Below are positions 1-64,000 of a DNA stretch of 64,000 bases, piece by piece. This DNA is from a bacterium (GTDB lineage Bacteria; Zhuqueibacterota; Zhuqueibacteria; Residuimicrobiales; Krinioviventaceae). Numbering within the stretch: the stretch's first letter is position 1; every line of letters starts with the position of its first letter. The stretch covers positions 128,001-192,000 of the forward strand of contig CAXXFV010000016.1 in NCBI GenBank assembly GCA_963674595.2, read 5' to 3'. A program made the translations under genes and the position numbers. The notes beneath the pieces were generated by a model that worked only from the letters and a program-made list of their open reading frames with translations, made no database searches and had not been told where the DNA came from.

Positions 1-51
1 TCCGGAATTAACATCACCGGTGAATTCGGGAATTTCCAAGTTTACCATTGA

Positions 52-3000
52 TTGCCTTTGCCGGATATTGATGCCCCGGAATTGATTTCACCGGCTGTTA
101 ATGATACATTATCCGATGAAGTGATTACATTTTCCTGGAAACCGGTTGATGATGCAACGGCGTATCATTTTTATCCGTTCAAAATTGAAGAAGAAGCAGA
201 TATTGAAACAGCCCGTGGATTATGGCAGGATATTATTGCCACGACCGAATCGCAATATAATTATCCTGCAAAAGATTTACTGGTTGAAGGACGATACCGC
301 TGGAAAGTTGCCGCTGTTGCTGATAACGGTCTGGAAATGGCCAGTGAATTAAGGAATTTCTATTACAAGGCCTCATCTGCCACGTTAAATATTCGCACTT
401 ATGATGATAATAATACACCAACTGCGTTTGGTGATGATGTGGCCTTACCCAGGGTTAATATTGCATATAAAGCGCTGCAAGGTGTTTATACGGCCATGCC
501 TTTGTCTACCGATCTGGACGGCAAACGTATCAATTATCTGGTTTCTCCCGGAATTTATCAATTTACCGTTGAAAAAGACGGATATAATACAATTATCGAT
601 ACATTGACTTTTGTTGAAAATCAAACATATTCCTTGTCATTTCGGCTCAGTTCAAGCCCCTGTACTGTTACCGGTCGTATTGTTAATCAGTTTGAAGAGG
701 GTGTTGGAAATGCAAATGTGACGGCTGAACATACCTTGAGGACAGATGTTTTAAAATCCACAATGACGGACACCCGTGGCTATTTTTCGTTGCCATTACT
801 TGCCGGACCCTATCGGCTTTTAATTTCCAAAGAGGGTTATACCTCTCCGGCCCCACATTCGTTTTCAATTGAAAGTGATGAGATAAAAGCCATATCACCG
901 GATTTGGTGCTGACAAAAAATGCCAATATTATTACCGGTACGGTCGTTAATACGGCCCAACAGCCGGTTTATGGAGTTTTAGTCAGGTTGGCAAATGACG
1001 CGTCCGAGGTTTCACAGCGCACAAATGCCGATGGATTTTTTAGTTTTGAAGTACAGAATGGAACATGGACGGTTTCTGTTGAAAAAGATGGTTTTGTTTC
1101 TCCTGCATCCAGACAAGTTACGGTAACCGGAAATTCCAATATCAGTTTGACGCCACCGTTTATTTTACAATCAAATGCCGCCATTATACAGGGACAGGTA
1201 ACAGACGGTCTTTCACCGCTGGCCGGGGTTGTTGTTAAAGCCATTCCATCCGCAGGTACTGCTTTTCAGACAACAACCGATGATTTTGGACAGTTTACTT
1301 TGAATGTTACATCCGGCACATTTACGCTTTATGCGGAAAAAACGGGCTATATTTTTAACCAGTCGATTCAGGCAACGTTGTCAAGCGGTGAAACCCTGTC
1401 AGGACAAAAAATTGTGCTAAGCCCGGCCCAGAGTTTTGTTAAGGGCAAGGTCACAACAGACGGTTACACGCCTTTACAGGGTGTTAAAATATCCAACTCT
1501 GGTGTAAGCGTTTTAACGAATGAAAGCGGTACTTATTCTTTGGGCGTGGAACCCGGAACACATTCCATATCCGCTGCCAAAGAGGGTTATATCAGCACAT
1601 CCCCGGATACTGTCACTGTTGCACCTGGTCAGGTTGTTGAAAATATCAATTTTATTTTGTCTCCTAATGCAAGCGTGATAAAAGGACGTGTTACTTTTAA
1701 TGGTTCCGGTATTAATCATGCACAGGTCAATGCTGTTAATTCGCATACGGTAACGACTTTTTCCGATGAAAACGGTTATTATGTTCTTAATGTAGATGCC
1801 GGCGAATGGCAGATAACAGTTTCCAAAGAAAACTATACGACGGAATCCAAGACGGGTATTGTCATCGGAACAGCGCAAACGCTGTTGGATGTGGATTTTG
1901 AATTATCGTTAAACAGTGGTGTGGTTTCCGGTGTCGTACGTTCGACGAATTCGTCTGCAGCAATTGCCGGAGTAAAAGTAACCGTTTTGGAAAATGGTTT
2001 TTCAACGTTAACAAACCAGCAGGGACGGTTCAGTTTTTCTTTTACACCTGGTGAATATCATCTTAATTTTGAGAAAACCGGGTTTCAATCTGTTCAAAAT
2101 AAAAGCGTAACAGTTACTGTTAATCAGACATCAGAGTTGACTATCGATTTACAGCCGATGGAAAGCCAATTTAACGGCACTGTTTTAACACAAGATGATT
2201 TGCCGCTTAAAAATGTACAGATTTTAGCTGTGTCCGGTACGGATACGACCACAACTTTAACCACAACAGACGGAAAATTTGTTCTCGGTGTTCATGCCGG
2301 GACCTATCAACTGACGGCCGTTAAAAGCGGTTACCAGGACTATTCGTGGCCCCAAAATTATTCCATTGCTAATGGTGAAACAATTCAGTTACCAAATGCA
2401 AAATTAACTTCAGCTTTTATTAAAGTAGCCGGAAATGTACGGGACGCGAGTTCAACGGGTATTGCCGAGGCGCGAATAACCGCAAAAACAACAACCGGTT
2501 TTTCAGCGCAAACGCAAACCTCAGAAACCGGTGAATTCGAATTTGTTGATACTTCCGGCCAGCCCATTCTACCTGCCGGAACCTATACATTGATTGCTTC
2601 GAAAAACGGCTTTCAGCCTGATACGCTTTCAAATGTAAATATTAACAGCCCGGTCACGGACCTTGCTTTTCAGTTGATCAAAAATACCGGTGCTGTCAAA
2701 GGTATTGTTTATCTTGATAACGTCGCTTTGGCCGGAGCAACGGTCACGGCAGTTGCGTCAACCTCAAAAAAATCGTTTTCTACCGTATCACAAACCAACG
2801 GCCGTTTTGAAATTTCCGGACTTGTTTCCGGTACCTATAAGGTTAAGGCGGTTTTTACCGGTGCTTCTGTCCCGGAAGAACAGGTTATTGATGCATCCTC
2901 CGGTACGGATGTGGGAATTTATTTGACATCTAACAAAGGGCACCTGTACGGTACGATAAAAAATGCTGCCTTTAATACGGTCATTAACCAGGCATCCATC

Positions 3001-4404
3001 ACCTTGAATAATAATCATGGTGGTGTAAATACGGTTTATAGTGATTCCACTGGATTTTACCAGGCTAAAAGCTTACCGACCGATTATCCGTTTAATATAA
3101 AAATTGTGAAAAAAGGATATCAAACTATTGAACAAAACAGCGTTGTTATCGATTCATCGACACAGCTTGATTATAACCTGGAACCCTTGTACGGTGATAT
3201 TTCCGGTATTGTGTCGCAGGATGGTAATACGCCTGTGGCTGAAGTGATTGTTCATGCTGTTTCTCAACGATATTCATTTTCGGATACAACAGATCAAAAC
3301 GGTACATATCAATTCATTAATATACCGGCGGATTTGTACACTGTTACGGCTGAAAAAGTCGGTTACCGCTCTGATCCCATTGAAAAAAGTGCAGACTTGT
3401 GGTTGGGCGGCGATTTAACAAATTATAATTTTACTTTTATAGAGGCTATAGCAGCCAAATTGACCATTATCGGTCCGGAAAATGTAAAAAACACGGTCGT
3501 TCAAAAATACAATTTTACCGCCAAAACGGCCGATAATCGTGAAGCTGTTATCGATCCGTTATGGTCGGTTAATTTTACCCCGGCGGTTGAATTACTTGAT
3601 CAAAATGGTATCTTGGACCCGGCTAATGATTATATTGGGTCCGTTATAATAACCATTACCGATCAGTTTTCAGGGGCTTTTGCATCGCAAAAAGTATATA
3701 TATATCAGGAAGTGACGGATAAAACGCTTCAAAAAGAGTTGACCGATAAAAGAAATATTCAGCTCTATTTGCCGGACAATTCTGCGGAACAAAAAATCCA
3801 GTTACAGTTACGTAAACCTGATTTTTCAGATATAAGAAGAAACAAAAAAGATTATCAGGTTATCGGTGATATTTACCAGCTTTCACCGACGACTTATGTT
3901 TTTTCAAGTCCGCTGGAACTGGTGTTTTCTGTTCCTGAAGAATATTTGGATAAAAAAGTCGTTATTGGTAAATGGAATACAGACCGGTTAGAATGGGAAG
4001 TCATTACCAGTGAAAAGATTGGGGACGAACAGTTGCGCGTTTCCACGCATCAACTTGGACGATTTGCCATGCTGGCGCAGGCCGAACCGTTAAGCATTTC
4101 AGATATTAAAATTTTGCCGAATCCTTTTTCACCTTATACAGGTCCGGCTAAAATCAGTTATACTATTACTTCAAATACAACAACAACACCAATTGTAACG
4201 GCCAAAGTTTATAATATGGTTGGAGATTTGGTCAAGATATTAATTGACGCCAAGCCACAGGAACGTGGTGAAAACTTGGTGGAATGGGACGGTTTATCTG
4301 ATATGGGCCGTATGGCCATGAACGGCCGGTATTTGTTGCGTATGCAGGTAAAAGACATGACCGGCACAAAGGAAAAACTGGAAACCTTTGTGTTGATTAA
4401 ATAA
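52..4404 (+). CDS. Large secreted protein: about 11 carboxypeptidase-regulatory-like beta-sandwich repeats and a C-terminal FlgD-Ig/T9SS-like domain; probably 5'-partial
   Basis: Recurring 'xxxGxVx...V.GxxV...TDxxGxF....xxGxYxxxxxKxGY' units; C-terminus 'PNPFSP...VYNMVGDLVK...WDG...NGRY'; no signal peptide at the TTG start. Confidence 0.8.
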   Translation: MPLPDIDAPELISPAVNDTLSDEVITFSWKPVDDATAYHFYPFKIEEEADIETARGLWQDIIATTESQYNYPAKDLLVEGRYRWKVAAVADNGLEMASELRNFYYKASSATLNIRTYDDNNTPTAFGDDVALPRVNIAYKALQGVYTAMPLSTDLDGKRINYLVSPGIYQFTVEKDGYNTIIDTLTFVENQTYSLSFRLSSSPCTVTGRIVNQFEEGVGNANVTAEHTLRTDVLKSTMTDTRGYFSLPLLAGPYRLLISKEGYTSPAPHSFSIESDEIKAISPDLVLTKNANIITGTVVNTAQQPVYGVLVRLANDASEVSQRTNADGFFSFEVQNGTWTVSVEKDGFVSPASRQVTVTGNSNISLTPPFILQSNAAIIQGQVTDGLSPLAGVVVKAIPSAGTAFQTTTDDFGQFTLNVTSGTFTLYAEKTGYIFNQSIQATLSSGETLSGQKIVLSPAQSFVKGKVTTDGYTPLQGVKISNSGVSVLTNESGTYSLGVEPGTHSISAAKEGYISTSPDTVTVAPGQVVENINFILSPNASVIKGRVTFNGSGINHAQVNAVNSHTVTTFSDENGYYVLNVDAGEWQITVSKENYTTESKTGIVIGTAQTLLDVDFELSLNSGVVSGVVRSTNSSAAIAGVKVTVLENGFSTLTNQQGRFSFSFTPGEYHLNFEKTGFQSVQNKSVTVTVNQTSELTIDLQPMESQFNGTVLTQDDLPLKNVQILAVSGTDTTTTLTTTDGKFVLGVHAGTYQLTAVKSGYQDYSWPQNYSIANGETIQLPNAKLTSAFIKVAGNVRDASSTGIAEARITAKTTTGFSAQTQTSETGEFEFVDTSGQPILPAGTYTLIASKNGFQPDTLSNVNINSPVTDLAFQLIKNTGAVKGIVYLDNVALAGATVTAVASTSKKSFSTVSQTNGRFEISGLVSGTYKVKAVFTGASVPEEQVIDASSGTDVGIYLTSNKGHLYGTIKNAAFNTVINQASITLNNNHGGVNTVYSDSTGFYQAKSLPTDYPFNIKIVKKGYQTIEQNSVVIDSSTQLDYNLEPLYGDISGIVSQDGNTPVAEVIVHAVSQRYSFSDTTDQNGTYQFINIPADLYTVTAEKVGYRSDPIEKSADLWLGGDLTNYNFTFIEAIAAKLTIIGPENVKNTVVQKYNFTAKTADNREAVIDPLWSVNFTPAVELLDQNGILDPANDYIGSVIITITDQFSGAFASQKVYIYQEVTDKTLQKELTDKRNIQLYLPDNSAEQKIQLQLRKPDFSDIRRNKKDYQVIGDIYQLSPTTYVFSSPLELVFSVPEEYLDKKVVIGKWNTDRLEWEVITSEKIGDEQLRVSTHQLGRFAMLAQAEPLSISDIKILPNPFSPYTGPAKISYTITSNTTTTPIVTAKVYNMVGDLVKILIDAKPQERGENLVEWDGLSDMGRMAMNGRYLLRMQVKDMTGTKEKLETFVLIK

Positions 4405-5324
4405 TGAGGCTATGGATGAGATTTCTTTTCTACATTTTTATTGTTTTAATTTCATGTTTGCCGGTAGCGGCTGACATTCCTGCTGCTTACGTTGACATTG
4501 GATTTGGAGCGCGTCCGATGGGTATGGGCGGTGCCTACACGGCTTTGAGTAATGACATCAATGCCATGTTTTGGAACCCGGCAGGAATGACATTTATACA
4601 GGGCAGCCAGGTAACGGCCATGTATACAAAACAATTTGGACTTATTCCCTATGGTTTTGCAGCCTATGGCGGCCAATTTTATGGCAATTATGCCGGACTC
4701 GGATTTATAACGTCCGGGAATGACGTTCTGCGTGAAACAACGTTTTTGGCAAGTTATGCTATCAAGTTTTTTATTCCCTATATAGGTACAACGCGCCTTG
4801 GTGCAAATGTGCGATACCGACGGTCCAGTTTTGGAAACAATCAGGACGGTGGTGAATTCCGAAGTCAGGGAGATGCTTCCGGATTTGGTGTTGATGCCGG
4901 TGTTTTATGGGTCCTTAATCCGAAAACGTCTTTTGGGATTTTTGGCAGAGACCTTTTTAATGCCATGTATTACAACAATACCACCCGGGATGTCAGTTAT
5001 TCTGAAAGTATTCCCCGTACTTTGGTGTTCGGTTTAGCCCGTTCTATTCGACAGGGTGCGTTTTTAACGCTGGATTGGGAACAGGCCTTATATTCGGATA
5101 CTTTTAACAAGGTGCATGTAGGTACGGAAATTCAGGTTTTTCAGCTTATATTTTTGCGCGGTGGATTTTGGCAAAATGTGGAAGGTGATATCAACAGAAA
5201 TTACAGCGCCGGAATGGGACTGAATTATACAGCCCGCCGCGTTGCCGTACAATTTGATTTTGCCTATTTGTTTAATGATTTAGCCAATACACCCAGAGTT
5301 TCGTTAACGGTTTTTTACAAGTAA
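4404..5324 (+). CDS. PorV/PorQ (UPF0164, FadL-like) outer-membrane beta-barrel protein
   Basis: Signal peptide, then 'GARPMGMGGAYTALSNDINAMFWNPAG' and amphipathic strands ending 'FDFAY...RVSLTVFYK'; 1-nt overlap with the upstream stop. Confidence 0.8.
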   Translation: MRLWMRFLFYIFIVLISCLPVAADIPAAYVDIGFGARPMGMGGAYTALSNDINAMFWNPAGMTFIQGSQVTAMYTKQFGLIPYGFAAYGGQFYGNYAGLGFITSGNDVLRETTFLASYAIKFFIPYIGTTRLGANVRYRRSSFGNNQDGGEFRSQGDASGFGVDAGVLWVLNPKTSFGIFGRDLFNAMYYNNTTRDVSYSESIPRTLVFGLARSIRQGAFLTLDWEQALYSDTFNKVHVGTEIQVFQLIFLRGGFWQNVEGDINRNYSAGMGLNYTARRVAVQFDFAYLFNDLANTPRVSLTVFYK

Positions 5325-5327
5325 ATT

Positions 5328-6797
5328 GTGAAATTTATTATGATGAAAAAAATACTATTACTGTTTTTGCTTTTTATTCAACTTCCTGCAATGGCAGAAG
5401 ATAAAGATTTGATTGTTTTTCTGCGAGGCGGCAGAACAGATATTAAATTTTCGTTTTTTGGACAATTGATTACAGGAGACGGTTTATCGCTTGGTTACAA
5501 GTCCAGTCAACCCTGGGATATATGGGACAATCCGGCGTCTTTGGTGACATTTAACCAAAGTTATTTCAATCTGAATTTTCAGCCGCAACTCAATTTTGAT
5601 CCCAATTCTTTGTATGATATCGATGCGGACATTATTGAAAATGTTGATGACGCTATCAAAGATTATCGCGATGAGAATACCCTTGTGGATTATCCGGTAG
5701 TTCAAGGTAATGTCGGACAAAAAGGTGACATGTTTGGTTTTCAGTTGGTAATTCCTTTATCGGACCAAAATTCCCGTAAAAGTGTGATGACGTTTTCTCT
5801 CAGCCGCCCGGTTTTTATGGATTTTGAAGCCAATAATGATGGATTTGATACGCTGATTCGTACCACCAAAGCAGTTGGTGATCAGAATAAAATTATAAAT
5901 TTGCGTATGAATGCGGTTTTGTATGGACAGGCTCATATTAAAGCTTCTCAATATGCCTTTGGATTTTCGCATTTGTTTTCAGATCGTCTGGCAGTCGGTG
6001 TTAAACTTGGCCGGACATTGATCAATACCAAAGTGAACGGTCAGGTGAAACTGAATGGAATTATGGAAACAGCCGGGACCGAATATGCTTTTAACGATCC
6101 GTACGATCCCAGAATTGATTTTGAAGCAGGTGAAACCAATAAACTCGACCAGAATATTAATGCTGATTTTTCCGGACAGGGCTGGAACGCTCAATTTGGT
6201 TTTCTGACATTGCTGACCAAAAGTCTGGTTTTGGGTTTGGATGCAAATATTCAGGAAAGTATTGTTTTGACGGGCAATATGGAAATTGAACAGTATAAAA
6301 TTCCGGCTTTAAATATGGATGCGCTTTCCGGGGATGAAAGTGATGAGGATTTGATAGATCCGGTTAAGCTGGATCTGGCTAAACTGACATTGACGGAAAA
6401 AGTTGATAATAAAGTCAGCCGGCGTCTTTCTTTTCAAATGCCGTCCTCTGTCGGATTACAGCTTTCACGTCAGGGTCGTGTTTTTGAAGCTGTTTTGGGT
6501 TTCCGAAAATATATCGGCCGTTTTGGATACAATTTTTTAGATACAAAATATCAGGCCCATCTTAATTACGGCGTTGATATGGACATTATTCTCGGTGGAT
6601 TTAATATGTCTCTGGGTGCAATAAAAGCTTCTTTGGTGAATGAAGAAGAATTTAAAATCGTTGATGAACTGTCGACCTGGATGCCCCATGGTTCACTTGG
6701 ATTCGAGTTTTTTCTCTTGAACAATATTCATGTCGGGACAAAACTTTTTGTAACACCCACACCGGGTTTGGGTATTAAACTGGGTTATTTTTTCTAA
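5328..6797 (+). CDS. Hypothetical outer-membrane beta-barrel protein (FadL-like)
   Basis: Signal peptide (start may be ATG 5340 or 5343), 'WDNPASL' motif, terminal aromatic beta-signal 'IKLGYFF'. Confidence 0.6.
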   Translation: MKFIMMKKILLLFLLFIQLPAMAEDKDLIVFLRGGRTDIKFSFFGQLITGDGLSLGYKSSQPWDIWDNPASLVTFNQSYFNLNFQPQLNFDPNSLYDIDADIIENVDDAIKDYRDENTLVDYPVVQGNVGQKGDMFGFQLVIPLSDQNSRKSVMTFSLSRPVFMDFEANNDGFDTLIRTTKAVGDQNKIINLRMNAVLYGQAHIKASQYAFGFSHLFSDRLAVGVKLGRTLINTKVNGQVKLNGIMETAGTEYAFNDPYDPRIDFEAGETNKLDQNINADFSGQGWNAQFGFLTLLTKSLVLGLDANIQESIVLTGNMEIEQYKIPALNMDALSGDESDEDLIDPVKLDLAKLTLTEKVDNKVSRRLSFQMPSSVGLQLSRQGRVFEAVLGFRKYIGRFGYNFLDTKYQAHLNYGVDMDIILGGFNMSLGAIKASLVNEEEFKIVDELSTWMPHGSLGFEFFLLNNIHVGTKLFVTPTPGLGIKLGYFF

Positions 6798-6829
6798 TCG
6801 TATAACAATAATTTGTGTTACCTTTCTTT

Positions 6830-6870
6830 AAAAGCAAGCCGTATCTAAACATGCGGCTTGCTTTTTCGTT
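6830..6870 (+). terminator. Intrinsic terminator (or attenuator) hairpin
   Basis: AAAAGCAAGCCG...CGGCTTGCTTTT perfect 12-bp inverted repeat followed by a T-rich tract. Confidence 0.75.
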
Positions 6871-7005
6871 TATTTCTTTTAAATTATCATATTCAAAACC
6901 AGATAAAATTTTCATTTATGACCGGAGGTTTACGATGCGTTTACAATCTTTATATTATGATTTTTCAAATGGAAAGAAAAACCGATCATTATGGAGATTT
7001 AGTTT

Positions 7006-8616
7006 ATGCAATATTTTAAAATTTCAAATTTGTCTTTTTGCTATGAGGAACAGGTCGAAAACCTTTTTAACGATATAAGTTGTGAAATAAATACCGAAGA
7101 TAAAATCGGTCTCGTCGGGGAAAACGGTTGCGGCAAAACAACCCTATTTAAAATTATGCTTGGAGAACAGGATGTCAAAGCCGGTGTTCTTAACAGGAAT
7201 CAAAATTTAAAAATTGGGTACCTGCCTCAAAAATTAATCTTTTCAGAAAATATAACTGTTGCTGATTATTTGTGGATGATTAATCCTGCTTTATTAGCTA
7301 TAAAACAAAAAATTGAAGCGGAAAAAGACTTTACTTCCGACAATATCAACTTGTTTACGGAATTTGAAGAAAAGGGCGGATATTCTTTTGAAAATAAATA
7401 TTTTCGAATTCTGTCCAGATTTCAATTGGATGAAAAACTTGCACAACAAAAGCTTGAACAGATAAGCGGCGGTGAAAAAACAAAGGTGGCCCTGTGCCGG
7501 CTTTTGTTAAAAGATTCCGACGTGTTACTGCTCGATGAACCCACAAACCATCTTGATGTGCAAACATTACAATGGCTGGAGAATTTTCTCAGTTCTATAA
7601 AAATTCCCTATGTTATCATTAGTCATGACCGCAAATTTTTAGACCAGTGCGTCAATAAAATTTGGGAACTGGAAGACAAAACCCTGTCTGTTTATACCGG
7701 CAATTACTCTTTTTATAAAACAGAAAAAGAGACGGATTTTCAGACAAGAATACATACCTATCAATCGCAGCAGAAAAAAATCAAACAATTGGAAAAAGCG
7801 TTTACGGACCGGAAAGAATGGGCGGCGTCTCATCAACAACAAACAGGTAAAGAAGGCAATGCTCATGTTTATGAGAGTATTACCAATGCCGCTAAACGCT
7901 CTATGCAGCGGGCGAAAAATGTAGAAAAACGCATGCAAAAAATGATTGAAAAAGCCAAAGAAGACAAGGTTTTTATTAAAAAGAAAAGGGAATTCTTTTT
8001 ACAAGCCAAGGAAATTAAAGCACAGCACGTATTAAAAGTAACCGGTTTGGGGAAATCCTTTTCAGAAATCCCTGTTTTTAAGGACACAACTTTTACAGTG
8101 GGCAGAAACACCAAACTGGCTATTACCGGTTCCAATGGCTCCGGTAAAACTACCTTATTAAGAATAATTACCGGTTTTATTAAACAGTCTGGCGGGACTT
8201 TTTCGTGGACACCTGCCGCCAGGATCGGATATTTCAGCCAGGAACACGAAATCCTTGATGAAGATAAATCCATTCTTGAGCAAGTGCTTCAGGGAGATAT
8301 GGAAAAAATGACCTATGCGAGGACCGTGCTGGGCTGTTTAAATATTCGTGGTGACCGTGTTTATCAGCAAATAAAAACAACAAGTTTGGGTGAAAAAACA
8401 AAGGTTGCTTTGGCAAAAATTCTGGTTTCTGATGTGAATGTGTTGGTGCTGGATGAGCCGACAAATCATTTAGAGATCTCTGCTCGTGAAGCGTTGGAAA
8501 AAGCATTGGTTGCTTTTCAAAATCCCATAATTTTTGTATCACATGACCGTTATTTTGTGGAAAAACTGGCAACAGACCAGTTGGACATGGATTCGGGAGA
8601 ATATAGAGCTGTTTAA
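7006..8616 (+). CDS. ABC-F family ATPase, ribosome-protection (ARE)-like
   Basis: Two ABC domains (GENGCGKTT/ISGGE/LLLDEPTNHLD; GSNGSGKTT/TSLGE/LVLDEPTNHLE), no TM segments, long helical interdomain linker. Confidence 0.85.
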   Translation: MQYFKISNLSFCYEEQVENLFNDISCEINTEDKIGLVGENGCGKTTLFKIMLGEQDVKAGVLNRNQNLKIGYLPQKLIFSENITVADYLWMINPALLAIKQKIEAEKDFTSDNINLFTEFEEKGGYSFENKYFRILSRFQLDEKLAQQKLEQISGGEKTKVALCRLLLKDSDVLLLDEPTNHLDVQTLQWLENFLSSIKIPYVIISHDRKFLDQCVNKIWELEDKTLSVYTGNYSFYKTEKETDFQTRIHTYQSQQKKIKQLEKAFTDRKEWAASHQQQTGKEGNAHVYESITNAAKRSMQRAKNVEKRMQKMIEKAKEDKVFIKKKREFFLQAKEIKAQHVLKVTGLGKSFSEIPVFKDTTFTVGRNTKLAITGSNGSGKTTLLRIITGFIKQSGGTFSWTPAARIGYFSQEHEILDEDKSILEQVLQGDMEKMTYARTVLGCLNIRGDRVYQQIKTTSLGEKTKVALAKILVSDVNVLVLDEPTNHLEISAREALEKALVAFQNPIIFVSHDRYFVEKLATDQLDMDSGEYRAV

Positions 8617-8658
8617 ACTATTAAATGATAACATAGGTTTTAAAAATGTATTTTTTTA

Positions 8659-8710
8659 TTGAAATTTTCTGAAAACTGTGTTAGATTCCATTTTGGTATT
8701 AATTTGGTAT
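8659..8710 (+). promoter_or_regulatory. Candidate sigma70 promoter and operator of the toxin-antitoxin operon
   Basis: TTGAAA-17 nt-TAGATT, then TTTGGTAT direct repeats at 8692-8699 and 8703-8710. Confidence 0.45.
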
Positions 8711-8728
8711 AAGAATGTGAGGTTTCAT

Positions 8729-8971
8729 ATGCCGGCAATAACTTTAAAAAATATTCCAACAGATTTGTATGATGAAATAAGGAAAAATGCAGAGATAAAT
8801 TTTCGTAGTATTAATAGTGAAATAATATTTCGTCTAAAACAATCTGTCGAGCATAAGAGGATTGACCCCAAGTTATTAATTTCCAGGATTGAAGACCTTC
8901 AGGCCAAAATAAAAATCCCAAATCTAACTGATGAAATATTACATCAAGCTAAAAATATGGGGCGCCAATGA
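8729..8971 (+). CDS. FitA/Arc-like ribbon-helix-helix antitoxin
   Basis: 'MPAITLKNIPTDLYDEIRKNAEINFRSINSEII'; ATG 8729 after GAGG; ATGA overlap with the PIN toxin. Confidence 0.8.
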   Translation: MPAITLKNIPTDLYDEIRKNAEINFRSINSEIIFRLKQSVEHKRIDPKLLISRIEDLQAKIKIPNLTDEILHQAKNMGRQ

Positions 8972-9363
8972 TTGTTGTCGATACAAATGTGATCGCCTAT
9001 TTATTTATTAAAGGAGAAAAGACTGAAAGTGCCAAGTCATTGTTGTTGTACGATTCTGAATGGATAGCTCCCTTTTTATGGAAAAGTGAGTTTCGAAATA
9101 TACTTGCGCTGTATTTAAGAAAAAAATATTTAAGATTTGACGACGCTTTATTAATATTAAATGAAGCAGAAAATTTTATGAGTGAAAATGAATATGAAGT
9201 TAATTCAAAAGAAATTTTGGAGCTTGTAAATAATTCGAATTGTTCAGCCTATGATTGTGAATTTGTAGCTTTGGCAAAAAGATTAAATCTTAAATTATAC
9301 ACGTTGGATAAAAAAATATTTAAAGAATTTCCAGAATTTGTAAATTATATCAATGATTTTTAA
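8968..9363 (+). CDS. vapC: VapC-family PIN-domain toxin
   Basis: 'MIVVDTNVIAY...EFRN...SAYDCEFVALA...LYTLDKK' acidic PIN residues. Confidence 0.88.
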   Translation: MIVVDTNVIAYLFIKGEKTESAKSLLLYDSEWIAPFLWKSEFRNILALYLRKKYLRFDDALLILNEAENFMSENEYEVNSKEILELVNNSNCSAYDCEFVALAKRLNLKLYTLDKKIFKEFPEFVNYINDF

Positions 9364-9561
9364 TCTTATTAAGACTTGGTATCAAGCTTAAAATGGTTTT
9401 TAGGGGATATATGGGTAGTTTCTCAAATTATCAAAATCTATTGTATTTCAGCATAAATTTAGTTTTATTGGTTGATGAAAAAAATAGTCTGTTTTAACCG
9501 GGCGTCCTGAAAATGGACGCCGTTATAACTTGCTTTAGTCCCAAAAATCCCGGAGCTGAAA

Positions 9562-10638
9562 ATGATAAATATACAGGCAAGTGTTTCCAAAGGCTGGCTG
9601 CATCACCAGGCTGGTTTTATCTTTGATAAACAATATTATATGGATCCGATGTACCGTCGGGAAACAGACCAGCGTATTCATCAATTTGTTGAAAATCAGT
9701 TTCCGGATTATCCTGTTTATAATATGGAATCGAACCTGGTGCAGGCCGATTATGTTAGTCCAAACCATATCCTTGTGGGTGGTTTACAGCCGAATATGAT
9801 CCTTGGGACGCTGCTTGGCGCTGAATTTTTATTTTTTCCGGATAAAGATTCAGACATTGACCGCGCCCCTCTGGCTGGTATCGATCCTGATGATTTGCCT
9901 AAAGTAGATTCACTTCTCAATCATCCCTTTTTAAAAGAACTGGAACAGCAAATCTCTACAATAAAAGAGGAGCACCCGGAGCTAAGGATTATTCCGCCTT
10001 TTTTTTGGGACAATTCCGGTCGGGCCACGATTCATGGTATTTTTACAACCTCCTATAAACTGATCGGTGAAAATGTTATGATGATGATGGTTATGGAACC
10101 TGACAAGCTGCATAAATATCATCAATGGATTACCGATGCTTATATTTTGCTCTTGAAGCATTTTTCTCAAATTGGCGATTTTCCAATTACATCCGTACAT
10201 ATTGGTGAATGTTCCGGGACCATGATTTCCCCGCACATGTACAGCGAGTTTTCGGTTCCTTATTCCAGTCAAATCGGACGAAAATTGGGTGCTGTCCGTA
10301 TGCATACCTGTGGAAAGTCCGATCATTTATTAGAGGTTACAAAAAATATTGACAATTTGAAGGTTATCGATACGGGTTCCAATACGTCGGTTGCTAAAAT
10401 GCGACAGGTATTTGGACCTGATTTTGAATTAAATCTTGCTCCGCCTGTGGAAATTTTGTTAAAAGAGATACCAAAACAACGCGTTATAGAGTGGCTGGAT
10501 CAGGTGTTGTCTGAAAATAACGGCGGTCCGCTTCACATCGCCTATCATCTGGAAGCGGAATACAATTTTGAAAATTGTCTGGCCTTGTGTGATGAATTGG
10601 TTAAACGAGGTTTGACACGTCCGGGACGAGTTTTTTAA
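9562..10638 (+). CDS. Uroporphyrinogen decarboxylase/MtaA-like TIM-barrel protein of unknown substrate
   Basis: 'HIGECSGTMISPHMYSEFSVPY' and 'MHTCG' resemble URO-D/MetE-like superfamily motifs; weak similarity to true HemE. Confidence 0.6.
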   Translation: MINIQASVSKGWLHHQAGFIFDKQYYMDPMYRRETDQRIHQFVENQFPDYPVYNMESNLVQADYVSPNHILVGGLQPNMILGTLLGAEFLFFPDKDSDIDRAPLAGIDPDDLPKVDSLLNHPFLKELEQQISTIKEEHPELRIIPPFFWDNSGRATIHGIFTTSYKLIGENVMMMMVMEPDKLHKYHQWITDAYILLLKHFSQIGDFPITSVHIGECSGTMISPHMYSEFSVPYSSQIGRKLGAVRMHTCGKSDHLLEVTKNIDNLKVIDTGSNTSVAKMRQVFGPDFELNLAPPVEILLKEIPKQRVIEWLDQVLSENNGGPLHIAYHLEAEYNFENCLALCDELVKRGLTRPGRVF

Positions 10639-10662
10639 TAGGACTAAAATTTCGGAGTATAA

Positions 10663-12171
10663 ATGACAGCAGAATTAGCGACCCGTTTCACAACTCTGGA
10701 TTGGTTTATTATATTTTTTTATATCTGTTGTATCACCGGAATCGGTGTTTTTGTGAACCGTTATGTTCACAACACTGCCGGATATATGGTGGGCGGTCGC
10801 TCCGCCGGACTGGCCTTAAACACAGCCAGTTATATTGGAACAGAACTCGGACTGGTGACGATTATGTATGCCGCCATCGAAGGTTTTAATCGGGGCTTCT
10901 CTTATTTAATTATCCCGCTTTTATCGCTGATTGCTGCTTTTTTTCTGGGTCGTACCGGATTTGTCATCACCCGGTTACGGGAAATGAAACTCACCACAAT
11001 ACCCGAGTTTTTTGAAAAACGGTTTAACCGCAAAATACGAGTCACCTCAGCTTTACTGATTGCGTTTTCCGGCATTTTGAATATGGGACTTTTTCCCAAG
11101 ATGGGCGCTACTTTTATTACCTATGCAACGGGATTGGCCGCAACCGGCGATCCGACGCTGGTTGTTAATATCGTCATGTCTGTTTTAATAATACTTGTTG
11201 TTTTGTATACGGTTATGGGCGGCATGGTGGCTGTGATTGTGTGCGACTATATTCAGTTTACTGTGCTGAGCATCGGTTTGTTAATAGGCCTTTATTATTC
11301 CCTGACACTGCCGTCTTTGGGATGGCATAACATAACAACGACCATGGCGCACGTTGGCGGGGAACCTCTTTTTAATCCGTTTCACTCTAAAAGTTATGGT
11401 GTCTTGTACGCTGTGTGGATGTTTGTCATTTATATGACCTATGGTTTTACCTGGGGGCCTGTTGCTTCCCGGGCGCTGACCGCCAAAGACCCGAAAACAG
11501 CAAGACGAACGTTTTTATTAGGTTCACCCGGCCAATTTATACGTCTGGCTATTCCGGCCATGTTTGCGTTTGCGGCTTTTACCTATTTTTATTCACATCC
11601 TGTTTTGGCTGAACATTTTTTCCCCGGCGGTCAACCGGATGCACTCAAAGCGCCGCAGGCCATGCCCTTGTTTTTGGGACAGATCATTCCGGCCGGACTT
11701 ATCGGGGTGCTTGTGGCCGGACTGCTGGCGGCCTTTATGTCCACGCATGATTCCTATTTTTTAACCTGGGCCTCGGTTATCAGCCGCGATATTATTTCTC
11801 CTTTTAAAAAAGGCAAAATTACCGACAAGCAGGAAATATTCTATGCCAGAGTAACCATTGTGTTTATCGGTCTGTTTCTATTGATTTGGGGATTGTGGTA
11901 TAAACTGCCGGAGAGTGTTTGGACCTATATGGCAATTACCGGCAATATTTATGTTACCGGTGCAACCGCCGCTATAATCGGAGGCGTCTATTGGAAAAGA
12001 GCATCCAGCGCCGGCGCCCTTGCCGCCATGTTGGGAGGTTTGTTTTCTGTTCTTGGTATCGTTCCGGTAATATCTGAAAATATATCCATGGGAGTGTTGG
12101 GACTTGGAAATTATATAATTTGCGGTGTGCTGCTGATTGTGTTTTCATTGATTTTCCCGGATAAAAAATAA
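10663..12171 (+). CDS. Sodium:solute symporter (SSS) family transporter
   Basis: About 13 TM helices; 'YMVGGRS', 'TIPEFFEKRF', 'YTVMGGMVAV', 'GLLAAFMSTHDS'. Confidence 0.9.
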   Translation: MTAELATRFTTLDWFIIFFYICCITGIGVFVNRYVHNTAGYMVGGRSAGLALNTASYIGTELGLVTIMYAAIEGFNRGFSYLIIPLLSLIAAFFLGRTGFVITRLREMKLTTIPEFFEKRFNRKIRVTSALLIAFSGILNMGLFPKMGATFITYATGLAATGDPTLVVNIVMSVLIILVVLYTVMGGMVAVIVCDYIQFTVLSIGLLIGLYYSLTLPSLGWHNITTTMAHVGGEPLFNPFHSKSYGVLYAVWMFVIYMTYGFTWGPVASRALTAKDPKTARRTFLLGSPGQFIRLAIPAMFAFAAFTYFYSHPVLAEHFFPGGQPDALKAPQAMPLFLGQIIPAGLIGVLVAGLLAAFMSTHDSYFLTWASVISRDIISPFKKGKITDKQEIFYARVTIVFIGLFLLIWGLWYKLPESVWTYMAITGNIYVTGATAAIIGGVYWKRASSAGALAAMLGGLFSVLGIVPVISENISMGVLGLGNYIICGVLLIVFSLIFPDKK

Positions 12172-12182
12172 GGAGCGCTGTC

Positions 12183-12326
12183 ATGGAATTGTGGATATTG
12201 TTTTGGAAAATAATATGTTTTGTGGGCTTTACCGCATTTATCCTGACCGTATTGTTTATTGTGCCTTTTGGCGCCAGGGACATTATAGGGCTTTTTAAAA
12301 GCCTTGGAAGGAAAAGAACACATTAG
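12183..12326 (+). CDS. 47-aa single-TM protein downstream of the symporter (below the ORF-track cutoff)
   Basis: AAGGAG SD overlapping the SSS stop; MELWILFWKIICFVGFTAFILTVLFIVPFGARDIIGLFKSLGRKRTH. Confidence 0.7.
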   Translation: MELWILFWKIICFVGFTAFILTVLFIVPFGARDIIGLFKSLGRKRTH

Positions 12327-12353
12327 ATGCTGTATGCTTTAACAGATAACACC

Positions 12354-12382
12354 TTGACTTTGTTCTGTTAAAGTTTTAAATT
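12354..12382 (+). promoter_or_regulatory. Candidate sigma70 promoter for the metal-uptake operon
   Basis: TTGACT-17 nt-TAAATT, about 30 nt upstream of ATG 12413. Confidence 0.5.
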
Positions 12383-12412
12383 TAATTTTCTGTCTAATTG
12401 AATTATTAAAGT

Positions 12413-12787
12413 ATGAATATGAAGTCGTTGTTACGATCAAAATTTTTATCATTTTTTGTTATACTTTTTTGTATTTTGTTAAACTATACAGTTTTTTCGA
12501 ATTTGCATTATCATCTGTATAGTGATGGAAAAATAGTTGTACATGGTCATCCTGTGAATCATAAGGGTTCAGATTTACCTGCTGAATCCCATAATCATTC
12601 AAAATTAGAGATGCTCATTTACTCTTCAATAATAATCAATCTTGGGATTTCTTTACAATTATTTTTTATTACGCTTTATCTTTTCAAGTTGTTTTTAGGG
12701 TTTTTGGGGCATATTCAAACATTTTTTAAAGACTTACAATTTTCGTTTTATTTCTTTCTTAGAGCACCTCCATATATCCTGTCTTAA
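12413..12787 (+). CDS. His-rich membrane-targeted leader protein with a C-terminal RAPP motif
   Basis: N-terminal hydrophobic segment, 'HYH..SDG..VVHGHP..H...HNH', second hydrophobic segment, 'LRAPP' four residues before the stop. Confidence 0.7.
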   Translation: MNMKSLLRSKFLSFFVILFCILLNYTVFSNLHYHLYSDGKIVVHGHPVNHKGSDLPAESHNHSKLEMLIYSSIIINLGISLQLFFITLYLFKLFLGFLGHIQTFFKDLQFSFYFFLRAPPYILS

Positions 12788-12963
12788 AAATTTATATAAT
12801 TTATTAAAAAATTAGGCTTGTATTAACCTGTCTCTTTTATTGTGCTATTTATTTAGACAGGTTCATAACGTCTTTATGTGGATTATAATAATCTGCTCAT
12901 AAGCGTTTTTGCCCTGGTTTGATTTATTTAACTATTTATCAAGTATAATCGGAGATTTGGATT

Positions 12964-14289
12964 ATGAGGTTTAAACCTTTTAAGGTGTTTTTATATTGGA
13001 TTATTTTTATTGCTTTGATTATTGCGAACAGTCTTTTTGCTGATGATCAGAAAAATGAAAATAAAATTTCAGAAATGGACCAGAACCAGAATTATAAAAT
13101 TCAAAAGTTGGATTCGTTAATAATTGTACTGGAAGAAAAGATTAATAAAAAAGAAAAAGAAGACGCTTTAAAAAAATTAATGGAAGAAGCTAAAGCACTT
13201 TCTTCTCAACAGCGAAAGAAAAGTTCTGGGATTGGGAAAAAATTTCACTCCGGTGCCAGACAGCAATCCGGTTTGAATCCAAACATCAGTCTTGGTGGAG
13301 ATTTTTTTGGTGCTGTCAGTAGTGAAAAAAATGAATTTATAAATGAACCCAGTGATTTTAATTATGGTACAAACAGATTTGAGTTACGTGAAGTTGAGAT
13401 CAGTTTAAATGCACCGTTAGATCCGTTTACCAGGGGAAAAACCCATATTTCTTTTACAGAAAATTCTCTCAGTGTTGAAGAAGCATATTTACAGTGGCTT
13501 AATTTGCCATTAAATATGAATTTAAAAATGGGTTTGTTTAATGCTGAATTTGGGTTGTTAAACAGATACCATGATCACGCTTTGCCTCAATTTGACAGAC
13601 CAAGAGTTTTGGTCAATACTTTTACCAGCGGTTCCTTGGGTGGTTTTGGGCTTTCGGGTAATTTTTTACTACCGAGAATTCTTTTTTCTGATGCGTCCAA
13701 TTTTGATGCCAGTATTATTCGTGGGGGTAACAATGTGAGCTTTACCAGCGAAGGTGATTATAATCTGATTTATACTGGCCAGTTAATAAATTATTATGAT
13801 ATTACTGAAGATACTTACTTTGAGTGGGTGCTTGGCGGTGCCACCGGGTATAATGATGCTATGGAAGAACACAGAAGCTATCTTGGAAATTTGGGTTTTG
13901 TTGTTAAATGGATTCCAATCGGCAGGGAAAAATACAAAACTATAGATTGGAAAACAGAGTTTCTTGTAAACAAACGAAAGGGACCTGTGGAAACAGTCAC
14001 AACCCGAGGTTTTTATTCTTCGCTTCAAAATAAACTTAATGCAAAATATTGGCTTTCTGCAAGGATTGGTTATTCCGAGTTGCCCTTTGATAAATGCCAA
14101 AATGAACGGGATTATACTCTGTGCCTTGATTATTGGCAGAGTGAGTTTGTATTTTATCGTATTCAATACCAGTATTTACAGCGAAATATCACTCAATATT
14201 TCGATTATACCGGAGATATGCCGGATTATCATACAGTTTTATTTCAAGTATGTTGGGCAATGGGCCCACATAAACATGAAGCCTATTAA
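12964..14289 (+). CDS. Outer-membrane porin/receptor-like protein of metal-uptake operons
   Basis: Signal peptide, coiled coil, 'LNPNISL', 'LREVE...LDPF', 'VEEAY', 'NRYHDHALP', C-terminal 'GPHKHEAY'. Confidence 0.7.
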   Translation: MRFKPFKVFLYWIIFIALIIANSLFADDQKNENKISEMDQNQNYKIQKLDSLIIVLEEKINKKEKEDALKKLMEEAKALSSQQRKKSSGIGKKFHSGARQQSGLNPNISLGGDFFGAVSSEKNEFINEPSDFNYGTNRFELREVEISLNAPLDPFTRGKTHISFTENSLSVEEAYLQWLNLPLNMNLKMGLFNAEFGLLNRYHDHALPQFDRPRVLVNTFTSGSLGGFGLSGNFLLPRILFSDASNFDASIIRGGNNVSFTSEGDYNLIYTGQLINYYDITEDTYFEWVLGGATGYNDAMEEHRSYLGNLGFVVKWIPIGREKYKTIDWKTEFLVNKRKGPVETVTTRGFYSSLQNKLNAKYWLSARIGYSELPFDKCQNERDYTLCLDYWQSEFVFYRIQYQYLQRNITQYFDYTGDMPDYHTVLFQVCWAMGPHKHEAY

Positions 14290-14325
14290 AAGTAATTTTT
14301 AATATATTAAAAATTGGAGAATTTT

Positions 14326-15402
14326 ATGAAACGCCTATTTTCTACGAGTTTTCTGCTGTTTTTTCTCGCATTGTTTTTCGTAAGCAGCCCTTTATTATAT
14401 TCATCGCAGAATCGACATCGAAATCGTGCAGGACAAAAAAGTAAACCTTTAAATATTGTCTGTTCTTTTTCAGACTATGCATCAATAGCAAAATTTATTG
14501 TTCAGGATTATGGTACTGTTGATTATATCGCATCCGGGGAACAGGACCCCCATTTTGTCCCTCCAAAGCCGAGTTTTGCCATGAAATTAAAAGATGCTGA
14601 TTTGTGGATTACAACCGGTATGGATTTGGAAGGTTGGGCGCCTGTTTTGCTGGACAAGGCCAGAAATAAAAAGATTATGGACGGTGAAATTGGTTTTGTG
14701 GCAGTCTCTGATGGTGTTCAGATTTTGGAAAAGGTAGAAAAAGCTGATCGTACTGAAGGTGATATTCACCTGATGGGGAATCCTCACTTTAACACCGGGC
14801 CGACAAAGTGGAGAAAAATAGCTGAAAATATAACAATCGGATTGCAAAAGGTCGATCCGGATAATGCTGATTTTTATATTTCCAGAAGAGACGCATTTAT
14901 CGATAAGGTTGACAGGGCGCTTTTTGGAGATCAATTAGTTGAAATGTTTGGCGGCGAGTTGTTAGTTAATCTTTTGAATAACAAAACACTTTTCGAATTT
15001 TTGGACAAGGATTATGAAGGCGGCAAGCTGGTTGATATACTGGGAGGCTGGTTAAAAGAGGCCCTGCCGTTTCGCGGAAAGAAAATAATGGCTTACCATA
15101 AAAACTGGGCCTATTTTTCCGATATTTTTGGTTTGGAAATTGTGGGCTATATTGAACCCAAACCGGGTATCCCGCCGTCTGCAAAACATGTGCAGAAAAT
15201 GATTAGACTGATTAAAGACCAAAACATCGGAATTATGCTTGTAGCAAGCTATTTTGAAAAAAAATCCCCACAAATGATTGAAAGCAAAACAGGGATTAAA
15301 GCTTTGTTTTTACCGCTTTTTGTGAATGGAATCCCGGAAGTTACGAATAATTTTGAACTCGTCGATTACTGGATTAATCAGATTAATGCCCATATTAAAT
15401 AG
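14326..15402 (+). CDS. ZnuA/TroA-like metal-binding periplasmic protein
   Basis: 'QDPHFVPPKPS', 'GDIHLMGNPHF', 'YHKNWAYF', 'IEPKPGIPPS'; ATG 14326 after GGAG. Confidence 0.88.
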   Translation: MKRLFSTSFLLFFLALFFVSSPLLYSSQNRHRNRAGQKSKPLNIVCSFSDYASIAKFIVQDYGTVDYIASGEQDPHFVPPKPSFAMKLKDADLWITTGMDLEGWAPVLLDKARNKKIMDGEIGFVAVSDGVQILEKVEKADRTEGDIHLMGNPHFNTGPTKWRKIAENITIGLQKVDPDNADFYISRRDAFIDKVDRALFGDQLVEMFGGELLVNLLNNKTLFEFLDKDYEGGKLVDILGGWLKEALPFRGKKIMAYHKNWAYFSDIFGLEIVGYIEPKPGIPPSAKHVQKMIRLIKDQNIGIMLVASYFEKKSPQMIESKTGIKALFLPLFVNGIPEVTNNFELVDYWINQINAHIK

Positions 15403-15413
15403 AAAGATGTAAT

Positions 15414-16244
15414 ATGATAGAAAATTTAATATTTTTATCTGCCCCTATTACGGCAAGTGTTTTACTTGCCGGTATGCTGAGTTATTTTGGCAATCATATT
15501 CTCACCAGAGGTATTATATTTATCGATATTGCACTGGCACAAATTGCCGCGCTCGGTACAATGATCGGACTGTTATTCGGTCTGGTTGAAGGTTCGGGCG
15601 CCATAGAATTTGTGTCATTGGGATTTACGGTCGTTGTCATTGCTGTATTTGCTTTGACCAAATTTGAAAAACAAGTGATACCCCAGGAAGCCATTATAGG
15701 AATTATATATGGATTGGGTTTAGGGCTTGCGATGTTGTTAGCTGAAAAAATTCCCGGTGGGTCAAATTATATAACAAAAACGATTACCGGAAACATCCTT
15801 TGGGTAACCTGGGACGTCATATTGTCCTGTTTGGTTTTGTTTGTTTCTATTTTTATCATTCATTTTATTTTTAGAAAACCATTTATGCAAATTTCAGAGT
15901 CCAGAGACAAGTTGCCGTTTTCAATTAATAAGGTCCGAATGTATGAACTTTTGTTTTATATTACATTCAGTATCATCGTTGTTCGGGCTGTTCAGATTGG
16001 TGGTATATTTTTGGTTTTTGTTCTTTTAATTGCCCCTACTGCAATCAGTACTCTGTTTACAAATAATTGGCTGTATCGGTTCATTTGGAGCTGGATCATC
16101 GGTATTGTTGGTTCTGTTGCCGGCGTCTATATCTCCTATGAGATGAATATTTCCAATGGTCCCGCTATTGTTTGTTTGCTGGGCATAATGGTGTTCCTGT
16201 GTGTCGGGGCAAGATTGCTTTTTAAACTAAAAGTAAAAAATTGA
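15414..16244 (+). CDS. ABC-3 (ZnuB/MntB-like) metal permease
   Basis: 'RGIIFIDIALAQIAALG', 'EAIIGIIY', multiple TM helices. Confidence 0.85.
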   Translation: MIENLIFLSAPITASVLLAGMLSYFGNHILTRGIIFIDIALAQIAALGTMIGLLFGLVEGSGAIEFVSLGFTVVVIAVFALTKFEKQVIPQEAIIGIIYGLGLGLAMLLAEKIPGGSNYITKTITGNILWVTWDVILSCLVLFVSIFIIHFIFRKPFMQISESRDKLPFSINKVRMYELLFYITFSIIVVRAVQIGGIFLVFVLLIAPTAISTLFTNNWLYRFIWSWIIGIVGSVAGVYISYEMNISNGPAIVCLLGIMVFLCVGARLLFKLKVKN

Positions 16245-16256
16245 TATGGAGATATT

Positions 16257-17117
16257 ATGATTGCAGCCTTACAATTTATGATTGCACCTTTTATTGCGTG
16301 TTTGTTATTAATTGGTATAAATATTTATTTTGGAATTCATGTCATCAAGCGTGAAATTATTTTTATTGATATTGCCCTGGCACAGATCGCTGCCCTGGGT
16401 GGGACAATTGCTGCTGTTTTACAAATGAGCCATTCAGAAGGTGTACATCACCACGATGAACAGAGCCTGTTTGTATATTTGTTTTCAATAGGTTTTACAA
16501 CTATTGCCGCTGCTCTGTTTGCTTTTATCAAAAATAAAAAGTTAAATATTCCTTTGGAATCTTTGATCGGCATTGCCTATGCTGTTGCTGCAACCGGGGC
16601 GGTCGTTATTCTGGACAAAGCTGCCGGTGGAGATGTTCATGTTCATGAAATGTTTGCCGGATCTATATTATGGGTTAGCTGGCAACAAAATTTATATTTA
16701 TTCCTGGCTTTTGCTGTTATTGGTTTGTTTCATTTTGTTTTTCGAAAAAAGTTTTTTCAACTATCTGATAATTACTATGGAAAAAAGTCAAGTATGTTGT
16801 GGGATTTTTTGTTTTATGCAACCTTTGGCATAACGGTTGTTCATTCCATTGAGGTTGGAGGTATTTTAACGATATTTGGATTTTTAATCATTCCGGCAAG
16901 TATTTCGGCCTTGTTTTCAACCAGTTGGACCAGTCGTATTATTACCGGTTGGGTTATCGGAACGCTGGTAAGTGCTGCGGGATTATATTTATCATGGACG
17001 GTTGATATTCCCAGTGCCCCTACGGTGATCTTGTTTCTGGGTGTGGCATTGGTATTGGCCCTGCTTTTTAAAACAATACAAAAACATTTGTTCAAAAAAT
17101 CAGAAAAAGCGGCCTGA
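16257..17117 (+). CDS. Second ABC-3 (ZnuB/MntB-like) metal permease with His-rich loops
   Basis: 'REIIFIDIALAQIAALG', 'HSEGVHHHDE', 'GDVHVHE'. Confidence 0.85.
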   Translation: MIAALQFMIAPFIACLLLIGINIYFGIHVIKREIIFIDIALAQIAALGGTIAAVLQMSHSEGVHHHDEQSLFVYLFSIGFTTIAAALFAFIKNKKLNIPLESLIGIAYAVAATGAVVILDKAAGGDVHVHEMFAGSILWVSWQQNLYLFLAFAVIGLFHFVFRKKFFQLSDNYYGKKSSMLWDFLFYATFGITVVHSIEVGGILTIFGFLIIPASISALFSTSWTSRIITGWVIGTLVSAAGLYLSWTVDIPSAPTVILFLGVALVLALLFKTIQKHLFKKSEKAA

Positions 17118-17220
17118 TATTATAACAATTATTGGCAGGGTGCCGTTTGCTGACATTTTTATTGAGTGTAGTAAATTGTGCCCTGCGAATTTTTGTCATG
17201 TATTGTTTTTCAGGGAAAAT

Positions 17221-17901
17221 TTAGAAATAAATGTGAAACAGCATTTGAATGGAATCCATTTCATCACGAATAACAAGAGAACTGGAACAGTCTGTCTCTC
17301 CTTGTGCTTTTTCATAGCGACAACCGAATCCAAACTTGTGGAATAAAACCATAAAACCAACTTGAGCGCTGAAAAAAATGTCTGCGCTGGTTTCATCTGC
17401 ATGAGTATAGTCAAAGTCAAACGTCCTTCTTTCCTCATGAGAAAGTTGAATTTCCCTTTTTCTTTTATGGCTGTTATCATTGATAAAGGGAATATTGAGC
17501 ATATAAGATGAATAGACATTTATTGAAAATGTCTTACTTTTAAATAAATGATATCCCACTTTTATCGGCAGATTTAAATGTTGAATGTTTATTTTCATAT
17601 TTCCATATACTATATCAGAATCTTGAATGAAAAAGTTTGAAGGCCATGTTATATTCTCCAGGAAAATTTCCCGGCGTGCATAATTCAGCCCAAAGCCAAA
17701 GTAGCCGTTAAATGAACGAATAGGATAAAAGTCTTTATGTATACCGAAACACAGTCCTGGTTCACTTTTGCTGTCTTCATTTCTTAAAGTTGAGCAATTT
17801 ACGCCGATTTCAATATTTGTCTTTGCGGCGTTGGCTTTGCTTGTCAGGCTTGTGCATAGAATAAATATGATAGAAAAAATAGTTAATTTTACTGGTTTCA
17901 T
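17221..17901 (-). CDS. Outer-membrane beta-barrel (PorT/OMP_b-brl_2-like) protein
   Basis: Signal peptide, 'IGVNCSTL', 'HLNLPIKVGY', terminal 'LFHIYF'. Confidence 0.6.
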   Translation of the reverse strand: MKPVKLTIFSIIFILCTSLTSKANAAKTNIEIGVNCSTLRNEDSKSEPGLCFGIHKDFYPIRSFNGYFGFGLNYARREIFLENITWPSNFFIQDSDIVYGNMKINIQHLNLPIKVGYHLFKSKTFSINVYSSYMLNIPFINDNSHKRKREIQLSHEERRTFDFDYTHADETSADIFFSAQVGFMVLFHKFGFGCRYEKAQGETDCSSSLVIRDEMDSIQMLFHIYF

Positions 17902-17924
17902 TGTTGCCCTAATATATATGTTGA

Positions 17925-18506
17925 TTATTTATTTATTGAAAATTGAACACCTATTTGAAAACAGCCCTGTGAGTTTTGCTGTTTGCGGGATTCCAGGATT
18001 TTTTCTCTGGCCTCTTTTTTTGCCAACGATTTTATAATGTAGTAATTTATAAACGGACCTGTTATAAACCCTGCGCCCATACCTACCAATGCATAGCCTA
18101 TTTCATCGTTATTGTTTGCGACTAAAGCTCCGATACTGCCGCAAATATATGCTCCTAATAAAGCGCCAAAAACAATACTGCTTATTTTTTCTTTTGCCCC
18201 AAATTTCATGGCTTTTTTTATTTCCTCGTCTGTAATGATGATATTTTCTGATTGCTTGGTTTCGTCATCGGTCGCTGCGAGTGTTAACAATTGATGGCGG
18301 AACATAAAGTTTTTAGCTGCCAAAGTATCCTGATGTAAAGTTTTGCGTTGCACCAGGATATTTTGCTGCGAAATGGCCGTGCTTTTTTGGCAGGAATTTA
18401 TATTCTTTTTTGTCGAATGGTCCGGCGGTACCCGGATTCCAATTGCTGCATACAGATCTACAGTGAGCATCGTGAATATAATGAGGAATGTCGCTTTTGT
18501 TTTCAT
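17925..18506 (-). CDS. Hypothetical exported protein with glycine-zipper-like helices
   Basis: Signal peptide; 'FGALLGAYICGSIGALV', 'GYALVGMGAGFITG'. Confidence 0.55.
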   Translation of the reverse strand: MKTKATFLIIFTMLTVDLYAAIGIRVPPDHSTKKNINSCQKSTAISQQNILVQRKTLHQDTLAAKNFMFRHQLLTLAATDDETKQSENIIITDEEIKKAMKFGAKEKISSIVFGALLGAYICGSIGALVANNNDEIGYALVGMGAGFITGPFINYYIIKSLAKKEAREKILESRKQQNSQGCFQIGVQFSINK

Positions 18507-18774
18507 GATTAACTTTTTTAAAATTGATATTAGATTTGGTAAATTAATAGAAAGTTGAAAGCCGTTTAAATTTATTGGTATCTACATACTAAAAATAAAT
18601 AGAAATACCCACGTTAATTCCTGAAAAATCGAAAATATATGATTTCGTTACATTTTTAGTAATCCGAATGGAACTATTTTGTTCTAAATAATAAGCTTTG
18701 TTCTGTACAATTATAGTATAAACTTGTTCATAAAAAGCTCCCCGTAAAACCCTGGATTGATATGTGTTTGAATA

Positions 18775-18803
18775 ATGATAATTACTATTTCGGATAAAGT
18801 CAA
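18775..18803 (-). promoter_or_regulatory. Candidate sigma70 promoter
   Basis: Minus-strand TTGACT-17 nt-TATCAT. Confidence 0.5.
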
Positions 18804-19011
18804 GTTTTCTTTATCGTCTTGAAGAATTGTAGCGGTGCAAAAAACTGATTCATTGACGGCAAGATGCCTCCGGTATAATCGTTTTATACTGCCCTAACAG
18901 AGGAATAATTTTTTAAATTATTGTATCACAAAACCTATCCCCGACTTGAAATCCGTAAATAAAAGCTTTATATTTAAAAGACGTGATATTATTATATTAT
19001 GGAGAAGCGAT

Positions 19012-19416
19012 ATGAAAGCGTGTCGTGAATGTAAGCATACTGTCAGTGAACAGGCAAATGCGTGTCCCAATTGCGGCGCACCTTATCCTGCAAAGGATAA
19101 GTGGGACGGCTGGGGATTTGAATACAAGTCCGAAACAACAATAGCCGGACTGCCGCTGGTGCATATTTCTTTCAAATACCGGCCAAACCGTATGCCGGTT
19201 CCTGCAAAGGGGATTATCGCCATCGGACAGTTTGGTATTGGTGTGGTTAATATCTCACAATTCGGCATCGGATTTTTTAGCGTCGGACAGTTTACCATTG
19301 CCGCCTATGCTCTGGCACAGTTTGCTGCGGCCTATTCTTTGATCGCCCAGATTGGTTTTTATTTAAATGTCGGCTATGGACAGGTTGTCTATAATCTTAC
19401 AAAAATTTTTCCCTAG
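19012..19416 (+). CDS. Zinc-ribbon protein with Gly-rich hydrophobic repeats
   Basis: 'CREC...CPNCG', then 'AKGIIAIGQFGIGVVNISQFGIG'; ATG 19012 after GGAG. Confidence 0.7.
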   Translation: MKACRECKHTVSEQANACPNCGAPYPAKDKWDGWGFEYKSETTIAGLPLVHISFKYRPNRMPVPAKGIIAIGQFGIGVVNISQFGIGFFSVGQFTIAAYALAQFAAAYSLIAQIGFYLNVGYGQVVYNLTKIFP

Positions 19417-20687
19417 GAAACCATGTTCGAATAATGCTCTGACAGGGAGAAAATACCTCCGCTGTGGCGATAAAAGTCATTATCTGTTATAAAAAAACCG
19501 TGTTCGATTTTGGTCCAGGGTGCGTTGTTATACGGATGATAGCTAGTCATCTGGTGCCAGTTTTTATAATTTTGATGTCCGTTGGTTTCCAATAATCCGG
19601 TAGACAATCCGGGCATGGGCGCCAGGCGCGCGGCAATGTTTTTGTTCCAATCCACTAAAATGGGGTTCACCGTCAAATCCGCACAAAAACAGGGAACTTT
19701 AGCCTCATGGGCTGTTCCGGCTGTTTTAAGGGTCATGCTCAATGTTTTGGCAATCGGTTTTAGTGCAAAAATATGATAACCCATATCAATTCGTTGTTTT
19801 GCTTCCTTGTCCGTATGGATGCTTTCATCTGCGGTAATGGGGACTCCCAAGTCACGTACATCTGTCTCATACTCCAGGGGAAAAGGTTCTTCAAGCATGA
19901 AAATTTGATCAAACGCCCCGATTTTTTGTGAATAATCAAGTAAAGAGAGTATCATTTCCTTGTTGGGATAACGTCCGTTGGCGTCCAGATAATAGAGGAT
20001 TTTATTATTAAGAGTATGCGGTGTTTGAAAATGCCCGACGGTTTCATGGATTTGTAAAAGCCGTTTTTTATCCTGCTCAAGCATCTGCTCCGGCGGTCCG
20101 GGACTGCCTGCTTTAATTTTTAGAATATAATGTCCATTTTCAACTGTTTGTTTTATTTCAGATAAAGGCGTATTGTATGATATAAGCGGTATGACGGTGA
20201 TTTTGCTGTGTTGATGCGAAAGGGCCGGTCTGTATGATTGAGGAAGCAAATCGTCAAACAGGGTAATGTTCTTTTCCTGCGCGTAGAGCAGCCATGCGGC
20301 ATTGTCCAGGGCAACCAGTGCGTTTAATACAAACGATTTTGACAGGTTTTTATAACCTGTGCGTTTTTGACCATATTCCCATACTTTTGGCCATAGGGCA
20401 TCCAGCATTTCTATCGGAGAGTTGAATTCCTGATTTATCGCCTGTTCAAGCCCGTTTTGCAGCAATTCAAACATGAGGGCATTGCTTTTGTCTTCCAAAA
20501 GGTTGCTGAAAATTACCGGATCCGCCCATAACGGGTTGAATGTCCCCAGTCCGATGCTGCTATACCCGGAATCGGTTTGCAGCATGGTAACCGATTGCAG
20601 GCTTTTCTGCATATAACTGCCTTTAAAACCGAACGGCTGAATAAAAGGCTCCGGTTCAAAATTGGCTGCTGTTTTGATGATTTTCAT
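19413..20687 (-). CDS. Enolase-superfamily enzyme (mandelate racemase/dipeptide epimerase-like)
   Basis: 'LKIK', 'LDANG', 'LEEP', 'ADES' metal-ligand motifs. Confidence 0.8.
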   Translation of the reverse strand: MKIIKTAANFEPEPFIQPFGFKGSYMQKSLQSVTMLQTDSGYSSIGLGTFNPLWADPVIFSNLLEDKSNALMFELLQNGLEQAINQEFNSPIEMLDALWPKVWEYGQKRTGYKNLSKSFVLNALVALDNAAWLLYAQEKNITLFDDLLPQSYRPALSHQHSKITVIPLISYNTPLSEIKQTVENGHYILKIKAGSPGPPEQMLEQDKKRLLQIHETVGHFQTPHTLNNKILYYLDANGRYPNKEMILSLLDYSQKIGAFDQIFMLEEPFPLEYETDVRDLGVPITADESIHTDKEAKQRIDMGYHIFALKPIAKTLSMTLKTAGTAHEAKVPCFCADLTVNPILVDWNKNIAARLAPMPGLSTGLLETNGHQNYKNWHQMTSYHPYNNAPWTKIEHGFFITDNDFYRHSGGIFSLSEHYSNMVS

Positions 20688-20722
20688 GGCCGCTTTTGAA
20701 TTTTTATTATTTATTCAGGTAT

Positions 20723-23248
20723 TTACGATAAAAATGTTTTTAAAGCCTCATACACTTCATCTCTGCTGCCGAATGCCTGGTGACATTCCGGTAAGGAGCG
20801 TAAAAATCTTTTGCCATAGCTTTTTTTAAGAATACGATTATCAAATACGATCACAGAACCCCGGTCTGTTTTGCGCCGAATAAGTCGCCCAAACCCCTGT
20901 TTAAATTTGAGAACAGCCATGGGAACAGCATATTCCATAAAGGCATTGCCGCCCTCTTTTTCAATGGCTTCATATCTGGCTTCGATAACCGGTTCGCTGG
21001 GCACCTGGAATGGAAGTTTGGTAATAATGACCGATTCCAGGGCGTCTCCTTCCACATCAACGCCCTCCCAAAAACTGTCTGTTGCAAAAAGCACGGATGT
21101 TTTGTCTTTTTTAAACATTCGCAGCAGTTCATGCCGGCTGGCCGTGCCCTGTTTCAGAGGTGTCAGGCCTACCATGTCCAGAGATTCCTGCAATTGCTGG
21201 TAGACAATGTGTAAAAGACCATAGGACGTGAATAGAATAAAGGCGCGGCCGTCTGATATGGTAACGGCCTTGAAAATGGCCTTAGCCAGTTCTTTGGCAA
21301 AGGTCGGGTGCCCGGGATCGGGCATGTCCTGAGGAACTGCAATAACAACCTGTTTTTTATAATCAAACGGCGCCGGAAGGATCAGTTCTGTACGGCGTTG
21401 CTGAGATATTTGATCAAGACCGAGACGGTCAGCCAAATAGTCGAATTTTTTATCAACAGTCAGCGTTGCCGATGTTAAAACAATTGTTTTAAAAACATCG
21501 AACACGGCCTTGTTCATCATGTCTCTGACGAATAACGGTGAACTCATAAAACGGAGAATATGTTGACCGCGGTATCCGTTTTTAACTTCCAGCCAGCGTA
21601 TGTTTTCTTCATCCTGTTGAAAGACAACATTGTCTATCGTATCGGCGGCCATATCAATTCGTTCTGCCTGGGCTTTTATTTCAATCAGCGCTGATGACCA
21701 GTCCTCATTGATCGTACTTTCCACTTTGGCGGCAAAATTAACCAGTCTTGTTAGTGCGGCTGAAAATGTTTTCAGTGATTGTATATAGTCTTTAAAATAG
21801 GAAGCCAGCCCGGAATTGATAATGAGTGCTTGCTGGACATGCGGCAACAACCGGATTTTCAATTCGTTATCCAGAGATTCCTGTGTGTTTTCTTTGACTG
21901 TATGAAAAAGTTGTTCCAGCAGATCATTGGAAAATTCCGTGAGATGGTCCAGTTGGGAAATGAGCTGGGTGTCAATCATCTGCAAAATCTGATCAAGGTC
22001 ATTTTTATCGATTTTTTTCTGGTTTCTTATCGCTTTAAATTTTAACGTCGGCAAATATCCTTTTGCCATTGATTTGTGTCTGCGATAAAGCCGGTTTAAC
22101 ATTCTGCTTATACCGGCGCGTGTAATCTGGCTGCCGAAATAACTGGTAGCCACCTGTTCAATATGATGCGCTTCATCAAAAATGATACGCTGGTAGGGGG
22201 GAAGGACGGCCGCGCTGTCCGGCAGTCCGATATGGTGCCGAATAGCCAGGTCAGCAAATAAAAGATGATGATTAACAACCAGAATTTGGGCACGGGTGGC
22301 TATTCTTCTGGCTTTGTTGACAAAACATTCCCTGAAAAATTTACATTTGCTGCGTGTGCAGGTGTCACTTTCCGAGGCAATTTTTTCCCAAATATTATTT
22401 GACGGTATGTATGATAAATCTGCTTTGCTGCCGTCTTTGGAATCTTTGGCCCAGCCGACCAGTGACTGGAGTTCGCTTTTTTCCGAATCTTCGGCAATGA
22501 CATCAATATCTGATTCAATTTCTGCAACTTTACGCATACAGACATAATTGCTGCGGCCTTTAACCAGGACCGCCTCAAAGGGTATATCAATTGTTTTTTG
22601 TAAAAAAGGGATGTCTTTTTTTATCAACTGTTCCTGCAGGTTGATAGTATTTGTTGAAATAACAATACGTTCTTTGTTTTGGTGGGCCCAGTGTATTGCC
22701 GGCAGGAGGTAGGCCATAGTTTTGCCGGTACCTGTTCCGGCTTCTATAATGGATATTTTTTCCTGATTAAAAGCCTGACAGGTATAATCGATCATATCCA
22801 ACTGTTGCGGCCGGTCTTCAAAACCTTTTAATTTTGAAGAAATGACACCGCCGGGTTTTAACAGGGCTTCAATTTGTTCTGTTTCAAGCGGTATGAGCTC
22901 TTTTTTTTGAAAAGGCTCTACGACAACATATATATCAGTAACTTTATTATTGACAATGTAAAAAGCTACACTGAAATCATCCAATTGGGCGGCGATGGAC
23001 ATATCGGCGTCGGAAGGTGTCAACATGCCGGAAGGGTGATTGTGAATGACCACATCCGCTTCCCTGGCAAGTTTCATGATCGCCGGAACCGCCATTTCGT
23101 TTCCCCTGGCAGCAACATCCACTTCGTGGACAATCAAATCGTCTTCGATATAGCCGACGAAAAAGACTTCGTTTCCCATAGCATCATCGATTGCTGCCCG
23201 CATTTTTTCAACGATTTCAGGGGAAATATATTTATGTACCCTTTGCAC
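20723..23248 (-). CDS. dinG: DinG-family Fe-S helicase with an N-terminal JAB/MPN (RadC-like) domain
   Basis: 'HNHPSG..TPS.AD' JAB motif; 'EAGTGTGKT', 'KGRSNYVC', 'DEAH', 'TSATL', 'QGFGRLIR'. Confidence 0.85.
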   Translation of the reverse strand: MQRVHKYISPEIVEKMRAAIDDAMGNEVFFVGYIEDDLIVHEVDVAARGNEMAVPAIMKLAREADVVIHNHPSGMLTPSDADMSIAAQLDDFSVAFYIVNNKVTDIYVVVEPFQKKELIPLETEQIEALLKPGGVISSKLKGFEDRPQQLDMIDYTCQAFNQEKISIIEAGTGTGKTMAYLLPAIHWAHQNKERIVISTNTINLQEQLIKKDIPFLQKTIDIPFEAVLVKGRSNYVCMRKVAEIESDIDVIAEDSEKSELQSLVGWAKDSKDGSKADLSYIPSNNIWEKIASESDTCTRSKCKFFRECFVNKARRIATRAQILVVNHHLLFADLAIRHHIGLPDSAAVLPPYQRIIFDEAHHIEQVATSYFGSQITRAGISRMLNRLYRRHKSMAKGYLPTLKFKAIRNQKKIDKNDLDQILQMIDTQLISQLDHLTEFSNDLLEQLFHTVKENTQESLDNELKIRLLPHVQQALIINSGLASYFKDYIQSLKTFSAALTRLVNFAAKVESTINEDWSSALIEIKAQAERIDMAADTIDNVVFQQDEENIRWLEVKNGYRGQHILRFMSSPLFVRDMMNKAVFDVFKTIVLTSATLTVDKKFDYLADRLGLDQISQQRRTELILPAPFDYKKQVVIAVPQDMPDPGHPTFAKELAKAIFKAVTISDGRAFILFTSYGLLHIVYQQLQESLDMVGLTPLKQGTASRHELLRMFKKDKTSVLFATDSFWEGVDVEGDALESVIITKLPFQVPSEPVIEARYEAIEKEGGNAFMEYAVPMAVLKFKQGFGRLIRRKTDRGSVIVFDNRILKKSYGKRFLRSLPECHQAFGSRDEVYEALKTFLS

Positions 23249-23260
23249 CTAAAGTCCTTT

Positions 23261-24226
23261 TTAATTATTTGTGGACTGGGGTGGTTTTAAAAGTTCCGCA
23301 TCAAAACCGGCGGCACACAGGTGCTGTGGGAATTCATCAAATCCATGGGTGGTGTAAATCTTTTGCGGATTGACCTCTTTAACAAAGGTAAAAAGATCGT
23401 TATAGTCGGCATGATCGCTGAGAGGAAGCACCTCATCGCTGTTATAGCGAAATCCGTTATCTCCGTTAGACCAACCGGACAACAACACAGAACGTCTTGA
23501 ACGGGGAAGATTATTAATATGCCTGGTTTTATAAAGATGCGGAGGCAGGATAAGCACTTCGCCCATGGCTAGGGTCCCTTCGCGCCAGGGTGCACAATTG
23601 GGGAAAGTTACACCAAATTCCTGATAGACCTGTGCAAATTGCCATGCATATTTGTGCACTCTGACGGCATACCCCAATTCACCGATAATTTTCATAGCTT
23701 CCTGGGCTTTGCCTAATCCATAGCCTAAAACAATTGGTGTTATCCTCTGATGAAAACATTGTTTGATAAAATCATCCAGTCTGTCCACAACATTTTCAAT
23801 ATTATTGTTAAATTGATAATCCGGATGACCAAAAGTCGACTCCATAATAAGGACATCAGCTTGCGGGATTTTTATGGGTTCCGAGGTTTTGCTGTCAGAA
23901 AGTTTAAAATCACCGGTATAAAGAAGCGAGGAATGATCGTTTTTTATCAGAATCATGGCAGAACCAAGAACGTGTCCGGCCGGCAGTAGCTGGATTTTCA
24001 GATCATCCAGTTCCAGGGTTTCATTAAAGTTTAAAACAATCGACTCTTTTTGCCGTGCTCGCATAGCATGAAATCGGGCTGTTATCGGCGTTGCCAGAAT
24101 TTTATCGTGGTTTTTTAAATGGTCAGCATGTCCGTGTGATACAAATGAAAAACTGGTCTTTCTATGTGCATCGAGCCAAAAATCCAGTCCGTTTATTTTA
24201 ATTCCTTTATCATCATAAAAAAACAT
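23261..24226 (-). CDS. MBL-fold (beta-CASP-like) nuclease
   Basis: 'SHGHADH', 'AGHVLGS', 'YTGD', 'ESTFG', 'LSDHAD', 'THG'. Confidence 0.85.
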   Translation of the reverse strand: MFFYDDKGIKINGLDFWLDAHRKTSFSFVSHGHADHLKNHDKILATPITARFHAMRARQKESIVLNFNETLELDDLKIQLLPAGHVLGSAMILIKNDHSSLLYTGDFKLSDSKTSEPIKIPQADVLIMESTFGHPDYQFNNNIENVVDRLDDFIKQCFHQRITPIVLGYGLGKAQEAMKIIGELGYAVRVHKYAWQFAQVYQEFGVTFPNCAPWREGTLAMGEVLILPPHLYKTRHINNLPRSRRSVLLSGWSNGDNGFRYNSDEVLPLSDHADYNDLFTFVKEVNPQKIYTTHGFDEFPQHLCAAGFDAELLKPPQSTNN

Positions 24227-24238
24227 GCTGCTCCAGTC

Positions 24239-24808
24239 TTAATTGATTTTTTGAACAAAGTATTGGTGAATTCGGGTATCGTTGGTCAGTTCCGGATGAA
24301 AGGTTGCAACAAGTATATTTCCCTGTTCGGCCATAACGGGCTCATTATTATGAGTTGCCAAAATTTGGACGTTTGGGCCGCAGGACATGATTTTTGGGGC
24401 GCGTATAAAAAAACCTTCGTATGACTCTTTTGAATCTGTGTTCCATAAAAGATCAACAGTGTCGATAAAAGAATCTATTTGCCGACCATAGGCGTTTCGA
24501 TTTACGGTAATATCAATAAGCCCCAGTGGTTCAACATGGTTTGAAGTGACTTTGTTGGCAAGAACAATTAATCCGGCACAAGTGCCAAAAATCGGGTTGT
24601 CCTTGCCAAAAGCGCGTATATCATCCCATAAATTATGTTTTATCATCAATTTTGTCAATGTTGTTGATTCGCCGCCGGGGATAATCAACCCGGAACAGGC
24701 AGATAGATCCTGCTGTGTTAAAACAAGCCGGGTTTGAATACCCATAGAGGCTATCATTTGCTGATGTTTTTCATAATCCCCCTGTAAAGCCAGTATACCG
24801 ATTGTCAT
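24239..24808 (-). CDS. pdxT: Pyridoxal 5'-phosphate synthase glutaminase subunit
   Basis: 'GILALQG', 'PGGEST', 'GTCAG', 'FIRAP', 'FHPE'. Confidence 0.97.
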   Translation of the reverse strand: MTIGILALQGDYEKHQQMIASMGIQTRLVLTQQDLSACSGLIIPGGESTTLTKLMIKHNLWDDIRAFGKDNPIFGTCAGLIVLANKVTSNHVEPLGLIDITVNRNAYGRQIDSFIDTVDLLWNTDSKESYEGFFIRAPKIMSCGPNVQILATHNNEPVMAEQGNILVATFHPELTNDTRIHQYFVQKIN

Positions 24809-24825
24809 AGTCGTTTTTAATACTC

Positions 24826-25710
24826 CTACCAGCCTCTTGATGCCATACGTTCTTCGGCCGGGAGTGTGGCAATGTCGATTCCCGGCATTGCGTCACCAAG
24901 ATTTTCAGAAACACGGGCAATCAGATCAAAATCCATAAAATGTGTTGTAGCAGAGACAATGGCTTTGGCCATTTTTTCCGGTTGTGTTGATTTAAAAATT
25001 CCACTGCCGACAAAAACGGTTTCTGCGCCTAATTGCCGCATAAGAGATGCATCTGCCGGTGTGGCAACACCACCTGCTGAAAAATTGGGGACCGGTAATT
25101 TACCCAGTTCTTTAACTTTACGAACTAATTCTACAGGTGCTCCAAGGTTTTTACCTTCGGTAACCAATTCTTCATCACCAAGGCTGACGATGCGTTTGAT
25201 GCCTTTTTGCACGGATCGCATGTGAAAAACAGCCTCAACAATATTTCCTGTCCCGGCTTCACCTTTTGTACGGATCATAGCAGCGCCTTCGGCAATACGG
25301 CGTAATGCTTCGCCCAGTTCCCGGCAGCCGCAAACAAAGGGTACTTTGAATTTTGATTTATCTACATGGAACTCTTCGTCGGCAGGTGTGAGAACTTCAC
25401 TTTCATCGATAAAATCGATACCCAACGATTCTAGTACCTGGGCTTCGGCGAAATGTCCGATACGGCATTTTGCCATAACCGGGATCGATACCGCTTTTTG
25501 GATACCTTTTATCATTGATGGGTCCGACATTCTGGCAATGCCGCCATGGGCTCGAATATCAGCCGGTATACGCTCAAGCGCCATAACAGCAACAGCGCCG
25601 GCATCTTCAGCGATTTTAGCTTGTTCCGGTGTGGTAACATCCATAATTACGCCGCCTTTGAGCATTTCTGCCAGACCTATTTTTAATTTCATATCTTTTG
25701 CATCTATCAT
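24826..25710 (-). CDS. pdxS: Pyridoxal 5'-phosphate synthase lyase subunit
   Basis: '[14 protein letters not shown]', '[11 protein letters not shown]', terminal 'RGW'. Confidence 0.98.
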
Positions 25711-25741
25711 AAATTTATCCTCGTGTTAATATTTTTCTATT

Positions 25742-27943
25742 TTATAAACCAATTCGTCGTTTTCCTCGTCTCCGAATATCCGAACCTTGAGTGTTGTTTT
25801 GTTCTCCGGTGTGTTCATCGCATGACATTGTTGGAACATGTCGAACGTCGGCTATTTCTTTTATCACGTTCGGACAGAAAGGTGTAGCTAATAATTTTGT
25901 ATCTGAACAAATCTCAACATCGACTATACCCTCCGGTCTTTCAAAATCCATAACCGGCAGGTGTAATGTATCGTGTGCTGCTTTAAAGAACGGTGCGGTT
26001 ATCGGCAACGCTGCCCGGGCACCGGACTGTTTCTCTCCCAAAGACATAACAGGATCATCCAAACCAACCCAGACACCTGCAACCATTTGAGGTGTAAAAG
26101 TAACATACCAGGCATCTGTAAAGTCGTTTGTGGTCCCTGTTTTTCCTCCGGCAGGCCTCATAAATTTATATACGGACCGTGATGCGGCGCCGGTACCGGC
26201 CGAGGCAACGGTCTTTAATAAATCAGCAAGAATGTAGGCTGTTTCTTCACGCAATACACCTTTGCTCTGAGGAATCGATTTTTCCAGAACATTGGAATAT
26301 TTATCTTCAACTCTTAAAACAGAAATCGGATCTACAAGTATTCCCTTGTTGGCAAAAACGCCAAAGGCGGATATGATTTCAATTGGTATAACACCGACAG
26401 CACCAAGGGCAATAGCATCAACAGCGTCTAAAGGTGTGGTTATGCCCAAATTACGTGCATATCTTATTACCTGTTCAGGTGGAATATCTTCCTGAACAAT
26501 CCGGGCGGTAACCAGGTTAAGAGATCTTCGTAAAGCTTCCCGCATGGTCGTTTTTCCGCCTATGGAACCATCATAATTTCTAGGGGTCCAGCGTGATCCG
26601 TCTGCCATGTGTACCACTATTGGTTGGTTCAATTTTTCATAATAGGGCATATAACCGTTATCCACAACAGCGGTATATACAATGGGTTTAAAAATAGAAC
26701 CGGGCTGACGGATTGCCTGTACAGCTCTGTTAAACTGGCTTTCCATAAAGTCTCTTCCGCCAACCATCGAAAGAATATGGCCGTCTCTCGGGTCTAATGC
26801 TACAAACGCTACCTGAACGCGGCATTTTTCGCTTATCAGAGAATCAACCAATGCTTTGTTTTGCATAAGCTGTTCCAGCGTTTGTTCTTTCAGCAAGCTT
26901 GGCGGAACCAGATATGAAAAATTCTTTTTACGCCGCATATTGTAATTGACGACTTTTTGCAGATTGGGTAAATGGTTTGCTATCGCACGTTCAGCACAGG
27001 CCTGGACCCGCGTATCCAGGGTTGTGTAAACTTTCATTCCACCCTTGTACAAATCCCAGCCATATTTTTTTTGTAAGTTTTGGCGAATATATTCCGTGAA
27101 ATAGGGGGCAATCCCTAAATTATAATCTTTTCCATGTTCTACAAGTTTTATTTCTTCCTGATTGGCGTCATTAAATTCTTGTTCTGTAATGATATTTTCG
27201 GTATACATACGGGTAAGCACGAGTTTTCTTCTATGTAGGGCCCGATCAAGATAACGATATGGGTTGAGTGCTGCCGGACGTTGAAGCATACCTGCCATTA
27301 AAGCGCATTCGGCAATCGTCAATTCACTCAATTTTTTATTAAAAAAATGAAGAGCCGCTGCTTCAACACCGTATGTTCCATGAGCAAATGACATGTGGTT
27401 CATGTACATTTCAAGGATTTCAGGTTTTGTATAGGTCCGTTCCAATTGAATGGACGTTAAAATTTCTTTAATTTTTCGGCTAACGGTTTTTTCCGGAGTT
27501 AAGTACAATCTTCTGGCTAGCTGTTGTGTAAGTGTTGACGCACCCTGTTCTTTGCTATGGGTGAAAAGATATTTACCGGTAACAAGAATTAAACGGAAGG
27601 GTGAAATTCCCCAATGGTCATAAAACCGATGGTCTTCTGTTGACAAAACAGCCAGAGTAAGCATTGGTGGTATATTTGACAAGGGAGTATAAACCCTTTT
27701 TTCTGTAAAAAATTCTTTTAAAAGCACACCATCTGCAGAATATACTTTGGTTGCCAGTTCAGGGGAATAGTTTTCCAACTGTTCAAATGTAGGAAGACTC
27801 TGTGTCAGGTAAACCAACCATCCTGATCCAACCAGGCAGATTAATACAACTGCTGCAATTAATATACGAATAGGACTTTTCCAAAAATTGCGGAACCAGG
27901 ATTTTTTTGATTTTTGTGTGTTTATAGTATGTTTTACAGTCAT
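25742..27943 (-). CDS. Class A penicillin-binding protein (PBP1A family)
   Basis: Glycosyltransferase 'EDHRFYDH', 'GASTLTQQ', 'RKIKE'; transpeptidase 'SIFK', 'SLN', 'KTG'. Confidence 0.93.
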   Translation of the reverse strand: MTVKHTINTQKSKKSWFRNFWKSPIRILIAAVVLICLVGSGWLVYLTQSLPTFEQLENYSPELATKVYSADGVLLKEFFTEKRVYTPLSNIPPMLTLAVLSTEDHRFYDHWGISPFRLILVTGKYLFTHSKEQGASTLTQQLARRLYLTPEKTVSRKIKEILTSIQLERTYTKPEILEMYMNHMSFAHGTYGVEAAALHFFNKKLSELTIAECALMAGMLQRPAALNPYRYLDRALHRRKLVLTRMYTENIITEQEFNDANQEEIKLVEHGKDYNLGIAPYFTEYIRQNLQKKYGWDLYKGGMKVYTTLDTRVQACAERAIANHLPNLQKVVNYNMRRKKNFSYLVPPSLLKEQTLEQLMQNKALVDSLISEKCRVQVAFVALDPRDGHILSMVGGRDFMESQFNRAVQAIRQPGSIFKPIVYTAVVDNGYMPYYEKLNQPIVVHMADGSRWTPRNYDGSIGGKTTMREALRRSLNLVTARIVQEDIPPEQVIRYARNLGITTPLDAVDAIALGAVGVIPIEIISAFGVFANKGILVDPISVLRVEDKYSNVLEKSIPQSKGVLREETAYILADLLKTVASAGTGAASRSVYKFMRPAGGKTGTTNDFTDAWYVTFTPQMVAGVWVGLDDPVMSLGEKQSGARAALPITAPFFKAAHDTLHLPVMDFERPEGIVDVEICSDTKLLATPFCPNVIKEIADVRHVPTMSCDEHTGEQNNTQGSDIRRRGKRRIGL

Positions 27944-27968
27944 AATAAAAATGTCGCAGTTATAAACT

Positions 27969-29000
27969 CTAATATTTACGGATATGAGTTAGTACTTTAC
28001 GATAAGCATTGAGGTCTGATAATACTTTACCAGTGCCGCGCGCAACAGCCAATAAAGGTTCTTCCGCAACGATAACCGGCAGGTTTGTTTCCTGTCTCAA
28101 TCGCTCGTCTAGCCCGGCAAGCATTGAACCACCACCTGTCATTAATATGCCGCGATCCAGAATGTCTGCGGATAATTCCGGCGGTGTTGTTTCCAGACAT
28201 AATTTTACGGAATCTACAATGGCGTTAACGGTTTCTGTTAATGCCTCCTGGACCTGTTTTGCTGTAATCGATACGGTTTTTGGAATTCCGGCAACAAGGT
28301 CCCGTCCTTTAACAGACAAAGAAGCTTTATTTTCATGCGGGGCCGCAGAACCGATTTCACATTTTATATTTTCTGCTGTATTTTCACCAATTAATAAATT
28401 GAATTTCTTTTTAAAATATTGAACGATGGCATCATTCATTTCATCGCCGCCGATTCGGATAGAGATGGAATTGACGATACCAAAAAGGGATATTACGGCG
28501 ATTTCCGTTGTACCACCACCAATGTCTATAACCATACTGCCGACAGGTTCATCGACCGGTAATCCGATACCGATTGCGGCAGCCATAGGCTCTTCTATTA
28601 AATAAACTTCGCGGGCACCGGCGTGTTCCGCCGAATCTCGAACGGCCCTTTTTTCTACTTCCGTTATTCCTGAGGGTACACAAATAGCTATGCGCGGTCT
28701 GGGAACACGGGTTGGAACAGCTTTACGTACAAAGTAACGTATCATTTGTTCCGCAAGGTCAAAATCTGCAATCACACCGTCTTTGAGGGGGCGTATTGTT
28801 ATAATTTCTCCGGGTGTTCTTCCGACCATTTCTTTTGCTTCATGTCCAAAAGCAACAATGTCCTGATTGCGTTTGCTGATAGCAACAACAGAGGGTTCGT
28901 TTAAAACGATATCCTGATTTTTTGCATAAACTAATGTATTAGCCGTACCAAGATCTATTGCCAGATCATTAGATAACATATTTCCAAAGTTGAATTTCAT
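27969..29000 (-). CDS. mreB: Rod shape-determining actin-like protein
   Basis: 'IDLGTANT', 'RPLKDGVIADF', 'DIGGGTTE', 'TGGGSML'. Confidence 0.97.
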   Translation of the reverse strand: MKFNFGNMLSNDLAIDLGTANTLVYAKNQDIVLNEPSVVAISKRNQDIVAFGHEAKEMVGRTPGEIITIRPLKDGVIADFDLAEQMIRYFVRKAVPTRVPRPRIAICVPSGITEVEKRAVRDSAEHAGAREVYLIEEPMAAAIGIGLPVDEPVGSMVIDIGGGTTEIAVISLFGIVNSISIRIGGDEMNDAIVQYFKKKFNLLIGENTAENIKCEIGSAAPHENKASLSVKGRDLVAGIPKTVSITAKQVQEALTETVNAIVDSVKLCLETTPPELSADILDRGILMTGGGSMLAGLDERLRQETNLPVIVAEEPLLAVARGTGKVLSDLNAYRKVLTHIRKY

Positions 29001-29064
29001 GACTGTCCTTTACGTACTTGGGAGTCAAGGGGGTATCTTTATTAATAAAGGAAAACAATAAAAC

Positions 29065-29664
29065 TTAATTGTTTTCGGCAAGATAATTTGTTATTGTCGA
29101 ATCATATTGACTTGTTCGCTTAAAAGCCGCCGTTGCCAGTTTTTTACGCGTTTCAAGGGAAACTGTTCCATCATTTTCGAGTTCCGTGATTATGCCGGCA
29201 TACTGTTCCGGATTTGTAACAACAGCAACACCGGGAAAATTTTTTGCCGATGCACGGATCATACAAGGACCGCCTATATCAATGTTTTCCAGGGCATCAT
29301 CCAAAGTAACATCCGGTTTAGCAATGGTTGCTTCAAAAGGATATAAATTCACAACGACCATATCAATAGGTGTAATATTGTGACTAATCAATTCCTGCAT
29401 TTGACCGGCATCATTTCGTTTGGCGAGAATGCCGCCGTGGATGTTCGGATGCAGCGTTTTTACACGTCCGCCTAAAATTTCCGGAAAATTGGTTACATCA
29501 GAAACAGGTGTCACCGGAATGTTGTTTTCTTTCAAATGACGGGCTGTTCCTCCGGTCGATAAAATTTCTACATTGTTTTTAACCAGGATTTTCACAAAGT
29601 CTAAAAGTCCGGTTTTATCATAAACGCTTACCAGCGCACGTTTTATTTTTATTTTATCTGTCAT
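29065..29664 (-). CDS. purH: Stand-alone IMP cyclohydrolase (N-terminal MGS-like half of PurH)
   Basis: '[11 protein letters not shown]', 'STGGT', 'GRVKTLHP', 'IDIGGP'; stops at 199 aa with no transformylase domain. Confidence 0.9.
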
Positions 29665-29706
29665 ATAATCCTCTCCCGGATTGAATTTTAAAAATTATCA
29701 AACGGT

Positions 29707-29735
29707 AATATAATGATTTTTTTTACTTCAAGCAA
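29707..29735 (-). promoter_or_regulatory. Candidate sigma70 promoter upstream of the purH N-half
   Basis: Minus-strand TTGCTT-17 nt-TATATT. Confidence 0.45.
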
Positions 29736-29814
29736 CACTGGAAATTTTAGTTGAATGAATAATGAGGAAGAGTGTGGAGGTTGTATTACAGTATTATATG
29801 CAACAGTAAATTTT

Positions 29815-30459
29815 TTATTCTTTGTTATAATCAAGTATATTTACTTTTCTTCCACAAATTTCAATACGTTTTTCGGCAAATAACTGGATAGCTTTTGAGA
29901 AAATTTCATGTTCCACGGTAAGCACGCGTGCCGCTAATGTATCAGGCGTGTCATCGTTTAAAACGGGAACACATTTTTGCATAATCGGTGTACCGGTATC
30001 GTATTCATCATCAACCAAATGGACTGTTGCGCCGGAGACTTTACATCCATATTCCAGAACTGCTTCGTGGACAAAATGTCCGTAAAGTCCTTTGCCGCCA
30101 AAAGAAGGAAGTAATGCAGGATGTATATTTAAAATTTTATTTTTAAACTGACGTATGACCGTATCAGGAATTTTTTTCAGATAACCGGCCAGAACAATCA
30201 TGTCTGTATCATGCTGTTTGAGGATGGTCAGCATTTTGTCTGCAAAATCCTGTTCATTTTCAAACTGAATTTGAGATAAATGATAGGCCGGAATGTTTCT
30301 GTTTTTCGCTGTTTCCAGGGCGCCCGCTTTGGATTTGTTGCTGATGACAGCAACGACCGTTGCATTTAGCGAACCGTTTTCTATATTTTTCAGGATCGCT
30401 TCCAGATTGGATCCTTTGCCTGATGCAAACGCGGTGATACGAATTGGATTGTTTTTCAT
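29815..30459 (-). CDS. purN: Phosphoribosylglycinamide formyltransferase
   Basis: 'ASGKGSNLEAI', 'LAGY', 'NIHPALLP', 'SGATVH'. Confidence 0.96.
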   Translation of the reverse strand: MKNNPIRITAFASGKGSNLEAILKNIENGSLNATVVAVISNKSKAGALETAKNRNIPAYHLSQIQFENEQDFADKMLTILKQHDTDMIVLAGYLKKIPDTVIRQFKNKILNIHPALLPSFGGKGLYGHFVHEAVLEYGCKVSGATVHLVDDEYDTGTPIMQKCVPVLNDDTPDTLAARVLTVEHEIFSKAIQLFAEKRIEICGRKVNILDYNKE

Positions 30460-31394
30460 TGTTTGACGGCAGCCTCCAAAAAATGAATTTTTTTTGTTGA
30501 GGTATCTATTTCAATTTGGCATCCAAGCGGCATGGTAAATTTACTGATCCCATGTCCATAGGGAACATTGGCCACAATTGGAATATCGTATTGTTCTAAT
30601 AAATCATTTAATATTTGTTCAAATTCAAGTGAATTTCCGTTACCGGATGAACAATTTACAAAATCTCCCAGTATTAGTCCATTAATTTTTTTCAAGATAC
30701 CGGCGTTTTTTAAATGCGTTAAATTACGATCTATTTTGTACCAGTTTTCACCGATCTCCTCCAGTAAAAGAACAGCGTTATTCATGTTCGGTATAAAGGG
30801 TGTGCCGAGTAAATTGACGAAAATTGACAGACAACCGCCAATTAAACGACCTTTACAGCGGCCCGGTTTTATTATTTTAATCGGAGGATCATCAAGGTTT
30901 ATATCATGAACGGGATGGCCGTGTAATGCGTTCCATAAACTGGCCTCTGTCAACGAATCCATGGGTTTTCCCAATTCAATAGCCGGCATGGGACCGGATA
31001 GGCTCACCAAACCTGTTTGTGCAAAGATTGCCAATTGCAGGGCTGTGATATCGCTATAGCCGACAATAATTTTAGGGTTGTTTTTTATTAAATCGTAATC
31101 AATTTTATCCAGCAATCTGCCGGAGCCATAACCACCCCGGGTGCAAAAAACAGCCTTGACTTTTTTATCCGAAAACATATTGTGCAAATCTTGCAAACGC
31201 TGTTCATCTGAACCGGCCAAATAACCATACTCATTCAGGTAATGATTTCCTGATTTTATTTTGTACCCGCAATTTTCAAGATATTGTATTCCCTGTGAGA
31301 GAATTGTTTTTTTCTCACCGTATGCCGGGCCGGCCGGTGATATAATACCAATTAAATCGCCTTTGACGAGTTTGGATGGTTTTATGGTGACCAT
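30456..31394 (-). CDS. LD-carboxypeptidase (peptidase S66)
   Basis: 'RGGYG', 'GYSDIT', 'LLEE', 'YGH' Ser-Glu-His triad motifs. Confidence 0.9.
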   Translation of the reverse strand: MVTIKPSKLVKGDLIGIISPAGPAYGEKKTILSQGIQYLENCGYKIKSGNHYLNEYGYLAGSDEQRLQDLHNMFSDKKVKAVFCTRGGYGSGRLLDKIDYDLIKNNPKIIVGYSDITALQLAIFAQTGLVSLSGPMPAIELGKPMDSLTEASLWNALHGHPVHDINLDDPPIKIIKPGRCKGRLIGGCLSIFVNLLGTPFIPNMNNAVLLLEEIGENWYKIDRNLTHLKNAGILKKINGLILGDFVNCSSGNGNSLEFEQILNDLLEQYDIPIVANVPYGHGISKFTMPLGCQIEIDTSTKKIHFLEAAVKQ

Positions 31395-31419
31395 TATTTA
31401 TCCGATTAAGGGTATTAAT

Positions 31420-31445
31420 AAAAAGAGCCCGTATTCGGGCCCTCA
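31420..31445 (-). terminator. Intrinsic terminator after the GWxTD gene
   Basis: Minus strand AGGGCCCG-AATA-CGGGCTCT followed by TTTT. Confidence 0.65.
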
Positions 31446-31461
31446 AGTTTATTGGTTATGT

Positions 31462-32748
31462 TTAACGTAAAAATCGTTGTATTTCATAAATTGACAGCGG
31501 ATCAATTAAACGATAATCCCCGAAACCGGAATAGTCCATAAAATCAAAGCGACGGTTTAACCAATAATAGTACCAAAGTTCATAGGGTTTGGTTGATTGG
31601 GGATATGCATTACGGTCAATATCATCCGGCGCTCCAAGTAAAATATAAATCATACCCATATCAGTTTTCCAGCCTTCTCTTCTCATGACTGAAAAGTTTT
31701 GATTGGCAAAATCAATGCGTTGATAATGGGCTTCCATGGCTTCGTTTAGTTCCGTTCCCGGTGTTGGGTCATGACGTTTCCAGAATTTTTTATATTCTTC
31801 GAGTTTTTTATTGCCTTTGGCTTTTTTCAGCGCTTGCCACTCTTTTTTGGTGGAAATATACTTGATTTGTTCTATGGCTGTGTCCAGGTCTTTTGCACTT
31901 TGCGGGAGTTCTCGCCAGCGTGCATAAAAATTCTTTTCAATTTTTACGTCATCTTTGCCATGGATTTTAATTTCCAGTTTATATTTATCATGGATCAGGC
32001 TATCGACAGGAATGGGGATAAACTCTTTGGTTAAATATCCATCAAGTTTTTTTGTATATTCTTTTTTGATTTTGATTTTAGTTTTGTCACCATCAATTAC
32101 ATATTCTATTTTTGCCTGGTCTAAATTTTGTGGATTATATATTTCAAAATAGGCCATAGATGTGTCAACAAGACCTTTAAAGGTGTTTGTTACCTGTGGT
32201 GTATAGGTTAAATTACCTGTTGAATCCGGTTTAATATTTTGTATAAAGACTATTTCACTGGCATCAATTTTATCCTCGTTATATTTTTTAACCTTGAACT
32301 TTCCTTCTAATTTAGAACTTGATTCTGACTCCAGGTCTTGCAAGTTTATGGAAAATTCATATTCTCCGGGTTCTAGTTCAAAAGTCTTGTCCAGTTTACT
32401 GAATTTGTCGCGTCTGTTTGTATCATCATAGTTTTCTACATTAATTGTTTCTTTTAAAATATGCCCGTCGACCTGATCGCCATCATCATCCTTAAAAATA
32501 ATTGAAACTTCATAAGAGGCTTCATAGCCGTCCCCTACTTTCAGAAATTGTAATTCGTCATAGACAATTTCCAGATAAAATTCGATTTGATTGTAATCGC
32601 TTGATTGTTGTTTTCCTAATGTAGAAAAATCAAAAAAGAACTTGGGTCCGTTATGATCATAATAGTTATCCAATTCAACTTGAGCAAATGATGAGGTTAT
32701 ATAGCATAAAACAAATGGTATAACAAATAAAAATTTCATTTTTTTCAT
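31462..32748 (-). CDS. GWxTD-domain exported protein
   Basis: Signal peptide; 'FWKRHDPTP', 'GWKTDMGMIYILLGAPD', 'YELWYY'. Confidence 0.88.
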   Translation of the reverse strand: MKKMKFLFVIPFVLCYITSSFAQVELDNYYDHNGPKFFFDFSTLGKQQSSDYNQIEFYLEIVYDELQFLKVGDGYEASYEVSIIFKDDDGDQVDGHILKETINVENYDDTNRRDKFSKLDKTFELEPGEYEFSINLQDLESESSSKLEGKFKVKKYNEDKIDASEIVFIQNIKPDSTGNLTYTPQVTNTFKGLVDTSMAYFEIYNPQNLDQAKIEYVIDGDKTKIKIKKEYTKKLDGYLTKEFIPIPVDSLIHDKYKLEIKIHGKDDVKIEKNFYARWRELPQSAKDLDTAIEQIKYISTKKEWQALKKAKGNKKLEEYKKFWKRHDPTPGTELNEAMEAHYQRIDFANQNFSVMRREGWKTDMGMIYILLGAPDDIDRNAYPQSTKPYELWYYYWLNRRFDFMDYSGFGDYRLIDPLSIYEIQRFLR

Positions 32749-32848
32749 TTTTTGCTCCTTTCAATGTTTGAGAGCAATCTCTTAAAATTAATTTCAGGAA
32801 CCAGAGTTATGATTGTCGCTTTATCATATAAACAATTGTTAGGCATTT

Positions 32849-34132
32849 TTATATTTCCGTCATATTGACGGCAAACAGATCATATGGTGTTACATCTTCT
32901 ATTTTGCATTTGTAAAAATGCCCTGGTTTTAACAGTCCATTGACAATAACACTATTGTCAATTTCAGGTGCATCCCATTGGGTTCTTCCAAGGCTTATAT
33001 TGTTTTCTTTTTCATTTTGGTCAATTAAAATTTCCAGTGTTGAACCAATGAGCTGTTGATTGTTTAACTCTGCAAGTGCTGCTTGAGTTTCCATAATTTG
33101 TTTTTGTCGTGAAATTTTTATGTTTTCCGGTATATTGTCTTGCCAATTAAAGGCAGCCGTACCTTCTTCTTGTGAATAGGTAAACACACCCAATCGTTCA
33201 AATTTTTCTGTTTTAACAAATTTGACAAGTTTCTGGAAATCAGATTCTGTCTCTCCTGGAAAACCGACAATAAAAGACGTTCGCAATGCCAGATTAGGGA
33301 TTTTTGCCCTTAGTTTTGTTGTCAGTTCCCTGATTTGCTGACTGGTTACTTTTCTTCCCATTTTAGTCAATATTTTGTCTGATATATGCTGCAATGGCAA
33401 ATCAATATATGGCACAATTTTAGAGGAACCGGCAACCACATCAATGAGGTCATCTGTCCAGTGTGCCGGATGGGTGTAAAGCAACCGGACCCACTTAATC
33501 CCGGAAATGGATTCCAAAGATATTAACAATTCTTTTAAAGCATCAGTTTTATTTTGGTCCATACCATAATAGGTAATGTCCTGAGAAACCAGTAACAGTT
33601 CTTTTACGCCGGAATCTGCCAATTGAATCGCCTCTTTTAATATGTCTTCCTTTGGACGACTTTTATAATCACCTTTAAATGTTGGTATAGCACAATAACT
33701 GCATCTGTTATTACAACCTTCTGCTATTTTTAAATAGGCATAATGAGGAGGCGTTAAACTGTATCTGTTTCTATCCGATAATGTTGAAAAATGTTTTTTT
33801 AATTCATCTATTGTTTCGAATGGATCTGTTGATGTAAAAATAGCATCTATTTCCGGAATTTCCTGTAACAGTTCCTCTTTAAAACGCTGCGGCATACACC
33901 CTGTGACAAATATTTTAAAATCCGGATTTTCGTTTTTGATTAAACATGCTTCAAGGATTGTGTCAATGGCTTCCTGCTTGGCGTCATCAATGAATGCGCA
34001 CGTGTTTATGATAACACTTGACGCCTTGTCTGGTGATGAACATATCTCTATATCGGGTCCAAGACTTCCCAGAATACACTCCAGGTCTGCTACATTTTTG
34101 GGGCAGCCCAGGCTGATATATGCCGTTTTCAC
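32849..34132 (-). CDS. rimO: Ribosomal protein S12 methylthiotransferase
   Basis: 'SLGCPKN', 'NTCAFI', radical-SAM 'CNNRCSYC', TRAM 'APEID'. Confidence 0.95.
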   Translation of the reverse strand: MKTAYISLGCPKNVADLECILGSLGPDIEICSSPDKASSVIINTCAFIDDAKQEAIDTILEACLIKNENPDFKIFVTGCMPQRFKEELLQEIPEIDAIFTSTDPFETIDELKKHFSTLSDRNRYSLTPPHYAYLKIAEGCNNRCSYCAIPTFKGDYKSRPKEDILKEAIQLADSGVKELLLVSQDITYYGMDQNKTDALKELLISLESISGIKWVRLLYTHPAHWTDDLIDVVAGSSKIVPYIDLPLQHISDKILTKMGRKVTSQQIRELTTKLRAKIPNLALRTSFIVGFPGETESDFQKLVKFVKTEKFERLGVFTYSQEEGTAAFNWQDNIPENIKISRQKQIMETQAALAELNNQQLIGSTLEILIDQNEKENNISLGRTQWDAPEIDNSVIVNGLLKPGHFYKCKIEDVTPYDLFAVNMTEI

Positions 34133-35043
34133 TGAAATAGTGCCTCTACAAATTGTTCGGGATCAAACTCTGCAAGATCGTCAATTTTTTCTCCAAAACC
34201 AATATAACATACCGGTATTTTTAATTCTTTGACGATTGAAAAAATGATGCCACCCTTTGCCGTACCATCCAGTTTTGTAAGTATAATACCACTAACGTCT
34301 ACGGATTCGGCAAACTTTTTGGCCTGTAAAAGACCGTTTTGACCTGTTGTTGCGTCAATAACAAGGAGGACCTGGTGTGGTGCATCGCTTATCTGGCGTT
34401 TAAGTATACGATGTATTTTCTCCAGTTCCGCCATAAGGTTTGTTTTTGTATGGAGTCTGCCGGCCGTATCAATCAGCAAAATATCTATGTTTCGTGCAAT
34501 TGATGCCTGCAAAGCATCATAAGCGACGGATGCCGGGTCTGAGCCTGGTTTGTTATGCACGATATCAACCTGTGATCTTTCCGCCCAAATATCCAGTTGA
34601 TCGATTGCCGCCGCACGAAATGTGTCTGCTGCGGCTAATAAAACTTTATTACCTTTTTTTTGAAATATATTTGCAAGTTTTCCGATTGATGTTGTTTTAC
34701 CGGTCCCGTTTACGCCGACAATGCTTATAACCTGGGGTTTTACATTTTGTGGTGTTTCGGAAACAGAATGCTGTTCAAAAAATGAGATTAGCTCCTGTTT
34801 TACAAGATCAAGTATTGATTCGGATGTGTTTGAGCCCAGTTCATTGCTTTTACTGCGAATTTTATCAATAATTATTTCTGAGGTTTCAACACCAATATCA
34901 CTCAAAATTAGTATTTCTTCTATTTGTTCCAATACATCTTCATCTATCCGGCTTGTTTGGTTTACAACCCGGGTGATTCCGTCTACGAGATTGGATTTTG
35001 TTTTAGCAAGACCTTTTGCAAGTTTTGAAACAAGTTTTAACAA
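34129..35043 (-). CDS. ftsY: Signal recognition particle receptor
   Basis: 'GVNGTGKTT', 'DTFRAAA', 'DTAGR', 'TKLDGTAKGG'. Confidence 0.97.
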   Translation of the reverse strand: MLKLVSKLAKGLAKTKSNLVDGITRVVNQTSRIDEDVLEQIEEILILSDIGVETSEIIIDKIRSKSNELGSNTSESILDLVKQELISFFEQHSVSETPQNVKPQVISIVGVNGTGKTTSIGKLANIFQKKGNKVLLAAADTFRAAAIDQLDIWAERSQVDIVHNKPGSDPASVAYDALQASIARNIDILLIDTAGRLHTKTNLMAELEKIHRILKRQISDAPHQVLLVIDATTGQNGLLQAKKFAESVDVSGIILTKLDGTAKGGIIFSIVKELKIPVCYIGFGEKIDDLAEFDPEQFVEALFQ

Positions 35044-35059
35044 AAATTTTTCCTTAAAA

Positions 35060-35668
35060 TTATTTTTCTGTAACTAGTTTAGAATTTTTGGGTGCCTTTT
35101 TTCCCCTTTTAGGAATTAATTCCTGATGCAGGAAATAATATGTTATTAATGAAGATGGTATGAGGATAATGGATATCCACATGGTGATGATGTTTAACGG
35201 ATACAAATTTGCCGTATAACAAAATGTAACGGCTAAAAATGAAGATAGAGTAATTTTTCCCAAGAGGTTCGACTCGACGACGATACGTTTTTTTGAAATA
35301 ACATATATTCCGGCAATGAGAATAGTAATATCACGTCCTATAACAAAAAAGGCAAATATATAGGGAAGCCCTTTATAAGCTGCCAGTGCCAGCATAATGA
35401 CGGCTACGTTTATCTTGTCCACCAGTGGATCCAGCATTCGTCCCAACTGAGAACGTTGATTTAACTTTCGTGCAAAATATCCGTCAAAATAATCTGTAAG
35501 ACCGGATAAAATCATAGCAAACAAGGCTATTATATTTCCTGTATTTGTGTTTAGTTTTAGAAAATAAACAATAACAGGTATAAATAAAAGTCTCGCAATT
35601 GTTAAAATATTTGGAACACCAAAATAATGCTGGTCGTCCTTTACTATTTCAAATAAGCCGATTTTCAT
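35060..35668 (-). CDS. CDP-alcohol phosphatidyltransferase (PgsA-like)
   Basis: 'PNILT..R', 'TDYFDGYFARKLNQRSQLGRMLDPLVDK'. Confidence 0.9.
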   Translation of the reverse strand: MKIGLFEIVKDDQHYFGVPNILTIARLLFIPVIVYFLKLNTNTGNIIALFAMILSGLTDYFDGYFARKLNQRSQLGRMLDPLVDKINVAVIMLALAAYKGLPYIFAFFVIGRDITILIAGIYVISKKRIVVESNLLGKITLSSFLAVTFCYTANLYPLNIITMWISIILIPSSLITYYFLHQELIPKRGKKAPKNSKLVTEK

Positions 35669-35676
35669 AAAATCCT

Positions 35677-36846
35677 CTAGGAAAATGCTTTTAACGCATC
35701 CATTATCAATGATGGTTTTTTGAATAATGCGGATTTGAAAATATTAAAAAGTGTTCTTTTTCCTACTGGTAATTTTAACAGAATATTTGCTGTTTCTTCA
35801 AGGTCATCATCAGTCATTTTAAAGACATAATTTTTTAATTTATAGAATAGTTTGTTTTTGTTGCCTTCAGCATTATACCATTGTTTTGCGTATTCTTCCA
35901 ATCTTTTTTTGGAAACATCGTTTTCCTGAACAGCTTTTGCAGCGACCTGACCGGCAATTTTTGCAGCGATCATTCCGTTAACAATTCCACCACCGGATAC
36001 AGGATTTACCTGATGCGCGGCATCACCAACAAGCATTAATCCATCTGCAACGATTTCATCAAGTGTTGCGGAACAGGGCACACCACCGGCAACTGTTGTT
36101 AAAATAGCCGCTTTTGGAAAATGTGTTTTTAAAAATTTATCCAAATAATAAATTGGCGGCTTTTCTTTTGCATAAATACCAGAGATTCCCAAACCAACAT
36201 TGGCCAAACCGTTTCCTTTAGGGAATATCCATATATAACCGCCGGGAGCCATGTCTTTACCAAAATACATGTGACAATAGTTATCATTTACGTCAATATT
36301 TTGTGCTGTTACCTGGGCACATGTTTCCATATCAGCCATTGAAGTGGATGTTTTAAGTCCGGCCCAGCGACCAACCCGGGATTCCAAACCATCCGCACCA
36401 ATGACAATTTTCGCTTTTATTTCATATTTTTCACCCAAATGTTCAACTTTACATCCGCACACCGTGCCGTTGTCAAATAACAAATCATAAACATATGCTT
36501 TTGTCAATACGTCGGCACCTTCTTTTGCCGCTATTTGTGCAAGGTCATAATCAAAACGTTTGCGGTCAAGAATATAACCGACTTCATTGCTGTCTATCTG
36601 GACGGTTTGTCCAGATGGTGAATTAAGAGTTATGCCGGTTATTTTTTTCGCAATCCAGGATGGCTCCAAATCTACAACAGTCAGAATCCCTTTTTCACCA
36701 ACACCTTCGGCGCAACGTACCGGAATTCCGATTTCTCTGTCTTTTTCCAAAAGCAGTACTTTGGCCCCGTTTTTGGCGGCAAAACGAGCGGCTGTAGAGC
36801 CTGTTGGTCCAGCGCCTACAATAACAATATCATAACTGCTATTCAT
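35677..36846 (-). CDS. Geranylgeranyl reductase family flavoprotein (archaeal DGGGPL-reductase-like)
   Basis: 'VGAGPTG', 'PVRCAEG', 'PGGYIWIFPKG', 'GDAAHQVNPVSGGGI'. Confidence 0.88.
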   Translation of the reverse strand: MNSSYDIVIVGAGPTGSTAARFAAKNGAKVLLLEKDREIGIPVRCAEGVGEKGILTVVDLEPSWIAKKITGITLNSPSGQTVQIDSNEVGYILDRKRFDYDLAQIAAKEGADVLTKAYVYDLLFDNGTVCGCKVEHLGEKYEIKAKIVIGADGLESRVGRWAGLKTSTSMADMETCAQVTAQNIDVNDNYCHMYFGKDMAPGGYIWIFPKGNGLANVGLGISGIYAKEKPPIYYLDKFLKTHFPKAAILTTVAGGVPCSATLDEIVADGLMLVGDAAHQVNPVSGGGIVNGMIAAKIAGQVAAKAVQENDVSKKRLEEYAKQWYNAEGNKNKLFYKLKNYVFKMTDDDLEETANILLKLPVGKRTLFNIFKSALFKKPSLIMDALKAFS

Positions 36847-37018
36847 CTTTTACCTCCAAAGCACGAAGGGGACATATATAGACACAGTTTTTGCATACCG
36901 TGCACTTTTCCGTAATTGTCAGTTGTGTCTCTGATAACTCTATAGCATCATGTGGACAAACAGCAACGCATGTTCCGCAGAAATCACAAAGTTTTTGTTC
37001 CCATTTAATTTGTTCCAT
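36839..37018 (-). CDS. 2x[4Fe-4S] ferredoxin (59 aa)
   Basis: 'CDFCGTCVAVCP' and 'CTVCKNCVYICP'; ATG 37018 after AAGGA; overlaps the GGR start. Confidence 0.88.
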   Translation of the reverse strand: MEQIKWEQKLCDFCGTCVAVCPHDAIELSETQLTITEKCTVCKNCVYICPLRALEVKDE

Positions 37019-37040
37019 ATATAATCCTTTTGTTATAATA

Positions 37041-38009
37041 TCACTTTCGTAAACTCGGGTAATCGATTCCAAATCTGCGTTTATAATACCACTTTGAAAA
37101 AAAGAATAAAAAAGCAATAAAAACAAGGTATCCGGGGAATTTATAACAAATTGTTAAAGATAAAAACAGAGCTGCAAATTTATTAGCCCGTAAAATTTCT
37201 TTAATAGATTTTTTGTTTACAGCAAGGGCAAAAAACGGGAGTATAAGAACTGTTGGTATCAGAGCAACAATATCTTTCATCCATAATGCTGCCAGGACGG
37301 CGATAATATCTGTTACAAGCCCTGCCCAAAGAGTAAAATTCATTCCATATTTTACAGCAATCGTTTTTTTATTGACAGCTTTATCACCTTCAATATCAGG
37401 AATTGTTGTAAAAAAGTAAACGGCTATCATTCCCAATATATAAGGGGTTGCCTGTTGAAGCATTTTTAAGTTCAGGGTCCCTTGTATCAACCAGCCAAAC
37501 GCAAAAACGATATAAAAACCTAAAATATTGATTATCAACCCGCCAATCGGCTTGTCCTTAAACTTGAATGGTTTACAGCTATAGAACCAACCTGTTATAA
37601 GAAAAGCAAGTAATGAAACGATCGCCAGGCTAAATTTAAGCCATGACAAAATAATAAATGGAACGATAACCAATGTAATCGTTTCAATATATGCATTTTT
37701 AAGACTAATATCACCATTAGCAATTAAAAAAAGTTTATTGTTTAGTTTATCTGTTTCAACGTCTTCTATTTGATTTAATAAAAAAGAAGCTCCCATTGCG
37801 AGGGTCAACAGACCAATAGTAATAATAAATTTAATGTTTAAGGTGCCGATTGTAAAAGTGTGTAATAAAGTACTGTTATGGTCATCAAATCTTAACTGGG
37901 CCCAATATCCTACCAGGGATATTGTCCACACAGGAAAGAAAAGAGTTGGTCTTAGCACAAAGAAATAATCTAATATTTTTAAAAATTTTAATTTTTTTTC
38001 AGAGTTCAA
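37041..38009 (-). CDS. UbiA-family prenyltransferase
   Basis: Multiple TM helices; Asp-rich motifs 'NQIEDVETD' and 'PDIEGDK...KTIAV'. Confidence 0.85.
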   Translation of the reverse strand: MNSEKKLKFLKILDYFFVLRPTLFFPVWTISLVGYWAQLRFDDHNSTLLHTFTIGTLNIKFIITIGLLTLAMGASFLLNQIEDVETDKLNNKLFLIANGDISLKNAYIETITLVIVPFIILSWLKFSLAIVSLLAFLITGWFYSCKPFKFKDKPIGGLIINILGFYIVFAFGWLIQGTLNLKMLQQATPYILGMIAVYFFTTIPDIEGDKAVNKKTIAVKYGMNFTLWAGLVTDIIAVLAALWMKDIVALIPTVLILPFFALAVNKKSIKEILRANKFAALFLSLTICYKFPGYLVFIAFLFFFSKWYYKRRFGIDYPSLRK

Positions 38010-38050
38010 AAGCCTCCCCCGAATTTATATTCGAGCATAATGTGCATTAA

Positions 38051-39463
38051 TTAATGATCATTCTTTTCATGTTGAAATTTGTTTATTGTTTCTTCTATTT
38101 TAATCGGATAATCGCCGGTAAAGCAGGCAGTACAAAAACCACCTTCTTCGTGTGAAACAGAGCTTAATAGTCCTTCAAGAGACAAATAGGCAAGGCTGTC
38201 ACAGTTGAGAAACTTACAAATTTCATCTACAGTTTTATTGCTTGCGATCAGCTCTTCTTTGCTTGGAAAATCCATTCCATAAAAACATGGAGAAGTTATA
38301 GGTGGGGAACTTACCCTAACATGAACTTCTTTGGCCCCGGCTTGCCGTATAAGACTGACAAGCTGTCGAAGCGTTGTCCCCCGGACTATTGAATCTTCAA
38401 TAACAATAACGCGTCGATTTTCTAAAATACCTTTAACGGTGTTGAATTTGACACGTACACTAAAGTCCCGCATGTTCTGCTGAGGGTGAATGAACGTTCT
38501 GCCGACGTAATGATTACGTATAAGTCCCAAATCAAATTTTATATCTGATCGACGGGAAAATCCGACGGCTGCTGTGTTGCTGGAGTCGGGTACGGAAATG
38601 ACAATATCAGCATCCACCGCAGATTCCAGGGCTAAATTTTTCCCTAATTTCCGTCTAACTTTATCAACATTTTCGTTAAAAATTCGACTGTCGGGTCGCG
38701 AAAAATATATAAATTCAAATATACAAGCATGTCTTTTTTGGTTTAAATCTATTGTATGGGATGTTATGCCATCTTGCGATATTTCTACAAGCTCGCCGGG
38801 TTTTATATCCCGAATGATATTAGCCCGGACCAAATCCAGGGCGCAGGTTTCAGAAACAACAAAATAAGAGCCGTCTTTTTCTCCTAGACACAATGGCCGA
38901 ACACCATGAGGATCCCGGGCGGCATATATTTTATCTTTTGTTAATAAAAGTAAAGAAAATGCACCTCTTATTTGTTTAAGTGCATCTATAATTTTTTGTG
39001 ACATGGTAGTTTTTTTTGAACGCGCAATCAAATGTGCTACAACTTCGGTATCGGTAGAGGTTTGAAATATGGAACCTTCCTGCTCTAATACATGCCTTAA
39101 AATACCAGAGTTTGTAAAATTTCCATTGTGACTTATGGCTATAGGACCGTCTTTGCTGTTAACCAACAAAGGTTGTGCGTTTAAGGTGTGTGTCGATCCT
39201 GTTGTCGAATAACGGTTATGACCAATTGCTATTTGACCTTTTAAACGATCGAATATTTTGGTGTCAGAAAATACATCTGCTACAAGGCCTTGTCCGACAT
39301 GTCTGTATACATGATCGCCGTCACTGGATACAATCCCCGAGCTTTCCTGGCCGCGATGTTGTAGCGAATAGAGGCCAAGGTAACTTAGTCTTGCGGCGTC
39401 AGGTGATCCAAATACGCCTACTACACCGCAATTTGATTCCGGTTTATCTAAAATATGTTTCAT
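38051..39463 (-). CDS. purF: Amidophosphoribosyltransferase (propeptide, Fe-S type)
   Basis: 11-aa propeptide then 'CGVVG', 'QHRGQES', 'HNRYSTTG', 'EDSIVRGTT', 'CFYG', 'CTAC'. Confidence 0.97.
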   Translation of the reverse strand: MKHILDKPESNCGVVGVFGSPDAARLSYLGLYSLQHRGQESSGIVSSDGDHVYRHVGQGLVADVFSDTKIFDRLKGQIAIGHNRYSTTGSTHTLNAQPLLVNSKDGPIAISHNGNFTNSGILRHVLEQEGSIFQTSTDTEVVAHLIARSKKTTMSQKIIDALKQIRGAFSLLLLTKDKIYAARDPHGVRPLCLGEKDGSYFVVSETCALDLVRANIIRDIKPGELVEISQDGITSHTIDLNQKRHACIFEFIYFSRPDSRIFNENVDKVRRKLGKNLALESAVDADIVISVPDSSNTAAVGFSRRSDIKFDLGLIRNHYVGRTFIHPQQNMRDFSVRVKFNTVKGILENRRVIVIEDSIVRGTTLRQLVSLIRQAGAKEVHVRVSSPPITSPCFYGMDFPSKEELIASNKTVDEICKFLNCDSLAYLSLEGLLSSVSHEEGGFCTACFTGDYPIKIEETINKFQHEKNDH

Positions 39464-39485
39464 TGGTTATTAATGGATCCTTTTT

Positions 39486-39848
39486 TTAGTTTGTGGAAAT
39501 AATTAAATAACAAAGACCTGTGCCGAGAATATCAGCGGCAAAATCTTTCCAGCTTGGAGTTCCTTTGCCTGAGACTTTGTCATAAATTTCTTTCAAAGCA
39601 CCTGTTGTAATTGAAAAAGAAACAGCAGAATATTTGGAATGTTCTTCTGAAAAGGAACATTCTTTATAGGCAAAATAGTAGCTGAATCCTGTCAATAGAG
39701 CGCTTGTTGTAAAGTGATCGATTTTATCCTTTGCAAACCACGAATCATGTAACCTTGGGTGGTTTGTTTTGACAGAGTCACTGTTTGAAATGTTTATTTG
39801 TGCTGCTGAAACTGAAGCAAAAAGAAACACAAAGTATAGTGGTTTCAT
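39486..39848 (-). CDS. YfiM/DUF2279-like membrane protein
   Basis: 'WFAKDKIDHF...KEIYD...SWKDFAAD..G'. Confidence 0.7.
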   Translation of the reverse strand: MKPLYFVFLFASVSAAQINISNSDSVKTNHPRLHDSWFAKDKIDHFTTSALLTGFSYYFAYKECSFSEEHSKYSAVSFSITTGALKEIYDKVSGKGTPSWKDFAADILGTGLCYLIISTN

Positions 39849-39850
39849 TT

Positions 39851-40396
39851 TTAAAATCCAAGGTCTTTGCTTATTTTTTGCATGGCCTGGATAGATAGTG
39901 TTATAAAGTTTTCAAGTGATAAATTTATTTCTTCACAGGAACGAATTTGGTCCCGGTTTGCCCCACGAGCAAAGCTCTTTTCCTTAAACCTTCGTAATAC
40001 AAAATCCGCATCAAGAGCTGCAAGCTTTTTATCCGGGTGCATTAAAACTGCGGCAACAACAAGCCCGGTTACAGGATCTGCTGCATAGAGTGCCTTGTCC
40101 AGCAAACTTTTTCGTTCAGCTAAATTATTGTGACATTTAATGGAATAAATGATTTCGTTCGGAAGATTGTATGGTTCTAATAGTTGTTCTGTTACCAGTG
40201 TATGTTTTTCAGGAGTATTTACTGTTTCTTCATAGTCCAGATCATGTAATAATCCTGTCAGGCCCCAAAGCTCTTCCGATTCTCCAAAATGTATAGCCAA
40301 TTCACGCATAACAGCTTCTACCGCTAATACATGTTTGAACAGGTTTTTGTTTGAAAAACGCGGTTTGGCCAGGTTATAAGCTTCTTGACGAGTCAA
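39851..40396 (-). CDS. HD/HDIG-domain hydrolase
   Basis: 'KHVLAVEAVM', 'GLLHDLDYE', 'FARGANR'. Confidence 0.85.
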   Translation of the reverse strand: MTRQEAYNLAKPRFSNKNLFKHVLAVEAVMRELAIHFGESEELWGLTGLLHDLDYEETVNTPEKHTLVTEQLLEPYNLPNEIIYSIKCHNNLAERKSLLDKALYAADPVTGLVVAAVLMHPDKKLAALDADFVLRRFKEKSFARGANRDQIRSCEEINLSLENFITLSIQAMQKISKDLGF

Positions 40397-40413
40397 AATA
40401 TATCCTTAATAAT

Positions 40414-41787
40414 TTAAAAATAATTTCGAGTGATCACAATATAAATAAAAATTAACAATATTGCAAATGGACAGATAAAACGAATGAGAAAAGACCATAT
40501 TTTATTTACATGAAATACATTACCTGCCTGTTCGATTTCAGTTTTAACCGAAGCAACACCCCATTTATAGGCTACGAACAACGAGATGAAAAAAGCGCCG
40601 ATGGTTAGAGAATAGTTTCCTAAAATAATATTTGCCATATCCAGAAACCCTTTACCCAGTAGCGGCAGCTTTGTAAAAAATGATGAAGCGCCGAGTGAAA
40701 GGGCAGATGGTATTCCTATAACAAAGGCTATTAACGCTGTTATGATAGATGCTTTTTTACGGGACCATTTTTTTTCATCTACAAAATAGGCAACCGGTAC
40801 TTCAAGTAATGAGATTGTGGAAGTTAATGCAGCCACACTTAACAACAGGAAAAAGCCGGCTCCAAAAAATAATCCTAACGGTATTTTGGCAAAAATACTG
40901 GGTAAAACAACAAAGACAAGTCCGGGACCGCCGGCTGGGTCCATATTCATAGCAAACAGGGCCGGAAATGTCATCAGACCGGCAATTATGGCTATAAGGG
41001 TATCAAACAAACAAACATAACCGGCAGAAATATAAATATTATCTTTTTTGGCTATATAACTGCCATAGGTAATCATGGTGCCCATTCCCAAACTTAGGGA
41101 AAACAGGGCCTGTCCCAATGCTTTGGCAATAGTTCCGGCTCCGATTTTGCTGAAATCTGGGCTTAGATAAAATGAAAGTCCTTTTGATGCACCCGGCAAT
41201 GTTACGGATCGAAGGGTTAAAAGTATAAGCAAAACAAAAAGAACAGGCATAAGAATTTTTGCCCAGCGTTCAATTCCTTTGGAAACGCCGCGCATAACGA
41301 CCATTGCTGTAATTGTTATAAATAAAAACAGGGACCCAATTTCCAATAGCGGGTTTGCAACAAAATTTTCAAAGATTTCTACGGATTTTTCCGGAGATGT
41401 AAGGTTGGAAAAATTTCCCATCAGTGTTTTTACAAAGTATCCGAATGTCCAGCCGGCGATAACGGAATAGTAAGATAAAATACCAATGCCGGTAATGACG
41501 CCTAAAAGTCCCAATAACGGCCACAGTGTTCCGGGGGCCAATTTTTTAAAAGCACCATAGGGATTGAGCTGTGTGTTTCTGCCGACTGTTAATTCAGCAA
41601 TCATTACAGGAGTTCCGATTAATATAACAAAGACGATATATAACAAAACAAATGCAGCGCCGCCATTTTCACCGGTTACATAGGGAAAACGCCAGATATT
41701 ACCCAGCCCAATAGCAGACCCGGATGCTGCTAAAATAAAACCGATTTTAGAACCCCATTTATCTCGCTGAATCTCGGATTGACTCAC
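40414..41787 (-). CDS. Sodium-dependent transporter, NSS/SNF family
   Basis: 'RDKWGSKIGFILAASGSAIGLGNIWRFPY...NGGAAF'. Confidence 0.93.
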   Translation of the reverse strand: MSQSEIQRDKWGSKIGFILAASGSAIGLGNIWRFPYVTGENGGAAFVLLYIVFVILIGTPVMIAELTVGRNTQLNPYGAFKKLAPGTLWPLLGLLGVITGIGILSYYSVIAGWTFGYFVKTLMGNFSNLTSPEKSVEIFENFVANPLLEIGSLFLFITITAMVVMRGVSKGIERWAKILMPVLFVLLILLTLRSVTLPGASKGLSFYLSPDFSKIGAGTIAKALGQALFSLSLGMGTMITYGSYIAKKDNIYISAGYVCLFDTLIAIIAGLMTFPALFAMNMDPAGGPGLVFVVLPSIFAKIPLGLFFGAGFFLLLSVAALTSTISLLEVPVAYFVDEKKWSRKKASIITALIAFVIGIPSALSLGASSFFTKLPLLGKGFLDMANIILGNYSLTIGAFFISLFVAYKWGVASVKTEIEQAGNVFHVNKIWSFLIRFICPFAILLIFIYIVITRNYF

Positions 41788-41804
41788 AAACTCCTCCGAT
41801 AGTG

Positions 41805-42332
41805 TTATTTACCTAATTTTATATTTAAAGAACAAAAGTATATAATAGATGACGGTTCGTTGTTTTTATATTGATAATATGTCAAGTTTGGACTTTCATC
41901 AAAATCAAACAATTGTGCATCGACATAGGCATCTGTCATGCTTATTAATATTGCAGCGGCAAGCCACCAGAACGATAAATTTCGGTTATCAATATAAAAA
42001 TCGTGATCAATTGTGGTGGTTGACTGGTTTGCCAAATGATTTTGTATTACGGCATTTACAATGAGACCAATTTCCGTACCGCCAAATAAAAGGGCTTTAA
42101 ATTTTTTACCATTATAAAGTTGTCCCCATCCCGGAAGCGCCACAGAACGAAGCATTGCGCCTCGGGGTGATTTAATGGATGTTATAACCGAGTCTTGACT
42201 TGTTTTGGTAGATAATGTGTCTTGCTGCGCAAATTTCAGCTCTTCCGGAGTCTCTTGAGAAATTGATGGTTTATAAAAAGCCGCAATAAAGAATATAAGT
42301 ATATAAAATGATAATTTATTCATCTTATTCAA
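41805..42332 (-). CDS. DUF5683-like exported/membrane protein
   Basis: 'KSPRGAMLRSVALPGWGQLYNG', 'DAYVDAQL'. Confidence 0.75.
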   Translation of the reverse strand: MNKMNKLSFYILIFFIAAFYKPSISQETPEELKFAQQDTLSTKTSQDSVITSIKSPRGAMLRSVALPGWGQLYNGKKFKALLFGGTEIGLIVNAVIQNHLANQSTTTIDHDFYIDNRNLSFWWLAAAILISMTDAYVDAQLFDFDESPNLTYYQYKNNEPSSIIYFCSLNIKLGK

Positions 42333-42705
42333 TAACAGCTATGGCTTCTATTTCAACTTGTGCATCTTTGGGTAAACGTGCAACTTCAACCGCAGACCTG
42401 GCAGGTGGATTTTCAGTGAAAAATTCAGCATAGACACTGTTCATGTCGGCAAAGCTATTCATGTCTTTTAAAAATACAGTCGTTTTTATGACGTTACCCA
42501 TGTTTGTACCGGCGGCTTCAAGAATAGCTTGCAGGTTTTGCAGGGCCTTTTTGGTTTGGGCCTCTATACCACCCTGCACCATCAAACCTGTTTCTGCATC
42601 AAGACCGAGTTGACCGGCTGTATATACAAGATTAGAGATCATAACAGCCTGGCTATATGGGCCGATAGCTGCCGGAGCATTTTTTGTATTGACTATTTTT
42701 TTCAT
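42325..42705 (-). CDS. ridA: RidA (YjgF/UK114) reactive-intermediate deaminase
   Basis: 'APAAIGPYSQA', 'PPARSAVEVARLPK..VEIEAIA'. Confidence 0.93.
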   Translation of the reverse strand: MKKIVNTKNAPAAIGPYSQAVMISNLVYTAGQLGLDAETGLMVQGGIEAQTKKALQNLQAILEAAGTNMGNVIKTTVFLKDMNSFADMNSVYAEFFTENPPARSAVEVARLPKDAQVEIEAIAVIE

Positions 42706-42707
42706 AA

Positions 42708-44012
42708 TTAGATTTCCTTCAAGTATGATCGGGAATAGTAGGTCTCAAATAATTCGACAATACTCAAATTATTATGTGTTTGAGTTTGATTGTCCAGCAA
42801 ATTTTCAAGACTGAATTGTGACAGTTTTTTCAAATCCTCTGTGTCTATGAATTGTTTATTTTCTTCTTCAAGAATGAGGACAAGTCTGTCCAGGGTTACT
42901 TTTTTAAACGCTTCAACAAAAAACTTGTCAAAATGAACACCGGTACCGTCTGTTAAAAGTTTCATGACTTTGTGTATGTCCATTCTGTCTCTATAATGCC
43001 GTTTCGATGTCAAGGCATCAAAAACATCGGCAACGGCCAGTATTTTACCTAATTTTGGAATTTCGTCCCCTTTTAAACCGCTTGGGTATCCGCTTCCATC
43101 CAGCTTTTCATGATGCGAGGCGGCAATCAACGGCACTTGTTTTAAATGCCTGGCAAAATTTATTTTTTCCAGAATACTTTTTGTATAAAGGGGGTGCCTT
43201 TTAATATGTTTGTATTCCTGTTCTGTTAATTGACCGTCTTTTGTTAATATAGCTTCTCTGATAGCGATTTTGCCGTAATCATGCAAAAGGGCGGCGGTGC
43301 GCAATACTTCACGCTCTTTGTCATCGAGATTTATAACCTGAGCAATTTCGTCTGCGTATAGAGCAATACGTTTTGAATGTCCGGCTGTCATGGGGTCCCG
43401 GGCGTCAATCGTACTCGCCAAGGTTTCTACAAAACTTTCAAAGGTCTTTTTTTGTTCAGCGTATAATTGAGCGTTTTCAATTTGAGTTGCCGCAATAACG
43501 GAAATTGTATTTAATAGCTCTTCATCTGTTTCTGTAAACGGTCCGCCGATTTTATTTAAAGCCTGAAAAACACCAATTACATCACCCAGCTTGTTACGCA
43601 TGGCTGTTGTTAAAATACTTTGCGTACGGTAACCTGTTTTTTTATCTATATCGGGATTAAACCGGGAATCGGCATAGGCATCGGGAATGTTTAAGGATTC
43701 TCCGGTTGTGGCTACCTGTCCGGCAATACCCAAATGACTTGCAAAACGAATTTCTTTTTCTCCGTGAGCAACACGGCTCCAGAGTTCATTTTTATCTTTG
43801 TCTAATATAAAAACAGTGCAACGGTCGCAGTGTAAAACATTTTTTACTTCATCCATAATCAGCATGAGCAGGCGGTCGAGTACCAGTTCGCGGGAGATGT
43901 TGCGTGTTACATTTACAACGAGTTTCAGTTTTTCGTGTTCTTCGCGAAAAAGCTCCAGCTCTTCTAAATCCGGATTATTTATTTCATTGTCATGATCCAT
44001 GTGATCAACCAC
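42708..44012 (-). CDS. GAF + HD-GYP cyclic dinucleotide phosphodiesterase
   Basis: GAF 'DSRFNPDIDKKTGYRT', 'LNK..F...DE'; 'LHDYGK', 'HHEKLDGSGYP'. Confidence 0.9.
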   Translation of the reverse strand: MVDHMDHDNEINNPDLEELELFREEHEKLKLVVNVTRNISRELVLDRLLMLIMDEVKNVLHCDRCTVFILDKDKNELWSRVAHGEKEIRFASHLGIAGQVATTGESLNIPDAYADSRFNPDIDKKTGYRTQSILTTAMRNKLGDVIGVFQALNKIGGPFTETDEELLNTISVIAATQIENAQLYAEQKKTFESFVETLASTIDARDPMTAGHSKRIALYADEIAQVINLDDKEREVLRTAALLHDYGKIAIREAILTKDGQLTEQEYKHIKRHPLYTKSILEKINFARHLKQVPLIAASHHEKLDGSGYPSGLKGDEIPKLGKILAVADVFDALTSKRHYRDRMDIHKVMKLLTDGTGVHFDKFFVEAFKKVTLDRLVLILEEENKQFIDTEDLKKLSQFSLENLLDNQTQTHNNLSIVELFETYYSRSYLKEI

Positions 44013-44021
44013 TTTAAATTT

Positions 44022-45881
44022 TTACAGACGGAACTGCATGTTATAAAGTTTTTGGTAGAGTCCTGGTTTGTTTTGCAGCTCAGCATGTGTCCCTGCTTGC
44101 ACGATCTCTCCTTTATCCAGAACTATAATCTGGTCTGCATGTAAAATGGTTGAAAGTCGATGTGCAATGACAAAAGATGTTCTGTTTTTCATTAAACGTT
44201 CAATTGCTTGCTGAACCAGTAATTCTGATTCGGTGTCCAATGCTGAGGTGGCTTCATCTAAAATTAGAATGGGCGGATTTTTTAACACAGCGCGTGCAAT
44301 GGCCAGTCTTTGACGCTGGCCTCCGGAAAGAGTAACGCCTCTTTCTCCAATATTCGTATCATACCCATTCGGAAGGTTGCTGATAAATTGATGTGCATTA
44401 GCTATTTTTGCTGCTTCTATAATTTCATTTAATGATTTTTCTGTTTCACCATAAGCAATATTATTTCGAACCGTATCATTAAATAATATTGTCTCCTGTG
44501 TTACTATGCCCATAAGTCTTCTCAGGCTTGCCAGATCCATTTCTATAAGGTCTATATTGTCCAATAAAATTTGACCTTCTATGGGATCATAAAAACGGGG
44601 TATCAAATCGACGAGAGTTGATTTTCCTCCGCCGCTTGGCCCTACAATGGCCAGAATATTTCCTTTTTCAACATTAACTGATATGTTTTTTAAAACCAGG
44701 TCTTTTTTGTTATAATAAAAGCTGACGTTTTTAAATTCCAGGGAGGTCCGGAAATCAGACACTTTTTTTGCAGATGTTGTGTTGTATATTATGGGTTTTG
44801 TATCCAATACCCGAAAGACACGTTCTCCGGCTGCCAATGCTTCCTGGATTCTGTTATTAACACTGGACAGTTCTTTGATAGGCTGGCCAAGTGAAAAAAT
44901 AATTACCAGAAACATAATAAACTGTTCCGGTGCCAGTAATTCACCTTTGAGCACCTGCTGCCCGCCATAATAAAGAATGGCAACGGCTATACTCGTTCCC
45001 AAAAATTCTGTCAGAGGGGAAGCCAGGTTACTTGTTCTTGTGATTTTTAACAAGCTTTTAAAATATTTTTGTGTTTCCGAGGTAAATTTGCCTATTTCGA
45101 ATTTTTCCATGGCAAAAGCTTTAACCACCCGGATACCGGAGATGGTTTCCTGTAATACGGACGTAACGTCTGCCATTTTTTCCTGTGAATGGGTGCTTTG
45201 TTTTCGCAGTTTGTGCCCGATTATACTTATTACTCCCAGGCTGATAGGGGCTATCACCAGAGAGATTATTGTCAATTTCCAGCTTAAAAAAACAGCCAGA
45301 GATAATAAAACTAAAATGGTTAGAGGATTTTTTACCAGTGTTACAAAACCGGCAGATACGCCGTTGTTGATCAGGGTAACGTCGTTGGTTATTCGGGATA
45401 TAATTTGCCCTGTTCGCGTTTTATGAAAATAAGCAAGAGAGAGTTCGTTGATATGTTTGTAAAGATCGTTCCTCAGGTCTCGTATGACACTTTGTTCTAC
45501 CTGCGCCATGAGAAATATTTGAAAATATCCGAAAAAACTTTTAAAAAAGAATAGAGTAAGGATAAAGAAACATATTCTTTTTAATGAATTTTTTCTGTTT
45601 TCGCCCTGAAGGACTTCGTAAAAAGATTGTAATATTTTTTCTTTTTTTGCCTGAAGAGACTTGGGAATAAATGAATCTACAAGATCATCAGACGAACCCT
45701 CCGATTGAACAACAACACTTGAAGTTTGATCAGGTTGGGAAAAAATAGTTTGTAAGAAAGGGCCGATAGTGAAAAGTGACAAGCTGTTAAAAATGGTATA
45801 AAATATAATACACAGAATTGAGCCGGTTAAACTTAGCCAATAAGGTTTAATATATACTAGAATTCTGGAAAAGATTTTCAT
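44022..45881 (-). CDS. MsbA-like ABC exporter (fused TMD-NBD)
   Basis: TM domain plus 'GPSGGGKST', 'LSGGQRQR', 'LDEATSALD'. Confidence 0.9.
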   Translation of the reverse strand: MKIFSRILVYIKPYWLSLTGSILCIIFYTIFNSLSLFTIGPFLQTIFSQPDQTSSVVVQSEGSSDDLVDSFIPKSLQAKKEKILQSFYEVLQGENRKNSLKRICFFILTLFFFKSFFGYFQIFLMAQVEQSVIRDLRNDLYKHINELSLAYFHKTRTGQIISRITNDVTLINNGVSAGFVTLVKNPLTILVLLSLAVFLSWKLTIISLVIAPISLGVISIIGHKLRKQSTHSQEKMADVTSVLQETISGIRVVKAFAMEKFEIGKFTSETQKYFKSLLKITRTSNLASPLTEFLGTSIAVAILYYGGQQVLKGELLAPEQFIMFLVIIFSLGQPIKELSSVNNRIQEALAAGERVFRVLDTKPIIYNTTSAKKVSDFRTSLEFKNVSFYYNKKDLVLKNISVNVEKGNILAIVGPSGGGKSTLVDLIPRFYDPIEGQILLDNIDLIEMDLASLRRLMGIVTQETILFNDTVRNNIAYGETEKSLNEIIEAAKIANAHQFISNLPNGYDTNIGERGVTLSGGQRQRLAIARAVLKNPPILILDEATSALDTESELLVQQAIERLMKNRTSFVIAHRLSTILHADQIIVLDKGEIVQAGTHAELQNKPGLYQKLYNMQFRL

Positions 45882-45893
45882 AAATAGTCACAA

Positions 45894-46067
45894 TTATTCT
45901 TTTGTTTCTTTAAAGTCAACATCTTCAACGTCTTCTTTAGACAGGTCCAATGGTTTTGCTTTGGATTTTCCTTTTATTTCAACGTCCGGTTTGGTCGTTT
46001 TAACAACGTTTTTTAACAGTTTTATCATCCAATAGATAACAAGACCATAAATTATATATCGGAGCAT
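45894..46067 (-). CDS. 57-aa single-TM protein with an acidic tail (below the ORF-track cutoff)
   Basis: Translated by hand: MLRYIIYGLVIYWMIKLLKNVVKTTKPDVEIKGKSKAKPLDLSKEDVEDVDFKETKE; AAGGA upstream; fills the gap between two co-oriented genes. Confidence 0.7.
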   Translation of the reverse strand: MLRYIIYGLVIYWMIKLLKNVVKTTKPDVEIKGKSKAKPLDLSKEDVEDVDFKETKE

Positions 46068-46124
46068 GACTTTTAGCTGTCCTTATATTTAAAAAAGATT
46101 AAAATAGCAAAGGTTTATTTGAAT

Positions 46125-46760
46125 TTATCCGGCAGGCGAATAATATTCAATGCCCGAATGAGGTCTCATAATTTGGCGTGCCAGATCTTCAAAATCTTCT
46201 TTGTTGTTGACAAAATCAATTAATGTACAATTGACAACCAGCAAAGGTGTATCCGTATAATGAAAGAAAAAGCGGTTATAGGCCTCATTTAAAGATTTGA
46301 TATAGTCATCGGAAATGTCTTTTTCAAAAGTACGCCCGCGTCTGCGAATGTTTGCCATTAATCGTTCCTGTGTGGACTGTAAAAAGACAACCAGGTCCGG
46401 CTTTTGTATGTTTTGTTCCAAAAGCGACGCCACACGGTCATAAAGAAAAAGTTCTCTGTCATCCAGATTTAAATGGGCAAAAATACGATCTTTGGCAAAA
46501 AGATAGTCTGAAACCATAATTTCATGAAAAAGGTCCGGTTGAAAACCTTCCTGTTGTTGGCGATAACGGCTTAGCAGAAAAAAAAGCTGTGCTTGAAACG
46601 CAAATCGCTGGGGGTCTTTGTAAAAATCCTGAAGAAAAGGATTTTCCTCAGGACGTTCATAAATAACCTTGGCGTCAAGCCATTCGCCAAGCATTCGGGT
46701 CAAGCTTGTTTTACCGACGCCGATAACTCCTTCAATGCAAATATATTTTGGTATTGGCAT
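46125..46760 (-). CDS. Deoxynucleoside kinase
   Basis: 'IEGVIGVGKTS', 'NPFLQDFY', 'QLFFLLSRY', 'RGRTFE'. Confidence 0.92.
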   Translation of the reverse strand: MPIPKYICIEGVIGVGKTSLTRMLGEWLDAKVIYERPEENPFLQDFYKDPQRFAFQAQLFFLLSRYRQQQEGFQPDLFHEIMVSDYLFAKDRIFAHLNLDDRELFLYDRVASLLEQNIQKPDLVVFLQSTQERLMANIRRRGRTFEKDISDDYIKSLNEAYNRFFFHYTDTPLLVVNCTLIDFVNNKEDFEDLARQIMRPHSGIEYYSPAG

Positions 46761-46762
46761 TG

Positions 46763-47287
46763 TTAATCCTCTTTTGGCTTGTAAATAAAAGAATCAGAGG
46801 TTTTGTATAAATCAACTTTGCTATTGTCTGTTGTTTGTTCAAGCAACGTTTTTACGTCCTTGTCAAATCCGGTGATTTTATAATTCGGTTCAATCTCTGC
46901 TAACGGTATTAACACAAATTTTCGGTGCGGAATTTCCGGGTGTGGAATTATTAAATCGATTTCATATATTTCCAGGTTTTCCCAACACAAAATATCAATA
47001 TCAATAATACGAGGTCCCCATTTTTTAAAACGAATACGACCCATTTCATTTTCAATGTTTTGCAGTTTAGTTAAAAGCAGGGTCGGTGCCATGAGAACGT
47101 ATATTTCGATAACGATATTTAAAAAATTGTTTTGTTCTTTCAGGCCTACGGGCTCGGTTTCATAAATACTTGAGATTGTTTGAATTTCACATGTAGGTAT
47201 TTTTTGAATGTGATGTAAAGCCTGAGAAATGTGCTTAAACCTGTCACCAATATTTGAACCAAGACCTAAAAAAACTCTGTGTCTCAT
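46763..47287 (-). CDS. folK: 2-amino-4-hydroxy-6-hydroxymethyldihydropteridine pyrophosphokinase
   Basis: 'LGLGSNIGDR', 'SSIYETEP', 'WGPRIIDIDIL', 'IPHP'. Confidence 0.96.
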   Translation of the reverse strand: MRHRVFLGLGSNIGDRFKHISQALHHIQKIPTCEIQTISSIYETEPVGLKEQNNFLNIVIEIYVLMAPTLLLTKLQNIENEMGRIRFKKWGPRIIDIDILCWENLEIYEIDLIIPHPEIPHRKFVLIPLAEIEPNYKITGFDKDVKTLLEQTTDNSKVDLYKTSDSFIYKPKED

Positions 47288-47658
47288 TCGTTATTCCTAC
47301 GGCTACGAGTCATTTCCAATTCTGTTCCGTTTGCAAGACCTCCCAGCGGAGCCAGAGGCTTCCGGACACGAATAGTAACATCCATTACGTTGTATTTTTC
47401 TAAAATCTTTTCAATGATTCGGTTGCCGATTGTTTCTATTAATGAAAACCTTTCATGCAAGACTATGCTTTGAACATCTGAATATACAGTCCGCACATCG
47501 ATCGTATCTTTTAATTTGTCAGATTGTGCTGCCTTTGAGGCGTCAAAGGTTATTTCAACATCAACTTCAAATCGCTGGCCGTTTTTTATTTCATCATGTT
47601 CCAGCCCATGATAGGCATGAAAAGTCATGCCGTTTATACGAAGTTTATCTTTAGGCAT
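47284..47658 (-). CDS. folB: Dihydroneopterin aldolase
   Basis: 'FHAYHG...E...GQRFEVD', 'LIET', 'VRKP.AP'. Confidence 0.9.
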   Translation of the reverse strand: MPKDKLRINGMTFHAYHGLEHDEIKNGQRFEVDVEITFDASKAAQSDKLKDTIDVRTVYSDVQSIVLHERFSLIETIGNRIIEKILEKYNVMDVTIRVRKPLAPLGGLANGTELEMTRSRRNNE

Positions 47659-47691
47659 TTATCAAGTCGTTTTAATTAAAAAAGTAGCTCA

Positions 47692-47720
47692 AATATATTA
47701 AAATATGCTGCGATTGTCAA
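47692..47720 (-). promoter_or_regulatory. Sigma70 promoter heading the folB-led minus-strand gene run
   Basis: Minus-strand TTGACA-17 nt-TATATT, about 33 nt upstream of folB. Confidence 0.65.
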
Positions 47721-47899
47721 GACAAAATCCCTGTCAAAAGGTGGCCTAAAAACAAGAAAACCATGAGGAAAAAAGTATTTATTATACGCAAGCCCGATGA
47801 TTTTTAGTATTAATTAACAACCAAAGGTTGATTATTATTGTAAAAAATTATTACATTATTCGATTGCAAATTTTAAACATCTTGTTGTAATAGCACCAT

Positions 47900-50800
47900 G
47901 TGGAGACTCCTTTGAAAAAGCTGTATCTTGTACCATTTTTGACCTTGTGTTTGTTTACTTTCCAATTAAAAGCGGCAGAAAAATCTGAGAAAAAATATTC
48001 AGTCCATGCTTATGGTTACAGTTCGGAACTCGTATCACCGGCTCCCAGAGCAGACAGAGGGATACATTATGAAAATGTATCTTTTGAGCAAAATATGCTG
48101 AAAAAACGCAGCCAAACTGATGAAAATAGTAATGAAATAGTTTATTCTTTTTCCAAAGGACGCACTTTACTCGGCCGTGTCGAGGTTGTGTTGTCACCTC
48201 TTGTTGCTGATTCTGATTCTCTAAAGTTAGCGCTTGTGTTTTACAACGCCTCTACTGATCAGGAAAAATCACTTGATCTTTCTTCTTTTAATGATAATGG
48301 TTATATAAACACGGAATTTGAGGGGGTTTATGCATCCGAGGTGACTGTTGTTGTTTCCGGTGTGCCGGACGATCAATCAAATCCTATTCAGGATATGAAT
48401 CTTTATGAAATTGTATTAAGCGATCGTTACCGCATTATGCTTTTGGGTGATTCTATAACAGCCGGTGCCCTGGCAACGGATTATAAAGGTTACCGTCACA
48501 TGCTGTATGATCGTCTGCGTGCAAATAATGTTGAAGTGGATTTTGTGGGTGATTTTGGCGAAGCTCCTTATGAGGGACATTTTGAAGGTGGTCGAAAAAT
48601 TTATGATTTTTATCCACAGTCCATCGGGGGCCGCGCACGTGCAGATGCCACATGGGCAATGAATACCTTTCGGCCGCAAATGGTTGTTATTCATTTGGGT
48701 ACAAATGATTTGGGGGATGGTGTCAACAATATTATACCTTATGATAATGAAGAAGGATTCAGTACTTCGGTTTCCGGGCGAATGGCGACGTTGGTTGATT
48801 ATTTGCTGGATTGGACAACAGATGACGGCGGTTTGGAAAAAATTGTTGTCAATTTAATTACTCCCATCAAAGTTTCACGTGACAGCGCCATGAATTTATA
48901 CACCATGGAAGTGGCCAGACTTGTTCGTGATTTTAAAACCGGTGCTATAACCGGCAAGCCGGAACCGGTTTATATAAGTGATGTTTATTCGCATCTTCGC
49001 GGTCATCCTGATTTGTGGAGCGATGCCTGGAATAAACTGTTGGGAGATGCATTGCATCCCACAACGCGCGGTCATCAGTTTTTGACAGATGCGCTTTATC
49101 CGATAGTTGAAGAATTGGTGACCGGACAAAAAAGAAAGTTCAGTAATGCTACATGGGACCTTGGGATTGGCGGTCTCGACCATCTTTTTGATTTTAAAGG
49201 GGTGGCGGTAGCAGATGTTACAGATCATTACGGAGATGATATTTATATCAGCCGTGTAACAGGGAATTCTGATTTTTCAGAAGATTTGTTTTTTGAAAGC
49301 AAGGCCAACATTCCGTTTAAAGAAAATGCCGATGATTATAATATTGAGGATAAAAAGTTTAGTCAAAGTGCAATTTTTGTTGATGTTGACAATGATGGAG
49401 ATTTTGATCTGTTAAACGGTCACTCTCCCGGTCAAAATTATCTTTACAAGCAGTCTGCTGACCATACCTTTACAAATGTTACCAGTCAGGCCAATATTCA
49501 AAATTATAATCGTTATTCCAAAGCATTGCTGGCATTTGACTGTGAAAATGACGGCGACATGGATTTGCTGGTTATTAATTCAAGAGAGCAAAATGAATTT
49601 TATATCAATCAGGGTGACGGCACATTCGAACTTGAAAATCGTGGAATACTTGAAACAAATGAATCGTCAATTACAACAGAATCCGCCTCTGCCGCCGATT
49701 TTGATATGGACGGCGACGTTGACGTATATATAGCAAAACGGGAAGTTGCTAATAAACTATTTGTAAATGACGGTAATGGCAATTTTACGGAAAAAGCAAG
49801 CCTTGCCGGTGTTAATCTGGTCCATAAAAGCAACGGTGTTGTATGGGCTGATTTGGATAACGACGCAGACCTGGATCTGCTGGTTTCTGTAAATGATTTT
49901 GGCAGCGATTCCAACCCAAAGTTACATGTGTACAAGAATCAGGGTGATGGCACATTTCAGGATGTTACATCTTCTGTGAACATTCCGATGAATGCTTTTT
50001 CGCCCATCGTCGCTGATTTTGATAATGACTCGGACCTGGACATTGTAACAACCGATGAGGTTGATTATGGTTCTTATTATGAAAATTTGGGTAATTGGCA
50101 ATTTCAAAAGGTAGAAAATACCGGTGCGGAAATTTTCGGCGGTGATGTGCGCGGTGCAAGCGTTTTGGATTTTAATCAGGACGGTAATTTGGATTTTGTT
50201 GCTGCCCGTTCCGATGTTTTTAACATTGCTATAGAAAACAATAACGATAATGGTAATAATTATATTAAAGTAAGCGCTTACGGGCCGGATGGCAACATAG
50301 GAGGATTTGGTACAAAGATCTGGATTTTTGAGCCGGGAAGTTTGGGAGATTTTCAACACCTGTTGGGTTTCAGGGAAATTATGTCCACAACAGGGTATTT
50401 GTCGCAATCTTCTCCGGTGCAGCATTTTGGGTTGGCTGGTTTTTCTCAGGTTGATATTCTGGCTGGCTTTACTGATGGAACATTTTTGGCCAAAAGACAT
50501 GTAAATGCCAATCAAACCATTACCATTGAACCGGAAGTACCGGTACTGCCGAACCTTATTCCGGATAATATATCATTGTTAAGCGGCAATAATATTTCCG
50601 GCACTGTAACGCAGCAGTCTAGTGAGCCTATTGTTGTTTCTGTTCAGGATGCTGATAATCAGCCGGTCCCGGGAATGAATGTAGAATTTGAAATTGTGTC
50701 CGGTGATGCACAAATAATAACACCTTTAAATTCCAGTCAAAATATTTGGGTGGAATGTGAAAGCGCCGAGTTGTCCGGTAATATGCGCTGGGTTTATGAT

Positions 50801-53800
50801 GCCGGCTGTTCCGGCGGCGGTTTTGTCATGTTACCGAAATTTTTAGGAGGAACCGGTGCCGTCCAGTCAAGTGTTTCCCTTAGTTCCGCAGGTAATTACT
50901 CGGCCTGGATGCGGATTAAAAATGTTAGTGATGGTTCTTTTATAAAAATTCAAATAGATAATCAATCTGAAAAGACGATAGACTTGTCGTCGAATGGCGA
51001 CTGGCAATGGCTGAATGCATCTGTTAGCGGACAGCGTTTATTCTGGAATTTACAGTCTGGCATTCACTCTGTAAAAATAACAACAAATAGTGTAAATTTA
51101 CAGATTGATAAATTATTAATAACATCGGATGATGCCTATGTTCCCGATGGCTTGGGCACGGAAGCCGGTATTTTACCTCATCTCTCTGACCGTGACGGAT
51201 TGTCAAAACGTTATATTCAATTCGGTCAGCAGGCGGGTCCTGTTGTTATTGAGGCTGTTTTAGAATATAACGGTGCTTCTGTAAACGGAAGTCCTGTTCA
51301 ATTTGATGCACGTTCTCTGGCTGACAAAGCTTCAACTATTGTTAAACAAAGTGGTGACATGCAAATTGGCATAATCGGTGAACCTTTAACGGATCCCCTG
51401 GTTGTTGCCGCTGTTGATGGGTTCCAAAACCCTGTTTTTAATAAGAGAATTAATTTTTCCGTGGTATCCGGCGGAGGTACATTAAATCCTGATGGTTTTG
51501 TTTTTACCGATTCTACCGGTTTGGCACAGACTTATTATACACCCGGTGATATGAACAGTGCCCAGGTTATTAAAGCCGAAGCGGATTCCGTAACCGGTTC
51601 ACCGCTTACGTTCAACGTCATGGTCCAGGGAATCGCTTCAAAACTGACCTATGTTTCGGGCGACAGTCAGGAAACAAAAGTCATGACGGTTTTACCTGCA
51701 CCCGTAAGAGTAAAAATAGTGACCGATGAAAATGAACCGGTTGTTAATTATCCTGTTCAGTTTAATGTGACAGATCCGGGAGCCGGACTGTTGGAGCAAT
51801 CGCCTGCGCAAAATAAAAAGATTGCAGGTATATCGATTGATAATGTTCAAAGCGAAAACGATACGAACCTGGTCGTACCGACCAATTCTCAGGGGATTGC
51901 TGAAATTTATTGGCAGCTTGGGCAATATTCCGGTGAACAGCATATCAATATCGTGGCGGACCTTTTAAACGGATCGCCCATGTCTTTAAAAGCCGTTGCC
52001 CTTGCCTCGGACCCGGCCCTGCTGATGCCGATATCCGGTAATCAACAGCAGGCGGTTATTAATACGGAACTGGAAAATCCTTTCAAGGTAAGGCTGCTGG
52101 ATGAATATGGAAACAGTGTGCCTGATTATGATATAAAATTTGAATCCAAACAGGGCGGCGGACTGTTAAGCGGGGAAAATAGTATTACACTTCCTTCGGA
52201 TGAAAACGGAGAGGCTTTTGCTGTTTTGACACTTGGAACGCTGGCCGGAAAAAACGCCTATCTGGTTGAAGCGTCAGCGGTCCTGGACCAGACTGCCGTA
52301 CCTGGTTCTCCGGTACAATTTTATGCAACCGGTTTACCCGGTCAGGCGAAATATGCTGCAATTTTAAACGGAAATGCTCAATCAGATACAGTCAATCAAA
52401 CTTTACCCATACCTCTTCAGGTTAAAATAACGGATGAATATGAAAATGTCGTCCCCGGTTTTGATGTTGTTTTTCGAATAAATCAGGGAGACGGCCGCTT
52501 TGGTTCTGTTCAGGAGAAAACCGTTGCCACCGGTGAGAACGGTGTCGCTCAGGTTTTGTGGACGTTGGGCGTTAAAGTTGGTACTAATAATGCTTATGCT
52601 TTGTGTGACGGATTGATACCTAATTCATTGTTCTTTACAGCAAAAGGCAAAACAGGTATTCCCTTTAAACAAATATATATTGACGGAAATGATCAGTCGG
52701 GTCTTCAGGATATACAACTGTCAATTCCATTTCAGGTCCAGGTGACAGATTCTTTTGAAAATCCTGTTAAAAACCATCAGGTCCTTTATACGTTGAAGGA
52801 AGGAGGAGGCAATTTTAACGGAGAGAGCGATATATACGCCTTGACGGACAGTATTGGTGTTGCGCGTGCCTCGTTGACCCTGGGCAGCACCATTGGCGAT
52901 TCCAACCATGTTGTTTGGGCGCAAAGTTCTTTTAATGAAAAAGAACTGGAAAACAGTCCGATTGTTTTTTATGCCAGTGTTATTCACGGCATCCCTCATC
53001 GTTTGATACCTGTTTCAGTCGTCTCCGGTCTGTCGGGCGCCGTAAATAGCGAACTTCCGGACCCAATCGTTGTTAAGGTTGTTGGTCAGGAAAATCAACC
53101 CATTCCGGTGTTTCCTGTGGTGTTTCAGGTGACCGGCGGCGGAGGCCATTTCGCTGAAAATGATCAGGCAAGCCTTACGGTTTTAACAGATTATGATGGA
53201 CTCGCTTCTGCAAGATGGGTTTTGGGAAATGAATCTCTGCAAAATATTAGTGTGAACGCTGTTTACCAGCAACAAAATCTCATCGGTTCACCTTTACAGA
53301 TAAATGCCGTTGCTATTGTTACCCAGGCGAAATCAATTGTTGCTTCTTCTGAAATCAACCTTACAGGCAAAGCCGGACAGCCATTGTCCGCACCGTTGGC
53401 TGTGCGAACTGATGATGAATTTGGATTTCCGGTTTCCGGGCATCCTGTAACTTTTAGAATAGAACAGGGCAGCAGTTATTTTACAGAATCATCGGGTTCT
53501 GTGCTGAATGTAAATAGCGATAATCAGGGTTTGGCACAGGCAGCGTTGACGCTTGGTGGTGAGGTTGGTGAAAATACTCAAATTGTTCATGCCAAAGCCT
53601 ATGACCAAACAAATCAACTTTTGACCGGTGCACCGATTATTTTCTCTATAACAGTTGAACCGGGTTTGCCGGATGTCGAAAACACACAGGTTTCTGCCTT
53701 TTCTCCGGTTCCGGCGCGGGAAGACGTTTTTTCAACTGTAACGATAACTGTAATAGACAGTTTCGGCAATAAAATACCTGATCAACAAATTGAGTTATTG

Positions 53801-56320
53801 GCAGAAGGATTGCCTGTTGTTTTTGATCCGCAAAATGGTACGACTGATCAGAACGGAATTTTTACGTCCAACGTTACTTCTACACAATCCGGAGAAGTGC
53901 AAATTTCCGCCAGGGATGTGGCGAGTCAGCAGATTTTCACACAAAAAGCAACTATTCAATTTATAGAAACTCTGGCCAGTGCTGTGCAAATAATGGGCAG
54001 CCAAAACAGACTGGTTAATTTAAATTCATCTACCGGTGACCCCATATCTGTTCAGGTTGTCAATTCCGAAAACGCACCGGTTGCCAACTATCCCGTTTTT
54101 TTTACGGCACAAAGTGACAGTGTGTCAATTCCCGGAACCATGCCCTTATTTACGGATGAACAGGGCGTGGCACATACAGATATATTCGGCGGTGAAAAAA
54201 TTGGCAAAGCTTTGGTAAATGCAACTGCACCCGGTTTGCAAAACTCGCCCCTGACTTTTAGCGTTACAATTCAACAGCCTGAAAACGTTTCAATTTCAAC
54301 CGTTGGTGATGGTGTTTTTACCGGAGCGGTAAATACACTCCTGGATAGTTTGGAAATTAAAACACATGATCAGGATGGACGTGCTGTCGGACAAATTTCT
54401 GTTACTTTTCAGAATTTAAATACATTGTCGCTTGCTTTGGATTCTACAGGTGTTGTAACCAATGCCTATGGTAAAGCGAAAACCAGCGCCAGGTTAAAGG
54501 AAATTGCGGGCCAGGCACAAGTCACTGCTAAAATTAATGGAACATCCGAACAAACTCTTATCCTTGTAACTGTTTTACCTGATGCCCCTGAAGAGATACT
54601 AAAAATTTCAGGCGACCAACAAACCGGGTCCGTGGGTGATACAATGGATATACCTCTTAAAATTAAAGTTGTTGATCAGTTTGGAAACAGTGTTTCTCAA
54701 ATTCCTGTCTCTTTTAGTGTTTTACAGGGAGACGGAGAAATAATAGGCGATGTTGATCAGGTAACCGAAGAATCAGGAACTGCATTTGTTCAATATAAAT
54801 GCGGCAATACTCCGGGAACACATCAAATCAAGGTAGAATCCACTGCATTTGAGCATGATGAAACCATCTTTACAGTAAACGTTGTATCTGCCAATGCAAG
54901 CAAGATGGCAAAGCACGACGGTGATGAACAGGTAGGTGTTGTCAACCATCTTTTGAATCAACAGTTGCAGGTTCTTATAACGGATGACTTTGATAATCCT
55001 GTGGCTGATTATGAAGTTAGTTTTAATGCATCGCAAGGAACTTTGACGCCGGGTTCTCAGGTTTTAACGGATGAGAATGGTATCGCCGCTGTTCAATGGA
55101 AATTGGGTGAAGAAACAGGCCAACAGTATGTTTATGTTGTTAACTATGCTTTGCAACCTGCCTATTTGACTTTTTCCGCGACTGCTATTGAAAATCAGGC
55201 TCCAAGAATTTCCGCACCGGATAGTGTTTCAGTAAATGAAAAAGAGTTGTTACAGTTTGTTGTGACGGCAACCGATCCGGAAAACGATACTGTTACCGTT
55301 CGTGCTGTTGATCTTCCGCAAGGTGTTTCCTTTGATTCATTGGAAACCGGGACTGTTACCTGGACGCCCGATTATGATCAGGCTGGTGTTTATTATTTCA
55401 GGTTTATCGCTACAGACCAAACCGGTGCTTTTGTATCAAAAAACGTCAAAGTCAATGTTGCCAATGTCAACCGCAAACCCGTAATTATTGAAGATGAAAC
55501 AATTCCGGAGGATCGGAATTTGCCGGCACTGCAAATACCGGAAACCAAAAGATTTTATGTTGCGGCAAATGATGACGATGGTGATCCTTTACAATATATA
55601 TGGAACGTAAACGGAACCTTGTCCGGCACAGGTCCTGAATTTATTTTACAGTCTCAGCTAATGCAAACCGGAAATACCCTTGTTACAGCCGTTGTCTTTG
55701 ATCAACAAGATTCCGTAAAAACCACATGGCAGTTTGATATTGTTACATCGGTTGAACTTTCATATTTTAGCGGTAATCATCAACCCTTTCAGGGAATACA
55801 GCTTAAATGGGAAACACGTTCGGAACGAAACAATTCCGGTTTTTATATTCTCCGGTCTGTAAATGCGGATGGTGATTTTGAAAGCATTAGTCCGTTAATC
55901 AGCTCAAACAGCTCCGGTAAATATAAATTTGTTGATCAGCAGGTTGAAAACGGTGTTTGTTATTACTATTGTCTGCAAGATGTGCAATTAAATGGAAAAA
56001 AGAATACGCATGAAACTGTTATGATTGACCCGGCTGTTCCCCATGATTTTGCTTTGTTTCAAAATTACCCGAATCCATTCAATCCATCAACAACAATTCG
56101 ATTTCAGGTACCAAAAACTGTTCGTGTGTCATTACAAATTTATAATATTTTAGGTCAGCATGTAAAAACTCTTTCTGATAGAATATATAAAGCCGGATAT
56201 TTTAGTTTGGAATGGGACGGAACGAATAATTTCGAACAAAAAGTCGTTTCAGGCGTATATTATTTAAAAATGGATGCAGACACTTTTCAGGGAACTCAAA
56301 AGTTACTGTTATTAAAATAA
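47900..56320 (+). CDS. Giant secreted multidomain protein: SGNH/GDSL hydrolase, FG-GAP/ASPIC-UnbV propeller, CBM-like domain, about 12 invasin-type Ig repeats, cadherin-like domains, FlgD-Ig/T9SS-like C-terminal domain
   Basis: 'LGDSIT', 'HLGTND', 'DALHP'; six 'DxDxDGDxD'-type repeats; 'GYLSQS..QHFGL'; 'SGxxQ...TDxxGxA' repeats; 'QNYPNPFNPST...WDG...SGVY'. Start may be TTG 47912 (GGAG upstream). Confidence 0.85.
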   Translation: METPLKKLYLVPFLTLCLFTFQLKAAEKSEKKYSVHAYGYSSELVSPAPRADRGIHYENVSFEQNMLKKRSQTDENSNEIVYSFSKGRTLLGRVEVVLSPLVADSDSLKLALVFYNASTDQEKSLDLSSFNDNGYINTEFEGVYASEVTVVVSGVPDDQSNPIQDMNLYEIVLSDRYRIMLLGDSITAGALATDYKGYRHMLYDRLRANNVEVDFVGDFGEAPYEGHFEGGRKIYDFYPQSIGGRARADATWAMNTFRPQMVVIHLGTNDLGDGVNNIIPYDNEEGFSTSVSGRMATLVDYLLDWTTDDGGLEKIVVNLITPIKVSRDSAMNLYTMEVARLVRDFKTGAITGKPEPVYISDVYSHLRGHPDLWSDAWNKLLGDALHPTTRGHQFLTDALYPIVEELVTGQKRKFSNATWDLGIGGLDHLFDFKGVAVADVTDHYGDDIYISRVTGNSDFSEDLFFESKANIPFKENADDYNIEDKKFSQSAIFVDVDNDGDFDLLNGHSPGQNYLYKQSADHTFTNVTSQANIQNYNRYSKALLAFDCENDGDMDLLVINSREQNEFYINQGDGTFELENRGILETNESSITTESASAADFDMDGDVDVYIAKREVANKLFVNDGNGNFTEKASLAGVNLVHKSNGVVWADLDNDADLDLLVSVNDFGSDSNPKLHVYKNQGDGTFQDVTSSVNIPMNAFSPIVADFDNDSDLDIVTTDEVDYGSYYENLGNWQFQKVENTGAEIFGGDVRGASVLDFNQDGNLDFVAARSDVFNIAIENNNDNGNNYIKVSAYGPDGNIGGFGTKIWIFEPGSLGDFQHLLGFREIMSTTGYLSQSSPVQHFGLAGFSQVDILAGFTDGTFLAKRHVNANQTITIEPEVPVLPNLIPDNISLLSGNNISGTVTQQSSEPIVVSVQDADNQPVPGMNVEFEIVSGDAQIITPLNSSQNIWVECESAELSGNMRWVYDAGCSGGGFVMLPKFLGGTGAVQSSVSLSSAGNYSAWMRIKNVSDGSFIKIQIDNQSEKTIDLSSNGDWQWLNASVSGQRLFWNLQSGIHSVKITTNSVNLQIDKLLITSDDAYVPDGLGTEAGILPHLSDRDGLSKRYIQFGQQAGPVVIEAVLEYNGASVNGSPVQFDARSLADKASTIVKQSGDMQIGIIGEPLTDPLVVAAVDGFQNPVFNKRINFSVVSGGGTLNPDGFVFTDSTGLAQTYYTPGDMNSAQVIKAEADSVTGSPLTFNVMVQGIASKLTYVSGDSQETKVMTVLPAPVRVKIVTDENEPVVNYPVQFNVTDPGAGLLEQSPAQNKKIAGISIDNVQSENDTNLVVPTNSQGIAEIYWQLGQYSGEQHINIVADLLNGSPMSLKAVALASDPALLMPISGNQQQAVINTELENPFKVRLLDEYGNSVPDYDIKFESKQGGGLLSGENSITLPSDENGEAFAVLTLGTLAGKNAYLVEASAVLDQTAVPGSPVQFYATGLPGQAKYAAILNGNAQSDTVNQTLPIPLQVKITDEYENVVPGFDVVFRINQGDGRFGSVQEKTVATGENGVAQVLWTLGVKVGTNNAYALCDGLIPNSLFFTAKGKTGIPFKQIYIDGNDQSGLQDIQLSIPFQVQVTDSFENPVKNHQVLYTLKEGGGNFNGESDIYALTDSIGVARASLTLGSTIGDSNHVVWAQSSFNEKELENSPIVFYASVIHGIPHRLIPVSVVSGLSGAVNSELPDPIVVKVVGQENQPIPVFPVVFQVTGGGGHFAENDQASLTVLTDYDGLASARWVLGNESLQNISVNAVYQQQNLIGSPLQINAVAIVTQAKSIVASSEINLTGKAGQPLSAPLAVRTDDEFGFPVSGHPVTFRIEQGSSYFTESSGSVLNVNSDNQGLAQAALTLGGEVGENTQIVHAKAYDQTNQLLTGAPIIFSITVEPGLPDVENTQVSAFSPVPAREDVFSTVTITVIDSFGNKIPDQQIELLAEGLPVVFDPQNGTTDQNGIFTSNVTSTQSGEVQISARDVASQQIFTQKATIQFIETLASAVQIMGSQNRLVNLNSSTGDPISVQVVNSENAPVANYPVFFTAQSDSVSIPGTMPLFTDEQGVAHTDIFGGEKIGKALVNATAPGLQNSPLTFSVTIQQPENVSISTVGDGVFTGAVNTLLDSLEIKTHDQDGRAVGQISVTFQNLNTLSLALDSTGVVTNAYGKAKTSARLKEIAGQAQVTAKINGTSEQTLILVTVLPDAPEEILKISGDQQTGSVGDTMDIPLKIKVVDQFGNSVSQIPVSFSVLQGDGEIIGDVDQVTEESGTAFVQYKCGNTPGTHQIKVESTAFEHDETIFTVNVVSANASKMAKHDGDEQVGVVNHLLNQQLQVLITDDFDNPVADYEVSFNASQGTLTPGSQVLTDENGIAAVQWKLGEETGQQYVYVVNYALQPAYLTFSATAIENQAPRISAPDSVSVNEKELLQFVVTATDPENDTVTVRAVDLPQGVSFDSLETGTVTWTPDYDQAGVYYFRFIATDQTGAFVSKNVKVNVANVNRKPVIIEDETIPEDRNLPALQIPETKRFYVAANDDDGDPLQYIWNVNGTLSGTGPEFILQSQLMQTGNTLVTAVVFDQQDSVKTTWQFDIVTSVELSYFSGNHQPFQGIQLKWETRSERNNSGFYILRSVNADGDFESISPLISSNSSGKYKFVDQQVENGVCYYYCLQDVQLNGKKNTHETVMIDPAVPHDFALFQNYPNPFNPSTTIRFQVPKTVRVSLQIYNILGQHVKTLSDRIYKAGYFSLEWDGTNNFEQKVVSGVYYLKMDADTFQGTQKLLLLK

Positions 56321-56341
56321 GGAAATGAAAATGGAGGCAGA

Positions 56342-57478
56342 ATGAACAAAGCGATTCGTTTTTGGGTATGGTGTGTTTTAATCCTGTTAATTCCGGTATT
56401 GTCTTTTGCCGGATACCCGGTACGTGAACAAGTTGTATTTCCCGATATTATGGGCTACAAGTTGTTAAAATGTGATTTTCATGCACACACAATTTTTTCA
56501 GATGGTCAAGTCTGGCCGACTGTTCGCATTGAAGAGGCGTGGCAAAACGGCCTGGATGTTTTTACTTTTACGGAACATGTCGAGTATCAACGTTTTAAAG
56601 ATTATATTAAAAATGATTTGAATGCGTCCTACAATCTTTCAAAATCTACGGCTGATCAGGCAGGGCTAATACTTATCCGAGGGGCTGAAATTACAAGAGA
56701 TATGCCGCCGGGACACATAAATGCCATATTTTTAAAAGATGCTGAATTGCTTCGAAAAGATGAATGGCGTGATGCTATCAAAGAAGCTCATGAACAGGGT
56801 GCATTTATTTTTTGGAACCATCCGAGCTGGACGGGCCAGCAACCAGACGGTATTGCCAAATGGTACCCGGAGCATACAGAACTTTATGAAAACGGTTATA
56901 TGAATGGGATCGAAGTTTTTAATTCGTTAACCTATTCTCCCAATGCTCATAAATGGGCTTTGGAAAAAAATCTGACAATGTTGGGAAATTCTGATATTCA
57001 TCCTCCAATCAGTCTTCGTTTTGATCCCAAACTCGGTGAGCACAGACCCATGACACTGGTTATGGTCAAAGATAAATCCGTTGAAGGAATAAAAGAAGCT
57101 TTATTTGCCGGACGAACGATCGTTTATTTTGAAGATACATTGGTCGGTAAAGAAGAATACCTTAAAGCAATGTTTGAAAATTCCATTGATATACTGCAAA
57201 CAGAGTTTCAAGCAAAAAACAAAAAGCGTATCTATGTCCCAATAAGAAATAACTCATCTGTTGATATTAAACTGGTATTGCGTGAACAATGCGAAAAAGG
57301 TGATGCTCCTAAAAAAATTACCTTATACGCTGGTAAAACCGGTATCATGCCGGTTAAAGTTATAACTCAGGATAAAGGCAAACAGACAATTCAATTGCCA
57401 TACATTGTCGAAAATTATAAAGTTTTACCGGACCAGGGTTTACCGGTTGATTTAACAGTTGATGTGACAGTTGAATAA
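56342..57478 (+). CDS. Exported PHP-domain metallophosphoesterase
   Basis: Signal peptide; 'CDFHAHTIFSDG', 'TEH', 'GHINA', 'NHP', 'NSDIH'. Confidence 0.85.
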   Translation: MNKAIRFWVWCVLILLIPVLSFAGYPVREQVVFPDIMGYKLLKCDFHAHTIFSDGQVWPTVRIEEAWQNGLDVFTFTEHVEYQRFKDYIKNDLNASYNLSKSTADQAGLILIRGAEITRDMPPGHINAIFLKDAELLRKDEWRDAIKEAHEQGAFIFWNHPSWTGQQPDGIAKWYPEHTELYENGYMNGIEVFNSLTYSPNAHKWALEKNLTMLGNSDIHPPISLRFDPKLGEHRPMTLVMVKDKSVEGIKEALFAGRTIVYFEDTLVGKEEYLKAMFENSIDILQTEFQAKNKKRIYVPIRNNSSVDIKLVLREQCEKGDAPKKITLYAGKTGIMPVKVITQDKGKQTIQLPYIVENYKVLPDQGLPVDLTVDVTVE

Positions 57479-57512
57479 TTACGTTCATTACTTAGCAATT
57501 TTGGAGATTGTA

Positions 57513-58019
57513 ATGCAGCATGTGCAGTTTATAAAAGATGAGCACGTTGATGAGGAAATGAACAAAAACTTGATTTCTATTTTGTCTACATGTTTTCCGC
57601 ATGAGCCAACCTTCCGGACACAGAGATTTTTTAAAGAAATGCCCCGGTACCGGTGGATAGTTAATGATGGTTCAAAAATCGTTGCACATGCTGCTATGCA
57701 TGACAAGATTGTTAAAACAGATATTCGAGATATTAGAATATGCGGCGTCGCCGAAGTTTGTGTCCATCCCGAATACCGTGGCCAGGGGCTGGTTCGAAAA
57801 TTACTGGTAAAAATGCATGATTTTGCAAAGGAGCAGGGTATTGAATATTCGGTTTTATTCGGTGATGCCAAAGTATATGCGTCAAGCGGGTATGCCAAGG
57901 TGGATAATATCTATAGCATTTTGGCGCCTGAAACATCAGAACCGTCAGCTATGGTTTGCCTGTTGAGCACATCTCCATGGCCGACGGCTAAAGTTCTTGT
58001 GCAGGGACCGTTGTTTTAA
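57513..58019 (+). CDS. GNAT-family N-acetyltransferase
   Basis: 'VCVHPEYRGQGL' acetyl-CoA motif, 'YASSGY'; ATG 57513 after GGAG. Confidence 0.85.
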   Translation: MQHVQFIKDEHVDEEMNKNLISILSTCFPHEPTFRTQRFFKEMPRYRWIVNDGSKIVAHAAMHDKIVKTDIRDIRICGVAEVCVHPEYRGQGLVRKLLVKMHDFAKEQGIEYSVLFGDAKVYASSGYAKVDNIYSILAPETSEPSAMVCLLSTSPWPTAKVLVQGPLF

Positions 58020-58076
58020 TCAGGTTTTCTAATGTCATAGTTACTGAAATGCTTGGGTGATAATAAAAAGATTAAA

Positions 58077-58886
58077 ATGAAATCGCATATATTAAAAAAA
58101 ATACTAGTATTTTTTAGTTTTTTTGCCCTTATGCAGATAAATTGCCAGGATATATGTTCGAATAAAATTGTCAATACACTATTCTCCTCAAATAAGGAAT
58201 ATAAAGCGGTTGTCTTTAGAAGAGATTTTGGAGCGACGACTGGGTTCAGTACTGAAATTTCTATTATAAAATCCGATCAAAAACTTGAAAATAATGGGGG
58301 TAATATATTCATTGCCGATACAGACAGTGGTAACGCTCCATCTGCTTATTGGGGAGGCCCCGATGTCCTTGTTAAATGGCAGAATAATGATCTTTTAATC
58401 AAATATGATTCAAGAGCATACGTCTATCTCGATAAAGCTGTTTACAAAGATATTAAAATAAAATATGATATAATTAAATTTGACAAACAATATGATGATT
58501 TTTTAAGCACTCTTTTATCAGATAAGAATATTACCGATTTAAACAGTAATAAAATAAATGAAATTCTTTCGAGTATTAAAAATATGATGGTAACACATCG
58601 TTATATCATTCTTGAAAATGGATCTGGGAATATCTATAAATTTGCAGAAAATATTCTTAAATCAGACTTGCCGGATACGCTAAAATTAGACTATTATTTA
58701 AATATTCAACCACTATATCCAAACAATGCTGAGATGGGGAGTGTTTTAGGATATGATATAATAAAACAATATTTAAAATACAAAACTGAGCCGATTAATG
58801 AAATGTTGGCTTCAATTAAAAATGAAAGTAGAAAAAGAAGAATTAAATCAGCGTTATTAGATGCAGACTTGATAATCGAAGAATGA
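58077..58886 (+). CDS. Hypothetical exported protein with a DUF5412-like N-terminal region
   Basis: Signal/TM segment; 'AVVFRRDFGATTGFSTEISI...VKW'; markedly AT-rich. Confidence 0.6.
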   Translation: MKSHILKKILVFFSFFALMQINCQDICSNKIVNTLFSSNKEYKAVVFRRDFGATTGFSTEISIIKSDQKLENNGGNIFIADTDSGNAPSAYWGGPDVLVKWQNNDLLIKYDSRAYVYLDKAVYKDIKIKYDIIKFDKQYDDFLSTLLSDKNITDLNSNKINEILSSIKNMMVTHRYIILENGSGNIYKFAENILKSDLPDTLKLDYYLNIQPLYPNNAEMGSVLGYDIIKQYLKYKTEPINEMLASIKNESRKRRIKSALLDADLIIEE

Positions 58887-59065
58887 CACTAAAAAATTTA
58901 TGATCATTTCGGCTTTTAGTGTGCCATGAGAGAGTATTTACCCCATGATATTGTTGCTTTTACGGTCAACAAGCAAATGTATAAACAGCTATGTGAATTA
59001 GATGAAACGAGTTTTCTTTATAAACATTTTTGGAAAAGACTACAAAAGGCCAGAAAAGTTTAAAT

Positions 59066-59097
59066 AAAAAAAGGACCATTAGATGGTCCCTTTTTTT
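59066..59097. terminator. Bidirectional intrinsic terminator between convergent genes
   Basis: A7-GGACCAT-TAG-ATGGTCC-C-T7. Confidence 0.75.
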
Positions 59098-59113
59098 ATA
59101 AAATCTTTTAGAA

Positions 59114-60199
59114 TTAATGATGGAATAACCGGATTCCCGTATTAACGAAAGTAATACCATATTGATTGCATAATTCTATAATATCATTATCCCGAATAGA
59201 GCCCATGGGAGAAGCTATATATTTTATACCGAATTTGTGGGCAAATTCGATATTGTCTTTATGCGGAAAAAATCCATCAGAGCATAAACACAGATCGTCA
59301 CATTGCGCCAGGCTGTTTTGTCCCTGGAATAGTTTTGCTCTTTCCTGTTCCAAAATCTGGTCTTTTTCAGTTTTTGATGTTTTTTCGGGGAAGGTAATAT
59401 TTTCAAAAGTTAATAAAGTTTTTTGATACCATTTTTGTGCTTTGGTGATTGCCAGTTCCGTACACAAAATTCTGGATTGCTGACCCGAGCCTATGCCGAT
59501 AACCTGTCCGTCTTTAACAACACAAATGGAATTGGATTGTGTGTATTTTAATGTAATCATGCCGATAACAAGGCTCTGTTTAATTTTATCCGGAATCTGT
59601 TTGTTGGATGTTACGATGTTTGTTAAACAAGAATCGTCCAGTTTAATTGTGTTTCTTTTTTGTCTGATTTTTATTCCAAAAACAGTTCTTTCTTCAATTT
59701 CTTCGGGAACATAATCTTTATTAATTTTTAAAATAACATAATTGCCCTTTTTCTTTGATTTCAAAATATCCAGTGCTTCATCGTCATAGTCCGGGGCTAT
59801 AATGCCGTCAGAAACTTCTGATTTGATAAGCGTTGCGGTTTCCGTATCAACCGTTCGGCTTAATGCTATGAAATCTCCAAAAGAGGCCAGACGGTCAGCG
59901 CCGCGGGCTTTTAAATAAGCGCTTGTCAAGCCCGAAGATATTTCTTTGGTATATAGATATGATTTTTTTTCGTTTGGTAAAAAATCGCAGCCAACGGCCG
60001 CACCGGACGGCGTTACGTGTTTAAATGATGTTGCGGCTATAATGTTTGCATATTCATCCAACTCTTTAACCAGTTGCCAGGCGTTTAATCCATCGAGAAT
60101 GTTGATGATACTTGGGTTGCCATTTAAAATTTTCAGATTGTCATTGTCAATAAATTCAGCAAAATCCTGGTTGGGGTTCATACCATATTTTAACTTCAT
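59114..60199 (-). CDS. Stand-alone AICAR transformylase (C-terminal half of PurH)
   Basis: 'LKYGMNPNQ', 'SFKHVTPSGAAVG', 'SFGDFIALS', 'KYTQSNS', 'GQQSRI', 'SDGFFP', terminal 'RLFHH'. Confidence 0.92.
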   Translation of the reverse strand: MKLKYGMNPNQDFAEFIDNDNLKILNGNPSIINILDGLNAWQLVKELDEYANIIAATSFKHVTPSGAAVGCDFLPNEKKSYLYTKEISSGLTSAYLKARGADRLASFGDFIALSRTVDTETATLIKSEVSDGIIAPDYDDEALDILKSKKKGNYVILKINKDYVPEEIEERTVFGIKIRQKRNTIKLDDSCLTNIVTSNKQIPDKIKQSLVIGMITLKYTQSNSICVVKDGQVIGIGSGQQSRILCTELAITKAQKWYQKTLLTFENITFPEKTSKTEKDQILEQERAKLFQGQNSLAQCDDLCLCSDGFFPHKDNIEFAHKFGIKYIASPMGSIRDNDIIELCNQYGITFVNTGIRLFHH

Positions 60200-60237
60200 T
60201 ATATATCTCCATGTAATTTTATATTAAATTTTTCATT

Positions 60238-60747
60238 TTACCAGTTGATAATATTTTTCAAAAAAACACGTTCACCGTTTAATTGTTTGCCGGTAATTTG
60301 TTGAAACGCCAGGTTTAATTTAATTAAATTTTTCGATATTAAAAGTTCATCAAGCATGTGCTCATAACTTGCTGATTCAAAATCTGTGTTTAAAAAATTA
60401 AGGTCGCATGACCTTTTTATTGTTTTCTCTTCAGAGTCATAAAGAATAAGGCCATGGGTCCTGCAAATAATGGGTCTGACAGGGTATATTTGACAGGATT
60501 TTTGGTGCAGGAAAACACAATATCCCGGATCGTTATTTTTTATTTCCAGTTCGTTTTGAGTAAGGTATTCTTCAATAATAAATGCTTCCAAAGGCACAAC
60601 TGTTTCAAGCCGGCAGCATTCGGCACAGCCTTTAGAACATTTCATGTCATTATTATATGTACGATAAACACGTTGGAACAAAGCATCACAATAGGCTGTT
60701 AGCTGATTATAATTGCTAACCAAAGTTTTAAGTTGATTTGTATTCAT
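60238..60747 (-). CDS. YkgJ-family cysteine-cluster (Zn or Fe-S) protein
   Basis: 'CSKGCAECC', 'CVFL...CQIYPVRPIICR'. Confidence 0.85.
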   Translation of the reverse strand: MNTNQLKTLVSNYNQLTAYCDALFQRVYRTYNNDMKCSKGCAECCRLETVVPLEAFIIEEYLTQNELEIKNNDPGYCVFLHQKSCQIYPVRPIICRTHGLILYDSEEKTIKRSCDLNFLNTDFESASYEHMLDELLISKNLIKLNLAFQQITGKQLNGERVFLKNIINW

Positions 60748-60874
60748 TTGTTCTCCATATTAAGAAATATAAATAAATTTGATATGTAATCAAAACGATT
60801 TTACTGTTTTTGCTGATTGCAGTGTTGTGACTTTTGGTAAAAAGTTAATTCCGATATTCTAAGGAGAATATAAT

Positions 60875-61141
60875 ATGATTAAAGTTGAAAAGCCTGCTCA
60901 ACAGACATTGGATGAATTGGGCGTTGAAAACTGGCCTGTTTGGGAAAAAGAAATTTCTGAATTTCCATGGTACTATGATGAAAAAGAGGTCTGTTATATA
61001 TTGGAAGGACATGTTTATGTAACGCCCAAAGGGGGAGAAGCGGTTGAAATTCAGGCAGGTGATTTGGTAGAGTTCCCTCAGGGAATGCACTGTACCTGGA
61101 AAATTGTCAAAAACATTCGCAAACATTATCAATTCGGTTAG
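60875..61141 (+). CDS. Cupin (DUF861/EutQ-like) protein
   Basis: 'WPVWEKEISEFPWYY..KEVCYILEG...GDLVEFPQG..CTW....RKHY'. Confidence 0.88.
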   Translation: MIKVEKPAQQTLDELGVENWPVWEKEISEFPWYYDEKEVCYILEGHVYVTPKGGEAVEIQAGDLVEFPQGMHCTWKIVKNIRKHYQFG

Positions 61142-61144
61142 TTT

Positions 61145-61951
61145 ATGGATATAATGAATGAATTAACTCCCAAACGGTTTAATGATATAGATGATATGCT
61201 GGCGTTTGTGAGTATTTATGATGATGAAAATCGGTTGAAAAGTTATAAAAAGTTACTTGGAGACAACCGGTCTGAAATTAAAGGCAAGGTATGCGTGGAA
61301 GCCGGATGTGGATTCGGAATCCTTTCAGAATACATGGCAAATTTAGGAGCGGAAAAAGTCTATGCTGTTGAGGCAAATCCTTTGCTTTATGAGCTTGCTT
61401 TGGAACGTTTGCAAAAATATCCAAATGTAACCGTTGTTCACTCGGATATCCGTGATTTTCAACCCGACCAACCCATAGATGTTTTATTGCAGGAACTTTA
61501 TGGGCAGTTGTTATATGATGAAGATATATATGTCCTTGATGAGTTGAAATTTGCCCCGAAACAGGTCTTTCCAAACCAGGCTGTATTAATGGGAGGATTG
61601 GCTGACTCTGCGGATTTTGTGGATGAATGTGTTACTCTTTCTGTTTTGGAAAAATTAGAAGATTGTTTGGTTTCAGGTTTATTTGATGATGAGGATGTAA
61701 AACTTTTATTCCCTGTCATTAATTGGAAATATAAAATTTCAAACTTTGAATGTCAGTGCGATCTTGCCGGTAAAAAAGGTGATTTATTATATTTCGGATT
61801 ACAAATATACCACAATGATCAATTTATCTGTCAGGCCGGTGAATGTCATAACTGGTCACTTGTCTGGACCCCAAGAGCAGGTGATAAATTTTCATTACGT
61901 TTTCATCCCCAAAAGCGCGGCACAGATGTTTTATTTGAATGGCTCAGGTAA
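61145..61951 (+). CDS. Class I SAM-dependent methyltransferase, PRMT-like
   Basis: 'VEAGCGFGILS', 'GAEKVYAVEAN', 'DVLLQELYGQLLYDE'. Confidence 0.75.
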   Translation: MDIMNELTPKRFNDIDDMLAFVSIYDDENRLKSYKKLLGDNRSEIKGKVCVEAGCGFGILSEYMANLGAEKVYAVEANPLLYELALERLQKYPNVTVVHSDIRDFQPDQPIDVLLQELYGQLLYDEDIYVLDELKFAPKQVFPNQAVLMGGLADSADFVDECVTLSVLEKLEDCLVSGLFDDEDVKLLFPVINWKYKISNFECQCDLAGKKGDLLYFGLQIYHNDQFICQAGECHNWSLVWTPRAGDKFSLRFHPQKRGTDVLFEWLR

Positions 61952-62172
61952 ACATGTTTTTATTAAAACTCATATTATTGTGTTTATTTGGAAAAAGATA
62001 GAATTTTATCAACCATGTCTTGATATTTAAATATTTATCCAATATATTTAAAAAGCTGCTCTGATTTTGGTTTTTCATGGCAAAAAGATCGAATTTTCAT
62101 TTTGACACAATTGTTAAAATGAAACCGGATACCATTGTTGGCAAGTTTATATTGTGCGAATCGAGCTTTTAG

Positions 62173-64000
62173 ATGAATAATCATGAAAAAAAAATGAATC
62201 GGGGAAAAACGGACCTGGAAATGATTAGTAGCATATCCGGCCTATTTGTAGAAAAAAAGGATCCAACCGAGTTATTCCCAAAAGTTGCAAAGATTCTGTG
62301 TAAAGAATTTGATTGTTCTGCTTCCTTAATAGAACTAAAAGATGAAAAATCAAATGAAATGGTGCTGATCGGCCAATATGGATTTTCTTATAAAAGAAAA
62401 AATCCTTTTCGTGTGTCGATTGACAATACCTTTTCTGAAAAGGTTGTTAATACCGGAAAAGATTTTTTTACAACCCAGGGAGTAACAATAAATCCATCCC
62501 TTAAAACGTTATTTAAAGAATTGAAATTTAAAACACAGGCCAGTGTTGCTATAAAATCCGATAATAACGTCCTTGGAGTTATATCAATATTTGATTTAAC
62601 AGTAAAGCCGGAACTGGAAGAACGAATTGGATTGATGAAAATTGTATCGGTGTTTTTGGGGCAAGAGATCGTTCGCGGGGAAACAGAAAAGGCATTGAAA
62701 AAAAGTGAAACTTTTTTTCTTTCCTTTTTAGATCAGATACCGGCAGCTATTAAAATTAAAAACAGGAAACTTGAACACGTTTATGCCAACAAGTACTATT
62801 TAGAGATTTTAAATAAAACTCTGAATGAATTTATTGGGACCCGAAATATAGATTTTTATCCACCTAAAATGGCTAAACAGCTTGATGATAGGGATAAAGC
62901 AGCGCTTCTCAGGAGTGAAACTTTAAGCAGTGTTGTAGGCCCTTTTTTAATTAATGGAGAAGAACGATATTATGAGGATTACAAGTTTCCGCTAGAGTTG
63001 GCATCTGGTGAAATTATGAGTGGAACATTTGCTATCAATATTACCAATCGTAGAAAAGCCGAAGCTGCTTTGAGGGATAGCGAAGAAAAGTATCGAACAC
63101 TTTTTAACAATGCACCGATCGGCATTATTACTATTGATAAAGATGGTAATGTTTTGGAATTAAATGAAAAAATACTCGAAATTTTGGGATCACCTTCGGT
63201 TGAAGAAACAAAAAAAATTAATATATTGACTTTTCCCCCATTAGTAAAATCCGGTGTGTCCGAAGCTATTGAAAATTGTATAAAATCGGGTACATATACC
63301 GAATATGTACATGAGTATACTTCCAAGTGGGGGAAGAGAGTCTTTTTGTCCTACCACCTGGCACCGACTTTTGATTCCAAAGGAAAGATAAGTGGTGCAC
63401 AGGCTATTGTAGAAGATGGAACTAGACGAAAGTTGGCGGAAATTCAACTGGAAGAAAGTATTCAGCAACTTAAAATTAAGCAAGCTGAAACCGAAAAATT
63501 GATGGAAAATTTATCAACAGAGGTGGAGGAACGAAAAAAAACTGCCAAACAATTAGAGCAATATATAGCTACTTTAAACAGTATCTTTTTAGCCTCACCC
63601 ATTGGAATTGGTTTGGCTGTAAATCGCAAATTTATTAAAGTCAATAAAGCTATTTGTCGAATGTCCGGCTATACAGAAGATGAATTGTTGGGACAAAGTA
63701 CACGTGTCATTTATCCATCGTTGAACGAGTTTGAACTTGTCGGATATGAAAAATATAGGCAGCTTGAAGAAAAAGGAGCCGGATACCTGGAAACCAAATG
63801 GAAACACAAGGATGGTAAAATTATTGATGTTTTGTTATGTTCTTCACCGATTGATCAAAAAAACCTGGCAGAAGGGATTACTTTTACCGCTGTTGATATT
63901 ACTGAAAGAAAACAACAGGAAGAACAAATTACAAGTTCGCTTGCAGAAAAAGAGGTGCTATTAAAAGAAATTCATCACAGGGTTAAAAATAATCTGCAGA
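62173..64000 (+). CDS. GAF/multi-PAS sensor histidine kinase (HisKA_2 type), truncated by the window end
   Basis: Open frame from ATG 62173 (absent from the ORF track because it has no stop); PAS/PAC linkers 'SEEKYRTLF', 'DITERK'; ends 'LLKEIHHRVKNNLQ'. Confidence 0.85.
   Translation, partial: MNNHEKKMNRGKTDLEMISSISGLFVEKKDPTELFPKVAKILCKEFDCSASLIELKDEKSNEMVLIGQYGFSYKRKNPFRVSIDNTFSEKVVNTGKDFFTTQGVTINPSLKTLFKELKFKTQASVAIKSDNNVLGVISIFDLTVKPELEERIGLMKIVSVFLGQEIVRGETEKALKKSETFFLSFLDQIPAAIKIKNRKLEHVYANKYYLEILNKTLNEFIGTRNIDFYPPKMAKQLDDRDKAALLRSETLSSVVGPFLINGEERYYEDYKFPLELASGEIMSGTFAINITNRRKAEAALRDSEEKYRTLFNNAPIGIITIDKDGNVLELNEKILEILGSPSVEETKKINILTFPPLVKSGVSEAIENCIKSGTYTEYVHEYTSKWGKRVFLSYHLAPTFDSKGKISGAQAIVEDGTRRKLAEIQLEESIQQLKIKQAETEKLMENLSTEVEERKKTAKQLEQYIATLNSIFLASPIGIGLAVNRKFIKVNKAICRMSGYTEDELLGQSTRVIYPSLNEFELVGYEKYRQLEEKGAGYLETKWKHKDGKIIDVLLCSSPIDQKNLAEGITFTAVDITERKQQEEQITSSLAEKEVLLKEIHHRVKNNLQ

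Follow-up and report, generated by a model that had tools for sequence, protein, structure and literature searches.

[quoted passage not shown]

The open reading frame at 12413-12787 (+ strand) of the window, the 64,000-nucleotide stretch of bacterial DNA analyzed here (GCA_963674595.2 CAXXFV010000016.1:128001-192000), encodes a 124-residue member of an unnamed family that combines a six-His loop with a C-terminal RAPP motif. We favor, with somewhat better than even confidence, the interpretation that it is the leader of a metal-uptake operon and functions as a metal-controlled RAPP-arrest switch that acts through a helix masking the start site of the next gene. To our knowledge, copper is the only metal for which control of ribosome arrest has been demonstrated, in the Cys-based DUF2946 leaders CruR and CutF. 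By analogy with CruR, CutF and SecM, the protein described here is probably a His-based, zinc-responsive arrest leader. A more specific proposal, that it represents the first zinc-sensing nascent-chain switch, in which an exported six-His loop would read periplasmic Zn2+ and set the translation of a zinc importer, is one that we regard as possible rather than likely.

The gene begins with an ATG codon, and its product has the hydrophobic helices, the seven-His loop and the RAPP close to the stop codon that the original prediction had claimed. The first hydrophobic helix (residues 11-28; 12443-12496, +), preceded by K4, R8 and K10, would serve as a signal anchor or a cleavable signal; hydropathy, charge statistics and a helix at residues 3-29 in the AF2 model all point to an N-terminal localization signal. 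The His loop that follows (residues 29-66; 12497-12610, +), predicted from conservation, charge and the AF2 model to be exported, is devoid of Cys and holds seven His, at positions 32 and 34 (HYH; HxH1 codons 12506-12514, +), 44 and 46 (HGHP; HxHP codons 12542-12553, +), 50, and 60 and 62 (HNH; HxH3 codons 12590-12598, +). A second hydrophobic helix, by hydropathy and charge a putative stop-transfer segment, extends over about residues 67-99 (12611-12709, +). The putative arrest site R117-A118-P119-P120 (codons aga gca cct cca; 12761-12772, +) is followed by Y-I-L-S and TAA, which places the motif four residues before the stop. In the AF2 model (pLDDT 84.7) the helix at 3-29 is succeeded by a beta-hairpin (31-35/41-45), a helix at 64-113 and a coil tail carrying RAPP, the first strand of the hairpin bearing H32 and H34 and the second bearing H44, with H46 just past the second strand. 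Foldseek found no structural match to this model in the PDB at E<=0.001, no model of Pfam or NCBIfam matches the protein, and a word-indexed protein search with the single leader sequence returned no match.

A family nevertheless emerged from an HMMER scan that covered 1.84 billion cluster representatives in full: 290 of them match at E<=1e-3, nearly all 105-135 residues long and about 120 as a rule. In a 62-sequence alignment H32, H34, H44, H46, H62, P119 and P120 are invariant, and H60, R117, G39 and P47 are at least 90% conserved. Among the best 150 of the 290 matches, 138 have RxPP within the last 25 residues (RAPP 90, RGPP 35, RSPP 10, RPPP 2, RLPP 1), and in these 138 the motif ends 1-16 residues, mostly 2-6, before the stop; of the other 12, eight end in K(A/S)PP or HAPP, three are truncated and one is an artefact of a repeat. 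The spacing of the motifs is likewise nearly fixed, with 12 residues between HxH1 and HxH2 in 136 of 142 members, 16-17 between HxH2 and HxH3 in 123 of 142, and 54-57 between HxH3 and RxPP in 135 of 142, the last distance being bridged by sequence without conservation. Within the arrest motif Arg is found in 134 and Pro-Pro in all 142 of these members, positions -12 to -2 are variable, and Bacteroidales members keep YFLxNYHAPP. The overall geometry is that of a His loop, a 24-residue helix, a tail of about 33 residues and RAPP. Averaged over the 142 members, the N-terminal tail has 3.06 Lys and Arg versus 0.30 Asp and Glu, the loop is net acidic with 6.7 His and 0.12 Cys, and the C-terminal tail has 4.4 Lys and Arg; this family-wide charge and hydropathy pattern fits a hairpin with both termini inside and an exported loop. 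All named members are annotated as 'hypothetical protein', without Pfam domains, in Bacteroidales, Bacteroidota or Chlorobi metagenome genomes, and by the taxa in the record titles the spread of the family so far comprises KSB1/Zhuqueibacterota, Bacteroidales/Bacteroidota and one Chlorobi. In two loci (L048, 2538-2939; L049, 2281-2538) leader homologues without the C-terminal motif precede a porin-like gene; in one the tail differs, the other stops short after HAHPYQ, and both are possibly frameshifted or decayed.

Downstream of the leader, on the same strand, lie a gene for a 441-residue protein (12964-14289), a gene for a ZnuA-type (cluster A-I) metal-binding protein (14314-15402; PF01297, E 4e-39) and two genes for ABC-3 family permeases (15414-16244 and 16257-17117; both PF00950). 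This is the order of outer-membrane, binding-protein and permease genes that had been claimed, with the outer-membrane component now assigned by structural modeling. The 441-residue protein, without a Pfam match above cut-off, carries a signal sequence and a coiled coil. Its model, of low confidence (pLDDT 56), contains about 16 beta-strands in addition to a long helix (42-87), and structurally it comes closest to the phosphate porins OprP and OprO (E 6e-6, TM 0.43-0.46), followed by other porins; on this model we describe the protein as a porin-like outer-membrane barrel, with no family assignment. For the binding protein the best alignments are those with B. subtilis YcdH (2o1e) and Synechocystis ZnuA (1pq4), in which it retains His at three aligned positions, DPH, NPH and YH-NWAYF, which we take to be the three Zn ligands of ZnuA-type proteins. 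In Mn-type binding proteins the third ligand is presumably Glu, and His at this place presumably marks Zn-type sites. Because the binding protein has this three-His, ZnuA-type site, the metal of the operon is most likely Zn2+. The stretch 12964-17117 includes the binding protein and two ABC-3 permease genes and no ATPase gene, and the next gene after the second permease (17221-17901) is on the opposite strand; the ATPase-less layout is also seen in loci L015, L019, L021 and L024.

The association of the family with metal uptake recurs in relatives. In a leader-first search of 61 genomes, 60 related ones and the window's own, family members were found at E<=1e-3 in 20, and the window's genome has three copies, the one described here and, on another contig, a tandem pair in front of a TonB-dependent receptor gene. 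The 20 loci examined hold 22 family genes, every one with a RAPP (15) or RGPP (7) tail, and 21 of the 22 head operons with a TonB receptor gene or with porin-like, ZnuA-type and ABC-3 genes. Fourteen stand directly before a gene for a CarboxypepD_reg-Plug-TonB-dependent receptor, two of these receptors being open at contig ends and identified by tblastn. Six precede a homologue of the 441-residue protein and two ABC-3 permeases, with a ZnuA-type gene between the porin-like gene and the permeases in five and an unscanned 1.1-kb stretch in the sixth (L017). One (L031) is followed by four small genes and then by TonB receptor, DUF1007 and NicO genes, and one (L002) is at a contig end, with its downstream genes beyond the sequence. 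The expectation that homologues would conserve HxH...HxHP...HxH...RxPP upstream of metal transporters was thus borne out (138 of 150 for the motif, 21 of 22 for the context). In L031 (344-7056, -) the small genes are three without a Pfam match and, third of the four, a PepSY_TM-like one, and the NicO-type protein is a nickel/cobalt-type transporter.

Approaching the same association from the other side, a porin-first search with an alignment of the porin-like protein yielded 80 loci in KSB1, Zhuqueibacterota, Bacteroidales and Bacteroidota metagenome genomes, as titled in their records. A same-strand leader lies upstream in 56 of the 80, or in 56 of 71 if only loci with sufficient upstream DNA are counted; the 24 loci without a leader divide into 9 with less than 700 nt upstream and 15 with ample DNA, the latter speaking against the arrest-leader interpretation. 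Among the porin-first leaders, 31 end in (N)YHAPP, including all Bacteroidales-titled ones, and 23 end in R(A/G)PP. The tandem leaders of the window's genome, RGPP then RAPP, precede one TonB-dependent receptor at G000:C23:332955-333826 (L013, 5938-6827, -), and a second tandem pair is present in L020 (6144-7195); two leaders in series could integrate two signals.

Conservation of this kind would also be expected if the protein were a small inner-membrane component of the uptake machinery, with a periplasmic His loop that binds metal or hands it on between the outer-membrane channel and the binding protein, while RAPP merely slows translation or tightens coupling. We consider this rather unlikely as the whole explanation, and it can hold together with the arrest-leader interpretation. 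The confident AF2 model, a folded hairpin with a His-bearing beta-hairpin, agrees with such a role, as do the layout and size conserved over the whole length of the family, the constant presence of the leader in operons with transport proteins, and the DtxR-type gene upstream of the leader in L023, L025 and L030, which could supply the regulation. However, such a role by itself would leave unexplained why a motif that bacterial proteomes avoid stands 1-16 residues, mostly 2-6, from the stop in 138 of 150 members, why so constant a distance separates the third HxH from RxPP, and why codons of the tail show predicted pairing with the next gene's start region.

For the interpretation that we prefer, an arrest leader under metal control, the following sequence of events is proposed. 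Judging by charge bias and hydropathy, the first hydrophobic helix would bring the growing chain to the membrane, and export of the His loop would take place. The ribosome would then stall at R-A-P-P, as is known of RAPP, RGPP and HAPP peptides elsewhere, and would cover the RNA from the Pro codons to the stop codon, a segment predicted to pair otherwise with the initiation signals (ribosome-binding site and AUG) of the gene that follows. For as long as the stall lasts, the start site would be kept open and the operon translated, in the manner of SecM, MifM, VemP and CutF. Metal bound to the six conserved His would fold the loop, and this folding together with insertion of the second helix would pull on the chain and end the stall, upon which the masking helix would re-form and uptake would be off when metal is plentiful, the polarity of CruR. 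The second hydrophobic helix ends about 20-30 residues ahead of Pro-Pro and would therefore be just out of the tunnel when the ribosome is at RAPP. In SecM, MifM and VemP the stall exposes the start site of the next gene, and Zn-dependent folding of a zinc-finger domain can release the SecM stall, a precedent for the idea of a pulling force. Here the His loop would lie across the membrane from the ribosome, and any signal path from it to the peptidyl-transferase centre is speculative.

The RNA element of this model was found by folding. The intergenic region between the leader and the porin-like gene is 176 nt long and very AT-rich. When 12740-12990 is folded, positions 12766-12785 (5' arm ACCUC.AUA.AUCC.GUCUU, +, reaching from the Pro codons to the stop codon) pair in both the MFE and the centroid structures with 12952-12970, within the initiation region of the porin-like gene (12951-12970, +; GGAG 12951-12954, AUG 12964-12966), and the predicted long-range helix covers part of the GGAG and the AUG; the fold z-score of the region is only -1.97. 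A hairpin is predicted within the intergenic region (UAUUAACCUGUCU / AGACAGGUUCAUA; 12821-12867, +). Its 3' arm can instead pair with 12778-12790, and pairing of the arrest segment with a second candidate partner, 12849-12861, would compete with this hairpin. On 11800-13400 Rfam gave only a sub-threshold miRNA match and thus no known riboswitch.

Pairing between the arrest segment and the next start was then assessed at 65 loci, with the downstream start set by a signal-peptide rule independent of RNA pairing. By duplex energy the arrest segment falls within the top 10% of leader windows of equal length in 32 of the 65 loci and within the top 5% in 28, and it beats shuffles at z<-1.64 in 29; as the loci are related to each other, these statistics and those that follow overstate the case. 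Top-10% pairing is seen with both kinds of tail (R-type leaders 16/34, H-type 16/31) and by operon in 31 of 55 porin-type versus 1 of 10 TonB-receptor-type loci. In the unconstrained ensemble at least 5 arrest-to-start base pairs are expected in 32 of the 65 loci, and the mean is 6.48 versus 1.62 for control windows (Wilcoxon p=3e-5), with at least one control window also reaching 5 expected pairs in 25 of the 65; the window locus itself has 14.9 expected pairs versus 0.3 for its controls. Start-region pairing is absent in about half of the 65 loci and in 9 of the 10 TonB-receptor-type ones. Although the Pro codons CCU CCA by themselves complement purine-rich start regions, the duplexes have different sequences at different loci and often involve variable codons of the tail as well as the stop codon, which is the pattern expected of a conserved helix beyond Pro-codon/purine complementarity. 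A masking test in which a 30-nt stalled-ribosome footprint was forced unpaired gave a less favorable outcome. Over the 65 loci the mean predicted accessibility of the start region rose from 0.359 to 0.378, versus 0.366 with a control mask (Wilcoxon p=0.38), a rise of at least 0.15 occurred in 6 loci versus 1 with the control mask, and the window locus went from 0.23 to 0.33. This result is not significant and counts against the start-site unmasking model. Pairing of the arrest segment with the start region is, on these predicted structures, a plausible regulatory output.

A leader of closely similar architecture is CruR (Bp2923) of Bordetella pertussis, a metal-responsive RAPP leader whose stalled ribosome, according to the parts of PMC9426467 consulted, blocks Rho-dependent termination in a 162-bp intergenic region. 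Like CruR, the leader described here is a small exported protein whose gene opens an operon that includes an outer-membrane metal importer, has its ligand motif at a fixed distance from a RAPP that lies three to four residues before the stop, is followed by a long intergenic spacer, and is expected to shut off uptake in the presence of metal. The differences are that CruR has CxxC where the His family has six His and next to no Cys, that its ligand-to-RAPP spacing is 45 residues rather than 54-57, that the His family has a second hydrophobic helix between sensor and RAPP, and that the target in the window is a porin-like gene with a ZnuA-type ABC importer; in addition, the predicted output here is start-site unmasking and that of CruR is Rho. 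Membership in DUF2946 (PF11162) was considered and rejected, as the window protein has no match at E<=1 and lacks CxxC. Indeed, PF11162 is found above cut-off in 0 of the 61 genomes, though 20 of them carry the His family, and it is not among the matches listed, which cover 25 of 36 families, for the 62 members. These results agree with the claim of a version without CxxC whose ligands would be His.

The likeness to CruR raises the alternative that the stall at RAPP has the same output, that is, that it blocks Rho-dependent termination in the 176-nt intergenic region and leaves the start site alone. CruR itself acts in this way with an intergenic region of similar scale, the KSB1-type and several TonB-receptor-type loci have spacers of 120-350 nt in which start pairing is mostly absent, and the footprint-mask test was weak. 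At the window locus, however, this output leaves the strong predicted start pairing without a role, and the very AT-rich intergenic region speaks against it as well; we judge it unlikely here. Start-site unmasking, which we prefer, has its own counterpart in CutF of Rhodobacter capsulatus, a DUF2946 protein whose stall, in the portion of the preprint consulted (bioRxiv 10.1101/2025.02.05.636593), melts a stem-loop that shields the next ribosome-binding site. Both would be nascent exported leaders through which periplasmic metal is read by a stall at a C-terminal Pro-rich motif, whereas CutF responds to copper, belongs to a Cys-based family, controls the detoxification target CutO and stalls when metal is present. 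Since the leader described here heads an uptake operon, a polarity opposite to that of CutF is to be expected, as in CruR; by analogy with CutF, the reverse polarity may instead apply.

The case for arrest itself draws on what is known of the motif. [quoted passage not shown] So far as these sources were covered, the family resembles SecM, MifM, VemP and the ApdA/ApdP/RQH peptides in joining an N-terminal localization signal to a C-terminal RAPP, RGPP or HAPP, and RQH-type arrest peptides in having HAPP and RGPP variants within one family. As in the RQH type, the motif is close to the C-terminus (RAPP at residues 117-120 of 124), it is conserved in an otherwise variable C-terminal region, and the leader lies upstream of its target on the same strand. 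This resemblance would also suit a leader that, in the way of MifM or SecM, senses the capacity for membrane insertion or export (Sec/YidC) and not metal, with the His loop serving some other purpose: a localization signal, a RAPP-like motif and, about 30 residues away from the arrest site, a hydrophobic segment make up the layout of a monitoring substrate. We find this improbable. SecM, MifM, VemP and ApdA/ApdP stand before secA, secDF or yidC and lack conserved metal ligands, whereas in the His family the downstream genes are for metal uptake in 21 of 22 cases and never for Sec or YidC, and six conserved His are hard to explain without a metal. That the ORF is a chance or mis-called one, as might be suspected from the lack of curated family matches and the abundance of open frames in AT-rich DNA, can be dismissed in view of the 290 homologous cluster representatives, the invariant residues and the fixed gene order.

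Part of this ground has been covered before. Fujiwara et al. (EMBO J 2025; PMC12992588, in the parts consulted) reported that RAPP/RGPP small ORFs are enriched upstream of TonB-dependent receptors and metal genes, and the Figure 4 source data of that paper contain members of the His family, within its 'TonB-related' class, as hypothetical proteins encoded upstream of TonB-dependent receptors (HAHPF 21 times, HAHPY 20 times), so that the novelty is less than the original prediction had supposed. The main-text passages to which our comparison extends contain no mention of a six-His family, its spacing, HAPP members, a porin/ZnuA link or RNA pairing, and in the main text so covered histidines are mentioned only for Streptomyces proteins. 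A literature search on arrest peptides returned nothing on a zinc- or His-based leader. The principle is thus already known, both for metal-controlled RAPP leaders and for RAPP/RGPP ORFs before TonB receptors. New here are the link to porin-like genes and ZnuA-type ABC importers, the KSB1 members, the HAPP subfamily and the fixed geometry, as well as the pairing with the next start site, recurrent and covarying among loci, and the negative masking control. Another small His/Cys-rich membrane protein, a member of the uncharacterized DUF6769 (PF20558) that ends in RAPPLA, is encoded in a related genome at L117:1492-2037 (-), upstream of a membrane-fusion (efflux adaptor)-like gene, which suggests that DUF6769 too consists of arrest leaders, perhaps of metal-efflux genes. 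Its likeness to the His family is confined to the RAPP tail (hhalign probability 0.5%, 13 columns), and membership of the window protein in DUF6769 was rejected on this value and on the lack of a PF20558 match.

How the leader may itself be transcribed and repressed bears on a further claim, that of post-transcriptional metal control in which Zur and NikR are dispensable. The promoter expected before the leader has a counterpart in a sigma-70-like match (TTGACT-17-TAAATT, 9/12; 12354-12382, +), although such matches are common in this AT-rich stretch, with 11 found versus 5.9 expected; TTGACA-like sites also lie upstream of the leaders in L032, L033, L036 and L054. A perfect 10-bp inverted repeat (CTTTAACAGA, 17 nt, TCTGTTAAAG; 12337-12373, +) overlaps the -35 hexamer, is followed by TTTT, and may represent either an operator or a terminator belonging to the upstream gene. 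A promoter-like match within the intergenic region (TTCATA-16-TATAAT, 10/12; 12862-12889, +), if real, would give transcripts without the leader. An 8-mer search, a crude test, of 65 leader upstream regions recovered A/T-rich words only and no shared operator. Further upstream, a 47-codon ORF with one hydrophobic helix and AAGGAG 8 nt before it (12183-12326, +) lies directly 3' of a sodium:solute symporter gene (10663-12171) and may encode a small subunit.

As to transcription factors, the genome of the window (97.6% complete) has no Fur-family (PF01475) gene by a search that was positive in 13 of 14 control genomes, and it has one DtxR-type gene (G000:C36:26713-26916). The claimed independence from Zur is thus possible in this organism but does not extend to its relatives in general, 47 of 60 of which have a Fur-family gene. 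In three loci (L023, 6591-7208; L025, 6580-7152; L030, 6800-7339; all -) a DtxR-type (Fe_dep_repress) gene lies upstream and abuts or overlaps the leader start; some loci therefore combine a transcriptional metal repressor with the leader, and metal control without transcriptional regulators is not general.

The family heads probable importers of zinc and other metals in Bacteroidales and KSB1. If the proposed switch is real, an unrelated, His-based family would have arrived at the same architecture as the Cys-based leaders, and the principle would have been invented more than once; it would also extend to another metal and, beyond TonB receptors, to ABC importers. The fixed geometry from His loop to RAPP offers a testable design for linking an event outside the membrane to the peptidyl-transferase centre, and a name and model for this large unnamed family would improve the annotation of many metal-uptake loci. 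In the Fur-less genome of the window the leader could, if this holds, be the main zinc regulator, and a zinc switch of this type would be widespread in Bacteroidales, gut lineages included, and in KSB1.

Follow-up and report, generated by a model that had tools for sequence, protein, structure and literature searches.

A UbiA-ferredoxin-geranylgeranyl reductase-PgsA-like gene run between purF and ftsY as a candidate accessory module of an archaeal-like ether-lipid pathway in a bacterium

Four adjacent genes in the window (the whole 64,000-nt stretch of DNA analysed) raise the question of whether a bacterial housekeeping run holds an archaeal-style isoprenoid lipid cassette, as proposed in an initial annotation. 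For stable "mixed" archaeal/bacterial membranes, FCB bacteria provide nature's chief test case, and to our knowledge the steps of the FCB pathway verified so far are those of GGGP synthase (GGGPS) and DGGGP synthase (DGGGPS) alone, in one phylum. The four genes all lie on the minus strand and encode a UbiA-family prenyltransferase (37041..38009; 322 aa, PF01040 with intact catalytic motifs; hereafter window-type UbiA), a 2x[4Fe-4S] ferredoxin (36839..37018; 59 aa, Fer4 PF00037 at 49 bits in two stretches), a FAD-dependent geranylgeranyl reductase (GGR; 35677..36846; 389 aa, TIGR02032, GGR_cat PF22578 and FAD_binding_3) and a PgsA-like CDP-alcohol phosphatidyltransferase (35060..35668; 202 aa, PF01066). 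The ORF listing bore out the annotated spacing, with a 22-nt gap between the UbiA and ferredoxin genes, an 8-nt overlap in which the ferredoxin stop runs into the GGR start (ATGAATAG), and an 8-nt gap between the GGR and transferase genes. The ferredoxin ORF was listed as 36839-37126; its length is taken as 59 aa because homologues align solely from the ATG at 37018. Domain and profile searches identified the flanking genes as purF (TIGR01134, 521 bits) and ftsY (TIGR00064, 369 bits) with rimO beyond, in agreement with the annotated placement in a housekeeping run. According to the ORF coordinates, 41 nt separate the purF stop from the UbiA start and 16 nt separate the transferase gene from ftsY, while ftsY and rimO overlap by 4 nt. 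Every gap in the purF-to-rimO run is thus 41 nt or less, the four genes are not demarcated from their neighbours, and a scan of the window found no minus-strand terminator-like site within 32.5-40.5 kb. Given this packing and the lack of such a site, "cassette" can describe the content of the locus, not a bounded unit.

Further genes expected of such a pathway were found elsewhere in the same genome. The annotation had named the lack of a GGGP synthase in the genome as a point against its proposal; this objection falls, since a GGGP synthase was found on contig C15 (NF003198, 296 bits; cut-off 247). A second UbiA, on contig C4, is of DGGGPS type on sequence similarity, and NCBI and JGI label its homologues as geranylgeranylglycerol-phosphate geranylgeranyltransferase. 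Two polyprenyl synthases and one CdsA were also present. The search for a G1P dehydrogenase yielded a G1PDH-like protein, with a score on its best model (NF002022, 168.7 bits) well under the cut-off of 413. CarS, rightly noted as missing from the window, was not found in the whole genome by profile search either. GGGPS, DGGGPS-type UbiA and an archaeal-type GGR thus occur together with a full fatty-acid lipid outfit in one bacterial genome in which CarS is missing and CdsA and PgsA are present, as in the FCB "archaeal-like ether lipid" set.

The GGR scored 243.5 bits on the TIGR02032 family model (cut-off 158.8) and 98 bits on GGR_cat PF22578, and both annotated motifs were found in the translation (CAEG within IPVRCAEGVG, and PxGYxWxFP as PGGYIWIFP). 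It matched the digeranylgeranylglycerophospholipid reductase of T. acidophilum (PDB 3oz2) at 2.7e-81. Its nearest models are digeranylgeranylglycerophospholipid reductase equivalogs, yet it is no equivalog itself, as all reductase equivalogs scored below their cut-offs (NF041160, 300.2 of 780 bits; NF041080, 209.5 of 580; NF041385, 96 of 700). We assign it, on sequence similarity, to the archaeal (Thermoplasma/Archaeoglobus-like) type. It was also the sole GGR-family gene above cut-off in its genome, the runner-up scoring 38 bits. The ferredoxin carries two CxxCxxCxxxCP motifs, and its homologues in related loci (43-76% identity) lie directly upstream of GGR. Among loci with GGR, a ferredoxin gene was immediately upstream in 10/10 genome loci, and in 39/40 metagenome loci spanning UbiA to ftsY it lay between UbiA and GGR, with inserted genes in some. 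A gene for a small 4Fe-4S protein likewise adjoins GGR in M. acetivorans, T. acidophilum and A. fulgidus (PMC9385802, PMC10821996), although the M. acetivorans ferredoxin gene is reported downstream of GGR (PMC9385802), whereas the one here precedes GGR and runs into its start. The annotation of a ferredoxin-associated reductase of archaeal kind is thus well founded, a small 2x[4Fe-4S] ferredoxin adjoining GGR as in Euryarchaeota, and by analogy the ferredoxin is presumed to be the electron donor to GGR.

The CDP-alcohol transferase had been annotated as an enzyme for archaeal-style head groups. Its family was confirmed (PF01066, 116 bits; cut-off 22), and the motif DGxxAR-x8-G-x3-D-x3-D lies in DGYFARKLNQRSQLGRMLDPLVD. 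The protein scored highest on bacterial pgsA and on a ClsA-type model; with TIGR00560 (pgsA), its best model, it narrowly missed the equivalog cut-off (104.7 against 109.1 bits). A canonical PgsA with 124.8 bits on the same model is encoded on contig C20 and shows 33% identity to the window copy. The transferase thus resembles bacterial PgsA in motif, length and best model, and differs from canonical PgsA in its score, its sequence and its pairing with UbiA across two phyla. It is best described as a second, bacterial-type PgsA-like paralogue beside the canonical enzyme, and the archaeal part of the annotation was not supported.

Window-type UbiA scored 85 bits on PF01040 (gathering cut-off 34.2), which places it in the UbiA superfamily. 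Its translation contains two Asp-rich motifs (NQIEDVETD and DIEGD) and a Tyr/Lys motif (YSCKPFK, Y-x5-K), and alignment showed N79, D83, D87, D205 and D209 to be invariant across 40 homologues. The homologue alignment further gave two family signatures, N-terminal LDYFFVLRPTLFFPVWT and C-terminal FFFSKWYYKxRF...YPSF. The AF2 model (pLDDT 91.8) showed a nine-helix UbiA fold with Foldseek matches to 6m31 (best, E 5.9e-7), 4tq3 and 4od4 (range 6e-7 to 4e-5), which confirm the superfamily and do not separate DGGGPS from AfUbiA or ApUbiA. The protein is predicted to be a divergent membrane prenyltransferase of this superfamily. It shows about 21% identity to the C4 paralogue. All NCBIfam equivalogs scored far below their cut-offs on it, the best being NF009523 (48 bits against 269). 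In the UbiA tree, which contains no ChlG/BchG, HPT, MqnP, LyeJ or archaeal DGGGPS rows and has long branches and unresolved deep nodes, the window-type clade (SH-aLRT 97) was separate from the DGGGPS-type clade (98); the MenA rows formed a clade of their own (98), with E. coli UbiA and CyoE outside. The check that the annotation had suggested, UbiA phylogeny, with placement in a quinone clade counting against its proposal, thus set window-type UbiA apart from MenA and from E. coli UbiA. Judged by these comparisons, it is neither an orthologue of DGGGP synthase nor a quinone prenyltransferase, and it belongs to a distinct conserved clade.

The reading that we consider reasonably probable is that the locus supplies the FCB "archaeal-like" isoprenoid ether-lipid pathway, already known, with an accessory module of four genes, among them a third prenyltransferase. 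Gene identities, paralogy, synteny and co-occurrence are direct results here, while all substrates and the order of steps are what we infer. GGGPS (C15) and the DGGGPS-type UbiA (C4) would form unsaturated di-O-geranylgeranylglyceryl phosphate, which CdsA would activate in place of the absent CarS, and the PgsA-like transferase of the window would attach a glycerophosphate head group. The isoprenoid chains would be saturated by the window GGR with electrons from the adjoining ferredoxin. Window-type UbiA would act as the third membrane prenyltransferase of the pathway, using a prenyl-diphosphate donor; candidate acceptors are a GGGP isomer, a lipid head group or a substrate that differs in chain length.

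The annotation implied that window-type UbiA is itself the DGGGP synthase. In a rival reading along this line it would be either an isoenzyme or the true enzyme, and the C4 gene would do something else. The family profile found M. jannaschii DGGGPS as its best PDB match (2.8e-10), the structure of the same enzyme (6m31) tops the Foldseek search, and the three motifs described for DGGGPS (N-x3-D-x3-D, Y-x5-K and D-x3-D; PMC9385802) are all present. Besides, two genomes (G099, 96% complete, and G129) contain GGGPS and window-type UbiA without a DGGGPS-type or GGR match. However, chlorophyll synthase scores equally in the profile search (4.4e-10), the structural alignment with 6m31 shows 19% identity, and window-type UbiA as a single sequence had no match to 6m31 at E<=10, whereas the C4 paralogue reached 2.6e-42. 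The cut-offs of the DGGGPS equivalogs NF009521 (296) and NF009522 (353) were missed widely, at 37.3 and 23.7 bits; on these two models and NF009523 the C4 paralogue scored 217.9, 164.9 and 243.1 bits. With the separate tree clade and the retention of both UbiA genes in nearly all genomes of the window's phylum, the DGGGPS role fits the C4 gene, and we regard its assignment to window-type UbiA as unlikely. Quinone or other polyprenyl side-chain chemistry, in which UbiA would prenylate a naphthoquinone or another aromatic head and GGR would saturate the side chain in the manner of MenJ, had been named as the main alternative. Menaquinone reductases do belong to the GGR family, MenA models weakly match 38/40 members of the window-type UbiA family, and an unresolved node of the tree links the window-type clade with the MenA and DPPR-like rows. 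This reading is disfavoured to the point of being very unlikely, as the genome already has its own MenA (142.5 bits, cut-off 102) and the GGR gives 300 and 277 bits with lipid reductases, far above the 78 bits of MenJ. The best MenA model gave 31 bits on window-type UbiA against a cut-off of 264, and 4-hydroxybenzoate-type UbiA and MqnP models had no match at E<=0.01. A heme O synthase role was also set aside: no COX1 or other heme-copper oxidase was found in the genome (97.6% complete), so that such a role is unneeded, and no CyoE model matched.

A possible, if doubtful, explanation is that the adjacency is merely inherited gene order, since synteny extends to purF, ftsY and rimO. The ferredoxin and GGR would then saturate isoprenoid lipids made elsewhere, the transferase would be an ordinary second phosphatidylglycerophosphate/cardiolipin-type synthase for diacyl lipids, in line with its best-scoring models, and UbiA would serve an unrelated membrane prenylation. 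The entire purF-to-rimO block is conserved, with purF immediately upstream of UbiA in 12/14 and in 60/80 loci, and neither GGGPS nor the DGGGPS-type gene was near window-type UbiA in any of 94 loci. Ferredoxin-GGR and the transferase are gained or lost separately from one another: 62 related UbiA-to-ftsY loci comprised 32 with all four genes, 17 with UbiA-ferredoxin-GGR, three with UbiA-transferase, nine with UbiA alone and one with UbiA-GGR. Restriction-modification and TIR genes intervene between UbiA/ferredoxin and GGR in relatives, so tight co-translation is not required. In support of the accessory module, among 151 genomes of the window's phylum, G000 included, window-type UbiA was found in 141, GGGPS in 143, DGGGPS-type UbiA in 141 and GGR, counted as present at E<=1e-40, in 128 (23/151 without), and window-type UbiA and GGR were 3 kb or less apart in 111/122 genomes holding both; these counts, like those below, are drawn from related genomes and are hence non-independent. 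Two members of one genus (G024 and G063, both 94% complete) had GGGPS, DGGGPS-type UbiA and GGR without window-type UbiA; with G099 and G129 above, they show that any one element may be absent, which counts against the module. Against mere inheritance of gene order, UbiA is still paired with the transferase in a second phylum (61 genomes, G151 among them), with identity down to about 30%; there the order purF-UbiA-transferase-ftsY was kept in 5/6 UbiA holders. In that phylum, window-type UbiA occurred in six genomes, GGGPS in 28 and DGGGPS-type UbiA in 21, and 6/6 holders of window-type UbiA fell among the 18/61 genomes containing both GGGPS and DGGGPS-type UbiA. Some of the genomes tallied are unpublished (G088 and G144 in the phylum counts, and G153), and leaving them out shifts each count by one at most.

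Returning to the accessory-module reading, a more tentative extension, which we would not expect to hold but consider possible, is that window-type UbiA performs an undescribed third prenyl transfer, paired with the PgsA-like enzyme, and that the product is saturated by ferredoxin-GGR to give a predicted isoprenoid glycerolipid not known from Archaea or from other Bacteria. Such a product might, for example, be prenylated on the head group, carry three alkyl chains, mix chain lengths or be a diether of G3P configuration. If window-type UbiA does have its own product, the locus could point to a new lipid class or a source of biomarkers in sediments; if the enzyme is a redundant DGGGPS or unrelated, the locus is merely another case of the published pathway. 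Either way, a large FCB phylum has its sole GGR and ferredoxin embedded beside a conserved prenyltransferase and a dedicated PgsA-like enzyme, and the locus offers a concrete four-gene set for addition to existing E. coli reconstitution systems.

The GGGPS/DGGGPS/GGR gene set has been described in FCB bacteria (Ca. Cloacimonetes; Villanueva et al., ISME J 2020, PMC7852524; Coleman et al., 2019, PMC6431249). The headline of the annotation, archaeal-style isoprenoid lipid genes in a bacterium, is therefore not new; it stands with regard to the archaeal-type GGR and the GGGPS, and fails with regard to window-type UbiA as DGGGPS. The Cloacimonetes genes for GGGPS and DGGGPS lie together, and G1PDH was reported missing in MAGs (PMC7852524, PMC6431249), whereas here the two synthase genes are on separate contigs and a G1PDH-like gene is present, though below cut-off. 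The ferredoxin-GGR pair here also has two neighbours that the passages on the FCB set do not mention, a third and divergent UbiA and a second, PgsA-like transferase. Neither the window-type clade nor the gene arrangement was found in the titles and abstract openings of the papers that literature searches retrieved, Zhuqueibacterota papers included; the clade may already be contained in the supplementary material of PMC7852524 (Figs S15-S18) or PMC6431249 (Table S5, Fig. S25), for example within the "smaller" Actinobacteria/FCB clade of the Coleman DGGGPS tree. The nearest records bear the names KSB1, Zhuqueibacterota and Calditrichota, one homologue with 40% identity being titled Calditrichota bacterium GD2, and relatives of window-type UbiA in the ESM Atlas fell into generic "UbiA prenyltransferase" clusters only, most commonly in Fibrobacterota, WOR-3 and Zixibacteria.

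The initial annotation had described four co-oriented genes at this locus, and the minus-strand ORF listing together with Pfam matches to all four families bore out their positions: a divergent UbiA-superfamily prenyltransferase (37041–38009; 322 aa; UbiA, 85 bits), a ferredoxin ORF (36839–37126; Fer4, 49 bits), a geranylgeranyl reductase (GGR; 35677–36846; 389 aa; GGR_cat, 98 bits) and a CDP-alcohol phosphatidyltransferase (35060–35668; 202 aa; CDP-OH_P_transf, 116 bits). The ferredoxin starts at the ATG at 37018 (59 aa), as alignments of homologues begin only there, and the spacings previously given were correct: UbiA and ferredoxin are 22 nt apart, ferredoxin and GGR overlap by 8 nt (ATGAATAG), and 8 nt separate GGR from the transferase. 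Both GGR motifs first noted, ‘CAEG’ and ‘PGGYIWIFP’, were found in the translation, as were two CxxCxxCxxxCP motifs in the ferredoxin and a D-G-x2-A-R-x8-G-x3-D-x3-D motif in the transferase. The flanking neighbours are purF, ftsY and rimO, the purF-to-rimO run is tightly packed (all gaps ≤41 nt), and a scan of 32.5–40.5 kb showed no minus-strand terminator-like site; the four-gene set is without boundaries against the neighbouring genes. No further lipid genes were found elsewhere in the 64-kb window, which covers 128001–192000 of contig C16 and otherwise consists of housekeeping genes.

The GGR passed the cut-off of family model TIGR02032 (243.5 bits; cut-off 158.8), and its nearest models, at 300 and 209 bits and in both cases under the equivalog cut-off, were those of archaeal digeranylgeranylglycerophospholipid reductases. 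Among solved structures, it matched the lipid reductase of Thermoplasma acidophilum (3oz2; 2.7e-81) and, less closely, the Sulfolobus GGR (about 1e-29). It is the sole GGR-family gene of the genome, the runner-up reaching 38 bits in an own-genome scan. According to two reviews, the M. acetivorans GGR depends on a ferredoxin whose gene adjoins its own, and in Euryarchaeota, T. acidophilum and A. fulgidus among them, a 4Fe-4S gene is commonly syntenic with that of the GGR (PMC9385802, PMC10821996). The adjoining ferredoxin and GGR of the window are therefore the same module as these euryarchaeal pairs, here in a bacterium, and the archaeal-type GGR with ferredoxin proposed earlier was confirmed. 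The pair is an archaeal-type saturating module, the only one in the genome, in which the ferredoxin would by analogy transfer electrons to the GGR.

A genome check for GGGP synthase (GGGPS), which the initial annotation had noted as absent from the window, found it on contig C15, above two curated cut-offs. A 452-aa protein of the Fe-ADH fold on contig C20 (13670–15025; 1435–2790 in locus L036) had as its best model the NAD(P)-dependent glycerol-1-phosphate dehydrogenase (168.7 bits, below the cut-off of 413); it is a candidate supplier of G1P in a lineage for which G1PDH had been considered rare. A DeoR-like regulator adjoins its gene. The genome search further detected two polyprenyl synthases, one CdsA and six CDP-alcohol transferases, and no CarS. 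The six include a canonical PgsA on C20 (124.8 bits), one PssA, one Pcs-like and one AIPS/PIPS-like protein. The window transferase scored 104.7 bits against the PgsA model, under the cut-off of 109.1, and is 33% identical to the C20 PgsA; since the canonical PgsA is present on C20, the window copy is a second, PgsA-like paralogue. In gene content, the genome has the complement already described in print for isoprenoid glycerol ethers of FCB bacteria.

In Ca. Cloacimonetes, Villanueva et al. (PMC7852524) described co-localised GGGPS and DGGGP synthase (DGGGPS) genes and Euryarchaeota-like GGRs, without CarS and G1PDH, and expression of the two synthases in E. coli yielded unsaturated PG-archaeol. 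Coleman et al. (PMC6431249) reported orthologues of both synthases in each of the 12 FCB phyla they surveyed, and candidate division KSB1 appears in their table. The concept of an archaeal-like lipid pathway in FCB bacteria is therefore already known. Literature searches turned up no account of a distinct clade for the window UbiA, of its association with a PgsA-like gene or of the Fd–GGR insertion between the two; the supplements of these two papers could hold one.

The role of DGGGP synthase fits not the window UbiA but another of the six UbiA-family matches in the genome, a paralogue on contig C4. This protein gave 243, 218 and 165 bits to three DGGGPS-type NCBIfam models and matched the M. 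jannaschii DGGGPS in PDB at 2.6e-42, and its homologues are named geranylgeranylglycerol-phosphate geranylgeranyltransferase (NCBI, JGI). The window protein, about 21% identical to it, reached at most 48 bits to any NCBIfam model (DGGGPS-type, chlorophyll synthase and homogentisate phytyltransferase models being about equal), matched chlorophyll synthase alone in PDB (3.4e-5) and, as a single sequence, showed no match there to DGGGPS (6m31) even at E ≤ 10. Thus, the PRENYLTRANSFERASE is not the DGGGP synthase. Homologues of the window protein are called ‘UbiA family prenyltransferase’ and nothing more specific, or bear automatic quinone-transferase names. By NCBIfam, the other paralogues are a MenA on C15 (142.5 bits; cut-off 102), a DPPR-synthase-like protein on C8 and a weakly MenA-like protein on C29; a 563-aa ORF on C18 gave a 25-bit match under the Pfam cut-off. 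The genome (6.6 Mb, 37 contigs, completeness 97.6%) showed no heme-copper oxidase in a search, so a role as heme O synthase is not needed. About 374 representative clusters fall in the window-type family at E ≤ 1e-30. A quickly built ML tree with 48 rows (25 of window type, 17 of DGGGPS type, the MenA, MenA-like and DPPR-like paralogues from this genome, and E. coli UbiA, MenA and CyoE), without ChlG, MqnP or archaeal DGGGPS rows, recovered window-type, DGGGPS-type and MenA sequences as one clade each (SH-aLRT 97, 98, and 98), with long branches interfering and no resolution at deep nodes. The window-type sequences thus fell within neither the DGGGPS-type nor the MenA clade and stood as a clade apart.

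In the window's phylum, 151 genomes were searched, including the source genome and the unpublished G088 and G144; 105 were of high quality (≥90% complete, ≤5% contaminated). The window-type UbiA was found in 141 (100/105 of high quality; E ≤ 1e-10), GGGPS in 143 (103/105; E ≤ 1e-10), the DGGGPS-type UbiA in 141 (103/105; E ≤ 1e-25) and the GGR in 128 (87/105; E ≤ 1e-40), the last being absent at this threshold from most of two families. All four genes were present in 111 of the 151 genomes (hand count). Where both were present (122 genomes), UbiA and GGR were no more than 3 kb apart in 111, and several of the 11 exceptions were at contig ends. Genomes G024 and G063 of one genus (each 94% complete) contained GGGPS, DGGGPS-type UbiA and GGR, and window-type UbiA was not found; G099 (96% complete) and G129 contained GGGPS and window-type UbiA, with no DGGGPS-type or GGR matches. 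G152 and the unpublished G153 carried the cluster without Fd–GGR, and other GGR-family genes elsewhere.

Among 61 genomes sampled from a second phylum, counting G151 (reached via related locus L034), six had the window-type UbiA, 28 GGGPS, 21 the DGGGPS-type UbiA and 18 both of the latter. All six holders fell among these 18, for which the chance is about 3e-4 if genomes are independent, a figure that is only indicative because the genomes are kin. Five of the six showed the order purF–UbiA–CDP-alcohol transferase–ftsY without Fd–GGR. With its PgsA-like partner, the window-type UbiA forms an older pair, common to the second phylum, and the pair was found only in genomes having the GGGPS and DGGGPS pair.

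Among 14 genome and 80 metagenome loci (at least two pairs of the latter resembling duplicates), 62 reached from UbiA to ftsY; 32 of these showed UbiA–Fd–GGR–CDP-alcohol transferase, 17 UbiA–Fd–GGR, nine UbiA alone, three UbiA–CDP-alcohol transferase and one UbiA–GGR. A GGGPS or DGGGPS-type gene was near the window-type UbiA in none of the 94. In some relatives the stretch from UbiA/Fd to GGR is interrupted by restriction-modification pairs, TIR genes or a HAD hydrolase. The defence inserts (metagenome loci L046, 7014–9076; L094, 8103–9940; L100, 8187–10021; L082, 7388–9092) contain two endonucleases, one NotI-like beside a D12 methylase and one MjaI-like beside an N6/N4 methylase, as well as three genes with TIR domains. 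The HAD-family gene lies between ferredoxin and GGR in one lineage (L094, 7278–8063; L100, 7378–8097; L097, 1706–2416) and may encode a lipid phosphate (PGP-type) phosphatase of the same module. Another gene takes the transferase's place between GGR and ftsY in L029 (3765–4763), L072 (6236–7255), L075 (8475–9500) and L110 (8366–9328); by Pfam it is a TPR and CsgG-like lipoprotein gene in the last three, and the L029 ORF was read from translation alone.

The archaeal-type Fd–GGR, the FCB pathway complement and the occurrence of the UbiA/PgsA-like pair with GGGPS and DGGGPS together lead us to favour, by a modest degree, the reading that the locus would be an accessory module of the FCB isoprenoid glycerol ether pathway. 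That the gene order is merely inherited and the functions are unrelated seems a rather doubtful account; the conservation of the whole purF-to-rimO block and the independent gain or loss of Fd–GGR and of the transferase are consistent with it, and the six-of-six overlap in the second phylum points away from it. The catalytic motifs of the M. jannaschii DGGGPS are conserved in the window-type UbiA, which is therefore probably active as an enzyme, and they would suit a DGGGPS isoenzyme. The profile of 40 homologues matched DGGGPS at 2.8e-10, chlorophyll synthase at 4.4e-10 and DPPR synthase at 1e-7, member-by-member scans showed the same spread, and an AF2 model (pLDDT 91.8, UbiA fold) was about equally similar to 6m31, AfUbiA and ApUbiA; with a DGGGPS-type protein on C4 as well, we regard an isoenzyme as unlikely. 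Quinone side-chain chemistry appears more improbable still: the genome already has a MenA above its cut-off, and the GGR is far nearer to the lipid reductases (300 bits) than to MenJ (78 bits).

Elsewhere in the window, PurH is apparently encoded by two separate genes some 30 kb from each other, 29065–29664 (−), whose 199-aa product has the MGS (IMP cyclohydrolase) domain and positions 1–59 of the AICARFT model, and 59114–60199 (−), whose 361-aa product covers model positions 78–311. A gene for an Arc-like DNA-binding protein runs into one for a PIN-domain protein, their ends overlapping (8678–9363, +), an arrangement that resembles a type II toxin-antitoxin pair. Two very large ORFs are present at 52–4404 (+) and 47900–56320 (+), one coding for 1450 aa that include 11 CarboxypepD_reg-like repeats and the other for about 2800 aa.
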